Below are positions 1-32,000 of a stretch of DNA of 32,000 nt, piece after piece. The notes beneath the pieces are model-generated. The model had not been told where the DNA came from, searched no databases, and worked only from the letters and a program-made list of their open reading frames with translations. How positions within the stretch are numbered: the stretch's first letter is position 1; every line of letters begins with the position of its first letter. The translations under genes were made by a program, and so were the position numbers. Source of the DNA: Trichodesmium erythraeum IMS101 (GTDB lineage Bacteria; Cyanobacteriota; Cyanobacteriia; Cyanobacteriales; Microcoleaceae); assembly GCF_000014265.1 (NCBI RefSeq), contig NC_008312.1:2940001-2972000 (forward strand). The letters are read 5' to 3'.

Positions 1-1274
1 TTTTCAGTTTTTGATAATTCAGTTTTTCTAAGATTTCTTTGAGTCTCTAATTGCTCTACTGGTTTTTCTGCTTTTCCAATATCTTGATATTTTTTTATCT
101 CTTCATCTCTTGACTCATTTTGATAATTATCTAATTCTGTCACTGGTTTTTCCTCTTGTTTAACTGCATCTGCCATTACCTTTTCTATTGTTTCTGCACT
201 CTCTACTAATAATTGACTTTCGTCATCTTTATTATCAACTTTTCCTTTCAAAACTAAAAGAGAATTTTCTGTTAGTAATTCTTTAATTTCTTGATATACT
301 TTTGGAAAAACTACGGCATCTAGTTGCCCGGTCATATCTTCTACTTGAATAAATGCCATAGGGTCGCCTTTTTTTGTAACATGAGGTTTAATTCCAGCTA
401 ACATTACTACTAATTTTATTTTGGAATTAGATTTTTTTTCTTTCATTTGAGCGATAGAAATAGCATCTTGAATTTGATTTTGTTCTTGTGCATATTTAAG
501 GGGATGATCAGATACATAAAATCCTAGAATTTCTTTTTCATATTCCAATTTTTCTTTGGCTGGAAAATCTGAAACTGGGGAAGATTTAGGAACAGAATCA
601 AAAGCTGAATTTTTTGCTCCAGGGATATGATTATCAAATAAACTTAATTGTCCTATATTGCGGTCTTTATTTCGATCTTGTGCCCATTTCATTACACCTT
701 CTAAGTCTTTAATTAATTGGTGACGGTTTGCTTCAATTTTATCGAAGGCTCCACATTTTATTAAAGATTCTAAAGTACGACTATTAAGGGCATTAAGATT
801 AACGCGGTCACATAAATCTGCTAAAGACTTAAATTCTCCTCCTTCTTTTCTGGCTTTTAAAATTGCTTCTATTGCTCCTTCTCCTACATTTTTTACAGCG
901 GATAATCCTACTAAAATTTTATCTTTTATTTCTTTTGTGGCTACTTTTGGCAAAGGAGTAAAGTCTACTTCTGACTGATTAATATTTGGTGGTTCGACTT
1001 CGATATTAAATTTCTGACAATTAGCAAGATATTTTTGTACTTTATCTTGGTCGCCACTATTTGCGGTTAGTAAAGCTGCCATATATTCGAGTGAATAATT
1101 AGCTTTTAAATAAGCAGTTTGATAAGCTACATAAGCGTAAGCTGTGGAATGAGATTTATTAAAACAGTTGGAAGCAATTAACCCGTTTGCTAATACAAAA
1201 TTATGGTCTTTAGTTACACCAATGTCATAAACATTTTCTGTTTTGGCAAGTTTGCGAGAGACAATTTTTACCAC
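1..1274 (-). CDS. dnaE: DNA polymerase III alpha subunit, C-terminal half (split dnaE-c) with N-terminal split-intein C-fragment; 3' end runs off the window
   Basis: Absent from the ORF track because there is no stop inside the window. Reverse-strand translation starts at GTG 1274..1272 with AAGGAG 8 nt upstream. It reads VVKIVSRKLAKTENVYDIGVTKDHNFVLANGLIASN|CFNKSHSTAYAYVAYQTAYLKANYSLEYMAALLTANSGDQDKVQKYLANCQKFNIEVEPPNINQSEVDF. I hand-translated three segments (about 961-1274 and 3-62) and found them open in this frame; the last codons are PVEQLETQRNLRKTELSKTE. KSHSxAYA..AYQTAYLKA..EYMAALL is the conserved Pol III alpha segment that follows the cyanobacterial split-intein junction. Confidence 0.9.
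   Translation of the reverse strand, partial: MVKIVSRKLAKTENVYDIGVTKDHNFVLANGLIASNCFNKSHSTAYAYVAYQTAYLKANYSLEYMAALLTANSGDQDKVQKYLANCQKFNIEVEPPNINQSEVDFTPLPKVATKEIKDKILVGLSAVKNVGEGAIEAILKARKEGGEFKSLADLCDRVNLNALNSRTLESLIKCGAFDKIEANRHQLIKDLEGVMKWAQDRNKDRNIGQLSLFDNHIPGAKNSAFDSVPKSSPVSDFPAKEKLEYEKEILGFYVSDHPLKYAQEQNQIQDAISIAQMKEKKSNSKIKLVVMLAGIKPHVTKKGDPMAFIQVEDMTGQLDAVVFPKVYQEIKELLTENSLLVLKGKVDNKDDESQLLVESAETIEKVMADAVKQEEKPVTELDNYQNESRDEEIKKYQDIGKAEKPVEQLETQRNLRKTELSKTE
1167..1274 (-). other. Split DnaE intein C-fragment (IntC, 36 codons), followed by +1 Cys-Phe-Asn of the C-extein
   Basis: The 36 codons end in the ..HNFVLANGLIASN terminal Asn (codon 1169..1167). Cys follows at 1166..1164 (plus-strand aca), then Phe-Asn. 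This is the canonical IntC ...HNF..NG.IASN/CFN signature of cyanobacterial DnaE split inteins. Confidence 0.85.
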
Positions 1275-1307
1275 GAGAATAACTCCTTTGTTAGACAAAA
1301 ATAGAAT

Positions 1308-1983
1308 AGGTTTTAGGTTTTAGGTTTGAGGTTTTAGGTTTTAAGTTTTAGGTGTCAATTTTTTGAGGTTTTAGGTTTTAGGTTTTAGGTTTTAGGTTTT
1401 AAGTTTTAGGTGTCAATTTTTTGAGGTTTTAGGTTTTAGTTTTTAGGTTTTAAGTTTTAGGTTTTAAGTTTTAGGTTTTTAAGTTTTAGGTGTCAATTTT
1501 TTTTTGTGTTAATTTTCTGAGGTTTTAGGTGGTAGGTTTTAGACGTCAATTTTTTGAGGTTTTAGGTGGCAGGTTTTAGGTTTTAGGTTTTAAGTTTGAG
1601 GTGTCAATTTTTTGAGGTGTTAATTTTTTGAGGCGTCAATTTTTTGAGGTTTTAGGTGGTAGGTTTTAGACGTCAATTTTTTGAGGTTTTAGGTTGCAGG
1701 TTTTAGGTTTTAGGTTTTAAGTTTGAGGTGTTAATTTTTTGAGGTGTTAATTTTTTGAGGCGTCAATTTTTTGAGGTTTTAGGTGACAGGTTTTAGGTGT
1801 TAATTTTTTGAGGTTTTAGGTTGCAGGTTTTAGGTGTTAGGTGTCAATTTTTTGAGGTGTTAATTTTTTGAGGTGTTAATTTTTTGAGGTTTGAGGTTTT
1901 AGGTTTTAGGTTTGAGGTTTTAGGTGGTAGGTTTTAGGTTGCAGGTTTTAGGTTGCAGGTGTTAGGTGTTAAGTTTGAGGTTT
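1308..1983. repeat. Heptanucleotide microsatellite (GGTTTTA/AGGTTTT and variants) interspersed with repeated 17-mers (G/C/A)G(T/C)GT(C/T)AATTTTTTGAG
   Basis: Direct reading shows runs of aggtttt/aagtttt/gaggttt. They are punctuated about 15 times by ggtgtcaattttttgag, ggtgttaattttttgag, ggcgtcaattttttgag or gacgtcaattttttgag. The plus strand is G/T-rich and C is rare. The array starts 34 nt upstream of the dnaE-c start codon. Confidence 0.95.
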
Positions 1984-2307
1984 AAAATTAACAAATTCAT
2001 AACAGCCTACTACTAACTATCTTAGCCTTCGGTTTGGATACAAAAGCCTGTTAGATAAAATATTATAACATAAGGGCAAATTGTTATATAACGAGGAAAT
2101 TCCAAAGTTTACTTCTCTTTTTTTGACTTTTTTAGATAACCCTACCTCTTGGGAAAGCTTTTTCAATTATTGAAACTTTTTATGTTTATTTATCTACTTT
2201 TTATCTGGTCTATGCTTCTCAATATAGTGGTCTTTTTCTTTTTTTGAACTGTTAATTCAAGGAATGGTTTTTCATTTAATAAAGGTTATTTTATTCTATG
2301 GCGTCTA

Positions 2308-3981
2308 GCGATCGCTTGATCAATTTTTCTTTTCATGACCTCTACTGACTATTTACTTAACTATTGCGCTTGAGTTTTTATATTTTAGATAAAGTGGGTG
2401 GGGTAGCGATCGCTTGATCAATTTTTCTTTTCATGACCTCTACTGGCTATTAACTTAACTATTGCGTTTGAGTTTTTAGATTTTAGATAAAGTGGGTGGG
2501 GTAGCGATCGCTTGATCAATTTTTCTTTTCATGACCTCTACTGGCTATTAACTTAACTATTGCGTTTGAGTTTTTAGATTTTAGATAAAGTGGGTGGGGT
2601 AGCGATCGCTTGATTAATTTTTCTTTTCATGACTTCTACTGGCTATTAACTTAACTATTGCGTTTGAGTTTTTAGATTTTAGATAAAGTGGGTGAGATAG
2701 CGATCGCTTGATAAATTTTTCTTTTCATGACTTCTACTGGCTATTAACTTAACTATTGCGTTTGAGTTTTTAGATTTTAGATAAAGTGGGTGAGATAGCG
2801 ATCGCTTGATCAATTTTTCTTTTCATGACCTCTACTGACTATTTACTTAACTATTGCGCTTGAGTTTTTATATTTTAGATAAAGTGGGTGGGGTAGCGAT
2901 CGCTTGATCAATTTTTCTTTTCATGACCTCTACTGACTATTTACTTAACTATTGCGTTTGAGTTTTTAGATTTTAGATAAAGTAGGTGAGGTAGCGATCG
3001 CTTGATTAATTTTTCTTTTCATGACTTCTACTGGCTATTAACTTAACTATTGCGTTTGAGTTTTTAGATTTTAGATAAAGTGGGTGAGGTAGCGATCGCT
3101 TGATTAATTTTTCTTTTCATGACCTCTACTGACTATTTACTTAACTATTGCGTTTGAGTTTTTAGATTTTAGATAAAGTGGGTGAGGTAGCGATCGCTTG
3201 ATCAATTTTTCTTTTCATGACTTCTACTGGCTATTAACTTAACTATTGCGTTTGAGTTTTTAGATTTTAGATAAAGTGGGTGAGGTAGCGATCGCTTGAT
3301 CAATTTCTCTTTTCATGACCTCTACTGACTATTTACTTAACTATTGCGTTTGAGTTTTTAGATTTTAGATAAAGTGGGTGAGATAGCGATCGCTTGATTA
3401 ATTTTTCTTTTGATGACCTCTACTGACTATTTACTTAACTATTGCGTTTGAGTTTTTAGATTTTAGATAAAGTGGGTGAGGTAGCGATCGCTTGATTAAT
3501 TTTTCTTTTGATGACCTCTACTGACTATTTACTTAACTATTGCGTTTGAGTTTTTAGATTTTAGATAAAGTAGGTGAGATAGCGATCGCTTGATCAATTT
3601 TTCTTTTCATGACTTCTACTGGCTATTAACTTAACTATTGCGTTTGAGTTTTTAGATTTTAGATAAAGTAGGTGAGGTAGCGATCGCTTGATCAATTTTT
3701 CTTTTCATGACTTCTACTGGCTATTTACTTAACTATTGCGTTTGAGTTTTTAGATTTTAGATAAAGTAGGTGAGATAGCGATCGCTTGATCAATTTTTCT
3801 TTTCATGACTTCTACTGGCTATTAACTTAACTATTGCGTTTGAGTTTTTAGATTTTAGATAAAGTGGGTGAGGTAGCGATCGCTTGATCAATTTCTCTTT
3901 TCATGACCTCTACTGACTATTAACTTAACTATTGCGTTTGAGTTTTTAGATTTTAGATAAAGTGGGTGGGGTAGCGATCGC
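2308..3981. repeat. 98-bp tandem repeat, 17 units bounded by 18 HIP1 (GCGATCGC) sites
   Basis: GCGATCGC occurs at 2308, 2406, 2504, 2602 ... 3974, an exact 98-bp period (1666/98 = 17). The unit is GCGATCGC-TTGATCAA-TTTTTCTTTTCATGACCTCTACTGACTATTTACTTAACTATTGCGTTTGAGTTTTTAGATTTTAGATAAAGTGGGTGAGGTA. Units differ only at a handful of variant positions. 98 is not a multiple of 3, and the track lists no ORF of 60 aa or more here except 3962..4159, which only starts at the array's 3' edge. Confidence 0.97.
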
Positions 3982-4013
3982 TTCACTTGAAGAGAAAAAT
4001 ATGTTCAACTACC

Positions 4014-4132
4014 TAATTCCCAAACTCCCAAATTCCCAAACTTTCCCAGTTCCGAAATTTCCCACTCCCAAACTCCCAAACTCCCAAACTCCTAATTCCC
4101 AAATTTCCCAATTCCCGAGTTTCCAAACTTCC
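4014..4132. repeat. Octanucleotide array (N)TCCCAAA, about 15 units, C3-run rich on plus strand and G3-run rich on minus strand
   Basis: The sequence reads taattcccaaactcccaaattcccaaactttcccag...cccactcccaaactcccaaactcccaaactcctaattcccaaatttcccaattcccgag. It lies 55-170 nt upstream of the ATG at 4187. Confidence 0.9.
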
Positions 4133-4186
4133 AGCAAGGCTGCTAATATATATAGTTAAATCCAAACCCAAATCCAAGTTATTTCA

Positions 4187-7100
4187 ATGGCCGAGTTCTC
4201 TAAAGACGATAATTCATACTATCCCGGGGAGCCAGACCCTCTATTCCCAGAAACTAACTATCATCCTGGCACTGACCTAGACCCTGAAATTGCAGACCCC
4301 ATCATACAATGTGCCTGGGGTGAGGTTCGTGACCAATTGGCGGACTTTATCTTAGCCCCCGAATTAGAGGCCCATATGGAGATGGCTTTTGGTGAAACGG
4401 TGGACTCGGATATGGCTAAAAATGAGATTCAGGACATTTTGACTGGGGAAAATTTGCCTGATATTCAAGTGTTGCCTGCGGCTGATATGGATCCGGTGGT
4501 GGGTGGTTTTGATTCTTTGACTGGTACTATTTATTTGGCTGATTCTTTATGGCTTGATACTTGTGGGGCTGAAGATGGGGTTTTGGAGGATGTCCTGTTG
4601 GAGGAGTTGGGGCATTTTTTGGATTCCCAGTTGTCTGAGTCGGACTCCCCTGGAGATGAGGGTGAGTTATGGGCAGGTTTGGTGAAGGGAGAGGAGTTGA
4701 CGGAGTCGGAGGTTTTGCGGCTTCGGGCTCAGGATGATAGGGTTGAGATTTGGGTATGGGGTATTTTGGTTGAGGTTGAGGCTACTCAGGAGGTTTATTT
4801 TGAGAGGGTTGGTGATTTTCCGGTGGGAGACGAACCTAAGTCAGTAGCAGTAGAAGATTTTAATGGAGATGGCATTCCTGATCTGGCTGTGGCGAACTAC
4901 AGTTCAGACAACGTATCAGTGTTATCAGGAAAAGGTGACGGTACTTTTGGTTCACCTACTAATTTCCTGGTAGGAGATTCTCCTAGTTCAGTAGCAGTAG
5001 AAGATTTTAATGGAGATGGCATTCCTGATCTGGCTGTGGCGAACTACAGTTCAGACAACGTATCAGTGTTACCAGGAAAAGGTGACGGTAGTTTTGGTTC
5101 AACTACTAATTTTCCGGTGGGAAGCTTACCTAGGTCAGTAACAGTAGAAGATTTTAATGGAGATGGCATTTCTGATCTGGCTGTGGCAAACAGCTTTTCA
5201 GATAACGTATCAGTGTTATCAGGAAAAGGTGACGGTACTTTTGGTTCAACTACTAATTTTCGGGTGGGAAACTCACCTAAGTCAGTAACAGTAGAAGATT
5301 TTAATGGAGATGGCATTTCTGATCTGGCTGTGGCGAACACATATTCAGACAACGTATCAGTGTTATTAGGAAAAGGTGACGGTACTTTTGGTTCAACTAC
5401 TAATTTTCCGGTGGGAGACGATCCTTTATCAGTAGCAGTAGAAGATTTTAATGGAGATGGCATTCCTGATCTGGCTGTGGCGAACTACAGTTCATACAAC
5501 TTATTAGTCTTATTCGGAAAAGGTGACGGTAGTTTTGGTTTACCTACTAATTTTCAGGTGGGGGATGGGCCATACTCAGTAGCAGCAAGAGATTTTAATG
5601 CAGATGGCATTCCTGATCTAGCTGTGGCAAACTATTGGGATGAAAACGTATCAGTGTTATTCGGAAAGGGTGACGGTAGTTTTGGTTCCGCTATTAATTT
5701 TCAGGTGGGGGATGGGCCGTACTCAGTAGCAGTAGAAGATTTTAATGCAGATGGCATTCCTGATCTAGCTGTGGCCAACTATTGGGATGACAACGTATCC
5801 ATCCTCATCAACACCCCCATAAACATCACCATATCCCCTTTAAGCACTACCAGTCTAGAACCAGGAAAGAGCTATACTCTTGAGTGGACAGACAACTTTA
5901 GGGATGAAGTAAAGCTGGAACTATACAAAGACAATTTTTTACAAGCAACAATTTCTAGTTCTACCCCCAGCGATGGCAGTTTCTCTTGGACGGTGCCGAC
6001 ATCTTTAACCAGCGGTAGTAATTACAATATTAAGATGACTAAGGTCAACGATAGTAGCATTTACGACTACAGCAACAACTTCACCATCGAACCCAATAAA
6101 GAGGTAAACATCACCTTCCCTTCAAATTTTACCAGTCTTCAAACTGGGCAAAGCTACGATATCCAGTGGACAGACAACATAGATGAAAACGTTAAGCTAG
6201 AATTATATAAAGGAGGTTCTTTCAACAGTACCATCTCCAGTTCCACGGAAAGCGACGGCAGTTACTCTTGGGCAGTTCCCACATCCGTGACCACTGGCAG
6301 CGACTATCAAGTAAAAATTACTAGCATCAGCGACAGTAGTCTTTCCGACTTCAGTAACAGCAATTTTACTATTAAGCCAGAAGACTTCATCACAGTTAGT
6401 TCCCCCGACGGTGGCAATACCTTAGAACTTGGAAAAACCTATAGGATAAATTGGAGCGATAATATAGATGAAAATGTCAAGCTAGAATTGTACAAAGCAG
6501 GTTCTTTCTTCGGTACCATCTCCAGTTCCACCGCAAGCAACGGCAGTTACTCTTGGGCAGTTCCCACATCCCTAACCAGTGGCAGCGACTATCAAGTAAA
6601 AATTACTAGCGTCAGCGACAGTAGTATTTCTGACTTGAGTAACAGCAACTTCACTATTAAGCCAGAAGACTTCATCACAGTTAGTTCCCCCGACGGTGGC
6701 AATACCTTAGAACCTGGAAAAACCTATACGATAAATTGGAGCGATAATATAGATGAAAATGTCAAACTAGAATTGTACAAAGCAGGTTCTTTCTTCGGTA
6801 CCATCTCCAGTTCCACCGCAAGCAACGGCAGTTACTCTTGGGCAGTTCCCACATCCCTAAGCACTGGCAGCGACTATCAAGTAAAAATTACTAGCATCAG
6901 CGACAGTAGTATTTCTGACTTGAGTAACAGCAACTTCACTATTAAGCCAGAAGACTTCATCACAGTTAGTTCCCCCGACGGTGGCAATACCTTAGAACTT
7001 GGAAAAACCTATACGATAAATTGGAGCGATAATATAGATGAAAATGTCAAGCTAGAATTGTACAAAGCAGGTTCTTTCTTCGGTACCATCTCCAGTTCCA

Positions 7101-10100
7101 CCGCAAGCAACGGCAGCTACTCTTGGGCAGTTCCCACATCCCTAACCAGTGGCAGCGACTATCAAGTAAAAATTACTAGCGTCAGCGACAGTAGTATTTC
7201 TGACTTGAGTAACAGCAACTTCACTATTAAGCCAGAAGACTTCATCACAGTTAGTTCCCCCGACGGTGGCAATACCTTAGAACTTGGAAAAACCTATACG
7301 ATAAATTGGAGCGATAATATAGATGAAAATGTCAAGCTAGAATTGTACAAAGCAGGTTCTTTCTTCGGTACCATCTCCAGTTCCACCGCAAGCAACGGCA
7401 GCTACTCTTGGGCAGTTCCCACATCCGTGACCAGTGGCAGCGACTATCAAGTAAAAATTACCAGCATCAGCGACAGTAGTATTTCTGACTTGAGTAACAG
7501 CAACTTTACTATTAAGCCAGAAGACTTCATCACAGTTAGTTCCCCCGACGGTGGCAATACCTTAGAACCTGGAAAAACCTATACGATAAATTGGAGCGAT
7601 AATATAGATGAAAATGTCAAACTAGAATTGTACAAGGCAGGTTCTTTCTTCGGTAATATCTCCAGTTCCACCGCAAGCAACGGCAGCTACTCTTGGGCAG
7701 TTCCCACATCCCTAAGCACTGGTAACGACTATCAAGTAAAAATTACCAGCATCAGCGACAGTAGTCTTTCCGACTTCAGTAACAGCAATTTTACTATTAA
7801 GCCAGAAGACTTCATCACAGTTAGTTCCCCCGACGGTGGCAATACCTTAGAACCTGGAAAAACCTATACGATAAATTGGAGGGATAATATAGATGAAAAT
7901 GTCAAACTAGAGTTGTACAAAGCAGGTTCTTTCTTCGGTAATATCTCCAGTTCCACCGCAAGCAACGGCAGTTACTCTTGGGCAGTTCCCACATCCCTAA
8001 CCAGTGGCAGCGACTATCAAGTAAAAATTACCAGCATCAGCGACAGTAGTCTTTCCGACTTGAGTAACAGCAATTTTACTATTAAGCCAGAAGACTTCAT
8101 CACAGTTAGTTCCCCCGACGGAGGCAATACTTTAAAACGAGGAAAAAACTATAGGATAACTTGGAGGGATAATATAGATGAAAATGTCAAGGTAGAGTTG
8201 TACAAAGCAGGTTTTTTATTCGGCACCATCTCCAGTTCCACGGAAAGCGACGGCAGTTACTCTTGGGCAGTTCCCACATCCCTAAGCACTGGTAACGACT
8301 ATCAGGTAAAAGTTACCAGCATCAGCGACGGTAGTCTTTCCGACTTCAGTAACAGCAATTTTACTATTAAACCAGAAGACTTAGCTAAAATTTCCATCGG
8401 AGACACGAAAATTACTGAAGGCAATACAAATAAAGCGGCTAAATTCAAGGTCACCCTAGACAACCCCACGACGGAAACAGTTAAAGTCAACTACACCACA
8501 GCCAACCAAACCGCCAAAGTCAACCAAGACTACAAACTGACCAAAGGCACCCTCACCTTCCGACCTGGAGAAACGAACAAGACTATAACAGTTCCGATAT
8601 TGGGAGATAAGCGGGATGAAGCGGAGGAAAAATTTAATCTCAACCTCAGCCGCCCCCGAAATGCAAAACTTAAAGATGCCCAAGCCATCGGAACTATTGT
8701 TGATAACGACCAACCTCCGCAAATATCTATTGGGGATGCGAAGGTGACTGAGGGAAATAAGGGTAAGAAAAATATGGAGTTTGAAGTGAAGTTAAACGAC
8801 CCCAGCGGTAAAACGGTGAAGGTGAGTTATGGAACTGTTGAGGGCAGCGCGAAGTCTGGAAAAGATTATCAAAAAACAAGTGGGGTACTGACGTTCAAGC
8901 CTGGGCAGAGGAAAAAGATTTTGAATGTTCCCATATTGGGAGATACTCGCGATGAGAAGAATGAGAATTTTCAGGTCAAACTCAGCGGTGCGAAAAATGC
9001 TAAGTTGTCAGATAAAAATGCAGTGGGTGTTATTCGGGATAATGATGAAACGGTTCCGCAAATATCTATTGGGGATGCGAAGGTGACTGAGGGAAATAAG
9101 GGTAAGAAAAATATGGAGTTTGAGGTGGAGTTGAATAAGGGGAGTAGTAAAACAGTGAAGGTGAGTTATGGAACTGTTGACGGCAGCGCGAAGTCTGGAA
9201 AAGATTATCAAAAGACAAGTGGGGTACTGACGTTCAAGCCTGGGCAGAGGAAAAAGATTTTGAATGTTCCGATATTGGGAGATACTCGCGAGGAGAAGAA
9301 TGAGAATTTTCAGGTCAAACTCAGCGGTGCGAAAAATGCTAAGTTGTCAGATAAAAATGCAGTGGGTGTTATTCGGGATAATGATGAAACGGTTCCGCAA
9401 ATATCTATTGGGGATGCGAAAGTGACTGAGGGAAATAAGGGTAAGAAAAATATGGAGTTTGAGGTGGAGTTGAATAAGGGGAGTAGTAAAACAGTGAAGG
9501 TGAGTTATGGAACTGTTGAGGGCAGCGCGAAGTCTGGAAAAGATTATCAAAAAACAAGTGGGGTACTGACATTCAAGCCTGGGCAGAGGAAAAAGATTTT
9601 GAATGTTCCGATATTGGGAGATACTCGCGATGAGAAGAATGAGCAGTTTCAGGTCAAACTCAGCGGTGCGAAAAATGCTAAGTTGTCAGATAAAAATGCA
9701 GTGGGTGTTATTCGGGATAATGATGAAACGGTTCCGCAAATATCTATTGGGGATGCGAAGGTGACTGAGGGAAATAAGGGTAAGAAAAATATGGAGTTTG
9801 AGGTGGAGTTGAATAAGGGGAGTAGTAAAACAGTGAAGGTGAGTTATGGAACTGTTGACGGCAGCGCGAAGTCTGGAAAAGATTATCAAAAAACAAGTGG
9901 GGTACTGACATTCAAGCCTGGGCAGAGGAAAAAGATTTTGAATGTTCCGATATTGGGAGATACTCGCGATGAGAAGAATGAGAATTTTCAGGTCAAACTC
10001 AGCGGTGCGAAAAATGCTAAGTTGTCAGATAAAAATGCAGTGGGTGTTATTCGGGATAATGATGAAATAATTGGAAAAACTCCCCAAATATCTATCAAGG

Positions 10101-10771
10101 ATACAAAAATTACGGAAGGAAAGAAAGGTGAGAAAGATATGAAATTTGAAGTCAAGTTAGACAAAAGTAGTAGTCAAATAGTGAGAGTTAATTATGAGAC
10201 TGTTGACGGCAGCGCGAAAGCAGGAAAAGATTATGAGAAGAAAAAGGGAGTCTTAAAATTCCAACCGGGAGAGACGAAAAAGACTGTAAATATTTCTATT
10301 TTGGGAGATACTGTTGATGAAAAGAATGAGAATTTTCGAATCAAACTTAGCGGTGCGAAAAATGCTAATTTGTCAGATAAAAATGCAATAGGTATGATTC
10401 GAAATAACCAGGTGCCAGAGAGTTTCAAAGATGCTGTAGATTTAGGAATTCTTTCTTCAGAACAAACTGTAGTGGTTGATGATATTGGGTTTGCAACTGG
10501 ACCTGTAAATCGTAATACGGAAGATTATTTCTGTTTTAAGGTAGAAAAAGAAGGTTTAGTGAGTATTTTTGTGGATGGTTTTATTCAGGATCTAGGAATT
10601 AAATTGTATGGTGATGATGAGAGTTTACTTAACCAGTCAAACGAGAAAGGTAATACAACTAAAGAAAAGATTAATACTATTTTAGATCCTGGTGTTTATT
10701 ATTTAAAAGTTTTCCCATTGGGAGTGGCTGCAACTGAATATAAGTTAAGGGTTAATATTGTTGATTCGTAA
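4187..10771 (+). CDS. Giant (2194 aa) multi-repeat extracellular/adhesin-like protein: conserved N-terminal module, 7-blade FG-GAP/VCBS propeller, 9 Ser/Thr-rich Ig-like repeats, 6 Calx-beta domains, C-terminal PPC (pre-peptidase C-terminal) domain
   Basis: Single uninterrupted ORF.
- N-terminal module (4187-4810): contains LLEELGHFLDS...SPGDEGELWAGLV, a module I recall at the start of other large cyanobacterial Calx-beta/FG-GAP proteins.
- FG-GAP repeats: seven copies of VEDFNGDGIPDLAVAN...DNVSVL.GKGDG(T/S)FG...NF.VG..P.SVA.
- Ig-like repeats: nine 95-aa repeats with W.DN..E.VKLELYK......I.SST...GSYSWAVPTS...G.DYQVKITS (Kre9/KNH-like Ig pattern).
- Calx-beta units: six 113-aa ISIGDAKVTEG.....F.V.L......V.V.Y.T.DGSAK.G.DY....G.L.F.PG...K...V.ILGD...E..E.F.
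- C-terminus: DYFCFKV...G.VSIFV......LGIKLYGDD........LDPGVYYLKV....V..TEYKLRV, a PPC pattern.
No N-terminal signal peptide is evident (MAEFSKDDNSYYPGEPDP). Confidence 0.9.
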   Translation: MAEFSKDDNSYYPGEPDPLFPETNYHPGTDLDPEIADPIIQCAWGEVRDQLADFILAPELEAHMEMAFGETVDSDMAKNEIQDILTGENLPDIQVLPAADMDPVVGGFDSLTGTIYLADSLWLDTCGAEDGVLEDVLLEELGHFLDSQLSESDSPGDEGELWAGLVKGEELTESEVLRLRAQDDRVEIWVWGILVEVEATQEVYFERVGDFPVGDEPKSVAVEDFNGDGIPDLAVANYSSDNVSVLSGKGDGTFGSPTNFLVGDSPSSVAVEDFNGDGIPDLAVANYSSDNVSVLPGKGDGSFGSTTNFPVGSLPRSVTVEDFNGDGISDLAVANSFSDNVSVLSGKGDGTFGSTTNFRVGNSPKSVTVEDFNGDGISDLAVANTYSDNVSVLLGKGDGTFGSTTNFPVGDDPLSVAVEDFNGDGIPDLAVANYSSYNLLVLFGKGDGSFGLPTNFQVGDGPYSVAARDFNADGIPDLAVANYWDENVSVLFGKGDGSFGSAINFQVGDGPYSVAVEDFNADGIPDLAVANYWDDNVSILINTPINITISPLSTTSLEPGKSYTLEWTDNFRDEVKLELYKDNFLQATISSSTPSDGSFSWTVPTSLTSGSNYNIKMTKVNDSSIYDYSNNFTIEPNKEVNITFPSNFTSLQTGQSYDIQWTDNIDENVKLELYKGGSFNSTISSSTESDGSYSWAVPTSVTTGSDYQVKITSISDSSLSDFSNSNFTIKPEDFITVSSPDGGNTLELGKTYRINWSDNIDENVKLELYKAGSFFGTISSSTASNGSYSWAVPTSLTSGSDYQVKITSVSDSSISDLSNSNFTIKPEDFITVSSPDGGNTLEPGKTYTINWSDNIDENVKLELYKAGSFFGTISSSTASNGSYSWAVPTSLSTGSDYQVKITSISDSSISDLSNSNFTIKPEDFITVSSPDGGNTLELGKTYTINWSDNIDENVKLELYKAGSFFGTISSSTASNGSYSWAVPTSLTSGSDYQVKITSVSDSSISDLSNSNFTIKPEDFITVSSPDGGNTLELGKTYTINWSDNIDENVKLELYKAGSFFGTISSSTASNGSYSWAVPTSVTSGSDYQVKITSISDSSISDLSNSNFTIKPEDFITVSSPDGGNTLEPGKTYTINWSDNIDENVKLELYKAGSFFGNISSSTASNGSYSWAVPTSLSTGNDYQVKITSISDSSLSDFSNSNFTIKPEDFITVSSPDGGNTLEPGKTYTINWRDNIDENVKLELYKAGSFFGNISSSTASNGSYSWAVPTSLTSGSDYQVKITSISDSSLSDLSNSNFTIKPEDFITVSSPDGGNTLKRGKNYRITWRDNIDENVKVELYKAGFLFGTISSSTESDGSYSWAVPTSLSTGNDYQVKVTSISDGSLSDFSNSNFTIKPEDLAKISIGDTKITEGNTNKAAKFKVTLDNPTTETVKVNYTTANQTAKVNQDYKLTKGTLTFRPGETNKTITVPILGDKRDEAEEKFNLNLSRPRNAKLKDAQAIGTIVDNDQPPQISIGDAKVTEGNKGKKNMEFEVKLNDPSGKTVKVSYGTVEGSAKSGKDYQKTSGVLTFKPGQRKKILNVPILGDTRDEKNENFQVKLSGAKNAKLSDKNAVGVIRDNDETVPQISIGDAKVTEGNKGKKNMEFEVELNKGSSKTVKVSYGTVDGSAKSGKDYQKTSGVLTFKPGQRKKILNVPILGDTREEKNENFQVKLSGAKNAKLSDKNAVGVIRDNDETVPQISIGDAKVTEGNKGKKNMEFEVELNKGSSKTVKVSYGTVEGSAKSGKDYQKTSGVLTFKPGQRKKILNVPILGDTRDEKNEQFQVKLSGAKNAKLSDKNAVGVIRDNDETVPQISIGDAKVTEGNKGKKNMEFEVELNKGSSKTVKVSYGTVDGSAKSGKDYQKTSGVLTFKPGQRKKILNVPILGDTRDEKNENFQVKLSGAKNAKLSDKNAVGVIRDNDEIIGKTPQISIKDTKITEGKKGEKDMKFEVKLDKSSSQIVRVNYETVDGSAKAGKDYEKKKGVLKFQPGETKKTVNISILGDTVDEKNENFRIKLSGAKNANLSDKNAIGMIRNNQVPESFKDAVDLGILSSEQTVVVDDIGFATGPVNRNTEDYFCFKVEKEGLVSIFVDGFIQDLGIKLYGDDESLLNQSNEKGNTTKEKINTILDPGVYYLKVFPLGVAATEYKLRVNIVDS
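4811..5810 (+). repeat. Intragenic 147-bp (49-aa) tandem repeat x7 encoding FG-GAP/VCBS blades
   Basis: gtagaagattttaatggagatggc recurs at 4850, 4997, 5144, 5291 and 5438, with variants at 5585 and 5732. The period is exactly 147 bp and in frame. Confidence 0.9.
5819..8374 (+). repeat. Intragenic 285-bp (95-aa) tandem repeat: 2 diverged plus 7 near-identical units (Ser/Thr-rich Ig-like domain)
   Basis: gaagacttcatcacagttagttcccccgacgg recurs at 6380, 6665 ... with an exact 285-bp period through 8374. Neighbouring units differ by only a few nucleotides. Confidence 0.9.
8390..10405 (+). repeat. Intragenic 339-bp (113-aa) tandem repeat x6 encoding Calx-beta domains (4 central units near-identical)
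   Basis: caaatatctattggggatgcgaaggtgactgag occurs at 8720, 9059, 9398 and 9737 (exact 339-bp period). Diverged units flank this block at 8390 and 10083. Confidence 0.9.
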
Positions 10772-10894
10772 TCAAATTTTTCAGTCATTAATTATCAGTA
10801 AATATTCTAATTGGATATCTCCAAAATCAGAGTTAATATTGATGTTAATATTATCGAAAAATTTGTTTAAAGCTATATAATAATGACTTAAATT

Positions 10895-12805
10895 TGAGAA
10901 TATTTAATAACCACCCGAAAGAAATAAAAATATTTATTGGTTTTACTGAGCCGGCTGTTTCAAAAATTCAGATAAGGTCTTCAAGTTTTAGCCGAAAATA
11001 CAAAATGGAAATAGCTGAAGGAGAAAAATGATTAATTACAGCAAAAGGCGATAGAAAAAAAATTAAAATTCGAGTGACTCAGGCATTAGAATATCTCAAT
11101 AACTATCCGAAAGAAATAAAAATATTTATTGGTTTTACTGAGCCGGCTGTTTCAAAAATTCAGATAAGGTCTTCAAGTTTTAGCCGAAAATACAAAATGG
11201 AAATAGCTGAAGGAGAAAAATGATTAATTACAGCAAAAGGCGATAGAAAAAAAATTAAAATTCGAGTGACTCAGGCATTAGAATATCTCAATAACTATCC
11301 GAAAGAAATAAAAATATTTATTAGTGTTACTGAGCCGGCTGTTTCAAAAATTCAGATAAAGTCTTCAAGTTTTAGCCGAAAATACAAAATGGAAATAGCT
11401 GAAGGAGAAAAATGATTAATTACAGCAAAAGGCGATAGAAAAAAAATTAAAATTCGAGTGACTCAGGCATTAGAATATCTCAATAACTATCCGAAAGAAA
11501 TAAAAATATTTATTAGTGTTACTGAGCCGGCTGTTTCAAAAATTCAGATAAGGTCTTCAAGTTTTAGCCGAAAATACAAAATGGAAATAGCTGAAGGAGA
11601 AAAATGATTAATTACAGCAAAAGGCGATAGAAAAAAAATTAAAATTCGAGTGACTCAGGCATTAAAATATCTCAATAACTATCCGAAAGAAATAAAAATA
11701 TTTATTAGTGTTACTGAGCCGGCTGTTTCAAAAATTCAGATAAAGTCTTCAAGTTTTAGCCGAAAATACAAAATGGAAATAGCTGAAGGAGAAAAATGAT
11801 TAATTACAGCAAAAGGCGATAGAAAAAAAATTAAAATTCGAGTGACTCAGGCATTAGAATATCTCAATAACTATCCGAAAGAAATAAAAATATTTATTAG
11901 TGTTACTGAGCCGGCTGTTTCAAAAATTCAGATAAAGTCTTCAAGTTTTAGCCGAAAATACAAAATGGAAATAGCTGAAGGAGAAAAATGATTAATTACA
12001 GCAAAAGGCGATAGAAAAAAAATTAAAATTCGAGTGACTCAGGCATTAGAATATCTCAATAACTATCCGAAAGAAATAAAAATATTTATTAGTGTTACTG
12101 AGCCGGCTGTTTCAAAAATTCAGATAAAGTCTTCAAGTTTTAGCCGAAAATACAAAATGGAAATAGCTGAAGGAGAAAAATGATTAATTACAGCAAAAGG
12201 CGATAGAAAAAAAATTAAAATTCGAGTGACTCAGGCATTAAAATATCTCAATAACTATCCGAAAAAAATAAAAATATTTATTAGTGTTACTGAGCCGGCT
12301 GTTTCAAAAATTCAGATAAAGTCTTCAAGTTTTAGCCGAAAATACAAAATGGAAATAGCTGAAGGAGAAAAATGATTAATTACAGCAAAAGGCGATAGAA
12401 AAAAAATTAAAATTCGAGTGACTCAGGCATTAAAATATCTCAATAACTATCCGAAAGAAATAAAAATATTTATTGGTGTTACTGAGCCGGCTGTTTCAAA
12501 AATTCAGATAAAGTCTTCAAGTTTTAGCCGAAAATACAAAATGGAAATAGCTGAAGGAGAAAAATGATTAATTACAGCAAAAGGCGATAGAAAAAAAATT
12601 AAAATTCGAGTGACTCAGGCATTAGAATATCTCAATAACTATCCGAAAGAAATAAAAATATTTATTGGTTTTACTGAGCCGGCTGTTTCAAAAATTCAGA
12701 TAAAGTCTTCAAGTTTTAGCCGAAAATACAAAATGGAAATAGCTGAAGGAGAAAAATGATTAATTACAGCAAAAGGCGATAGAAAAAAAATTAAAATCCG
12801 AGTCG
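10895..12805. repeat. 192-bp tandem repeat, about 10 units, starting about 125 nt after the giant gene's stop codon
   Basis: ccgaaagaaataaaaatattt occurs at 10915, 11107, 11299, 11491, 11683 ... (exact 192-bp period). Units are near-identical with a few variant positions (ggtttt/agtgtt/ggtgtt; aggtct/aagtct; tagaat/taaaat). The track has no ORF of 60 aa or more here. Confidence 0.97.
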
Positions 12806-12887
12806 GAAATAATATTAAATTTATACTATTTAGGTTATATTTTGACGTTCATTTACTCATTTTTTTGGGAAATTTTGGCAAATATAA

Positions 12888-13380
12888 TTTACTAATATCT
12901 ACGCCATAAATGCGTGCTTTTATATTTTTTTTGCTCCTATTAATAATGATATTTTATATATTATTAGTATTTTTATTTTATCTATCATTTTTTATCAAAT
13001 TTTTCAATAATTTTTTGATTAAAAACTAACAACAAAAAACAGTAAATTAATTTTTTTGTGTGTAGCGATCGCTATAATATAGCACCATATAAATACTAAT
13101 ATATACGCCATAAATATGTGATTTTATATTTTTTTGCTCCTATAAATAATTTAGTTTATATATATAAAATTTATTTTTTTTGATGTTATTTTTTAGTAAA
13201 TTAGCCAATAAATTTTTGAGTAAAAACTAACAGAAATAAACAGATAATTATTTTTTTCCTGTGGAGCGATCGCTATTAATAGTATTATATCAGTGTTTCT
13301 ACTTACTCCTTAAATGTGTGATGCTGCATTTGTTTTTGCTGCTATAAATTTTGATATTGATATTATATATATAACTATAG
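12888..13380. repeat. Degenerate ~201-204-bp tandem repeat, about 2.5 copies, extremely AT-rich, each full copy ending in a HIP1 site
   Basis: The following segments align: tactaatatctacgccataaatgcgtgcttttatatttttt..gctcctattaataat (12890), tactaatatatacgccataaatatgtgattttatattttt..gctcctataaataat (13094) and tacttactccttaaatgtgtgatgctgcatttgttttt..gctgctataaatttt (13301). HIP1 sites lie at 13065 and 13266. Confidence 0.8.
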
Positions 13381-13428
13381 TCTAACTGACTTGCAGTTTA
13401 GTGCAAATCTCTATTTGTTAGATAAAGA

Positions 13429-13472
13429 GGAGTTGGTGAAGGCTAAACCTTCACCAACTCCCCTCCTATTTT
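13429..13472 (+). terminator. Strong hairpin (14-bp perfect stem, 5-nt loop) followed by a T-rich tract; candidate plus-strand intrinsic terminator or structured RNA element
   Basis: GGAGTTGGTGAAGG (13429-13442), loop ctaaa, then CCTTCACCAACTCC (13448-13461), followed by cctcctatttta. No annotated gene lies upstream on the plus strand other than the repeat arrays. Confidence 0.5.
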
Positions 13473-14634
13473 AGGTTTATTATTGATAAAAAAAATACTT
13501 TAAATACTCTTGAAAATATGACAAAAAAGGGTTAAAAATCAAACAAAAAAAACAATAAAAATGAAATATTGGATAATTATTGAGGCTAAAAAAAGCAGAA
13601 ATTAATTATCGCAATATAGTTTAAATATTTAAAAAAAATTATATTTTATATCAGTCTATTAAACTGTAAAAATATCAGAATAATCAGCTTTTTTTTATCA
13701 CAATTAAATCTACAAAATTGCCGAAAATACATACAAAATTTTTTAGGATTAAAACAATTTATTTTACCTATATTCTGATTTTTTTAGTCAATATTCTGAT
13801 AAGAAAATGCTTTTATTTCAATCATAAGTAGTATTAACTTTAGATATAAACTAGTGAAAAAATATCAATATATTAATAATAAGTGTAGTTTAGAAAAAAA
13901 GAACATTATCTATATACTAAAACAATTAAGTTATCAATATCCAAGTAATATAACAGAACAACAAGGAGTAATTCGTCATATTTTAAGATTATTGAAAAAA
14001 TTTAACTAATTTTAGTAATAGATAGGAAATTACATAGTATCCATCTATCATGTTGGTTAAAAAATTATCCTCAAAAATATCTATACTTTCCATTTCTACA
14101 AAAAAACGAAATTAAGGGTGCTAGTAAATATTGTAAACTCGAGAAATTAAAAGTAAAATTTGGCTAAAAAAATTATTATTAAATCAAAAAAAATAAAAAA
14201 ATCAAGCAAGTCTTTCTATGCAATTTGTTGATATATAAAAAGCGCAAAATTAACCAGAAAAATATATCAAAACCTAGTAAATTATTAGTAATTTATTTTC
14301 GCTAGATAAAATTAATAAAGTATATAGTCAAAAAATAGAAATCAAGGATATGTTTGAAAAAATGTAATAATTGAAATTACAATTTTGAATAAGCAAAAGC
14401 AAACAAAAAAAATGAAATAATTTTATTGTAGTTTTATTCAATAATAGGTAGAGAATTTAGTACATTACATTCTCATAAGCTACCCTATTATCGAAAAGGA
14501 ATTAAAGCTATCTCAAAGATTAATACTCTGTAGAATCGTTTTCTTGTTTTTTTCTTGAATTATCAACTCTTTTTTATAATCTTTTTAAGAGCATTTAGAG
14601 TATTTTTTTTGAATAAATAATCAACTAAAATAGA

Positions 14635-14671
14635 GGGGAGTTTTTGAAAGCGAAGGGTTCACCAACTCCCC
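14635..14671 (+). repeat. Diverged second copy of the 13429 hairpin element (shared right arm TTCACCAACTCCCC)
   Basis: GGGGAGTT-tttgaaagcgaagggttcacc-AACTCCCC. The right arm gttcaccaactcccc closely matches cttcaccaactcccc at 13449-13463, and the left arm is partly mutated. Confidence 0.4.
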
Positions 14672-14959
14672 CTTATTAAAAATAAGCTTTCCATTGGACT
14701 TGAATTACTATTCAGCTTAACCTGTAAATTCCTTGAGATATTTATTTTCCAGCTAGCTTGTCACCCCGTGATCATTTTTACTTAATGTATGGGTATGAAA
14801 TGATTGTTATACTTTTTAGTTTAAGTCTTTACAAGCCAACAAGTCGAAAATAATCATTAAATTAAAAAAAACTACTAAAAAGTCGCTTTTCTAGGGCAAG
14901 GCTTCAAACCAAGTTTTTTGGTAATATATTATTGTTGATAAGCTAAAACTTAAGCAAAT

Positions 14960-15835
14960 ATGGCTCTAACAAAAACACAACTAATTGGTTTAAAAGCAAA
15001 TCATTTTCGGCATCCCTTAGATCTAGAGGCAACAAATGCTTTGAAGCAACTTCCTGGTATAGACCTCTTAGTTAGACAGTTGTTAAGTCCATTAGGTGAG
15101 CAATTTTTCTATATGGAAAATATTGCTTCCAGTGTTCTCGTCAGTGAAGCACAACTGCCAAATTTACACAAAACACTATTAGACGCTTGTCAAGCACTTG
15201 ACATAGAACCACCCCAATTATATATTCGTCAAAATCCTGTACCTAATGCTTATACATTTGCTATGCGAGGGAAGCAACCTTTTATTGTTGTTCATACATC
15301 TCTAATAGAGTTGCTCAACTTAGAGGAGATCCAAGCAGTATTAGGTCATGAGCTAGGACATCTTAAATGTGAGCATGGAGTATATCTTACCCTAGGTAAC
15401 TTAATTGTACTTGCTGCTGGACAAATTTCGACATGGGGTGGCATAATAGCCCAAAGCTTACAAAGCAAAATACTAGAATGGCTAAGATGTGCCGAATTTA
15501 GTTGTGATCGCGCAGCCCTACTGGCCACACAAAATTCTCAAGTAGTTGTATCAGCTTTGATGAAGTTAGCTGGTGGTTCTCCAACAATATCACCTCAACT
15601 TAATGTAGATGCTTTTTTAGCTCAGGCAAGAGCTTATAATGAACTTAGTAATACAGAAGTTGGTGAAGTATTAAAGGAAGTCCAAACGGCTCAACTAACT
15701 CATCCTCTACCTGTATTGAGGGCCAAAGAAATTGATATGTGGGCAAGTAGCAAAAAATATCAGGATATATTGCAAAATTTAGCAAAAGATGTGTATAATA
15801 ATCAAAGGATTAAGGGCGGGTGGCGAAATTGGTAG
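14960..15835 (+). CDS. M48-family zinc metallopeptidase (HtpX/Ste24-like)
   Basis: 291-aa ORF with HExxH at VLGHELGHLKCEH. It shows the context typical of cyanobacterial M48 peptidases (FAMRGKQPFIVVHTSLIELL..EEIQAVLGHELGH...EFSCDRAALL). The last 22 nt overlap the tRNA gene. Confidence 0.85.
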   Translation: MALTKTQLIGLKANHFRHPLDLEATNALKQLPGIDLLVRQLLSPLGEQFFYMENIASSVLVSEAQLPNLHKTLLDACQALDIEPPQLYIRQNPVPNAYTFAMRGKQPFIVVHTSLIELLNLEEIQAVLGHELGHLKCEHGVYLTLGNLIVLAAGQISTWGGIIAQSLQSKILEWLRCAEFSCDRAALLATQNSQVVVSALMKLAGGSPTISPQLNVDAFLAQARAYNELSNTEVGEVLKEVQTAQLTHPLPVLRAKEIDMWASSKKYQDILQNLAKDVYNNQRIKGGWRNW

Positions 15836-15895
15836 ACGCACCACACTCAAAATGTGGCGACTTCGGTCGTGAGAGTTCGAGTCTCTCTCCGCCCA
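15814..15895 (+). tRNA. tRNA-Leu (anticodon CAA), 82 nt, no encoded CCA
   Basis: Hand-folded cloverleaf:
- acceptor GGGCGGG/TCCGCCC (one G-U pair)
- D arm GCG-AAATTGGTAGA-CGC
- anticodon stem CCACA/TGTGG with loop CT-CAA-AA
- long variable arm CGAC-TTCG-GTCG
- T arm GAGAG-TTCGAGT-CTCTC
- discriminator A. Confidence 0.92.
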
Positions 15896-16693
15896 TAACA
15901 GTTGACTATATAGTTTTAGATTTCTAAGTAGGGTTCAGAATATGGCAAAATATATGAAAAGATTGGAGTATTTTAGTCAATAAAGGGGAAATATTAAAGT
16001 TAAGTCAGCAAATTATCTGCAAGATTAGCGCAAAATTTAAAATTAGGTTGAATAGTTAATAAAAAGGGAACAACAAATAAATAGTTCCTTTTTATTAATA
16101 GATTCGGTGGATTAACAACTTCTAAATAATCTCTAAATATTTATTTGCTTTTCCTATATATTTGACTAGTAATAATCTACAACTAGTGTTTTTTATTTAA
16201 ATTCCTTATATTGAAAGGTTTTTACTGATAAAGATCACTATACCTATAGAATTACCCTTTGACTTTTTCTATTAGGACAAACAGTCTCTCTAACCTAATC
16301 AGTTCATTGCTGTTACTCCTACTAATTATTAAGAATTTCTTCTAACTCAGTTTTTAAGTTTTCCCATGATTCTATTAAAAAATTAGATATTAGACTTTAC
16401 TGATTAATTTATGCCGAACCTTTCTACCAAGTAATTAACCTTTATCTATGATGACCAAGATTTCAGCAATTTTCCTTAAGCTTAAACCTAAATAACTAGG
16501 ACTGTTAGAAAAACCCAGTCTATCAAGCACCGAATATTTAAACAAATGATAACTAATTTAGAAAGTTCTGCATTTAATGCAAGTCAACCATTATCATAAT
16601 AGAGCACTTAATAGAGCGGGAATATTCGTAAATTAAAAGGTCACTAATAGCAACTACTTGGGTAATTTTTCTAGACTATAAATTCTTTCTAAT

Positions 16694-16987
16694 CTAAGGA
16701 AGATGTTTTTTATTTATATTTAGAATTGGTAGTTGTGGACGAGACGAATTAGGAGGCAAATAATATTCTGGAACAGCACTAGATTGCTCAATATGAGAAC
16801 CCTTGAGCAGATAGAGGCGTAATATAATGGCAACTCCTACAGTTCCCATTCCTAGAAAAAATAAAGACCAACTTGATTCGACACCTCCAATGACGGCATC
16901 AACTGCTCCCATTGTCACTACAAAGCTGACTACTGGATCTTTTCGATAAGCTGTTTTAAGAATTTTTAGCCATAAAGCATTGATCAT
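16694..16987 (-). CDS. Small hypothetical membrane protein (97 aa, two predicted TM helices)
   Basis: ORF with two hydrophobic stretches, VVSFVVTMGAVDAVIGGV and SLFFLGMGTVGVAIILRLYLL, and a Pro-rich tail. No family recognised. Confidence 0.5.
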   Translation of the reverse strand: MINALWLKILKTAYRKDPVVSFVVTMGAVDAVIGGVESSWSLFFLGMGTVGVAIILRLYLLKGSHIEQSSAVPEYYLPPNSSRPQLPILNINKKHLP

Positions 16988-17063
16988 AAGCTTAATTTAG
17001 TACAAAATAGATTTTCAGTATACTTATTTATTTGACGTAAGGAGATTGACACTCTCCCGACGC

Positions 17064-17879
17064 TTATCCTACAAGACATTTGCGGAAAATTCCCAATTCA
17101 TCAATATTAAGGGCTTTCTGCTTCATCGTACTTGCCCTCCGAGATTTACTCTCTTCAGGTCTTACAGTCGCGACCCAGACTGACACTGCCTGTCCGGTAG
17201 CCAAAATGTTTATACTTGCGTTTAGATAACTATCATGGTGACTAGCGCTTTCAGGACAGTCCCATTGTCTAATATTTAAAGATAATTTTTCTACTATATG
17301 AATACAATTAGAGTAACGTTTAGAACTAGGAAAATATCTGTCAATTTTTATTAATGTACGACTATACCATTGAGCTTTGTATTCTAATTGCTTCACTAAT
17401 TCTCCCCAATTAGCATCACTTATTGCTATCGTACTGGGTATACAACCTAGTAGTAATTGCCTGCTCCATCTAATATATAATTGTTCTGCATACTTAGCTA
17501 AATAGACTTGACCATCTTTACATTTGAAGGCTGACTTTGTAAACGTAGCACTACCAACATTTCTTTTTTTCTTGGAATTAGGATATTTAGTATGTCCACT
17601 AAAAAGGTTATTAGAAGCCGTTTTTAAATATCTTAAGCTTTGCTGTAATACTACACTGCTTACTTCAGGGAGAAAACTTAAATATTCCGGTTTTTTCCAA
17701 GAAGTCAATATAGCTGAAGTTTGTTTATAGCTCACTCTTTCTGGGTGTTCATGCCAAGCTTGAGTTCTAGTTGCTAAAGCTTTGTTGTAGATGAGGTGTA
17801 TACAACCCAAAATCCTCAGCAACAGAATTTCCTGCTCTGGAGTTGGATAAAATCTAAATTTGTATGCTTTTTGGACCAT
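17064..17879 (-). pseudogene. tnpB: Decayed TnpB (IS200/IS605-family OrfB, RNA-guided nuclease family) with a large internal deletion
   Basis: - N-terminus MVQKAYKFRFYPTPEQEILLLR..GC...IYNKAL is the classic TnpB start.
- C-terminal ISDANWGELVKQLEYKAQWYSRTLIKIDRYFPSSKR.SNC.H matches the TnpB RuvC-II/zinc-finger region.
- Only 271 aa against about 400 expected. The segment between ..PSTIAI and SDANWGE (RuvC-I and central region) is missing.
- Zinc-finger cysteines are replaced (YSNCIH, CPESA) and HDRDxNA reads HDSYLNA. Confidence 0.8.
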
Positions 17880-18557
17880 CTACTGCTTAACTTTTAATAT
17901 TTAAATTTTAGAATATTTTTTGTAAGAACACAACATTGATTGGTTTTCATCTCAAAGCTCCCTTAAAGGAGAGCGCGGGTCTTTAAGCAAAATTGATATA
18001 AAGCTTAAAGTCTCATTCCTTTAATCTTAAATTATGTAGACTTACAGTTATAAACTATACTAAATATGAAAATTTAAATTAGTTCAAAGCATAATTATAT
18101 TGCTTTCTATATTTATTAATCATGCAGATGTTTAGATCAAATAATTTTCAGTATTCAAAGTAATTTTGGGAATTACAATAGTTAATAGTTATAAGTATAA
18201 ATTATAGAAATACTATTTATTATAGTACTGTTTTCTTATTTTATCACTGTAAGATTCATTATACTTAACTGCTTAATAATTGAAAAAATATTCAAAAAGC
18301 TTGTTATATAAAAAAATTGTAGCTATTGGAAATCAAACATAATAATTATTGCTTCTGTGTTTACTTGAACAATTTTTGTTACCTCTATTTAGCAACAACT
18401 TTCTTAAAGTTAAGCTGGTTTGTTTTTGAGCTATATGTTATAATATAAAAAATATTAAACTCAGGGCAATTTTTGATAATATGTAGTCTTAATTTGTACA
18501 TATAATTAATTATTGCTTACTCTAGAGATATTGTGCATTATAATTAAATATTGGAAA

Positions 18558-18603
18558 GTTGTTGGTCAACTTTATGATCAAAATACTTGAGCTGACCAAC
18601 AAC
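18558..18603. other. 11-bp inverted repeat (GTTGTTGGTCA ... TGACCAACAAC) with 24-nt spacer, about 85 nt downstream of hli
   Basis: Seen directly at 18558-18568 and 18593-18603. The long loop and weak T tract make it only a possible terminator. Confidence 0.3.
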
Positions 18604-18688
18604 AATCCTGTAAAAAATTAGAGGTAGACTCTAGCTTTAATATCTATTATAATATATATTTAAAAACTTAATGTAGATATTCAGAGCC

Positions 18689-18859
18689 CTAATTGAGACC
18701 CAACCAAGAGAGCAAACCTTCTCCAGTAAAGTATTCGATTGCTAAAGTCAATACAAAACCAATCATTGCTGCTCTACCATTCAGGCGTTCTGCGTACTGG
18801 TTAAACCCAAATTTTGGCTCATCCAAGTTAGGTGTATTAGTAGGTTGTGGTTGTTTCAT
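18689..18859 (-). CDS. hli: High-light-inducible protein (HLIP / one-helix CAB-like protein), 56 aa
   Basis: Below the ORF-track size cutoff. The reverse strand reads MKQPQPTNTPNLDEPKFGFNQYAERLNGRAAMIGFVLTLAIEYFTGEGLLSWLGLN*. FGFN.YAE..NGR.AMIGF......E is the chlorophyll-binding HLIP/CAB motif. Confidence 0.88.
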   Translation of the reverse strand: MKQPQPTNTPNLDEPKFGFNQYAERLNGRAAMIGFVLTLAIEYFTGEGLLSWLGLN

Positions 18860-19028
18860 TATCAATTGGCCTTAAAATTAATAGTGTTTGCAAATAGAGT
18901 TGTTTGTTTATAATTATTAAGTATATTTTAAAAGGAGTCGACCCAGTGTCAATATCTCTGTGCAAAAATTTTAGCGAGAGAGTCGAGAAGCTCCACAATT
19001 AAAGTTTTCACCGAAAAATTTGGTAAGT

Positions 19029-19595
19029 ATGTCAAATTCATTAGACTCCCCTTCTTCCTTACCACCTGCAGTCGAACAAGTAGCCAAAGCTCTGCGACTA
19101 GGTGGATGGATTTGTTTTTGGGTACAACTTGTCCTCGGTATGGTTTCAGGTATAATTTTTATTTTTGCTGTAGGTTTACTAAGCCAGAATACTGGAGCTG
19201 GCACAGGAGGTGGACTATTTTTTGCAGTTTGTAGTCTTGTGGTACTAGGATTCAGTATTTTCTTGTCATTTCGGTATACCCGCTTAGCAAGGCAATTGCG
19301 ATCACAAATATCTTCTTTAAGGCCAAGCAGGGCAGATACAACTCAAAAAGTAAAAAGGACTTTAATTATTAACTTAGTTGGGATGAGTCTAGCTTTATTA
19401 GGAGGAGAAGCAATTGGAGGTATTTTATTAGGCAAATCCTTAGTGAGTAAGTCATTTGTATTTAACCCTACAGAACTAGAAAAATTTACACTAGATATTT
19501 TTATACTCTTGGGTAATACTCACATAATTGTAGCTCATTTTATTGGGATTATAGTAGGGCTATTTTTGCTTGATAGGGTTTACAACAAGCAGTGA
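19029..19595 (+). CDS. Four-TM membrane protein, DUF3611-like (family containing plant TIC21/PIC1 homologues)
   Basis: The track ORF starts at TTG 19020; the first ATG is 19029. Four hydrophobic helices are present (GGWICFWVQLVLGMVSGIIFIFAV, LFFAVCSLVVLGFSIFLSF, LIINLVGMSLALLGGEAIGGILLG, HIIVAHFIGIIVGLFLL). The RLGGWI.FWVQLVL start is as I recall for this conserved cyanobacterial family. Confidence 0.65.
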   Translation: MSNSLDSPSSLPPAVEQVAKALRLGGWICFWVQLVLGMVSGIIFIFAVGLLSQNTGAGTGGGLFFAVCSLVVLGFSIFLSFRYTRLARQLRSQISSLRPSRADTTQKVKRTLIINLVGMSLALLGGEAIGGILLGKSLVSKSFVFNPTELEKFTLDIFILLGNTHIIVAHFIGIIVGLFLLDRVYNKQ

Positions 19596-20959
19596 AGTTG
19601 ACAATAGTTTTCTATTTTGGATATCCTCAAAACTATCTTGAAAGCCTACGATAATATGAATATTTTTTTTAGTGATTGATTGCCTCAGTAGTCTTAATTA
19701 TTAATCACTTCTATAGAAAAATATTTTGAGAGACAATGCACATTGGTAGAAGAAAAGTATATTAATAATGGATATATCAACTTGATAGCTTTTTACCCAA
19801 TCCTAATCTCTCTAAAAACTAAATTTGTTTGTAGATTGCTCAAGAATTGTATAACCTTATTCTCAACTTATACTCTCAGGTTTTTTAGGAAAGTTTTCTC
19901 TTTCTTGTTATGACTGACTGTGTCGGGTCAAATCTCTCGGAGGGTTCGTTATAGTTACTTACCATTAGCACTCATTCATTTGTTAAGTTTGAGTAGGTTT
20001 AGTAGTTTGCTGGTTTGGTGGTATGGAGCAAAGATAGTTAGTAGGTTTGCTGATAGGGAGCAAAGATAGAAAATTATTGAAGTAAAAACTTATTGAGAAA
20101 AACCCGGGCTAAAATTGATGCATTTGGTAGTAAGGTATTATCAATTTTTTAATTCTTTAACTCTTAACCTGAAACCTGAAACCTGAAATATGATATCTTA
20201 AATCAACAACGAATTCTATTTTATAGAAACTCGGAATTATATCCTATATTCGAGTAGTTACTGACTGAATATTTCATATCCTAGAGAGTTTATTACCTAC
20301 CTTCCTTCGTGTTTGTGAATGTATCAGTTTGAGTTGGAGGTATTGTTTCTGGTAACTGGTATTTTCCCGGGGTTTAATTTAACTTCAGAGATTGATGTTC
20401 AGTTACTATTCTGTGGACTATGCTGTCAACCCAACAACAGAACAGTATAAGATTTCAGCCTACTTGGTCATAAGAGTTATTTATAAGTCGAGGTTGTCCT
20501 GATATATTGATTTAGAACGGTCATTTATATCCTAATTACAGGTGTTGTAGCTAATGGGTAGTACTTTGAAGTTAGTATTATACCAAATCCGCTTTAATAA
20601 GAAGATAGATATTTACAAAATTCAAAACTCTTGCTTAACAAAGATTTGGGTATCTATACCACTTTTAGTTATTAATCCGGAATCAATACTAACTCACAGA
20701 ATAAATTACTTAGATTACTCCTATTAAGTAAAAATAGAACTACAACCATAGCCATGGAATTTAAACTTGCATCTAGCTATTTTTTTTACATATCTTCGAT
20801 AAAATCTGATAATGGATAGATCGAGATAGTTAGCGATCGCTACCCACTCAAATTAAAATCGAAGTCAAAAGCAAAAATAGTCAAGTTTACAGTCTTATAT
20901 TCAGAAACTTAAAATAGGAAAAATTAATCTCCAAAAATAAAAGTCAGGTTCAATAAAAC

Positions 20960-21700
20960 ATGAGTACAAACCTAGCTACTACTATAGAATTAGAAACTTC
21001 AACTGAATCAATCATCCTATCTAGAAACTCTGATAATACAGACACTAATCTATCAGAAAATAACTACAATTTATCTCAAGAGTTTGAACCAAAAAGATAT
21101 CTACTAAAATGGAATAAAAAGCCGACAAAAGCAGAACAAGAAGCTTTGTTGCTTGAGGAAAGAAATACATATCTACAGGAACTAGGCGAAAAACTACAAA
21201 AAGCGCGAAAAATGCGTTGTTTATCAATAAAACAAATTCATAAACAAACTTTCGTGCCACTTCATTATATAGAAGCAATAGAGAAAGGTGAAACCGAAAA
21301 ATTACCAGAAGATATATATCTTCGGGGATTCATCTTTCATCTTGGCAATGCTTTAGGATTTGATGGAGTAACTTTAGCAGCAGCCTTACCTATTTCCAAT
21401 TCACTTCAAGGTTTAATTCCATCTTGGTCTGAGTCCAATAAAGGCTTTGGATTTTATCTACATCCAGCTTACTTATATTTAGGTTATGCAGCTTTAATAG
21501 CTGGAGCAGTAGGTGGACTAAATTGGATATCTCAACAACCAAGTCCTGAAGCAAATCTGATTCGGAAGACAATAGAACCTCCTAATTTAGCTGCCCATTC
21601 AAATCAGCATTTAGAAACGACTCAAAGACCAGGATTAAAATACACTAAAGATAGTCTAGTTGTTGGTTCTGATATAGCTCCACCAGAAACAATGATTTAA
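20960..21700 (+). CDS. RodZ-like helix-turn-helix (HTH_25-type) membrane-anchored protein
   Basis: [61 protein letters not shown] matches the RodZ N-terminal HTH pattern. A single TM helix follows ([20 protein letters not shown]). No obvious DUF4115-type C-terminal domain. Confidence 0.7.
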
Positions 21701-22827
21701 TTTGTCAGCAAAAGATTATTTCTATGTACAACTGTTTCAGCTCCCACATAGCCCAAAATATCAGATATATTTTCTGAGCGACAACCTAGAATTTTTTGCA
21801 ATTCAATACTGCTGTAGTTCACAAGTCCCCTAGCTATTTCCTGGCCTTTTTCATTGCATAGTTTGACAGCATCCGATGAATTAAATTCTCCTTCTACTTG
21901 AATAATACCAGCAGCTAATAGAGATTTACCATACTCAGAAATTGCCTTAACTGCACCTTGGTCTAGATATAGTTGGCCTGCTGGAACTAAAACATTGGCA
22001 ATCCAATGTTTGCGACCATTGACTTGTTCTGGTTGAGGTTCAAACTGAGTACCTATAGATTCTCCATTGAGGATTTTTTGTATATTAGTGGGTACTTTAC
22101 CATCAGTAATTACAGTTCGGACTCCAGCAGAAGTAGCAATTTTAGCAGCCTCAATTTTTGTAACCATTCCCCCAGTTCCTCGTCCACTAACAGACTCTCC
22201 AACTTGAACTTTAAGTTCTTTGAGTTGTTCTATTTCCCCTACTAAGGTAATGGGTAAAGCATCTGGATTTTTTCTCGGGTCGGCGGAGTATAATCTATCG
22301 ACATCAGTTAGTATGAATAACCAATCAGCCTCTACTAGACTGGCAACTAAAGCTGATAGAGTATCATTGTCCCCAAAATTTAGCTCTTCAACAGCAGTGG
22401 TATCATTTTCATTCACTATTGGGACTACACCTAGTCGAAAAAGTTGTTGAAATGTGTTGTAGGCATTGACATAACTACTACGTCGTGACAGGTCACTTTT
22501 TGTTAATAAAATCTGGGCAACTGTTTGTTGCAAAGATGAAAACAAGTCATTGTAAACTCGCATTATTTGTCCTTGACCTACTGCTGCTATGGCTTGTTTC
22601 ATAGAAATATTTCGAGGCTTTTTGGTTAGTCCTAATATATCGCAACCTACACCAACAGCTCCAGAAGATACTAAAACTACTTGATATCCCTGCTGACGTA
22701 AATTGATAATAGTTTCAATTAAGCTAGAAATTGTAGATAAGGCTAAATTTCCGGTTTCTGAATTAGTTAGGCTAGAAGTGCCTATTTTGATCACTATTGT
22801 ATTCATAGAAATAATTGAATTTTCCAC
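21697..22827 (-). CDS. proB: Glutamate 5-kinase with C-terminal PUA domain
   Basis: 376 aa with [56 protein letters not shown], and a PUA-like tail ([11 protein letters not shown]...[14 protein letters not shown]...D.V.L). Confidence 0.92.
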
Positions 22828-22993
22828 TACTAATTCTCAAGCAAAAAATCAGCTTTGAACTAATTACAAAATATTAATTATTACAATCTCTTGTATAGTT
22901 AGCATTGTCAATAATTTCTGATTGATTCTCATGCAAACAACTCCCTCAAGATGATAAAAAATGGGGTTTTTGATTGAGAATATATAGTGCTTT

Positions 22994-23002
22994 TGGTATA
23001 AT
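22994..23002 (+). promoter_or_regulatory. Extended -10-like element TGGTATAAT
   Basis: Exact TGnTATAAT in the 760-bp proB/oxidoreductase intergenic region. The identical 9-mer recurs at 23391. Confidence 0.25.
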
Positions 23003-23390
23003 TTTACTGAGTGGATAAAATACTATTATAAATTCCTAAATCTTGTTTGTATAGCACTTGCTCCCAGATTTCATGCCCTCATAATTTTTCATTATAATAA
23101 TGGGGATGAGATAGTTAAAAATCATTGTTAACTCTCTTGAGCACTAGATATAATAGGTCAAAATTAATCTAGTTTCTATTTATCAAAGTAAATATATTTA
23201 TAAAATACTACTAATGGTTGTATTTTTATGGCCATGAAGCAAGTAATTGAGGACTTTACAGATTTATAACTTGAGAATCCCAAGCTTTTTATTGGAAAAA
23301 AAGGGTAAGGTCAAAGATTCTCAACTCAAAAATACTATTACTAATTTTGACAATTAGAAACTAGTAAATCCATGTTTTTTTAAGATTATG

Positions 23391-23399
23391 TGGTATAAT
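23391..23399 (+). promoter_or_regulatory. Extended -10-like element TGGTATAAT, about 190 nt upstream of the oxidoreductase ATG
   Basis: Exact TGnTATAAT on the coding strand of the downstream gene. Confidence 0.3.
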
Positions 23400-23590
23400 A
23401 TCATTCTTTAATGTTTGTTATCGAAAAATTATCATCATCGACACTCCCTAAAAATTGGAAAACCTAAATAGAATTTCATAGCACTAGCTTCAACTAGCAA
23501 ATTAAGATAAATTTGCAAAGACTAAACAAAACAAATCTTTAGTCTAATTAGTTAGGTGTGCTGGAGGATAATCTAGGAGTGCTAAATAGA

Positions 23591-24661
23591 ATGTCAACAC
23601 TATATTCAACTGATTTTACCAAAAATAGTCAAGCAAAACTACTTCGTGTAGGGGTAATTGGGGTCGGTAATATGGGGCAGCATCATACCCGTGTCCTAAG
23701 CTTGCTCAAAGATACTGAATTAGTAGGTGTAGCAGATATCAATGTTGAAAGGGGACTAGATACTGCCAGTAAGTATGGAGTTCGTTTTTTTGAGGAGTAT
23801 CAAGAGCTTTTGCCTCATGTTGATGCTGTCTGTGTCGCTGTGCCCACTCTTCAACATTATGCTGTAGGAATGACCTGCTTAAAGGCGGGAGTTCATGTAC
23901 TAATGGAAAAACCCATCGCTGCCAGTATTGGTGAGGCGGAGTTTTTGGTTAATACTGCTGCTGAAACAAATAGAATTTTACAGGTGGGTCATATAGAAAG
24001 GTTTAATCCTGCTTTTCAAGAACTCAGTAAAGTTCTGAAAACGGAAGAATTACTGGCCTTGGAAGCTCATCGGATGAGTCCTTATTCTCATAGGGCTAAT
24101 GATGTGTCTGTAGTGTTGGACTTGATGATTCATGATATTGATTTATTACTAGAGTTGGTGGCTGCCCCAGTTGTCAAACTGACTGCTAGTGGTAGTAGTG
24201 CTTCTAGTTCGGGAAATTTAGATTACGTTACGGCTACTCTTGGCTTTGCTAATGGTATTGTGGCTACTTTAACGGCCAGTAAGGTGACACATAAAAAACT
24301 TCGTTCCATCGTTGCCCACTGTAAAAATTCTTTGACAGAGGCAGATTTTCTCAACAATGAAATTCTGATTCACCGTCAAACAACAGGAGATTATGTGACT
24401 GACTATGGTCAGGTTCTTTATCGTCAGGATGGTTTAATTGAAAGGGTTTATACTAGCAATATTGAACCTCTTCATGCAGAATTAGAGCATTTTGTTTATT
24501 GTGTAGGTGGAGGAAATAAACCTTCAGTTGGAGGAGAACAAGCTCTTAAGGCATTAAGATTAGGTAGTTTGATTGAGAAAATAGCTATTGATGATTTGGC
24601 TTACCATCCAGTAGATTCAGAATTTAATTTGTTGAATAATTCTATGCTGAAAGTGGGGTAA
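23591..24661 (+). CDS. Gfo/Idh/MocA-family NAD(P)-dependent oxidoreductase
   Basis: Rossmann start RVGVIGVGNMGQHHTRVL, the EKP motif (VLMEKPIA) and GHIERFNP. The track start is GTG 23558; the first ATG (23591, AGGAG 11 nt upstream) is preferred. Confidence 0.85.
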   Translation: MSTLYSTDFTKNSQAKLLRVGVIGVGNMGQHHTRVLSLLKDTELVGVADINVERGLDTASKYGVRFFEEYQELLPHVDAVCVAVPTLQHYAVGMTCLKAGVHVLMEKPIAASIGEAEFLVNTAAETNRILQVGHIERFNPAFQELSKVLKTEELLALEAHRMSPYSHRANDVSVVLDLMIHDIDLLLELVAAPVVKLTASGSSASSSGNLDYVTATLGFANGIVATLTASKVTHKKLRSIVAHCKNSLTEADFLNNEILIHRQTTGDYVTDYGQVLYRQDGLIERVYTSNIEPLHAELEHFVYCVGGGNKPSVGGEQALKALRLGSLIEKIAIDDLAYHPVDSEFNLLNNSMLKVG

Positions 24662-25490
24662 AATATTTTGATAATTCTACTAGGAATTTTTGCTAATAAA
24701 TATTATACTAAATCTCAAAAGTATTGCTATGTATTTTTGAGGTTAGGATGGAATATTGTATCCAACAATTATTTGGGTATTAGGGTTTTACCGAATAATA
24801 TATTCTCGCTAAATTTCTATAATTGTTAAAGGTATTACTGAACTTTACTTATTACTTAATAGCTGAAGTTTTGGTCAATTTTCCTATTATTTTTGGGAAT
24901 TAGTATGATTTTTGGCTGATTTTTTTATATATTACTCCGCCTATATTGATAGATTTAGGCGGATTTTTATGCAAGGAAAGTAACCTTGTTAGTTTAAATA
25001 GCTCCTAATACCAAGTGTGATAAATATTTGCTACAAATGACTAGGAAATTTATGAGGAATTAGGAATTAGAATTAATGGTTTCAATACCTAATACCATTT
25101 TTTAATTTTCAGGTGAGAAATTATCTGTTTTTGCCAAAGAAAAATTTCCTGTAAAGTATTTCATTTAATATGAAATGACTATAGCAGTTCTTTCATCTAT
25201 GAGGTACAGTTTTAGATACCCCTGCTCTCCTTTTTAAGCTATCCCTGATCGGGAACTACTGATACCCTTTTCTTTTCTGGTAGTGACATGGGGACATAGC
25301 CTTAAGCCCGACTTTAGATAGGAACAGGTGGAAGAGCGATCGCTATTTTCACATAGGGAAAAAAATATCTTGGGAAAAACCTATGTTTAAATACATTTAC
25401 TATTGAGAAATATTCAATTTATAGTAAATTTGTAACTTCTTTCTTTTGTCAAGTTTGACATTAAAAAATATTTTTATAAACCATAGCTAA

Positions 25491-25522
25491 AAAAGAGAGG
25501 CTTAAAAGCAGCCTCTCTTTTT
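25491..25522. terminator. Bidirectional rho-independent terminator
   Basis: aaaaaGAGAGGCT-taaaagc-AGCCTCTCtttttt has an A-run upstream and a T-run downstream. It lies about 150 nt downstream of the MIF-like gene (minus strand). Confidence 0.7.
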
Positions 25523-25670
25523 TAGGGAGAAAACAGGGAATCATAAACGCACCTCATAACTGGGGGAATTGCTATATAAGTATTAAAATTCTTTAATAAA
25601 TTACTTTTGACTTATGACTTTTTAGTTGCCCGTAGCCTTATAATTTCCTCAAAAAAATCAGGAAAAGTTA

Positions 25671-26024
25671 TCAAAAAGTTGAACTATTCCAACCCCAAAG
25701 ATAACCTTGAGCATCAGAAAATTCTATATAGATTCGATTTTTAGGAACCCCGAGAGTTTTATTAATTTGTTCACAAAAATCTTGACTCATTTCTTTGGTT
25801 TGGTTAGGCTTCATACTACCAATACTTTTAATTTCTATGTAGCAAGTCGGCTCATCACTATTTCCACCAAAAGTCATGGGAATATCAGATTCAAAGGCTG
25901 TCATTACGTAAGATTCTGATTTACTAAAATGCTTGGCCATACTAGATGAAAGTTGTTTGAGAAGGTTGTCAATTTTATCTTTTTCTAGTTGGGCAACGGA
26001 AGTTTTGACTTTGATTAATGGCAT
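25671..26024 (-). CDS. MIF / tautomerase-superfamily protein (macrophage migration inhibitory factor-like), 117 aa
   Basis: Start moved to M19 of the track ORF so that the product begins MPLIKVKTS (catalytic Pro-1). It aligns by eye with MIF: ..MTFGG.S.P.CYIEIKSIG......N...S...C..I...LG.P..RIYI.F.D.....WGWN.STF. Confidence 0.8.
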   Translation of the reverse strand: MPLIKVKTSVAQLEKDKIDNLLKQLSSSMAKHFSKSESYVMTAFESDIPMTFGGNSDEPTCYIEIKSIGSMKPNQTKEMSQDFCEQINKTLGVPKNRIYIEFSDAQGYLWGWNSSTF

Positions 26025-26150
26025 AGTTCGATTAATAGTTGAGGATGAACAAAATAAACTATTTACGTAGGTCTTCAATTATAAAAGTTAACTAATCAAT
26101 TGTCTATAATAGACCTAAAGAAAGGAAGGGAAAACACATAGAAAAAATAT

Positions 26151-26789
26151 ATGAATATCAAACGGGCATTGAAAAGTATAACTAAGGGAGTTTCGACCTT
26201 TGCTGGACCTCTGGGGGCTCCTTTTGAAGCATTGCTATATTTCGTTGAGGATAAACAAACACAAGAGCGTGAGGCTCAACTAGATGCAATGATCTTTGAG
26301 GTACAAAGTTTGAACCGTGAAACTCTTGAGGAGATATTTCAAGCTAGAGAGGAAATTAAGGAATTGAGGGCACAATTTATTTTGGCAATGGAAATTTGTT
26401 TTTCTATTTTAGCTGAAAACAGGAAATTGTTGTTTAGTCCAGATTTAGAACAAAATCTTCCTTTTTTTATTGAACCATATAAGGAACGGTTGGAAGCAAG
26501 TGGGTTGATTACTAATGATGTTTTGGCTGATGCACTTTATCATTGTTATGAAAAAGATGCTCGACTTTTTTTAGCACATATTTCTGCTGATTTTCCTGTG
26601 GGAGAACTTCGTAGTTATGAGGCTTTACCTGTTATTATTTCTGATTTTTTAACAAGATTTTCTGGTCAGGGATTAAATCAACAAGCTAAAATATTTAAGA
26701 CTTTAAGTAAGAAAAATCCAGGTAGTAGACCTTTAAGGGTAAAAAGCTTGATGCTTCAAGAACAAGTGATTAATCAAATAGGGAAGTGA
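26151..26789 (+). CDS. Hypothetical 212-aa protein: hydrophobic/amphipathic N-terminus, coiled-coil, C-terminal adaptor-like helical module shared with the next gene
   Basis: ORF 10 nt upstream of the next gene.
- N-terminus: KGVSTFAGPLGAPFEALLYFV
- Coiled-coil-like: QEREAQLDAMIFEVQSLNRETLEEIFQAREEIKELRAQ
- C-terminus: YEKDARLFLAHISADFPVGELRSYEALPVIISDFLTRFSGQGLNQQAKIFKTLSKKNPG, which parallels residues ~35-97 of the 1204-aa protein. Confidence 0.7.
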   Translation: MNIKRALKSITKGVSTFAGPLGAPFEALLYFVEDKQTQEREAQLDAMIFEVQSLNRETLEEIFQAREEIKELRAQFILAMEICFSILAENRKLLFSPDLEQNLPFFIEPYKERLEASGLITNDVLADALYHCYEKDARLFLAHISADFPVGELRSYEALPVIISDFLTRFSGQGLNQQAKIFKTLSKKNPGSRPLRVKSLMLQEQVINQIGK

Positions 26790-26799
26790 GAAAATATTT

Positions 26800-29700
26800 A
26801 TGCCTAGTGAGTTTGAAAAGGTTCTAGACGAGATTAGAAAACGAAGTAGTAAATATGAAGATATTGGAGATGTTAAGAGGGAAATTATTAATGCGCTTTC
26901 ACAAAGATATAAAACACAGGAACGTTTGTTTACACATTATGTTCTAGAAAAAGGGGGATTTGATATTCGTAAATTAACTTTAAGTGACCCTCTGCTAGTA
27001 ATTATATCTGATTTTTTTAATCAGTGTAATGGTCTAAACAAAAACGAATTATATAAATTTTTTAGAGTGTTATATGATGAAAATAAAGGTATTAGTTTGC
27101 TAAAAGAAATTAGAGATACACTTGTACAATTTAAACATCAAAGTACTGATACTCCTACATATACACCATCACCATACATATCAGTTATTACTTCAGAAGC
27201 AATAGGCTTAGTAGAAGCAAAATATGGACAGTCTCTAGAACAGGGAAAAAACTTTGCTAAAAAAGTTGATTGTAATAATTTTCAGGATGTACAAGCTTTT
27301 TTTAATAATGGGGGACAAGCTGGTAAACAGCTTGCTATTTTGGAGCCAGGAACCTATTACATTAACCCCGAAATATTCACTATTCGTACAGTTCCTATTA
27401 TTAGGATTCTTCAAGGAGAAATAGGACTGGTAATAGCCAATGAGGGGACTTTTAAGTCTGATGAACAAACGTTAGGTAGAGTGGTGGAATGTGATAACTT
27501 TCAGGATGCTGAAGCATTTCTGAAAAATGGAGGACAAAAAGGTAAGCAACTTGCTATTTTGACTGACGGTGACTATAAAATTAACACTGATTTCTTTAGC
27601 GTAATTACTACTACTAATGCCTATAAATATAATGAAAATCCAAATAATTTAAAGGTTTATAAAATCGACAAAGATAAAATTGGTATTTTAACTACGATGG
27701 TTGGGAAAATTCTCCCTAAAGGTGAAATTGCTGGACCAATAATTGAAGGACACGATAATTATCAAAATGCACAAAAATTCCTAGATTTAGGAGGATATAA
27801 AGGATTGCAAGAAGAAGTTCTCCAAGAAGGAGCCTGGAGTCTAAATCCTTGGTTTGTTGAAGTTGAGCAGGTACCACTAACTAGAATTGAGCAAGAAGAG
27901 GTGGGAGTTGTTATATCTTTTGTTGGAAAAGAATATGACAAAAATTATGATCAACAGCCCATTTTTTATGGTGCAGAAAAGTCTCTATACCAATTAGTTC
28001 CAAAAGGGTACAAAGGAGTTCAAAAAGAACCTCTTACTGCTGGTCAATATGCAATTAATACCAGAGTAAAAACGGTCAAATTAGTGCCAACTACCCAAAT
28101 TATACTGAATTGGTCAGATCAGAAAAAACATCCCTTAAATTATGACTATGAACTGAAACAAATGAAGCTAATTTCTAGAGACCATTTTGAAATTTTTGTT
28201 CAGTTTACCCAAATTATTCGTATTGCTGCTGAGAATGCTCCTAAGATGATTTGTATGGTTGGATATTATACAGGGGAAGACAAAATATATGTTACTGATG
28301 ATTCTGGGCAAGTTGTTAAGAAATATGCAGTTATTAGAAATTTAGTTTCTCGTGTATTAACAAAAGTTGTTTATAGTCATTTTCAACAAGCTGCTACTGG
28401 TAAAACGGCAATACAGTTTCTAAACACAAGAGGTGACTCTCAAAAGGAGGCCGAAAATTATATAAAAACACTTCTTGAAATGATTGGTGTTGAAGGATGT
28501 GGCACTTTTATGGTTGATACAGTTAATCTACCTCTAGTAGTTGATTCTTACTTACAAGAGAAACAAAAGCAAGAGGCAAGAGAAGCTCAAGCAAAAGCTG
28601 CACCTGAACGGCTTCTTGAACCTGAATTTGTTGAGAATCCTGAACAACGGCTTCCTGAACCTGAATTTGTTGAGAATCCTGAAAACCGTTGTCCCATTAT
28701 CCTCCTACTGGATACATCTTACTCAATGTCAGGAGAAGCTATTACTGAATTAAATCAAGGAGTGAAAATATTTCAGGCAAGTGTAAAGGAAGATGAACTG
28801 GCTTCCTTAAGAGTAGAAATAGCTGTCATTACTTTTAACAGTGAAATTGAAGTAGTTCAAGATTTTGTTACTGTAGATAAATTTATTCCCAAAACATTAG
28901 AAGCATCAGGAGTAACGCACATGGGAAAAGCTATTGAAAAAGCCCTAGAATTATTAGAAAAGCGAAAACAAGACTACAAAAATAGCGATATTCAATACTA
29001 TCGACCCTGGATCTTTCTAATTACTGATGGGCAACCTACTGATACTTGGCAAGATGCAGCAAAAAAAATAGAAGAAGCTGAAACTAATAGAAAATTACTT
29101 TTTTTTGCTGTTGGGGTAAGAGATGCAGATATGGAGACATTAAGTGAAATTTCTGTATGCCCTCCTAAAAAACTCAACGGCTTAGATTTTCAATCTTTGT
29201 TTAAATGGCTAAGTTTTTCACTTCAGCAAGTTTCAGTTAGCAAGATAGGAGAAAAGAATAGACTTCCTCCAACGAATGCATGGGAAGAAATAACTAGTAA
29301 AAATCAAAATACTAAACAGACTCAACAAACTCAACAAAAGACAACAATTCCTAATTCTGACCCTAATCCTGAACCAATTATCCCTATCTTAGTTTTAGAT
29401 AGAGATATTTTTAAAGATCAACGAATTAAGAGTAATTCGGAGGGAGAAATTTGGATAACTCAAAAATATCGCTACCGAAAGAAATACCTAATAAAAATTT
29501 ATTATGAAGTTACACCAGCAAGGATAAAAAAGTTAGAAGTAATGGTAGCTTATAAACCGAAAAATTTTCATGGTTCTCAACAAGCGTGGGCTTGGCCTGA
29601 GTATTTACTAGCAGATAAAACAGGAAAAATTATCGGCTTTGTCATGGAATTTATTGAAGATAGTAAACTGCTATTTAATATTTATAATCCTCAGCGTCGT

Positions 29701-30414
29701 AAGCAAATAAATAGTCAACTCCACTGGTCAGTAGACTGGCTTTTTCTTCACCATACTGCTAAAAATATTGCTACTATTATTCAGTCTCTTCATAGTCAGG
29801 ATTATGTTATTGGAGATATGAAGCCACAAAATATTCTAGTTAACCGATATGCTTCTGCTTCAATAATTAATACAGACTCATTTCAAGTTCGCCATCCTCA
29901 GACAAAAGAAATCTATCATTGTTTAGTTGGTTCCGAAGAATTTACCCCTCCTGAACTATTAGAAAAAGAATTAGCAAAAATTGTTCAAACTCCTACCCAT
30001 GATAACTTTAGATTAGCCCTTATTATCTATCATTTATTATTTGGAGGACATCCCTTTAAAGGAAGGTGGATAGGAACAGAAGAGCCACCCAAAATTGATG
30101 AACTCATCCGACTAGGTTTCTGGTGCTATGCTCCCAATAGTAAAATTCTACCAGGACCGAGAACTATTCCCCTTGAAATAGTTCACCCCAAAATTCAAAA
30201 ATGCTTCCAAAAATGCTTCAACGATGGACACTATCATCCAGAAAAACGACCCACTCCTCAGAACTGGGTTGACGCTTTAGAGAGTGCCATTAATGATTTA
30301 GTACAGTGTAAAAGAGTTGATACCCATTGGTATAGTAAAACTTATGGCAAATGCTATTGGTGCGAAAGAGAAGAAAAATTAGAGGTTGACATATTTTCTG
30401 ATTCCAAAACATAA
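26800..30414 (+). CDS. 1204-aa multidomain protein: N-terminal adaptor-like module, repeat-expanded SPFH/band-7-like region, TerY-type vWA domain, Ser/Thr protein kinase (YegI-like) with C-terminal Cys/His knuckle
   Basis: - 26800-27129: helical module homologous to the C-terminus of the upstream ORF.
- 27265-27990: three repeats of (V/I)(D/E)C.NFQD..AF..NGG..GKQ..IL..G.Y.IN...F.
- about 27860-28554: SPFH-like core (EQEEVGVVISFVGKE; LTAGQYAINTRVKTVKLVP; ISRDHFEIFVQFTQIIRI; IRNLVSRVLTKVVYSHF..A.GKTAIQFLNTR; IKTLLEMIGVEGCGTFMVDTVNLP).
- 28690-29250: vWA with MIDAS DTSYSMSG (D638), ITDGQPTD and FKWLSFSL, as in TerY.
- 29400-30300: kinase with YLIKIY (Lys), VIGDMKPQNILV (D1006/K1008/N1011), NTDSFQV (D1026) and EFTPPEL.
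- Tail: C..(5)..H..(9)..CYWC. Confidence 0.85.
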   Translation: MPSEFEKVLDEIRKRSSKYEDIGDVKREIINALSQRYKTQERLFTHYVLEKGGFDIRKLTLSDPLLVIISDFFNQCNGLNKNELYKFFRVLYDENKGISLLKEIRDTLVQFKHQSTDTPTYTPSPYISVITSEAIGLVEAKYGQSLEQGKNFAKKVDCNNFQDVQAFFNNGGQAGKQLAILEPGTYYINPEIFTIRTVPIIRILQGEIGLVIANEGTFKSDEQTLGRVVECDNFQDAEAFLKNGGQKGKQLAILTDGDYKINTDFFSVITTTNAYKYNENPNNLKVYKIDKDKIGILTTMVGKILPKGEIAGPIIEGHDNYQNAQKFLDLGGYKGLQEEVLQEGAWSLNPWFVEVEQVPLTRIEQEEVGVVISFVGKEYDKNYDQQPIFYGAEKSLYQLVPKGYKGVQKEPLTAGQYAINTRVKTVKLVPTTQIILNWSDQKKHPLNYDYELKQMKLISRDHFEIFVQFTQIIRIAAENAPKMICMVGYYTGEDKIYVTDDSGQVVKKYAVIRNLVSRVLTKVVYSHFQQAATGKTAIQFLNTRGDSQKEAENYIKTLLEMIGVEGCGTFMVDTVNLPLVVDSYLQEKQKQEAREAQAKAAPERLLEPEFVENPEQRLPEPEFVENPENRCPIILLLDTSYSMSGEAITELNQGVKIFQASVKEDELASLRVEIAVITFNSEIEVVQDFVTVDKFIPKTLEASGVTHMGKAIEKALELLEKRKQDYKNSDIQYYRPWIFLITDGQPTDTWQDAAKKIEEAETNRKLLFFAVGVRDADMETLSEISVCPPKKLNGLDFQSLFKWLSFSLQQVSVSKIGEKNRLPPTNAWEEITSKNQNTKQTQQTQQKTTIPNSDPNPEPIIPILVLDRDIFKDQRIKSNSEGEIWITQKYRYRKKYLIKIYYEVTPARIKKLEVMVAYKPKNFHGSQQAWAWPEYLLADKTGKIIGFVMEFIEDSKLLFNIYNPQRRKQINSQLHWSVDWLFLHHTAKNIATIIQSLHSQDYVIGDMKPQNILVNRYASASIINTDSFQVRHPQTKEIYHCLVGSEEFTPPELLEKELAKIVQTPTHDNFRLALIIYHLLFGGHPFKGRWIGTEEPPKIDELIRLGFWCYAPNSKILPGPRTIPLEIVHPKIQKCFQKCFNDGHYHPEKRPTPQNWVDALESAINDLVQCKRVDTHWYSKTYGKCYWCEREEKLEVDIFSDSKT

Positions 30415-30429
30415 CATTCCCTTGAAAAA

Positions 30430-30837
30430 TTGCTTCAAAATAAAAAGTGGAAAGAAGCTGATTTAGAAACTAAATATATTATGCTAAAGTTTGCAGGAAG
30501 AATTGATCAAGGATGGTTAGATAAATCATCCCTAGAAAATTTCCCGACTAAAGTTATTCTTCAAATAGATCAACTTTGGCGACAATATTCTGATGAACGT
30601 TTTGGCTTTGCTACACAGAAGCGTATCTATTTAGAAACTGGTAATAAATTAGAACAAATAAATTGGGAAACCTATAATCATTTTGGTGAAAAAGTTGGTT
30701 GGCGAGAAGGGGGAATGTGGAAAAATTACTTCGATCTAGAATTTTCTCTGAATTCACCAGAAGGTCATCTTCCATTCTGTTGTGCTGGTTTTAATGTTTG
30801 CTTCATTGCTCATCTAGCCCTTCTGAAAGACTTATGA
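30430..30837 (+). CDS. GUN4-like porphyrin-binding domain ORF, in the same frame as the kinase ORF and separated from it by one TAA; no ATG at the domain start (possible detached or pseudogenised C-terminal domain)
   Basis: KKWKEADLETKYIMLKFAGRIDQGWLDKSSLENFP..VILQIDQLWRQYSDERFGFATQKRIYLETG......W..F...VGWREGGMWKNYFDLEFSLNSPEGHLPF is the GUN4 domain pattern. The track start is TTG, and the first ATG (residue 18) would truncate the domain. 30430-26800 = 3630, which is divisible by 3. Confidence 0.6.
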   Translation: MLQNKKWKEADLETKYIMLKFAGRIDQGWLDKSSLENFPTKVILQIDQLWRQYSDERFGFATQKRIYLETGNKLEQINWETYNHFGEKVGWREGGMWKNYFDLEFSLNSPEGHLPFCCAGFNVCFIAHLALLKDL

Positions 30838-31193
30838 TCATCTACATGAATCTTTGATTTTCTCTAAATAATCAGTTCTATTCCTGCTTCACCTCGGCAA
30901 CCTCAGCGTTCTCTCAAAATCTATAATTTTCTATATAAACTTTCAATTATAGTTATCGTAGTGGAAAATCTTCATATCTTAGGAAGAATATCATATCCGA
31001 ATCATCAGTGATCAAAAAGTTTTTGTTTGTAGTAAAGCGATCGCCTTATTCGCCGTAAGTGCTAATTCTCTCCTCCTGCTTTCTGCCTCCCGCCTTACCT
31101 CCTCCAAAGTGTAAGTATTGAACCTAGAGAGCGAATGCCATGTAGAGGGCGAATGCTAGAAAACCCCCACTAGATATGGGGTTTGTGTGTAAG

Positions 31194-31446
31194 CCCTATA
31201 AATTAACTACTTATTTGACTCTTAACCACAGACAAATAGTAATAGAAGACTTAAATGTATCGGGAATCTCAAACTGTTGATTTGTGTTGCAGTCTTTACT
31301 GTTATCAGAACTTGTTTTCAATTGCAAACACTGCAATTAAAGCTCGTGAGCGATACTTGAATGCAGCCTTAAATTTAGCTACAGTTAGTCAGTTCATTCC
31401 GTGTGCCTGTGAACTAGATCGCACCGACATTGCCAGAATAAAGTAG
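31194..31446 (+). pseudogene. tnpB: Fragmentary TnpB (IS200/IS605 OrfB) remnant with frameshifts and stops
   Basis: 31194-31277 reads PYKLTTYLTLNHRQIVIEDLNVSGISNC* (TnpB RuvC-II motif IxxEDLNVxGM). Further on, other frames give ELVFNCKHCN* and ARERYLNAALNLATVS (zinc-finger CxxC and RuvC-III D.D.NAA.NL). Confidence 0.65.
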
Positions 31447-31598
31447 GAACAAAAATAGATCAAAAATCAGATAATGATAGATTTTATGAATTTTTTGTAG
31501 ATTTCTGGGAACGGAATGAACTTGCCAAAATTGTGGTGCACACCATGACCGCCAGACACTAAATTAAAATTATAGCGCTAGTCTTTCGGTAATTTTAG

Positions 31599-32000
31599 CT
31601 AGCCACCATAATTCCAGCCTGTATTTTCTAATAACAGAGGATCTCCCTCACGATGCACACCTGCTGCAATTACTTCTCCTACATACACAGTATGATCCCC
31701 TTTTTCGACAGCACCCATAACTCTACATTCAACATAGCCAAGAGTATCAGAAATAATTGGACAACCAGTTTCCCCCAAATAAAATTCTACCTCTTCAAAT
31801 TTATTTCCCACACGACGTTGAGGTTTGAAAAACTGTTGAGCTAAATCTTTTTGCTCTGCTCCTAAGAAACTAAGGGAAAATACTCCACTAGTCTTAATCA
31901 TGGTATGGGATATAGAAGATTTATTAACACAGTTAACAATTAGGGGAGGCTTAAAAGATGCTTGCATTACCCAACTAGCTGTAAAGCCGTTTACTTCATC
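31599..32000 (-). CDS. Flavin reductase-like (FMN-binding split-barrel) domain protein, 5' end outside the window
   Basis: The frame stays open upstream of the track's Met to position 32000 (DEVNGFTASWVMQASFKPPLIVNCVNK...). NG.TASWV.Q.SF.PPL..V.V.K, F.G..Q..L...F and A..EC.V......GDH..YVGEV are typical of flavin reductase domains. It could be stand-alone or the C-terminus of a flavodiiron protein. Confidence 0.8.
   Translation of the reverse strand, partial: DEVNGFTASWVMQASFKPPLIVNCVNKSSISHTMIKTSGVFSLSFLGAEQKDLAQQFFKPQRRVGNKFEEVEFYLGETGCPIISDTLGYVECRVMGAVEKGDHTVYVGEVIAAGVHREGDPLLLENTGWNYGG

Follow-up and report, generated by a model that had tools for sequence, protein, structure and literature searches.

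We identified a tandem array of 192-bp units in a 4.2-kb gene-free intergenic stretch that follows a giant repeat-protein gene and is bounded downstream by a gene for an M48 peptidase (Table 1; the window is the whole stretch of DNA analysed, 32,000 nucleotides long). The giant gene, with its adhesin-like product, itself contains three coding tandem arrays (147-, 285- and 339-bp), and the M48 peptidase has 92-93% protein identity to Okeania, Dapis and Trichodesmium MAGs. Between 1.3 and 12.8 kb the window is approximately 80% tandem repeat, three other non-coding arrays included, and HIP1 sites (GCGATCGC), a cyanobacterial mark, occur in it as well.

Table 1. Positions of the array, its internal features and its surroundings, counted from the first nucleotide of the window.
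Feature	Position	Strand	Remarks
Heptamer array, TAGGTTT x92	1307-1983		
98-bp unit x17	2306-3983		one HIP1 site per unit
8/16-bp repeats	just upstream of the giant gene		
Giant gene, 2194-aa FG-GAP / Kre9_KNH / Calx-beta / PPC-tail protein, adhesin-like	4187..10771	+	stop 124 bp before the array
Imperfect inverted repeat, 25 nt	10847-10871 / 12990-13014		flanks the array
Best promoter-like match of the region, TCGAAA-N16-TATAAT	10854..10881	+	10 of 12; unique DNA; ends 15 bp before the array
Tandem array, 10 units x 192 bp	10886..12803	.	TRF and unit alignment
Palindrome AGCCGGCT, one per unit	10949..10956	.	every 192 bp
8-codon mini-ORF, MINYSKRR and stop, behind AAGGAG	11028..11054	+	recurs every +192; ATGA overlap
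Promoter-like TTAAAA-N18-TAGAAT/TAAAAT, per unit	11063..11092	+	9 of 12; across each unit junction; consensus match only
49-codon GTG ORF, one per unit	11074..11223	+	no SD-like sequence upstream; neutral substitutions
In-frame TGA of the 64-codon frame	11221..11223	+	first at 11029, then at 192-bp intervals; shared by every unit, those of the metagenomes too
Homogenised interior units U3-U8	11279..12430	.	all with derived AGTGTT
Three degenerate ~200-bp repeats	12890-13335		after the array
Weak terminator-like hairpin and T-run	12900..12916	+	~100 bp after the array; first on the + strand
Much stronger terminator-like site	13429-13461		
M48 peptidase gene, downstream neighbour	14960..15835	+	2.15 kb after the array

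The period of exactly 192 bp and the approximately ten units given in a preliminary description of this DNA were recovered by TRF, which placed the array at 10897-12803 with a period of 192, 9.9 copies, 98% matches and 0% indels. Unit alignment resolved it into ten head-to-tail units of exactly 192 bp each, 98% identical, extending from about 10886/10897 to 12797/12803. On the left, weak homology of U1 to an interior unit junction reaches ~10886 (xTGACT...GAGAATAT...AATAAC...CCG), and on the right U10 stops matching after CGAGT at ~12797. In the register used here, with units starting at 10895+192k, interior units differ from one another at 0-2 positions, while U1 is divergent over its first ~20-30 bp and U10 over its last ~12 bp. 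The edges are crisp: local alignments of the flanks to the unit scored no better than shuffles (z about 0), leaving no degenerate further units, and no sub-period was found inside the unit. A CRISPR array was rejected, as whole 192-bp units repeat without unique spacers. Nor is the array an assembly artefact, since the independent metagenome contigs L084, L085 and L086 each run through at least three consecutive units. The unit gave nothing below E 0.25 in the rest of the 32-kb window (blastn word 7, tblastx) and no match among plasmid and phage sequences by blastn in distant mode. Two 28-35-mers taken from different parts of it had no exact match in genome, metagenome and viral contigs, collections in which the source genome is apparently masked.

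The feature that first drew attention to the array is a frame almost free of stop codons. As had been described, one plus-strand frame, that containing CCG AAA GAA, has a single TGA per unit, and the other five have 6, 7, 7, 4 and 3 stops, so that the contrast (1 vs 3-7) is real. The accompanying claim, that such a frame is unexpected for DNA this AT-rich, did not survive randomisation. When the unit was shuffled 20,000 times with its dinucleotides preserved, and all six frames were read around the circle, a frame with one stop or fewer turned up in 28.8% of the shuffles and a frame free of stops in 5.2%. Stop codons are few on the plus strand because 45% of its bases are A and no more than 25% are T, and the prior for a period that is a multiple of three is one third. 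An A-rich, T-poor strand yields both the 64-codon period and the single-stop frame as by-products; as a frame with one stop or fewer arises in 29% of shuffles, the property that made the array look special is to be expected.

The protein searches proposed in the preliminary description returned the array's own ORFs and no homologue of the unit. The 63 codons between two TGAs, compared with 5.8 billion proteins, matched only ORFs called on the array itself in metagenome assemblies, and an index-free HMMER search of 1.84 billion representative proteins added one further array ORF (P0005) and a 1400-aa BACON/LRR protein (P0006), with no true homologue. The latter match (phmmer E 1e-7) was rejected: it sums six near-identical target repeats of 3-8 bits each, and its best single stretch reached 8.3 bits with an i-Evalue of 3.6e5 in a local re-run. 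The lead it seemed to offer, to a decayed beta-sandwich domain, is therefore a summation artefact, and Pfam gave no BACON match. Searched against Pfam with either X or W at the stop, the unit translation belonged to no family; three units joined end to end gave a PqqF_C_3 match of 28.0 bits, where the cutoff is 27.9 bits, and this reflects the same artefact as P0006. The unit translation had no similarity to the giant protein or to the rest of the window. A single-sequence AlphaFold (AF2) model of the unit was mostly coil with a pLDDT of 56, which is weak negative evidence. Codon-usage log-odds did not discriminate: measured against true in-frame windows the frame ranked at the 31st percentile, but scores as high were reached by 15% of windows read out of frame and by one frame of the opposite strand, and one training gene was misframed. 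Recoding of the TGA, including as selenocysteine, was rejected: no hairpin follows the TGA, and the standard code gives full-length reading frames for the window's Pfam-supported genes.

Substitutions among the units point in the same direction. We collected 21 units from the window and five related contigs or strains, excluding the divergent array ends, and counted 23 substitutions. In the single-stop frame they split 11:8:4 over codon positions 1:2:3, with three synonymous, 19 missense and one nonsense. The neutral expectation of 23% synonymous changes is compatible with these counts (P=0.18), and purifying selection was rejected at omega 0.5 (P=0.009), 0.3 (P=2e-4) and 0.2 (P=4e-6), bearing in mind that the test has only 23 substitutions, some from short-read contigs that are possibly chimeric between units. 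The earlier observation that every visible difference between units changes the amino acid holds for all five differences within the window.

The distribution of variants along the array suggests how it has evolved. The edge units U1, U2 and U10 carry GGTTTT, U9 carries GGTGTT and U3-U8 uniformly carry AGTGTT; GGTTTT is probably ancestral, because it is also present in the most diverged strain, L087. An older variant at the edges and a uniform interior are what unequal crossing-over is expected to leave behind. Compared with the window, three close strains have 99.5-99.7% identity in the unique coding tail, 100% in the 125-bp spacer and 97.4-97.9% in the first array unit, and in L087 the corresponding values are 98.6%, 96.0% and 94.4%, with 94.2% for the right flank. 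The units thus change at least as fast as the adjoining non-coding DNA.

The number of units seen differs among the assemblies in which the locus was found, one array-bearing contig of which comes from a Tara Oceans marine metagenome. L084-L086 have at least three units and L001 has an N-gap within the array, all of them short-read assemblies, in which arrays collapse. In L087 and L088, likewise short-read assemblies, a single unit joins the left and right flanks, and this may represent either a one-copy allele or assembly collapse, being compatible with copy-number polymorphism. The 192-bp unit was found in none of the M48 loci of related species. In L089, a more distant relative whose gene tail has 78.5% nucleotide identity, the orthologous position holds different repeats, three HIP1 units of ~97 bp as well as AAACCTA heptamers, and no 192-bp unit. 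On this comparison the position after the giant gene is one that attracts tandem repeats, and the 192-bp repeat is young and lineage-specific.

The array is probably a lineage-specific non-coding minisatellite (VNTR-type) of a cyanobacterium of the Trichodesmium/Okeania clade, possibly T. erythraeum. Its sequence has no detectable constraint as protein or as folded RNA. We hypothesize that it originated by duplication of one 192-bp stretch of 3' intergenic DNA and that unequal crossing-over, gene conversion or replication slippage between units would account for its growth and uniformity; the derived variant would have spread through the interior, with the edge units retaining the ancestral one. 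The array may be passively transcribed, either from a start at the TATAAT-type site at 10854-10881 or by read-through from the giant gene, which is possible because no terminator-like site was found between gene and array. Bacterial intergenic minisatellites, the VNTR loci used in MLVA typing, share with it a constant period, high identity between units and the lack of coding capacity, as well as a homogenised interior with older edges; their variable copy number may have a counterpart here. Among bacterial intergenic VNTRs, a 192-bp unit and a total of 1.9 kb rank near the top of the size range. Unlike these, the array is surrounded by an imperfect inverted repeat (Table 1). STRR heptamers and HIP1-containing repeats, which are reportedly non-coding and typical of filamentous cyanobacteria, are similar in being non-coding tandem repeats and have examples in the same window (1307-1983 and 2306-3983), whereas the 192-bp unit has neither heptamers nor a HIP1 site nor a sub-period. 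In Porphyromonas gingivalis, a minisatellite is reported inside a MITE (PMC4596501).

Dismissing a repeat of this clade as just satellite has been wrong before, because a 7-unit array in Trichodesmium erythraeum IMS101 gives rise to the cell's most abundant RNA. That array (genome positions 103000-110200) consists of units of 736-973 bp with >96% identity, has a mapped TSS in every unit and a ~260-nt transcript detected by Northern blot, and accounts for 44.7% of primary reads (Pfreundt et al. 2014, PMC4143802). The present array belongs to the same clade and is likewise intergenic, with near-identical head-to-tail units (98% here), no similarity to other database sequences, an ordinary gene adjoining it and a genome that is ~40% non-coding. 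On this precedent it could be a functional ncRNA array, the most serious alternative to a minisatellite, although we consider it unlikely. In one version each unit would be an sRNA cassette, with TTAAAA-N18-TAGAAT as promoter and a TSS ~7 nt beyond it, and would give RNAs that are ~190 nt long or form a ladder; in the other, a single repeat RNA of ~2 kb would start from TATAAT at 10876-10881 and end near 12916, and would be A-rich and unstructured; it might, for instance, act as a sponge that binds up an RNA-binding protein.

Several features are consistent with such transcription. The TAGAAT/TAAAAT box that had been described does occur once per unit, and both -10 variants keep the form TAnnnT. 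The better match just upstream of the array (10 of 12) has its TATAAT kept in all strains seen and, if active, would yield one long repeat RNA. The first plus-strand terminator-like site comes directly after the array, and the plus strand is purine-rich, as is the sense strand of the neighbouring gene. Most non-coding DNA of T. erythraeum is also reported to be transcribed (PMC4649490); a 2025 T. erythraeum transcriptome paper leaves repeats and ncRNAs unmentioned. However, no sequence feature points specifically to an abundant repeat RNA, and promoter-like matches are not enriched in the region, with 35 found against 26.2 +/- 4.6 in shuffles. No terminator was found within the unit, Rfam gave nothing on the array at the gathering threshold or at E<=1, and the unit folds no more stably than shuffles (z = +0.74 on the plus strand and +1.41 on the minus strand). 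Against functional RNA there is also the rate at which the units evolve, at least that of adjacent non-coding DNA, and the 38-bp stretch without substitutions is approximately what our own calculation gives for 22 random sites on a 192-bp circle. The precedent differs, moreover, in having fewer and far longer units (7 of 736-973 bp against 10 of 192 bp), in having its TSS and transcript demonstrated where here there are consensus promoter-like boxes only, and in units that each include a duplicate of the adjacent gene's 3' part; the 192-bp unit contains nothing from the genes beside it.

A bolder form of this hypothesis, which we hold to be quite doubtful, is that the array might be a second, shorter-unit 'repeat RNA factory' of the Trichodesmium type. 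Driven by a TAGAAT promoter in each unit or by one TATAAT promoter (giving a 1.9-kb ten-fold repeat RNA), it would produce abundant A-rich unstructured RNA that might titrate an RNA-binding protein or otherwise act in trans, and strain-variable copy number would then set the dose.

That the array instead acts as DNA, whether as an array of AGCCGGCT operators or as curved DNA with phased A-tracts influencing the nucleoid or the expression of a neighbour, seems to us distinctly improbable. Each unit has one AGCCGGCT palindrome, as had been described, with GCCGGC absent from the rest of the 32-kb window, and AA dinucleotides have a modest 10.67-bp periodicity, both as such an element might predict; yet the p value of 0.017 applies to that one frequency and is uncorrected for the number of frequencies, and the periodicity is weak. 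The palindrome cannot form a hairpin, because it has no loop, and in one L086 unit it is disrupted (GAGACGGCT). No regulator, partition or replication gene was found near the array, no sequence constraint was detected and, to our knowledge, known iterons and operators are all far shorter than the 192-bp unit.

Translation of short ORFs from the ten units is very improbable. Both ORFs of the preliminary description exist as described, the 49-codon GTG ORF once per unit and the mini-ORF encoding MINYSKRR with its ATGA overlap every 192 bp, and there is something to be said for each, in that AAGGAG precedes the ATG by 4 nt in 10/10 window units and gene callers predicted the 49-codon ORF in metagenome contigs (P0001, P0003). 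AAGGAG, however, has 11 further occurrences elsewhere in the window. In unit 1 of L084/L085 the mini-ORF has a Y->C change and has lost its stop (TAG->TAT), and in L087 its SD-like box is AAGAAG. The 49-codon ORF has neither an SD-like sequence nor a homologue and accumulates neutral substitutions, nonsense included; the commonest 49-aa ORF of the window, in an exact look-up, had no record in the assembly index. From these features of its sequence we judge that it is not a gene.

Scarcely credible, finally, is a decayed or recoded repeat-protein gene, that is, a former beta-rich domain repeat, from either a lost extension of the giant adhesin gene or a TGA=Trp donor, that was then amplified or became a pseudogene: the exact 64-codon period with its single-stop frame, the alternating K/I/V patterns of the translation, the position directly after a repeat-protein gene and the translation of the array through TGA as W (Trp) by some pipelines (P0002, P0005) might suggest it, but the giant gene is read in another frame (4187 mod 3 = 2, 11221 mod 3 = 1), no unit in any strain lacks the TGA, and homologue, Pfam family (even with W), confident fold and similarity to the giant protein were all lacking in the searches above. 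The K/I alternation itself arises because of AAAATT-type A/T tracts, and as the units are near-identical in DNA, the amplification is recent and the stop was already in place. Thus the doubt first voiced about a coding role is upheld by the lack of homologue, Pfam family and fold, by the neutral substitutions and by the poor conservation of the mini-ORF and its SD-like box; the decayed gene and the micro-peptide put forward with it fall away, and a non-coding array is what remains. Two of the three findings that the preliminary description had named as refuting it were obtained, namely no homologue of the unit and a single-stop frame expected on randomisation.

A hidden gene or a recoded repeat protein at this locus would have been remarkable if true, and both coding readings are rejected. 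Non-coding tandem arrays are already known in Trichodesmium-clade genomes, and as a non-coding minisatellite the array is fairly ordinary among them. Its practical consequences are felt in genome resources, where short-read MAGs collapse or break at the array (L001, L002, L084-L088) and some pipelines miscall ORFs on it, even reading TGA as Trp. More generally, the array further documents the unusually large share of Trichodesmium-clade genomes that is non-coding and rich in repeats, and the way this share turns over, and if it is transcribed per unit, it would provide a second case for studying massive repeat-derived RNA in this clade.

The 192-bp non-coding tandem array is bracketed or followed by two further sets of repeats (see the table). 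Directly 3' of it lie three degenerate direct repeats of unrelated sequence, the second and third copies of which are 90% and 64% identical to the first, and which look like an older array in decay. Each of these repeats begins with a weak hairpin and a T-run, and a HIP1 site, a cyanobacterial repeat site, closes each of the first two (13065 and 13266), being followed by TATAAT at the end of the first. A 25-nt inverted repeat lies on either side of the 192-bp array, and positions 10770-10782 hold a motif related to it, ATCAAATTTTTCA. This inverted repeat could be a chance occurrence in AT-rich DNA, or could mark both termini of a small carrier element, in which case the array would be a minisatellite inside a MITE.

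Further downstream, imperfect inverted repeats enclose a segment that looks like a dispersed MITE-like element. Both of its ends contain a strong GC-rich hairpin (13429-13461), and its interior matches another site on a Trichodesmium MAG contig (L009, 13581-14302) at 67% over 731 bp.

Features surrounding the 192-bp array in the window
Feature	Position	Strand	Remarks
Split DNA polymerase III alpha subunit (DnaE), C-terminal half	~1-1270	-	
Heptamer TAGGTTT array	1307-1983		~92 copies
Large non-coding array	2306-3983		98 bp x 17.1 copies, 96% identical
AA(C/T)TCCCA repeats	4007-4132		8/16-bp
Giant gene, FG-GAP / Kre9_KNH / Calx-beta protein	4187-10771	+	2194 aa, PPC-like tail
Inverted repeat	10847-10871 and 12990-13014		25-nt, 84% complementary
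Three degenerate direct repeats	12890-13335		~200-204 bp
Segment between imperfect inverted repeats	13422-14676		~1.25 kb; repeats ~130 bp, 77-81% complementary
tRNA-Leu(CAA)	15814-15895	+	
271-aa ORF	17064-17879	-	HTH_OrfB_IS605 and Cas12f1-like TNB domains

Repeats also characterize the giant gene upstream of the 192-bp array, which is built of three internal arrays that are almost perfect at the DNA level (147 bp x 6.6, 285 bp x 7.7, and 339 bp x 4.9) and has a GC content of 42-46%, compared to about 31-34% in its surroundings. In the MAG contig L001 the encoded protein is 825 aa, reflecting collapse by short-read assemblies, and the 98-bp array, which carries one HIP1 site (GCGATCGC) per unit and ends ~200 bp ahead of the giant-gene start codon, is likewise collapsed. 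The AA(C/T)TCCCA repeats occupy the last ~180 bp before this ATG and may serve as a variable-length leader or promoter spacer. The TAGGTTT array is STRR-like cyanobacterial heptamer DNA, with GGTGTCAATTTTTTGA blocks scattered among its copies and higher-order periods of 37-127 bp; the complement, AAACCTA, is found downstream of the orthologous giant gene in a more distant relative (L089, 870-930).

Among the other genes, the DnaE half starts with a split-intein C-fragment (VKIVSRKLAKTENVYDIGVTKDHNFVLANGLIASN|CFNKS), and its ORF extends beyond the window end. The 271-aa ORF is probably a truncated IS605-family TnpB, as it is short for TnpB, and immediately downstream is a 97-aa ORF (16694-16987) that belongs to no known family. 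The tRNA and the M48 peptidase ORF, which ends at 15835, overlap by the final 22 nt of the latter. The true stop or the called 3' end of this ORF may need checking.

Metagenome gene calls in ENA (P0002 on the related contig L088 and P0005 on a similar contig) read the 192-bp array through its TGA as Trp. These calls have placed spurious "proteins" of 95-121 aa in protein databases, and the array can seed false protein clusters.

What the first reader, a model, noticed from the sequence alone, without database searches (positions are those of the whole stretch)
26151..30837. Candidate undescribed signalling/conflict operon: adaptor-tailed small protein, then adaptor/SPFH/TerY-vWA/kinase giant, then in-frame GUN4-like tail
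Three co-directional ORFs are packed with 10-nt and 15-nt gaps. The 212-aa product has a hydrophobic N-terminus and a coiled coil. It ends in a helical module that recurs at the N-terminus of the 1204-aa product. The large protein concatenates modules that normally occur as separate proteins: an SPFH/band-7-like scaffold domain, a TerY-type vWA domain with intact MIDAS, and a YegI-like Ser/Thr kinase.

The logic is a large sensor/scaffold carrying a homotypic adaptor that could recruit a small partner. This resembles the death-fold / effector-associated-domain coupling described for conflict systems in multicellular bacteria, including cyanobacteria. I do not recognise this particular combination as a named system. 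A membrane-active effector role for the small protein is pure speculation, based on its hydrophobic N-terminal segment.
Basis: partly seen in the sequence, partly recalled or inferred. Interest (0 to 1): 0.85.

Follow-up and report, generated by a model that had tools for sequence, protein, structure and literature searches.

The report
Adaptor-coupled SPFH–vWA–kinase–GUN4 fusion operon
A Trichodesmium-type cyanobacterium has welded four or five genes that are separate in its relatives (adaptor, SPFH scaffold, TerY-type vWA, YegI-type kinase, GUN4) into one giant protein that shares an unclassified six-helix docking module with the small protein encoded just upstream, which places the locus among the apoptosis-like "effector-associated domain" conflict systems of multicellular bacteria, although this copy shows signs of erosion.

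Summary

New findings:
1. The shared module is a rare family absent from Pfam. It has about 50 representative proteins and is always terminal. AlphaFold2 predicts a six-helix bundle (pLDDT 92). Elsewhere it is fused to TRADD-N+CHAT+GUN4, GUN4, STAND-PPR, and bDLD1+PNPase.
2. In all 12 genomes I could inspect (Trichodesmium, Okeania, Hyella), an ORF1-like gene is directly followed by a gene that starts with the module, typically 10 nt downstream.
3. ORF2 is a lineage-specific chimera of genes that are separate in Okeania and other cyanobacteria: adaptor–GUN4, TM-SPFH(–vWA), TerY vWA, and kinase. PP2C has been lost.
4. ORF3 is not an independent gene. A sister lineage reads TAC (Tyr) where the window has TAA, so GUN4 was the C-terminal domain of ORF2.
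5. The window copy also lacks the SPFH membrane anchor and coiled coil, has a degraded kinase G-loop and an Asp→Asn change, and evolves under relaxed constraint (dN/dS 0.5–1.2, against 0.11–0.14 for a neighbouring gene).

Verdict: a new variant of the known EAD-coupled conflict-system class. No function has been demonstrated.

The parts
26151..26789 (+). ORF1, 212 aa. The constant small partner. Conserved N-terminal motif K-A-L-S-x-x-A-G-P-L-G-x-P (res 1-26), long helix (res 23-89), C-terminal six-helix adaptor (res about 108-211).
   Evidence: ORF1-like proteins form about 12 representative clusters of 203-236 aa.
26472..26786 (+). Adaptor module, C1-type copy (ORF1 res about 108-212).
   Evidence: profile E 1e-31. 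AF2 pLDDT about 90.
26790..26799 (+). 10-nt spacer between ORF1 and ORF2. The same 10-nt spacing is seen in Okeania SIO3I5, Okeania SIO3B5, a TARA Trichodesmium and Hyella patelloides.
26800..30414 (+). ORF2, 1204 aa. Chimera of adaptor, SPFH repeats and core, TerY-type vWA, and YegI-type kinase with zinc ribbon.
26800..27129 (+). Adaptor module, N-type copy (ORF2 res 1-110). 61% identical to the N-terminus of the Okeania adaptor-GUN4 protein.
   Evidence: (AF2 pLDDT 91.6, six helices)
27163..27222 (+). Fusion joint 1: ...TPSPYIS | VITSEAIGLVEAK... The linker of an adaptor-GUN4 gene is joined to the middle of the SPFH beta-repeat region. Homology with the sister-lineage adaptor-GUN4 gene ends at 27183.
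27184..27885 (+). Three SPFH-associated beta-rich repeat units (res 129-362). Relatives have six to seven units plus an N-terminal TM anchor.
27886..28602 (+). SPFH/Band_7 core (res 363-600) with only about 16 residues of the coiled coil that follows it in relatives.
28607..28683 (+). 39-bp x2 tandem duplication (LLEPEFVENPEQR / LPEPEFVENPENR) at fusion joint 2, SPFH to TerY vWA.
28696..29166 (+). TerY/YegL-type vWA domain. MIDAS D638, S640, S642, T706, D743.
29428..30306 (+). YegI-type Ser/Thr kinase domain. K899 and D1006 are kept. The G-loop is degraded (KSNSEGE). N1024 replaces the Asp that Okeania, YegI and the sister lineage have.
30307..30363 (+). C-x5-H-x8-C-x2-C zinc ribbon, typical of TerY-P kinases.
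   Evidence: PMC11090510
30412..30414 (+). TAA stop. It is TAC (Tyr) in the sister lineage L030, so this is a nonsense mutation that cuts off the GUN4 domain.
30415..30837 (+). GUN4 domain (called as ORF3 from TTG 30430), formerly the C-terminal domain of ORF2.

Best explanation
The locus is a Trichodesmium-specific, fused version of a cyanobacterial adaptor-coupled signalling/conflict cassette.

Shown:
- ORF1 belongs to a conserved family of about 210-aa proteins whose C-terminal six-helix module is always followed by a gene that begins with a paralogous copy of the module.
- That downstream gene varies: GUN4; TRADD-N-CHAT-GUN4; STAND NTPase-PPR; and here SPFH-vWA-kinase(-GUN4).
- The components of ORF2 are separate, neighbouring genes in Okeania and in another cyanobacterium. 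In that genome the order is EAD8-GUN4, SPFH-vWA, TerY vWA, PP2C, kinase, inside an iSTAND/MoxR island.

Inferred mechanism:
- The two module copies bind each other in a heterotypic, CARD-like manner. This tethers the small constant partner, with its conserved G/P-rich N-terminal motif and long helix, to the large protein.
- In the large protein the TerY-type vWA (metal-dependent ligand capture through MIDAS) and the YegI-type kinase form a phosphorylation switch. The SPFH part provides scaffolding. GUN4 binds a tetrapyrrole, either as a read-out of photosynthetic state or as a photo-oxidative effector.
- By analogy with the EAD systems, the output would be a regulated stress, abortive-infection or cell-death decision.

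State of the window's copy: it is remodelled and probably weakened. It has no SPFH anchor or coiled coil and no PP2C reset phosphatase. Its G-loop is degraded and it carries an Asp-to-Asn change in the kinase. GUN4 is severed by a nonsense codon.
For: Module family and partners:
- An exhaustive profile search finds 50 representative proteins, with the module always at an end.
- Pfam on the partners gives TRADD-like_N+CHAT+GUN4 (P0149, Okeania SIO3B5), CHAT+GUN4 (P0151), GUN4 (P0148/150/155), nSTAND3+PPR (P0164, Hyella), bDLD1+PNP_UDP_1 (P0167) and a cytidylyltransferase (P0187).

Adjacency: every ORF carrying an ORF1-type module is directly followed by an ORF carrying an N-type module in 12 genomes. 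None occurs in 60 TerY-P-only loci.

Rosetta-stone evidence:
- ORF2 1-117 is 61% identical to the Okeania adaptor-GUN4 N-terminus.
- The vWA is 57% identical to the stand-alone Okeania vWA221.
- The kinase is 44% identical to the stand-alone kin365.
- Locus L090 has the order EAD8-GUN4, SPFH-vWA, vWA, PP2C, STK, then EAD8-trypsin/-WD40/-iSTAND and MoxR.
- Microcystis has GUN4 followed by SPFH and DUF4407.

Structure: AF2 predicts a six-helix bundle, pLDDT 91.6.

GUN4 fusion: L030 reads through with TAC.

Framing: the EAD principle, and GUN4, CHAT and TRADD-N as components of such systems, come from PMC7159879 and PMC8195603. TerY-P as a phospho-switch and defence module comes from PMC11090510.
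Against: - No experiment or complex prediction shows that the two modules bind.
- The module matches no Pfam EAD or Death family and is unrelated to EAD8 by hhalign.
- The Foldseek match to CARD is not significant.
- Adjacent copies are not each other's closest relatives: 24% identity within the pair against 41% between ORF1-type copies of Trichodesmium and Hyella. This departs from the published EAD pattern.
- No PADLOC system model matches beyond generic kinase hits.
- Within Trichodesmium the genes evolve nearly neutrally: ORF2 5' half dN/dS 0.68, p=0.26 against neutrality; ORF1 0.59-1.23.
- Several Okeania loci are visibly decayed.
- The window's kinase may be inactive.
Confidence: 0.6

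Rival explanations
1. Eroding relic. The fused ORF2 is a by-product of deletions in a dispensable, decaying locus of a pseudogene-rich genome and no longer does anything. The intact reading frame is a transient state.
For: Features lost relative to relatives:
- TM anchor, most beta-repeats and almost all of the SPFH coiled coil.
- PP2C (against 82).
- G-loop glycines and an Asp (N1024) that the sister lineage L030 still has.
- GUN4, cut off by TAC-to-TAA.

dN/dS is 0.5-1.2, against 0.11-0.14 for the flanking gene, and neutrality is not rejected for ORF1 or the 5' half of ORF2.

The Okeania loci show frameshifts, fragments and IS605/TnpB insertions. The TARA Trichodesmium SPFH gene carries an internal deletion.
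Against: - At least four independent joints are all in frame, giving a 1204-aa ORF (about 1345 aa before the nonsense mutation). Chance alone makes this unlikely, roughly 1 in 81 if the joints were independent.
- The same fusion is kept in lineages that differ by 3-11% (L022, L030).
- The kinase shows weak but nominally significant purifying selection (dN/dS 0.55, p=0.048).
- MIDAS, the catalytic Asp and Lys, and the zinc ribbon are intact.
- The L022 'frameshift' lies in an A6 homopolymer and may be a sequencing error.
Confidence: 0.25
2. Housekeeping physiology rather than conflict. The conserved GUN4-protein plus giant-SPFH pair is a membrane-microdomain or tetrapyrrole-homeostasis module, for example scaffolding chlorophyll-biosynthetic or quality-control complexes. 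The vWA and kinase act as its regulator and the adaptor simply assembles the complex.
For: - GUN4 followed by SPFH is conserved from Microcystis to Okeania in ordinary chromosomal surroundings.
- The Okeania locus is syntenic between glycogen-metabolism genes.
- The window locus sits among housekeeping genes (proB-like, oxidoreductase, MIF, flavin reductase).
- From established knowledge, GUN4 regulates Mg-chelatase and SPFH proteins scaffold membrane proteases. Both roles are cited in PMC7159879.
Against: - The module and the GUN4 genes are fused to TRADD-N, CHAT caspase-like peptidases, STAND NTPases and bDLD1-PNPase.
- In L090 the cassette lies inside an iSTAND/MoxR island with caspases and four EAD8 effectors.
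- The distribution is patchy, decay is frequent, constraint is relaxed, and the Hyella pair sits in a mobile-element context with an integrase, KfrA and a transposase.
Confidence: 0.13
3. Assembly or annotation artefact. The chimera arises from mis-joined repeats in a metagenome assembly.
For: The locus contains repeated sequence: two adaptor copies in sister lineages and SPFH repeats.
Against: The identical 1204-aa product is called on 23 contigs read from independent NCBI, ENA and Logan assemblies (the index lists it in 26 blocks), one block with a contig above 1 Mb. The same joints are present in diverged contigs L022 and L030.
Confidence: 0.02

Closest known systems
Effector-associated-domain (EAD) coupled conflict systems of multicellular bacteria (Kaur, Burroughs, Iyer, Aravind 2020, PMC7159879; 2021, PMC8195603)
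   Same: - A small, terminal, all-alpha, non-enzymatic domain is present on two proteins encoded by adjacent genes.
- The partner domains are the typical ones: CHAT/caspase, TRADD-N, GUN4, STAND NTPase, PNPase, bDLD1, Ser/Thr kinase and vWA.
- The hosts are filamentous or colonial cyanobacteria.
- The module is positionally equivalent to EAD8 in the EAD8-GUN4 then SPFH-vWA cassette of L090.
   Different: - The module matches none of the Pfam EAD, bDLD or NNH families at significance and is unrelated to EAD8 by profile-profile comparison.
- There is no MoxR, STAND or GTPase core in the window.
- The core here is SPFH plus a TerY-type vWA and kinase, which those papers do not describe.
- Adjacent copies are old paralogous subtypes, not each other's closest relatives.
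EACC1 two-gene system (same 2020 paper, 'System 4')
   Same: - The 5' gene encodes a small constant component with a conserved hydrophobic segment rich in small residues, sometimes fused to an EAD.
- The 3' gene is variable and often caspase-containing. In Okeania SIO3B5 the 3' gene is adaptor-TRADD-N-CHAT-GUN4.
   Different: - There is no sequence match of ORF1-like proteins to any Pfam family, including at relaxed thresholds.
- The ORF1 N-terminus is not a confident TM helix.
- EACC1 is mainly actinobacterial.
TerY-P triad (E. coli YegL vWA / PphC PP2C / YegI kinase; Anantharaman et al. 2012 as cited in PMC11090510)
   Same: - The vWA is 49% identical to YegL with a perfect MIDAS motif.
- The kinase is 31% identical to YegI with the same C-terminal zinc ribbon.
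- Most cyanobacterial homologues of the kinase have the vWA 1-2.5 kb upstream, and in L069/L090 a PP2C lies between them.
   Different: - The vWA and kinase are fused in one polypeptide.
- The PP2C phosphatase is absent from the window.
- The pair is embedded between an SPFH domain and a GUN4 domain.
- The kinase G-loop is degraded.
Death-fold adaptors (CARD/DD/DED; bacterial bDLD1-5)
   Same: - A predicted six-helix bundle of about 95 residues.
- Paired on two proteins that would be brought together.
- One family member (P0167) also carries bDLD1.
- The best-TM Foldseek hits are Apaf-1 CARD.
   Different: - Structural similarity is not significant (E > 1, TM 0.43-0.54).
- Only one of 37 members gives a weak Death_3 hit (E 0.017).
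SPFH/Band-7 scaffolds (HflK/C, flotillin, YqiK)
   Same: - Band_7 domain above the Pfam threshold.
- Relatives have an N-terminal TM anchor and a long C-terminal coiled coil, like canonical SPFH proteins.
   Different: - The cyanobacterial family has 3-7 extra beta-rich repeat units and variable C-terminal vWA or DUF4407.
- The window protein has lost the anchor and nearly all of the coiled coil.
Cyanobacterial Ser/Thr kinase-GUN4 fusions (one PADLOC PD-T4-6 model, PDLC04062, has this architecture)
   Same: The kinase is followed by GUN4 in one polypeptide, uninterrupted in L030. ORF3 matches positions 317-424 of that model at E 6e-33.
   Different: - The kinase here is of the YegI/TerY-P type and matches PD-T4-6 models only weakly (E 2.6e-8 at best, partial).
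- In the window the GUN4 domain is severed by a stop codon.

Membership tests
Effector-associated domains (EAD class, Kaur et al. 2020) | Small domain without enzymatic features | tested here: met
   About 95 residues, six helices, no catalytic motifs.
Effector-associated domains (EAD class, Kaur et al. 2020) | Located at the N- or C-terminus of the proteins that carry it | tested here: met
   Terminal in nearly all of the 50 profile hits. The only non-terminal copies are a tandem-module protein and P0155/P0191.
Effector-associated domains (EAD class, Kaur et al. 2020) | A second copy on a protein encoded by the adjacent gene | tested here: met
   Seen in 12 genomes, always adjacent and typically 10 nt apart.
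Effector-associated domains (EAD class, Kaur et al. 2020) | Fused to the effector and signalling domains typical of these systems | tested here: met
   CHAT, TRADD-like_N, GUN4, nSTAND3, PNP_UDP_1+bDLD1 and kinase/vWA.
Effector-associated domains (EAD class, Kaur et al. 2020) | Adjacent copies are closer to each other than to other copies | tested here: not met
   ORF1-C against ORF2-N is 24% identical. ORF1-C against Hyella ORF1-like-C is 41%.
Named EAD/bDLD/NNH sequence families (Pfam PF19955-PF19964, PF20689 and following, PF22734) | Significant match to the family profile | tested here: not met
   No hit above threshold in 37 module sequences or 17 ORF1-like proteins. Only stray weak hits: NNH2 in 2/37 (7e-4), Death_3 in 1/37 (0.017), EAD1 in 1/17 (0.078). 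hhalign against EAD8 gives probability 0.2%.
Death-fold superfamily | Six-helix bundle with significant structural similarity to DD/DED/CARD/PYD | tested here: inconclusive
   Six helices at pLDDT 91.6. Foldseek against PDB has no hit with E <= 0.001. Apaf-1 CARD gives TM 0.43-0.54 and probability <= 0.30.
TerY-P triad | TerY/YegL-like vWA with complete MIDAS (DxSxS...T...D) | tested here: met
   49% identical to YegL. D638, S640, S642, T706 and D743 are present.
TerY-P triad | YegI-like Ser/Thr kinase with C-terminal zinc ribbon | tested here: met
   31% identical to YegI. C1170, H1176, C1185 and C1188 are invariant in the alignment.
TerY-P triad | PP2C phosphatase gene in the operon | tested here: not met
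   No PP2C among the window ORFs. It is present in L069/L090 between the vWA and the kinase.
Catalytically competent Hanks-type kinase | Gly-rich loop, VAIK Lys, catalytic-loop Asp, Mg-binding Asp | tested here: inconclusive
   K899 and D1006 are kept and DSF 1026-1028 is invariant. The G-loop is KSNSEGE, against GRGGEA in Okeania and GKGGEG in YegI. N1024 replaces the Asp found in Okeania, YegI and L030.
SPFH/Band-7 membrane scaffolds | Band_7 domain | tested here: met
   PF01145 at E 9.4e-10, 39.3 bits against a 23.6-bit cutoff.
SPFH/Band-7 membrane scaffolds | Membrane anchor and long C-terminal coiled coil used for oligomeric assembly | tested here: not met
   No hydrophobic segment in ORF2 (KD19 maximum 1.35). 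Only about 16 coiled-coil residues (586-601) remain, against more than 150 in the Okeania and Microcystis relatives, which also have an N-terminal hydrophobic TM-like segment (read from the sequences).
GUN4 | GUN4 domain profile match | tested here: met
   PF05419 at E 1e-33, profile positions 14-125 of 141. Porphyrin binding is not testable here.
Known anti-phage defence systems (PADLOC 2.0) | Match to a system-specific protein model beyond a generic domain | tested here: not met
   Only partial kinase-domain hits (PD-T4-6, mad6, MkoA, PglW) and a GUN4 hit to one PD-T4-6 model. Nothing for ORF1, SPFH or vWA.

The most novel reading that the evidence does not exclude
A previously unclassified six-helix adaptor family, used as an ancient heterotypic pair (a C-type on a constant about 210-aa partner, an N-type on a variable partner), defines a cyanobacterial two-gene system. 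It also plugs a widespread 'EAD-GUN4 + giant SPFH(-vWA) + TerY-P' cassette into the apoptosis-like conflict network. The Trichodesmium fusion is natural Rosetta-stone evidence that the SPFH scaffold, the vWA/kinase switch and the tetrapyrrole-binding GUN4 act in one complex. That complex might couple infection or stress sensing to photo-oxidative cell death in a bloom-forming diazotroph.
Probability: 0.3. Interest if true: 0.75.

Novelty: new variant of a known kind. Interest (0 to 1): 0.6.

Why it matters
- It adds a new adaptor family and a new kind of core (SPFH scaffold plus TerY-type vWA/kinase plus GUN4) to the bacterial apoptosis-like conflict systems. Until now these have been defined around MoxR-vWA, STAND and GTPase cores.
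- The fusion protein gives a direct, testable prediction of which separately encoded proteins work together in Okeania, Microcystis and other cyanobacteria.
- From my own knowledge, not tested here: Trichodesmium blooms collapse by a caspase-like programmed cell death whose genetic basis is poorly defined. A GUN4-linked, adaptor-coupled kinase/caspase network is a plausible candidate to examine.
- The locus also records how multi-gene systems are welded together and then eroded: in-frame deletions, a 39-bp junction duplication and a single nonsense mutation.

Tried and rejected
- PADLOC and NCBIfam gave no system-level assignment, only generic kinase, vWA and GUN4 hits.
- Foldseek of the adaptor model against PDB gave no significant hit, so Death-fold membership is left open.
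- hhalign of the module against EAD8 found no relationship.
- Pfam at relaxed thresholds, on 37 modules and 17 ORF1-like proteins, found no recurrent family. EACC1 and EAD1 membership is rejected at this sensitivity.
- A TM anchor in ORF1 is rejected as a confident call (KD19 1.23; AF2 pLDDT < 50 for residues 1-26).
- An independent ORF3 gene is rejected in favour of a severed domain.
- The promoter and terminator scans were uninformative. Promoter-like sites are not above the shuffled expectation. The only terminator-like hairpin after the operon is at 31165-31181.
- The genome-contig scan with the module found only Okeania and Trichodesmium.
- Cluster look-ups gave no organism names for most remote family members, so the taxonomic range beyond Trichodesmium, Okeania and Hyella is unknown.
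- Literature searches for SPFH+vWA+GUN4 or SPFH in defence systems found no prior description.
- An assembly artefact is rejected.

Full report
**1. The observation**

The three ORFs are exactly as described.
- ORF1 is 26151-26789 (212 aa).
- ORF2 is 26800-30414 (1204 aa).
- ORF3 is 30430-30837 (135 aa, TTG start).
- The gaps are 10 nt and 15 nt. ORF3 lies in the frame of ORF2, behind a single TAA.

Pfam supports every domain call.
- ORF2: Band_7 at 363-600, VWA at 633-789, Pkinase at 945-1155.
- ORF3: GUN4, E 1e-33.
- ORF1: no match in Pfam, NCBIfam or PADLOC.

The 'TerY-type' and 'YegI-like' labels were tested directly against E. coli K-12.
- The vWA is 49% identical to YegL, with the MIDAS residues D638, S640, S642, T706 and D743 in place.
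- The kinase is 31% identical to YegI and shares its C...H...CxxC zinc ribbon at residues 1170-1188.

The recurrence of a helical module is real. ORF1 125-191 aligns with ORF2 29-97 at 32% identity, E 1e-7.

The protein is not an assembly artefact. The identical 1204-aa product is encoded on 23 contigs read from independent assemblies, and the index lists it in 26 blocks. The source is a Trichodesmium-clade genome. The closest named relatives are Trichodesmium MAGs, and hetR lies 5 kb downstream.

**2. The shared module is a distinct, rare adaptor family**

A ten-sequence alignment gave a confident AlphaFold2 model: pLDDT 91.6 with six helices. Foldseek against the PDB found nothing significant. 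The best-superposing hits are Apaf-1 CARD (TM 0.43-0.54, E > 1), so a Death-fold relationship is only a lead.

An exhaustive HMMER search of 1.84 billion representative proteins with the module profile found just 50 proteins. In almost all of them the module sits at one end. Pfam on the partners shows the following fusions.
- TRADD-like_N + CHAT + GUN4 (P0149, Okeania SIO3B5).
- CHAT + GUN4 (P0151).
- GUN4 alone (P0148, P0150, P0155).
- A STAND-type NTPase with PPR repeats (P0164, Hyella patelloides).
- bDLD1 + purine-nucleoside-phosphorylase fold + module (P0167).
- A cytidylyltransferase (P0187).

These are the signature partners of the effector-associated domains (EADs) described for conflict systems of multicellular bacteria (PMC7159879, PMC8195603).

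The module itself belongs to none of the named families.
- No Pfam family is hit recurrently by 37 module sequences or 17 ORF1-like proteins, even at E <= 5.
- Profile-profile comparison with EAD8 gives probability 0.2%.

**3. The two genes are neighbours wherever they occur**

ORF1-like proteins are 203-236 aa. They have a conserved N-terminal motif (...KALSxxAGPLGxPxE...YDD..EERE), a long helix and the module at the C-terminus. They form about a dozen representative clusters.

A profile scan of all fetched loci covered 12 genomes: three Trichodesmium lineages, eight Okeania and Hyella. In each one, the ORF carrying the ORF1-type module is directly followed by an ORF that begins with the module.

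The 10-nt spacing is the same in the window, Okeania SIO3I5, Okeania SIO3B5, a TARA Trichodesmium and Hyella.

The downstream partner varies:
- adaptor-GUN4;
- adaptor-TRADD-N-CHAT-GUN4;
- adaptor-STAND-PPR;
- in the window, adaptor-SPFH-vWA-kinase.

The small protein is therefore the constant component and the large one the variable component.

Unlike the published EAD generalisation, the two copies in a pair are not each other's closest relatives. Identity is 24% within the pair, against 41% between the ORF1-type copies of Trichodesmium and Hyella. This points to an old heterotypic pair.

ORF1 has no confident transmembrane segment. The Kyte-Doolittle maximum is 1.23, and AF2 pLDDT is below 50 for residues 1-26.

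**4. ORF2 is a lineage-specific chimera of neighbouring genes**

None of the 120 best homologues of ORF2 has the adaptor or the kinase. They are cyanobacterial SPFH proteins, many ending in a vWA domain.

In Okeania KiyG1 the pieces are separate consecutive genes:
- vWA, 221 aa;
- kinase, 365 aa;
- ORF1-like, 210 aa;
- adaptor-GUN4, 316 aa;
- an SPFH fragment;
- SPFH-vWA, 1077 aa.

In Okeania SIO3I5 the order is ORF1-like, adaptor-GUN4 (331 aa), then a TM-anchored SPFH (942 aa).

ORF2 matches these pieces as follows.
- Residues 1-117 are 61% identical to the N-terminus of the adaptor-GUN4 protein.
- The vWA is closer to the stand-alone vWA (57%) than to the SPFH-attached one (44.5%).
- The kinase is 44% identical to the stand-alone kinase.

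The first joint is at residue 128/129 (...TPSPYIS|VITSEAIGLVEAK...). Here the linker of an adaptor-GUN4 gene runs into the middle of the SPFH repeat region. The SPFH-to-vWA joint carries a 39-bp tandem duplication.

Sister Trichodesmium contigs show an intermediate state: ORF1, adaptor-GUN4 (325 aa), TM-SPFH, a transposase fragment, then a second copy of [ORF1 3' end + adaptor]. In another contig that second copy continues into the same adaptor-SPFH fusion as in the window, at 96.7% nt identity. The window arrangement is what recombination between the two direct repeats would leave.

A further cyanobacterial contig (L069/L090) has the following gene order, inside an island with caspases, a STAND NTPase, four EAD8-tagged proteins (trypsin, WD40, iSTAND, one unknown) and a MoxR-type AAA+:
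- EAD8-GUN4;
- SPFH-vWA;
- TerY vWA;
- PP2C;
- kinase.

Here EAD8 occupies the position that the new module occupies in Okeania and Trichodesmium. The order SPFH, vWA, kinase is the order of the domains in ORF2.

Microcystis keeps a GUN4 gene, an SPFH gene and a DUF4407 gene in a row.

Most other cyanobacterial homologues of the kinase have the vWA 1-2.5 kb upstream, which is a standard TerY-P arrangement (PMC11090510).

**5. ORF3 is a severed domain**

A marine metagenome contig (L030) carries a kinase that is 89% identical. It reads straight through...FSDSKTYHSLEKLLQDKKWKEADLE... The only difference at the junction is TAC (Tyr) where the window has TAA. GUN4 was therefore the C-terminal domain of ORF2, giving about 1345 aa in all.

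The same comparison shows two further window-specific changes in the kinase.
- The G-loop is SNSEGE, against SSGEGE in L030, GRGGEA in Okeania and GKGGEG in YegI.
- N1024 replaces an Asp conserved in L030, Okeania and YegI.

The catalytic-loop Asp (D1006), the VAIK Lys (K899) and the invariant DSF motif remain.

**6. Selection**

| Comparison | dN/dS | Note |
|---|---|---|
| ORF2 5' half vs L022 | 0.68 | not different from neutral, p=0.26 |
| ORF1 vs two lineages | 0.59-1.23 | |
| Kinase vs L030 | 0.55 | p=0.048 against neutrality |
| GUN4 vs L030 | 0.52 | |
| Flanking oxidoreductase gene | 0.11-0.14 | Fisher p 1e-4 to 4e-3 against the locus genes |

This fits either fast-evolving conflict genes or relaxed constraint.

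Synonymous divergence in the locus (0.02-0.10 for ORF1, the ORF2 5' half and the kinase; 0.18 for the GUN4 part) is lower than in the flanking gene (0.21-0.24). I cannot explain this. Recent exchange between lineages is one possibility.

**7. What it most likely is and does**

Shown:
- a conserved two-gene arrangement in which a constant small protein and a variable large protein each carry one copy of a six-helix module;
- recurrent fusion of that module to caspase-like, TRADD-N, STAND, PNPase and GUN4 domains;
- fusion in Trichodesmium of components that are adjacent genes elsewhere.

Inferred:
- The two copies bind each other and assemble the complex.
- The TerY-type vWA and kinase act as a metal- or ligand-dependent phospho-switch.
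- SPFH scaffolds the assembly.
- GUN4 links it to tetrapyrrole status or acts as a photo-oxidative effector.
- The output is a regulated stress, abortive-infection or cell-death decision, as proposed for EAD systems.

I put this at about 0.6.

The main rival, at about 0.25, is that the window's copy is an eroding relic. It has lost the SPFH anchor, most repeats and the coiled coil. It has lost PP2C. It has a degraded kinase and a severed GUN4, and related Okeania loci are visibly decaying. Against this rival, at least four in-frame joints are preserved in lineages 3-11% apart.

A housekeeping role for the GUN4-SPFH pair, in tetrapyrrole or membrane homeostasis, is possible at about 0.13. It fits poorly with the caspase, TRADD-N, STAND and EAD8 company.

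**8. Comparison with what is known, and novelty**

The logic is that of the EAD-coupled conflict systems. The nearest formal analogue is the EACC1 two-gene system: a small constant 5' component and a variable, often caspase-bearing, 3' component.

Membership in any named EAD, bDLD, NNH or EACC1 family was tested and not met. Death-fold membership is inconclusive.

The vWA and kinase meet the TerY-P criteria except for the missing PP2C.

An SPFH-centred core with GUN4 and TerY-P is not described in the two defining papers. Further full-text searches did not find it either.

I therefore rate it a new variant of a known kind.

Interest is moderate to high. It offers a new adaptor family, a new core and a natural fusion that predicts a complex. 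This is tempered by the lack of any functional evidence and by the signs of decay in this particular copy.

Noticed in passing
window 2306-3983: 98-bp tandem repeat, 17 copies at 96% identity, non-coding. Each unit contains GCGATCGC (HIP1-like palindrome).
   Followed up: no
window 1307-1985: Degenerate heptamer array (TAGGTTT)n with higher-order periods of 37-127 bp. Strong GC skew (+0.57) and AT skew.
   Followed up: no
window 10897-12803: 192-bp tandem repeat, 9.9 copies at 98% identity, in a region with no ORF of 100 aa or more. GC is about 28-30%.
   Followed up: no
window 4187-10771: 2194-aa ORF with FG-GAP, nine Kre9_KNH Ig-like and six Calx-beta domains, built from 147-, 285- and 339-bp internal DNA repeats. 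Its GC content (42-46%) stands out from the roughly 31% around it.
   Followed up: partly
window 17064-17879 (-): 270-aa TnpB-like ORF. Pfam hits cover only the N-terminal HTH_OrfB_IS605 and the Cas12f1-like TNB domain, so it is probably a truncated IS605-family element. Similar elements flank the Okeania loci.
   Followed up: no
window 28607-28683: 39-bp x2 tandem duplication inside ORF2, exactly at the SPFH-to-vWA fusion joint. It duplicates the peptide (L)EPEFVENPE(Q/N)R.
   Followed up: partly
window 23558-26789 compared with L018 and L020: Synonymous divergence of ORF1 between Trichodesmium lineages (dS 0.02-0.05) is four- to ten-fold lower than that of the flanking GFO/IDH/MocA oxidoreductase gene (0.21-0.24). 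This hints at recent exchange of the locus between lineages.
   Followed up: partly
L090 1-23351 (NNBT01000030.1): A large conflict island. It contains CHAT, caspase-STAND, caspase-EAD8, EAD8-GUN4, SPFH-vWA, a TerY-P triad, EAD8-trypsin, EAD8-unknown, EAD8-WD40, EAD8-iSTAND and a MoxR-type AAA+.
   Followed up: partly
L027-L029 (Microcystis), about 4285-10830: Conserved row of a 159-aa coiled-coil-like protein, a GUN4 protein, an optional 507-aa SPFH-repeat protein, an 849-aa SPFH and DUF4407. The GUN4 ORF begins with a TRADD-N-like remnant, ASSPEDEARLRLDQEDR.
   Followed up: partly
L024 1-12234 (Hyella patelloides): The ORF1-like/adaptor-STAND-PPR pair sits beside a GIY-YIG/NTPase gene, KfrA_N, a tyrosine integrase and a transposase, which suggests a mobile-element context.
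   Followed up: no
L001 18823-19728: hetR (Peptidase_S48 + HetR_C) lies about 5 kb downstream of the locus in the source genome.
   Followed up: no

Follow-up and report, generated by a model that had tools for sequence, protein, structure and literature searches.

A predicted six-helix module shared by two adjacent genes of Trichodesmium erythraeum, a candidate adaptor-coupled pair

Genes and domains at the locus

The stretch of DNA analysed here (the window) comprises 32,000 nucleotides of the Trichodesmium erythraeum IMS101 contig NC_008312.1; positions count from its first letter, and all features described lie on the plus strand. Two collinear genes occupy 26151..26789 (ORF212, Tery_1916, 212 aa) and 26800..30414 (ORF1204, Tery_1917). 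Their existing annotations are 'hypothetical' and 'von Willebrand factor, type A', respectively, and a literature search for Tery_1916, Tery_1917 and Tery_1918 found no mention of them. The genes are separated by a 10-nt spacer (GAAAATATTT, 26790..26799). Because no terminator-like site was found in this spacer, the two genes are probably co-transcribed and form one transcription unit.

A sequence-only reading of this DNA had claimed that one and the same helical module of about 80 residues ends the first protein and begins the second. We compared the two proteins directly. BLASTP aligned ORF212 aa 125-191 with ORF1204 aa 29-97 at 32% identity (E=1e-7 in this single comparison), with one gap of two residues. 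The Smith-Waterman score of the two modules was 85, against a mean of 25.5 (sd 4.4) for shuffled sequences (z=13.5), and none of 5000 shuffles reached 85. For the full-length proteins z was 8.7, and 0 of 1000 shuffles scored as high. The similarity between the two copies therefore holds up against shuffled controls. The positions given in that reading (26514-27129) take in the conserved core, whereas the profile alignment and the structure models extend the full homologous unit to about 100-115 aa. In this longer form, the copy in ORF212 (the A copy) covers aa ~99-212 plus the stop codon (26445..26789; module HMM E=2e-40), and the copy in ORF1204 (the B copy) covers aa 1-117 (26800..27150; E=4e-54).

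Both copies were modelled confidently by AlphaFold2, with a pLDDT of 89.6 and a pTM of 0.81 for the B copy and a core pLDDT of 91-97 for the A copy. The models contain six helices apiece in identical order (residues 99-116, 122-132, 137-144, 159-170, 175-188 and 193-211 in A; 4-15, 22-36, 41-51, 65-76, 81-94 and 99-117 in B). The bundle of five or six helices that had been expected is thus what is predicted, and neither copy is predicted to be disordered.

The rest of ORF212 (aa 1-98, 26151..26444), which we call the X-domain, is helical and conserved in the homologue alignment, with the motif AGPLGxPxE...YDD...EREA...L.EIFE...ELREQ. It lies directly upstream of the module in most C-terminal module copies, in about 15 stand-alone proteins (203-240 aa) and about 11 longer ones. 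The cassette of X-domain plus module also ends larger proteins, for example a cytidylyltransferase-like protein and another with a weak SLOG-like match. A Pfam scan of 21 members, with the EACC1 model included, returned only noise for this domain, and AlphaFold2 predicts it as helical at low confidence (pLDDT 46-76). No transmembrane segment is predicted within it (KD19 maximum 1.23, against a threshold of 1.6 for transmembrane segments). From its conservation, we identify the X-domain as a second new, uncatalogued conserved domain.

ORF1204 continues after its module with a Pro/Thr-rich linker (aa 118-128, 27151..27183) and approximately three repeats of ~72 aa that are recognisable from the homologues P0017-P0020 (CxNFQD...GGQxGKQ...INP; aa ~127-360, 27178..27879). 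These are followed by an SPFH/Band_7 domain (aa 363-600, 27886..28599; PF01145, E=9.4e-10, 39.3 bits against a cutoff of 23.6), a vWA domain (aa 633-833, 28696..29298; PF00092, E=6.5e-14) whose MIDAS motif, DTSYS at aa 638, is intact, and a Ser/Thr protein-kinase domain (aa ~874-1199, 29419..30411; PF00069, E=5.2e-11). The kinase, which appears to be active, is of the non-RD type (IGDMKPQN) and has DSF and PPE motifs and, after them, a CxxC tail. Several of these parts are separate genes in Okeania. The repeat region, N-terminal to the SPFH core, is 66-69% identical to a separate 'gene C' of the Okeania loci, and the vWA and kinase regions are 54% and 43% identical, respectively, to stand-alone vWA and kinase genes of Okeania locus L003. 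Tery_1917 is thus a Rosetta-stone fusion that joins the separate Okeania B, C (SPFH), vWA and kinase genes.

ORF1204 ends at an in-frame TAA (30412..30414), and the same frame continues as ORF135 (Tery_1918, 30415..30837), a GUN4 domain (PF05419, E=1e-33) whose match starts at profile position 14. Proteins from other Trichodesmium MAGs have Tyr at the position of the stop and read through it ('...SDYKTYHSLEK...'). Judged from this comparison, the TAA is a lineage-specific nonsense mutation that cuts GUN4 off the IMS101 protein, and GUN4 is the former C-terminus of the Tery_1917 protein.

A rare module family with recurrent gene pairing

A homology search recovered the module in 56 proteins among 1.84 billion cluster representatives. 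The family is therefore rare, and it is in no Pfam, NCBIfam or PADLOC model. In the window, a Pfam scan of the modules with E-values up to 10 gave no meaningful match, EAD1 included, and neither ORF212 nor the module was matched by PADLOC or NCBIfam. The weak matches in these two collections are confined to the kinase and vWA regions of ORF1204, and in PADLOC to the kinase domain alone.

Nearly all copies of the module are terminal (56 of 59, with 31 at the C-terminus, 25 at the N-terminus and 3 internal), and two proteins, P0045 and P0047, carry two modules in tandem. The partner domains are diverse. They include GUN4, CHAT, TRADD-like_N, bDLD1 with a PNP_UDP_1 phosphorylase, NB-ARC, PPR, SPFH-vWA-kinase and, in one further case, a cytidylyltransferase-like domain (CTP_transf_like). 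P0039 is an independent fusion of the module to SPFH, and P0040/P0041 and Okeania locus L006 combine the module with (TRADD-N), CHAT and GUN4. In the distant loci, NB-ARC scores 26.7 bits in a B protein against a cutoff of 23.5, and partners give weak nSTAND3 and AAA_35 signals. The Okeania TRADD-N entries of a 2021 survey (PMC8195603), which we checked for these proteins, are different genes.

The order of the two genes recurs across genomes. In 10 of the 11 informative loci with a stand-alone cassette, over a GC range of 0.31-0.58, a small gene whose product has a C-terminal A-type module precedes one whose product has an N-terminal B-type module. Paired loci are the window, six loci of Okeania (L001-L006), L007-9 (L007 from Hyella), L010, L012/13 and L022; in L007, L010, L012 and L022 the genes are spaced by ~10 nt or overlap, as in the window. 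The stand-alone cassette locus L014 is unpaired, the long cassette proteins of L020 and L021 have no adjoining partner, and the A gene of Okeania locus L005 is degraded. The exact ORF1204 protein is present on 23 contigs, and the 212-aa gene lies directly upstream in the four loci displayed. A narrow-pattern scan of species-representative genomes retrieved only three Okeania loci, one per Okeania genome. Plasmid searches with the window DNA and with the cassette consensus gave no match; on a plasmid backbone of cyanobacteria, the A/B pair sits where Stanieria has an S-4TM effector pair.

Across loci the A partner is constant and the B partner is variable, in that the body after the module changes completely. 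In sister lineages the B body is GUN4 alone or TRADD-N-CHAT-GUN4, and distant bacteria have a STAND/NB-ARC NTPase with PPR repeats in its place. A similar exchange is visible within Trichodesmium. The flanks of the allelic locus L023 are 99.4% identical to the window at the DNA level, but L023 itself encodes the module plus GUN4. The identity ends at 27183, the end of the linker just past the module, and L023 then runs into GUN4. By this alignment, ORF1204 is identified as a rearranged allele with its breakpoint exactly after the module. The two module genes also contain 33 of the 53 substitutions between the window and L023 alleles and, in this single two-allele comparison, are a substitution hotspot.

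The two copies had been described as a homotypic pair, a view that the identities show to be too simple. A and B copies share on average 26.2% identity within a locus and 23.7% between loci, and the means are 48% among A copies and 34% among B copies. This pattern identifies A and B as two old lineages that were inherited separately, that is, as diverged paralogues (~26% identical within a locus), so a contact between them, if real, joins diverged paralogues. The adaptor-type character proposed for the module is supported by comparative genomics: it is small, helical, nearly always terminal, found in diverse fusions and duplicated over adjacent collinear genes.

Relation to Death-fold, EAD and Bell systems

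The module had also been called death-like. Six helices are predicted, but no EAD, bDLD or Death profile is matched at its threshold and no fold match reaches significance. Foldseek searches of the PDB with both module models gave best E-values of 1.6 and 0.9, a search with the full-length ORF212 model gave only noise, and a PDB sequence-profile search with the module alignment had no hit below E=0.089. The small PDB domains that superposed best in Foldseek were the CARDs of Apaf-1 and ASC, at probabilities of at most 0.28 and TM-scores of 0.36-0.45 on query length and 0.44-0.53 on target length. Among profiles, EAD1 (PF19955) was matched below threshold by 2 of 49 family members (best E=0.0018), and the module profile consensus scored 13.3-17.1 bits against its gathering threshold of 24.2. 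This sub-threshold similarity is co-linear over positions 9-89 of the 90-position profile. One family member reached 23.8 bits for Death_3 (threshold 27, E=5e-5), and NNH2 scored 17.5-20.4 bits (threshold 27), with E=4.6e-4 in the same member. Animal CARD, DD, DED and PYD adaptors are six-helix bundles in terminal positions that bridge sensors to effectors, and the module is likewise terminal and predicted to have six helices. Its matches to Death_3 and NNH2 remain under the curated thresholds. Homology to the Death superfamily is plausible. We note that the CARD alignment in the 2021 supplement (PMC8195603) is a mollusc-specific set and unsuited as a Death-fold reference.

Effector-associated domains (EAD1-EAD11) and bDLD1-3 were described, with the EAD principle, by Kaur, Burroughs, Iyer and Aravind (eLife 2020, PMC7159879; eLife 2021, PMC8195603). 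Like the module, EADs are small, non-catalytic, helical and terminal, with one copy in each of two neighbouring genes. Filamentous and colonial cyanobacteria are enriched for both, and the two share a domain vocabulary of CHAT/caspase, TRADD-N, GUN4, kinase, phosphorylase and STAND NTPases. From the functional definition of Kaur et al. 2020, we find a small all-alpha domain, terminal position, paired adjacent genes and diverse fusions, and the module thus has most features of the published principle. The differences lie elsewhere. Adjacent copies of the module are not each other's closest relatives (26% versus 24%), and since A-B identity within loci is about the same as between loci, this EAD hallmark is absent. 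Unlike EADs and bDLDs, the module matches no Pfam EAD or bDLD model at threshold, and unlike EADs it is usually accompanied by a second uncatalogued domain, the X-domain. No MoxR(-vWA), STAND/iSTAND, GTPase or GAP1 core was found in the window, and no fusion to an EAD-class core (VMAP, iSTAND, GAP1 or Ubl) was found, the distant NB-ARC B proteins included.

Two other systems have a similar layout. In the EACC1 two-gene system ('System 4' of Kaur et al. 2020, PMC7159879), a small constant 5' gene, sometimes fused to an EAD, precedes a caspase/CHAT gene with highly variable effectors; the CHAT-containing proteins of L006 and P0040/P0041 are the counterpart of the latter. EACC1 is mainly actinobacterial, and a conserved transmembrane helix that bears a glycine-rich patch of small residues forms its core, whereas the X-domain has an AGPLGxP patch and no transmembrane segment, and the B protein of the window has no caspase domain. 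An assignment of the X-domain to EACC1 was ruled out by its hydrophobicity (the KD19 maximum given above) and the missing Pfam match. In the Bell/BASS-NLR pairs, described together with the fungal HET-S/NWD2 effector-NLR pairs (Dyrka et al., bioRxiv 10.1101/2020.01.06.895854), a small helical protein (~100-200 aa) carries a C-terminal tag that recurs N-terminally in the product of the following gene. As in the A/B pairs, the genes are collinear, at most 10 bp apart or overlapping, and occur in multicellular bacteria; the NLR type of partner recurs in the distant A/B loci as a STAND/NB-ARC protein with repeats. The BASS tag, however, is a motif of only about 15-25 aa that forms amyloid, whereas the module is predicted to be a folded six-helix domain of ~100 aa. 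In Bell proteins the N-terminal helix is hydrophobic and has an acidic residue at position 2-3, and the X-domain lacks such a helix; on these N-terminal sequence features it was ruled out as a Bell domain.

Proposed coupling and its implications

Because the pairing recurs in distant bacteria beside domains of the cell-death and immunity type, the module is most likely a docking domain that joins both proteins in one signalling or defence system. We consider it somewhat probable (roughly 60%) that Tery_1916 and Tery_1917 form a two-gene system joined by a shared EAD-like six-helix adaptor. The A protein, with its conserved helical X-domain and C-terminal module, is the constant partner. The B protein combines the paralogous N-terminal module with a variable, swappable body, which in IMS101 comprises SPFH, vWA with its MIDAS intact, a kinase that appears active and, in the ancestral protein, GUN4. 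The A module would bind the B module. Activation or oligomerisation of B (putatively through SPFH rings here and STAND oligomers elsewhere) may cluster the B modules, which would recruit and concentrate A, or the reverse. In this way a sensing and signalling protein would be coupled to the small, constant A protein. The range of partner domains and the behaviour of the locus lead us to infer that the system is part of the network for conflict, programmed cell death or kin recognition in multicellular and colonial bacteria.

The A protein could instead be a regulator, comparable to the CARD-only and Pyrin-only proteins of animals. It would cap the N-terminal module of B, and the kinase, CHAT or STAND body would stay inactive until some trigger displaces A. 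Consistent with such a cap, A lacks any recognisable domain of an enzymatic or membrane-active kind, every catalytic or effector-type domain belongs to B, and A is constant while B varies. We nevertheless find it unlikely, since the X-domain-module cassette also ends larger proteins, an arrangement that resembles the tagging of effectors for recruitment rather than a dedicated inhibitor. Module-module contact is needed here too, so capping is a variant of the docking model and not an alternative to it. A real alternative would be that each module is a generic oligomerisation domain of its own protein and that adjacency reflects shared regulation. The age and distinctness of the A and B lineages (only ~26% identity) fit this idea, and the tandem modules of P0045 and P0047 make intramolecular or homomeric contacts conceivable; yet it leaves the A-then-B order in 10 of 11 loci of very different genomes unexplained, and we regard it as distinctly improbable. 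Least of all do we credit that the similarity has no function and arose, in a pseudogene-rich genome, when a gene was duplicated locally, converted or split: the locus is recombinationally active (breakpoint at 27183, nonsense mutation at 30412, degraded A gene in Okeania L005), but the conserved pairing largely refutes this already, as the copies are only 23-32% identical, are confidently modelled as folded and sit in intact separate genes in distant taxa, and the exact ORF1204 recurs on its 23 contigs, with the 212-aa gene directly upstream in the four loci displayed.

As the module and the X-domain are absent from Pfam, NCBIfam and PADLOC, the whole family is missed by annotation and defence-system pipelines. 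To our knowledge, the EAD/Death-fold adaptor logic of bacteria has been addressed by computational work only, with very few pairs tested. The present pair offers a compact and tractable case, with two soluble domains of ~100 aa, confident models and natural body-swap alleles.

Trichodesmium is a nitrogen-fixing bloom former of global importance, and we know of no settled account of how its regulated cell death and the collapse of its blooms are wired at the molecular level. A hypervariable, adaptor-coupled locus with CHAT, TRADD-N, kinase and GUN4 domains is a concrete candidate for such wiring. More tentatively, and with considerable doubt, the pair may represent a new two-gene switch for death, immunity or kin recognition, in which a Death-fold-related domain is the counterpart of the BASS motif and variable sensors recruit an X-domain executioner or transducer. 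The sensors would be STAND/NB-ARC-PPR proteins in some bacteria and SPFH-vWA-kinase-GUN4 or TRADD-N-CHAT-GUN4 proteins in Trichodesmium and Okeania, and body-swapping in Trichodesmium would occur immediately behind the adaptor and under diversifying or balancing selection. If this were true, the regulated death of bloom-forming colonies could be tied to their tetrapyrrole and photosynthetic status.

The shared module and its predicted fold

ORF212 (Tery_1916, WP_011611544.1, annotated 'hypothetical protein'; 26151..26789, + strand) and ORF1204 (Tery_1917, WP_011611545.1, annotated 'von Willebrand factor, type A'; 26800..30414, + strand) are co-oriented in the Trichodesmium erythraeum IMS101 window and separated by a gap of 10 nt, a spacer that contains no terminator. 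The sequence-only reading placed the same helical module at the C-terminus of ORF212 (A copy) and the N-terminus of ORF1204 (B copy). By sequence comparison this similarity is real, as ORF212 aa 125-191 align with ORF1204 aa 29-97 at 32% identity (BLASTP, E=1e-7). It is also significant against shuffled controls (Smith-Waterman z=13.5; observed score reached by 0 of 5000 shuffles). The module is longer than the ~80 aa first proposed: the shared unit, as delimited by profile alignment and structure prediction, spans ~100-115 residues (ORF212 aa 99-212, ORF1204 aa 1-117).

AlphaFold2 predicts six helices for ORF1204 aa 1-118 (pLDDT 89.6, pTM 0.81; 10-sequence alignment). The full-length model of ORF212 (21 sequences) repeats this six-helix pattern over aa 99-211; pLDDT is 91-97 in the module core, and the N-terminal half of the protein is helical but poorly determined (pLDDT 46-76). 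The predicted models agree with the helix bundle that had been expected; a Death-fold topology is at most a possibility. Foldseek returned no significant PDB match for either the ORF1204 module or the ORF212 model. The small domains that superpose best on the module alone are the Apaf-1 and ASC CARDs, at scores that are not significant (Foldseek against the PDB; TM-scores 0.36-0.45 by query length and 0.44-0.53 by target length, probability <=0.28).

Only 56 proteins (E<=1e-3) made up the module family when 1.84 billion cluster representatives were searched exhaustively with the profile, and most of the distant members come from short metagenomic contigs. Of the 59 module copies, 56 sit at a protein terminus (31 C-terminal, 25 N-terminal) and 3 are internal. 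The module's fusion partners, as annotated with Pfam, are GUN4 (in many members), CHAT, TRADD-like_N, bDLD1 with PNP_UDP_1, PPR repeats with a weak nSTAND3 signal, a cytidylyltransferase-like domain, NB-ARC (above threshold) and, in the window, SPFH-vWA-kinase. Much of this list is domain vocabulary of the conflict systems of multicellular bacteria (PMC7159879, PMC8195603). Two modules occur in tandem within one polypeptide in the homologues P0045 (module-module), P0047 (module-module-GUN4) and P0082, so intramolecular module-module packing may also occur.

By all thresholds tested, the module lies outside every catalogued family. The window modules have no Pfam match even at E up to 10, and nothing was found for them in NCBIfam or PADLOC. 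Pfam hits in 49 diverse module segments recurred only for NNH2 (3 members, best E=5e-4), the effector-associated domain EAD1 (best E=0.002 in 2 members) and Death_3 (1 member). The module HMM consensus sequences are co-linear with EAD1 model positions 9-89 of 90 at sub-threshold scores (13-17 bits vs a cutoff of 24.2) and match NNH2 at E=0.0035; the module of the homologue P0052 matches Death_3, also below threshold (E=5e-5, 23.8 bits vs a cutoff of 27). We read these sub-threshold matches as placing the module, probably, on a divergent branch of the EAD1/NNH/Death-like radiation of helical adaptors.

Conserved pairing of two old lineages

ORF212 is not just a coiled coil joined to the module: its first ~100 residues form a conserved, uncatalogued domain (X-domain; motif AGPLGxPxE...YDD...EREA...ELREQ) with no predicted TM segment. 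The X-domain directly precedes the module in most C-terminal copies, forming a cassette that makes up whole stand-alone proteins (203-240 aa) or ends larger ones. This arrangement is not universal: P0060 and P0061 end in the module but lack the X-domain, and in P0088 the cassette is N-terminal. Among the larger proteins ending in the cassette, P0049 (1149 aa), P0080 (1000 aa), P0077 (713 aa) and P0055 (587 aa) have long N-terminal regions without any Pfam match, which may be novel effector or sensor domains.

The suggestion that adjacent genes share a terminal module, as in adaptor systems, is borne out by comparison with other loci, since the pairing is kept at 10 of the 11 informative stand-alone loci. 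At six Okeania loci (L001-L006), a module-ending gene is followed at once by a module-starting gene. The pairing also occurs in distant, compositionally different contigs: in Hyella patelloides (L007-9) the partner is a 1251-aa PPR protein (P0058) after a 10-nt gap, at L010 it has a weak AAA_35 signal, L012/13 has a GC content of 0.53-0.585, and at L022 a NACHT gene follows the partner. L014 is the unpaired stand-alone locus, L011 is too short to judge, and L020 and L021 encode long proteins with a C-terminal cassette and no adjacent partner. One Okeania pair is degraded: in Okeania sp. SIO1I7 (L005, 7602-7934) a stop or frameshift splits the A gene, which lies upstream of the module-first gene, into two short ORFs.

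Mean module identities are 48% for A-A, 34% for B-B and 26% for A-B at the same locus vs 24% for A-B across loci. On these identities, the A (cassette) and B (N-terminal) copies are old, separate lineages; the homotypic pair initially proposed is not upheld, and a recent duplication does not fit. Any contact would thus be between diverged paralogues, of which the Apaf-1 and caspase-9 CARDs are an example.

Exchange of the attached bodies

In the Okeania clusters, A is followed by B (module + [TRADD-N-CHAT] + GUN4), and B in turn by C, a large repeat-SPFH(-vWA) protein; at L003, a vWA and a kinase are additionally encoded by genes of their own. Tery_1917 is a B module fused to the C body, vWA and kinase, and the homologue P0039 is an independent module-SPFH fusion. 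Both are Rosetta-stone fusions and speak for a joint function of the module-bearing protein with the SPFH, vWA and kinase proteins. In ORF1204 the MIDAS motif is intact (DTSYS), and the catalytic residues of the kinase are retained (IGDMKPQN, DSF, PPE). Before its SPFH core, aa ~127-360 (27178-27879) comprise about three repeats of ~72 aa (CxNFQD...GGQxGKQ...INP) that no Pfam domain covers; the related proteins P0017-P0020 are made of at least four such repeats. A 39-nt tandem repeat (28607-28683; 2 copies, 97% match) encodes a duplicated 'PEPEFVENPE' linker between SPFH and vWA.

The same chromosomal locus was found in a marine-metagenome contig (L023), which is 99.4% identical to the window over 9.4 kb, up to position 27183. 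This breakpoint falls at ORF1204 residue 128, in the linker just past the module. Beyond it, L023 (9001-10514) has a gene for a 338-aa module+GUN4 protein and, after it, another for a TM-anchored SPFH protein. The adaptor-attached body has thus been exchanged between close relatives, and Tery_1917 is a derived fusion allele. The TAA ending ORF1204 (30412-30414) is in frame with the following GUN4 ORF (Tery_1918, 30415-30837). Other Trichodesmium MAG proteins have Tyr at this position, with kinase and GUN4 in one protein, so the IMS101 TAA is a lineage-specific nonsense mutation that severs GUN4 from an ancestral module-SPFH-vWA-kinase-GUN4 protein. The stand-alone GUN4 ORF has a TTG start, and its domain is truncated by the first ~13 profile positions.

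Between the IMS101 and L023 alleles, 33 of 53 substitutions fall within the 1.0 kb of ORF212 and the B module (26151-27183), at 20-42 per kb vs 0-5 per kb in the flanks (17793-26150). Non-synonymous substitutions outnumber synonymous ones (11:3 and 11:5), and several are clustered directly downstream of the AGPLGAP motif, at ORF212 aa 25-32. Because the hotspot comes from a single pairwise comparison of two alleles, it can only hint at diversifying or balancing selection or at sequence import. The Hyella pair at L007 (4690-9456) sits on a cyanobacterial plasmid backbone shared with Stanieria pSTA7437.03 (L015, NC_019750.1, 7644-9883). Between common flanks (a GIY-YIG/NTPase gene, two hypothetical genes and a KfrA-like gene), Hyella has the cassette/module-PPR pair in this slot, and Stanieria has a hypothetical gene with an 'S-4TM family putative pore-forming effector', which fits a swappable conflict cassette.

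Elsewhere in the window, a 271-aa ORF on the - strand (17064-17879) has HTH_OrfB_IS605 and Cas12f1-like TNB domains and is thus a TnpB-type IS605-family remnant; the element is also present at L023. A giant 2194-aa ORF (4187-10771) with Calx-beta, Kre9/KNH-like Ig, FG-GAP and fn3-like repeats has a GC content of 0.42-0.46, well above the adjacent sequence on both sides (0.22-0.33). GC is very low at 13001-15000 (0.216-0.25), where no ORF of at least 90 aa precedes the M48 peptidase gene at 14960.

Proposed coupling and relation to known systems

Homologous predicted folded domains thus lie at the abutting ends of co-oriented genes, and their pairing is kept while the B body varies. We propose that the A module would bind the B module, and that this contact would tie the X-domain protein, which is constant, to a sensing and signalling protein that varies. 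Oligomerisation of B, by SPFH in this pair and STAND in others, would bring the adaptors into clusters, and the system may act in conflict, cell death or self-recognition. The main rival, drawn by analogy, is that A could be a capping regulator; animals have CARD-only proteins that act in this way.

The arrangement of the pair follows the published EAD principle, although the window has no NTPase core and the adjacent module copies are not closest relatives. In gene logic the pair resembles the EACC1 two-gene system, but the constant component here has no predicted TM helix. It likewise resembles the Bell/BASS-NLR pairs, whereas the shared element here is a predicted folded domain and there an amyloid motif. 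A literature search for Tery_1916, Tery_1917 and Tery_1918 found no paper mentioning these genes. We rate the pair as an uncatalogued adaptor family and a new constant domain under an already known principle.

Follow-up and report, generated by a model that had tools for sequence, protein, structure and literature searches.

A chimeric SPFH–vWA–kinase reading frame in Trichodesmium erythraeum, probably a degenerating product of stepwise deletions in a cyanobacterial TerY-P island

Introduction

The TerY-P triad has been described as a unit (eLife 2024, PMC11090510), and its Escherichia coli representatives are the vWA protein YegL, the PP2C phosphatase PphC (YegK) and the Ser/Thr kinase YegI. 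YegI is dephosphorylated by PphC (bioRxiv 10.1101/303594). In this kinase, K39 and D141 are essential, the catalytic loop reads VGDxxQxS, and the DSD motif, which was assigned as the counterpart of DFG, is indispensable (bioRxiv 10.1101/819920). Two further groups of systems are relevant here. First, the effector-associated (Death-like) adaptor systems, which belong to the conflict systems of multicellular bacteria, were described in studies that also report GUN4 fused to kinases and caspases in cyanobacteria (Kaur et al., eLife 2020, PMC7159879; eLife 2021, PMC8195603); text searches of the two papers gave no link of SPFH or TerY-P to these systems. Second, in the KKP kinase/phosphatase defence modules of Pf prophages, which are toxin-antitoxin-like, a Ser/Thr kinase is kept in check by its cognate phosphatase (Nat Commun 2024, PMC11341870). 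Here we analyse a locus of Trichodesmium erythraeum IMS101 in which SPFH, vWA and kinase domains occur in a single polypeptide. The whole stretch of DNA analysed, 32,000 nucleotides long, is called the window below.

Results

A sequence-only reading of the window had placed SPFH, vWA and kinase in one polypeptide starting at 27202. That start is internal, as the continuous open reading frame (ORF), Tery_1917 in IMS101, runs from 26800 to 30414 and encodes 1204 aa; the fusion itself is borne out by a Pfam search of this ORF, which finds Band_7 (PF01145, aa 363-600, 39.3 bits against a cut-off of 23.6), VWA (aa 633-789, 53 bits) and Pkinase (aa 945-1155, 42.9 bits against a cut-off of 31.7). The profile thus assigns the middle region to Band_7, in agreement with the SPFH assignment. 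The features of the locus are as follows:

26151..26789, + strand: 212-aa ORF, the conserved first gene of the island, whose C-terminal aa ~125-191 are a copy of the chimera's N-terminal adaptor domain
26800..30414, + strand: chimeric 1204-aa ORF (adaptor, three SPFH-like repeats, SPFH core, YegL-like vWA, YegI-like kinase with Zn-ribbon-like motif, TAA)
26800..27183, + strand: segment 1 (aa 1-128), all-alpha adaptor-like domain from the N-terminus of the neighbouring protease-GUN4 gene
27181..27188, + strand: junction J0 (~27183), in-frame fusion of the adaptor domain to a point midway through the SPFH repeat array
27184..27885, + strand: three SPFH-like repeats of ~73-86 residues each (aa ~129-362), from staggered BLASTP matches and a ~73-aa period in relatives
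27886..28599, + strand: SPFH/Band_7 core (aa 363-600, Pfam), truncated shortly past the domain
28607..28683, + strand: junction J1 (~28650) with a 39-nt tandem duplication, 'AAPERLL' SPFH C-terminus joined to codon ~19 of a free-standing YegL-like vWA gene
28651..29301, + strand: YegL/TerY-like vWA (vWA2, aa 618-834), MIDAS DTSYSMSG ... TDG intact
29300..29310, + strand: junction J2 (~29304) with short A-rich microhomology, last sense codon of vWA2 joined to kinase codon ~37
29395..30411, + strand: YegI-type Ser/Thr kinase (aa ~866-1204) with a C-x5-H-x8-C-x2-C Zn-ribbon-like end, from BLASTP against YegI and Pfam
29437..29439, + strand: codon TCG, Ser880, for the invariant Gly of the loop SGEGE[IV]W, from family and allele alignment
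29869..29871, + strand: codon AAT, Asn1024, for the invariant Asp (GAT) that is the first Asp of D-[ST]-D, from family, PDK1 and YegI alignments
30412..30414, + strand: TAA nonsense codon cutting GUN4 off the kinase; TAC (Tyr) in L001, L019, L021 and L015, the same TAA in L025
30430..30837, + strand: GUN4 remnant ORF, 135 aa from TTG, in-frame continuation of the kinase ORF

Same-strand neighbours of one island, which are separate genes in closely related contigs, are typical material for an assembly or sequencing artefact, in which distinct genes are joined by misassembly into a chimeric contig or because a stop or frameshift was overlooked. However, at least 23 contigs, assembled independently in different projects and with different assemblers, encode the exact 1204-aa protein, and one of these contigs is 7,750,108 bp long. 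Contig L004 matches the window without a difference over 12 kb. Moreover, J1 recurs in L016, L021 and L022, and J2 in L015, all of them independently assembled contigs that have diverged by 4-5%, and the junctions are kilobase-scale deletions rather than single-base errors. The long SPFH–vWA–kinase ORF is therefore real, and an artefact is refuted for practical purposes. The fused architecture is seen in Trichodesmium only: the kinase is absent from all of the best 120 SPFH relatives, and the Band_7 and VWA Pfam domains are absent from the best 120 kinase relatives listed.

The full island is present in four other cyanobacterial loci, namely L002, L018 (Nostoc), L023 (Microcystis) and L024 (Symploca). 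It begins with a small adaptor protein; next come a protease of the caspase or CHAT type, which carries GUN4, and a TM-anchored protein of SPFH repeats, SPFH, coiled coil and its own vWA (vWA1). Two proteins of unknown function follow, and then the TerY-P triad: a YegL-like vWA2, a PP2C resembling PphC, and a kinase that resembles YegI and bears a Zn-ribbon and GUN4. Four ancestral genes of this order were joined in the window by three deletions, J0, J1 and J2, each of which preserved the frame.

At J0, the remainder of the protease-GUN4 gene was lost together with the signal/TM anchor and first repeats of the SPFH gene. A Trichodesmium allele, L017, brackets this event: its positions 4061-5661 correspond to window 25583-27183 (96%) and 7490-8890 to window 27186-28591 (87%), and the 1.8 kb of L017 between the two matches are missing from the window. 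Segment 1 is 91% identical to a 164-aa ORF of L017 and 36% identical (E 1e-15) to aa 1-105 of a 611-aa protein of L002, the protease-GUN4 protein, in which the N-domain is followed by the Pfam domains TRADD-like_N, CHAT and GUN4. The same domain is absent from all of the best 120 SPFH relatives.

The upstream 212-aa ORF, which shares 69% identity with the first gene of L002 (218 aa) and has no match in Pfam, NCBIfam or PADLOC, matches aa 29-97 of the chimera (BLASTP, E 5e-8). That aa 1-128 form a separate domain with a second copy in this neighbour had gone unremarked in the sequence-only reading. Chimera aa 1-113 resemble the C-termini of the 212-aa and 218-aa proteins and also the N-terminal part of the TRADD-N/CHAT/GUN4 protein of L002; a terminal alpha-helical domain is thus found in at least two genes of one locus, with one copy on an effector. 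A single-sequence AF2 model of the adaptor domain has six helices at low confidence (pLDDT 61.5). The domain has no Pfam match at E<=1, and no EAD model is among its matches.

The repeat and SPFH part of the chimera (aa 129-600) is 62-79% identical to the corresponding part of the closest cyanobacterial TM-anchored SPFH-repeat proteins (P0003-P0120). The SPFH region had been read as soluble, with no TM helix. Indeed no TM segment is present, with a best 19-residue Kyte-Doolittle mean of 1.35 against 2.5-3.4 in P0004, P0005, P0010, P0011, P0013, P0016 and P0018, but the region is soluble only because a deletion removed its anchor: intact relatives have a TM helix at aa ~80-110, the region lost at J0. 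Three repeats remain, compared with 5-11 in relatives. J1 deprived the SPFH gene of its coiled coil and of its native vWA, and ~4 further genes were lost with them. In relatives, 150-250 residues separate SPFH from vWA1, which is the protein end; in the chimera ~17 residues are left, and the ~190-residue coiled-coil region and C-terminal vWA1 are missing. Of the parts of an SPFH membrane scaffold, Band_7 is thus retained, and the N-terminal anchor and C-terminal coiled coil are gone. The duplication at J1 is 39 nt x 2 (TRF), and in L016 the junction occurs without it. Native SPFH-vWA relatives are annotated 'YqiK/YegL' or 'SPFH domain-containing'.

The proposed connection with TerY-P is well founded. 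vWA2 and E. coli YegL share 51% identity (E 5e-65); vWA2 also matches a 234-aa vWA gene of L001 and has the MIDAS residues (DxSxS...T...D) in DTSYSMSG and LITDG. For the kinase, identity to YegI is 31% across 324 aa (E 7e-45), the C-x5-H-x8-C-x2-C end included. The phosphatase gene was deleted. L001 positions 2254-2906 correspond to window 28652-29304 and 4035-6729 to window 29304-32000, both at 98%, and the L001 stretch between them, with the PP2C gene, is missing from the window; the breakpoints are also bracketed by L021 and L022. A PphC-like PP2C lies at the homologous position, exactly at the window's vWA/kinase junction, in L001, L019, L021, L022 and L025. The PP2C gene was thus flanked by vWA2 and the kinase until the last deletion, J2, excised it. 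This deletion took ~1.13 kb, and with the complete PP2C gene went the vWA2 stop codon, the DNA between the genes and the N-terminus of the kinase. The implied picture of a single-chain module designed to work without a phosphatase is not supported by this comparison, as the sister alleles still carry the gene that J2 deleted.

Orphan PP2C genes are common in cyanobacteria, and an ordinary TerY-P triad, with its PP2C encoded just outside the window or as an orphan and reversible phosphorylation intact, was considered. The sequence-only reading had seen no PP2C gene within at least 4 kb on either side; we find none for 26.8 kb upstream or 10 kb downstream. A tblastn search of all 32 kb with three PP2C queries gave no significant match (best E 0.068). 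For the 10 kb downstream, no PP2C is listed among the genes of L004, the identical contig, which argues against a PP2C just beyond the window's downstream edge. The 7,750,108-bp contig holds none of the 120 closest PP2C_2 homologues (>=48% identity). Considering that the position of the cognate gene is known and is now a deletion junction, and that the kinase carries a probable inactivating change regardless, a PP2C acting from elsewhere is highly improbable.

The motifs quoted for the kinase, IGDMKPQN and DSF, are both present. It was correctly called non-RD, but this is nothing special to the chimera; it is a trait of the whole family, in which GD.KPQN is at least 98% conserved, and YegI has VGDxxQxS. 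The catalytic residues had been described as kept together with the magnesium-binding motif. The first part holds: in an alignment with 118 family members, the beta3 Lys (K899), the catalytic-loop Asp and Asn (D1006, N1011) and D1026 are retained. The magnesium part is misleading, as the first Asp of D-[ST]-D-S-F is Asn1024. Alignment places this position on the DFG Asp of PDK1 and on the leading Asp of DSD in YegI, and it is Asp in 118/118 relatives and also in L001, L019 and L021; the chimera therefore lacks the DFG-equivalent Asp. Nor was the Gly-rich loop absent in the way suggested: the family does have a loop, SGEGE[IV]W, whose invariant Gly, kept in L001, L015 and L021, is changed to Ser880 in the chimera. 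Asn1024 is found in every J2 allele seen, and Gly880Ser and the nonsense codon before GUN4 in the window copy; the same kinase lesions are found in the unfused allele L025, in which the PP2C is present. These substitutions suggest that the kinase is probably dead or badly impaired, and residual activity is possible, considering that Asp1026, Lys899, Asp1006 and Asn1011 are intact. The closest kinase relatives bear the JGI name 'helix-hairpin-helix protein with protein kinase domain'.

Downstream of the kinase lies a GUN4 ORF in the same frame as the chimera, with a single TAA between them, which the sequence-only reading did not remark on. It matches Pfam GUN4 at E 1e-33, beginning at model position 14. 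In relatives, kinase and GUN4 are one protein of 572-672 aa; in the chimera, GUN4 is no longer part of the polypeptide.

The related alleles differ in what they retain. In L021, an open chimera of 838 codons is followed by PP2C and then by a kinase-GUN4 of 571 aa with the Asp kept, and L022 has an SPFH-vWA2 fusion with PP2C next; fused alleles occur in other lineages as well (L015, L016). In Trichodesmium, L025 lacks vWA2 and the two genes of unknown function and has a dead-type kinase with PP2C present, and in L017 the PP2C and kinase 5' end were removed by a different deletion, and L017 also has split genes. Sister Trichodesmium lineages are losing the island piecemeal, each different parts.

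Discussion

We consider it very likely that the chimera was left by stepwise deletions in a conserved cyanobacterial stress/defence island, and that it is degenerating, with the kinase probably disabled. The alignments show that the deletions stitched four pieces into one ORF, namely the adaptor domain of the protease gene, the core and distal repeats of the SPFH gene, vWA2 and the kinase, and that intermediate alleles, with the first two junctions, a PP2C and a free kinase-GUN4, are still extant. Kinase inactivation probably preceded PP2C loss, because the unfused L025 has the same kinase lesions with PP2C present; the phosphatase would thereby have become dispensable. The triad's reversible phosphorylation switch would no longer work in the chimera, because the phosphatase is absent and the kinase probably dead or badly impaired, and the SPFH part would no longer be a membrane scaffold, because anchor and coiled coil are both missing. 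Taken together, these losses would make the polypeptide a degenerating remnant and at most a scaffold, in which the vWA MIDAS site and the adaptor domain may still be usable and the adaptor could pair with the 212-aa neighbour.

Several observations argue against decay. All three junctions are in frame (1/27 by chance, though the case was picked as a long ORF), 4/4 coding indels between alleles are multiples of 3, and one stop is found among 87 differences between two J2-fused alleles, where ~4.8 are expected from a stop-creating fraction of 5.5% (Poisson P about 0.05). Both the repeats (0.2-0.27) and vWA2 (0.36-0.4) have a dN/dS below 1. In the kinase it is ~1, which cannot be taken as a sign of decay, as the same value is obtained for unfused alleles whose motifs are intact (L001 vs L021: kinase 1.03, PP2C 1.39).

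These signs of constraint fit a selected neo-gene, a single-chain, phosphatase-free sensor. In it, the YegL-like vWA, with its metal/ligand site, and a pseudokinase or weak kinase would be attached to an SPFH module that is soluble, the N-terminal adaptor would recruit the module to its 212-aa partner, and constitutive proximity would replace reversible kinase/phosphatase control. Indeed, 1204 codons stay open in an AT-rich genome, the J2-fused L015, a lineage ~5% diverged, has only in-frame indels and no stop, and the intermediate of L021 is open too; the MIDAS motif, most catalytic residues and the adaptor pair with the upstream ORF are retained. However, the invariant Asp is replaced in all J2 alleles seen, with the Gly change and the premature stop added in the window copy, and these lesions are not adaptations to fusion, because the unfused L025 has them. 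Considering also the loss of anchor and coiled coil, the restriction of the architecture to Trichodesmium (none among the best 120 SPFH or best 120 kinase relatives) and the piece-by-piece loss of the island in sister lineages, we regard a selected neo-gene as unlikely and favour degeneration after stepwise deletion.

How does the chimera compare with described systems? Like native cyanobacterial SPFH-vWA proteins, it has SPFH followed by vWA, an order that the deletions re-created; the native vWA1 is ~42% identical to the chimera's vWA, and the signal/TM N-terminus, full repeat array, 150-250-aa coiled-coil linker and terminal vWA1 of the native proteins are all missing or replaced. With the effector-associated adaptor systems it shares an alpha-helical terminal domain in two neighbouring genes of the locus, and the relatives' copy is fused to a TRADD-N/CHAT protease, a pairing that fits the 'EAD principle'; the chimera's domain, however, has no Pfam EAD match and only a low-confidence fold model. 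The likeness to KKP is one of analogy, implying neither homology nor toxicity of a YegI-type kinase. By the logic of KKP, a phosphatase would become dispensable only after its kinase is inactive, and this predicted order is the one suggested by L025.

Another close counterpart is the TerY-P triad, which in cyanobacteria is one part of a larger island that also encodes GUN4-tagged proteases and an SPFH-vWA protein. The chimera shares with it a vWA2 with intact MIDAS and a kinase with the non-RD loop, the D-[ST]-D-S-F region and the C..H..C..C end; intact alleles have the gene order vWA, PP2C, kinase, and the PP2C that sister alleles retain has 33% identity to PphC. YegI ends in a helix-hairpin-helix tail, whereas the cyanobacterial kinases have GUN4 instead, often with DUF4278. 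In contrast to the triad, the chimera has no adjacent PP2C gene, its vWA and kinase are fused instead of being among three separate products that form a reversible switch, and its DFG-equivalent Asp is Asn. The chimera is thus a real, derived and probably disabled variant of the known TerY-P system rather than a new signalling design.

The chimeric open reading frame and its relatives

SPFH, vWA and kinase domains sit in one polypeptide, as the sequence-only reading had claimed: a single frame encodes 1204 aa, and Pfam, run as a domain HMM check, assigns Band_7, VWA and Pkinase. This frame begins at 26800; position 27202, previously taken as its start, is internal.

26800..30414 (+), chimeric ORF, 1204 aa
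aa 363-600 of the chimera, Band_7 (Pfam, above gathering score)
aa 633-789, VWA (Pfam, above gathering score)
aa 945-1155, Pkinase (Pfam, above gathering score)
30430..30837, GUN4 ORF, an in-frame continuation of the chimera past a single TAA
25671-26078 (-), ORF of the MIF/tautomerase (macrophage migration inhibitory factor) family, next to the island on its upstream side and oppositely oriented; its position is kept in every Trichodesmium allele seen

Residues 1-128 form a distinct domain, which is found again at the C-terminal end of the 212-aa ORF upstream, and NCBIfam gave no match to the chimera close to any cut-off. The protein had been described as lacking both a transmembrane helix and a nearby PP2C phosphatase, and both points stand: the top 19-residue Kyte-Doolittle mean is 1.35, and PP2C was found neither by tblastn across the whole 32-kb window nor among the genes called in the 10 kb downstream, on a contig identical to the window (L004). 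For a distant orphan PP2C in IMS101, the best 120 of 1323 homologues were inspected. PADLOC matched the locus with generic kinase models only (PD-T4-6, mad6, MkoA, PglW), and the vWA, the PP2C and the 212-aa protein were all without a match.

An assembly artefact is ruled out, since at least 23 contigs, drawn from NCBI, ENA and Logan assemblies and including one of 7,750,108 bp, encode the exact 1204-aa product, and the junctions described below are present in other assemblies. An exact-sequence search of genome contigs for the vWA-kinase junction gave no match, and a protein-seeded scan of genome contigs returned distant Kuenenia/Pirellulales kinases only; apparently, the species representative does not carry the window's allele, or the scan missed it. 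Proteins that cluster with the neighbouring housekeeping products bear Trichodesmium names, in keeping with an IMS101-type genome. In the IMS101 proteome table, the flanking MIF gene is Tery_1915 and the flavin reductase gene Tery_1919; the chimera is thus probably Tery_1917, a tag taken solely from the numbering. Tery_1916 has zero counts in the IMS101 proteome supplement, and text searches of papers gave no mention of Tery_1917.

A search with the whole chimera matched hundreds of cyanobacterial 'SPFH domain-containing' proteins, whose plan is a signal or TM N-terminus, 5-11 repeats of ~73 aa, an SPFH core, a 150-250-residue linker and a terminal vWA (vWA1). Neither the kinase nor the window's N-terminal 135 aa is present in any of the best 120 SPFH relatives. 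A search with the C-terminal 384 aa returned free-standing kinases of 416-672 aa, the majority fused to GUN4 and often to DUF4278 too; members of this family carry the JGI name 'helix-hairpin-helix protein with protein kinase domain', and several share contigs with SPFH-vWA proteins.

The ancestral island

In other cyanobacteria, these parts belong to separate genes of a conserved island, all co-directional.

Genes of the full island and loci that carry it (positions within each locus)
Caspase or CHAT protease with GUN4 (with or without TIR and TRADD-N)
Giant TM-anchored SPFH, coiled-coil, vWA1 protein
Two proteins of no assigned function, ~330 aa and ~210-270 aa
YegL-like vWA (vWA2)
PP2C_2
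DUF4278-kinase-GUN4 protein
L002: 3973-18256
L018 (Nostoc): 4045-14637
L023 (Microcystis): 8382-19332
L024 (Symploca): 7997-20439

Because the full separate-gene cluster stands in all four of these loci, separate genes are the ancestral state, and the fusion is the derived one. Genes for integrases or partition proteins frequently lie close to the island. The comparison thus exposes, in Nostoc, Microcystis, Symploca and their relatives, a conserved seven-gene island in which a TerY-P triad (vWA, PP2C and kinase) whose kinase bears GUN4 is coupled to a giant membrane SPFH-vWA protein and to caspase/CHAT proteases that also have a GUN4 tag. Text searches found no published description of this combination, and searches of the conflict-system papers of the Aravind group gave no link of SPFH or TerY-P to GUN4/TRADD-N systems. 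In the Trichodesmium locus L001, the ~340-aa island protein (348-1370) is weakly matched by PADLOC's ZorA models in their coiled-coil part (E 3e-7), and the ~270-aa protein next to it has a sub-threshold OmpA-like Pfam match; by sequence, the two may faintly resemble a MotA/MotB-like pair.

Deletion origin of the chimera

Three junctions join the parts of the chimera.

~27183, J0, adaptor domain to SPFH repeats
~28650, J1, SPFH core to vWA2
~29304, J2, vWA2 to kinase

J1 and J2 are read from L001, whose flanks are nearly those of the window: hetR, the flavin reductase gene, a 90-aa ORF and the APS kinase gene differ by no non-synonymous change, and none of the six flanking genes compared exceeds a dS of 0.009. 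L001 encodes, in order, a free-standing 234-aa vWA, a 259-aa PP2C_2 and a 572-aa kinase-GUN4 protein. Its DNA at 2254-2906 corresponds to window 28652-29304 and that at 4035-6729 to 29304-32000, both at 98%; the ~1.13 kb lost from the window held the vWA stop codon, the entire PP2C gene and the first ~36 kinase codons, and the remaining length difference is in NTK/QTQ repeat number. J2 lies in short A-rich microhomology, with both frames preserved. At J1, the match to L001 ends upstream of 28652, and the SPFH C-terminus 'AAPERLL' runs into the free-standing vWA at codon ~19 of the latter, with an additional 39-nt tandem duplication in IMS101.

J0 is read from L017, another Trichodesmium locus. 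To its left, window 25583-27183 corresponds in L017 to the MIF gene, the gene of the 212-aa protein and codons 1-128 of a 164-aa ORF; to its right, 27186-28591 corresponds to the L017 SPFH gene over its distal repeats and its core, and the 1.8 kb between these two stretches is missing from the window. The 164-aa ORF makes up the N-terminal domain of the protease-GUN4 gene and shares 36% identity with aa 1-105 of the L002 protein, which runs N-domain, TRADD-like_N, CHAT, GUN4. Given the L001 and L017 comparisons at the three junctions and the origin of this ORF, the chimera is made of pieces of four ancestral genes, and its SPFH-vWA-kinase architecture is a derived deletion chimera. The known triad has here given rise, by deletion, to a product specific to this lineage, which databases and readers should not take as a bona fide domain architecture, although the phosphatase-less, single-chain TerY-P form noted from sequence would have suggested a new signalling design.

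An allele series in Trichodesmium

Alleles of the island in Trichodesmium
Allele A (L001, L019): vWA2 free, PP2C, kinase-GUN4
Allele B (L021, MAG_R01; L022): J0 + J1 chimera, PP2C, free 571-aa kinase-GUN4 with motifs intact
Allele C (window; L015, St18_bin1): J2 added; GUN4 reached by read-through in L015
L025: native SPFH-vWA1, caspase-HATPase gene, PP2C, unfused 416-aa kinase; without vWA2 and the two unknown genes
L017: PP2C and the kinase 5' end gone by another deletion; genes split

J1 is also present in L016 (St19_bin1), and in L021 the 838 codons of the allele B chimera are open. The island is being dismantled in Trichodesmium along several independent paths. Living populations hold graded alleles, from the intact triad through the SPFH-vWA2 chimera with PP2C and kinase to the fully fused form, beside other partial losses. 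They form a natural record of the decay of a kinase/phosphatase module, in which probably inactivating kinase changes are already found in a PP2C-bearing allele.

In L017 (GCA_000987385.1 LAMW01000154, 4630-13075), the same island has split genes: the 212-aa gene as 86 + 130 aa, the SPFH-vWA1 gene as 431 + 815 aa, and the protease gene cut down to the 164-aa N-domain ORF and a 143-aa GUN4 ORF. These splits may reflect either true decay or errors in the draft sequence.

State of the kinase and selection on the locus

In an alignment with 118 relatives, conservation is at least 98% for the motifs 'GD[IM]KPQN' and 'IIDTDSFQ'. Residue 1024 of the window, the first Asp position of 'IIDTDSFQ', is Asn (AAT for GAT), and residue 880 is Ser where 'SGEGE[IV]W' has an invariant Gly. 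Residue 1024 aligns with the DFG Asp of PDK1 (phmmer) and, in YegI, with the first Asp of 'DSD' (BLASTP). A study of YegI equated DSD with DFG and found the motif indispensable; D161G, S160F/D161G, K39D and D141N were inactive (bioRxiv 10.1101/819920). From these residues, we infer that phosphotransfer is lost in the window's kinase; the phosphorylation switch of the chimera is most likely defunct.

Asn1024 is common to the window, L015 and L025, and the window shares Ser880 and the TAA before GUN4 with L025 only. Since the unfused L025 has all three and retains PP2C, the lesions were not caused by the fusion, and Asp1024Asn as compensation for PP2C loss is rejected in its simple form. The simplest order is that the kinase was inactivated first, which would have made PP2C useless, and that the phosphatase was lost afterwards. 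L015 has J2 and Asn1024 but neither Ser880 nor the TAA, which implies recombination or recurrence among alleles.

The kinase dN/dS of the window against every other allele is ~1.0-1.2 (Nei-Gojobori), a value that we dropped as evidence of post-fusion decay: L001 against L021, both unfused and motif-intact, gives 1.03 for the kinase and 1.39 for PP2C, so the high omega is a property of the locus. Despite the kinase and PP2C dN/dS of ~1, no frameshifts separate the alleles over 28651-30411. This vWA/kinase DNA has dS of 0.02-0.10 against L001, L021, L015 and L025, several-fold above the flanks (at most 0.009). The window's vWA2 is near L001 (dS 0.02) and far from L021 (dS 0.10), yet J0 and J1 are shared with L021; in sequence the alleles have a mosaic look, which fits recombination.

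It is also possible, although we consider it unlikely, that the chimera keeps a function. The four coding indels between alleles all have lengths divisible by three; the two J2 alleles show 1 stop among 87 differences against ~4.8 expected (5.5% stop-creating substitutions; Poisson P ~0.05); and omega for the repeats and vWA2 is 0.2-0.4, on small counts. These features argue against free drift, so we keep this alternative. A specific version, to which we give equally little credence, is a selected neo-protein in which catalysis is lost (Asp1024Asn) and a pseudokinase is kept, tethered to the YegL-like vWA and soluble SPFH, while the Death-like adaptor recruits it to the 212-aa partner, a phosphatase-free, single-chain rewiring of TerY-P. 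In that case, the allele series (A, B, C, L025) would document the stepwise domestication of a kinase/phosphatase conflict module.

Other features of the window

1307-1983 and 4007-4132, degenerate heptamer (TAGGTTT)n array with a higher-order 127-bp period and strong GC skew (+0.57), and a short AATTCCCA-type array directly ahead of the 2194-aa ORF
2306-3983, 17 head-to-tail copies (96% identity) of a 98-bp unit that includes GCGATCGC, in DNA without ORFs on the upstream side of the 2194-aa ORF
4187-10771 (+), 2194-aa ORF of FG-GAP, Kre9/KNH-like Ig and Calx-beta repeats
10772-14959, ~4 kb of very AT-rich DNA with the window's lowest GC (0.22-0.30)
10897-12803, 192-bp unit x~10 at 98% identity, enclosed in the AT-rich stretch
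17064-17879 (-), 271-aa ORF with HTH_OrfB_IS605 and Cas12f1-like TNB domains

The 2194-aa ORF has a GC of 0.42-0.46, well above the rest of the window (~0.33), and its DNA is internally repeated in tandem, with units of 147, 285 and 339 bp (87-95% identity). There is no ORF of at least 100 aa in 10772-14959. By its domains, the 271-aa ORF looks like a shortened TnpB/IS605 OrfB-type element.

Comparison with known systems

The TerY-P context proposed from sequence is confirmed by matches to E. coli MG1655: vWA2 to YegL (51% identity, E 5e-65), the kinase to YegI, including the Zn-ribbon-like end (31%, E 7e-45), and the sister-allele PP2C to PphC (33%, E 9e-44). For the TerY-P triad, with its Zn-ribbon kinase, the proposed role is that of a phosphorylation switch that senses metals and has links to defence systems (eLife 2024 PMC11090510), and YegI is dephosphorylated by PphC (bioRxiv 10.1101/303594). 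Unlike a working triad, the window's locus has no PP2C and its products are not separable, so that two defining features are missing; its kinase also lacks two kinase hallmarks, at residues 1024 and 880. Compared with SPFH proteins, the chimera retains Band_7, whereas the anchor and coiled-coil features are missing. The N-terminal domain, whose AF2 model, built without an alignment, is of low confidence, behaves like the paired effector-associated adaptor domains (Kaur et al., PMC7159879, PMC8195603), although no Pfam match placed it in a named family. The chimera is a degenerate version of the known TerY-P triad, and its main worth lies in the evolutionary record that it offers and in the conserved full island to which it points.
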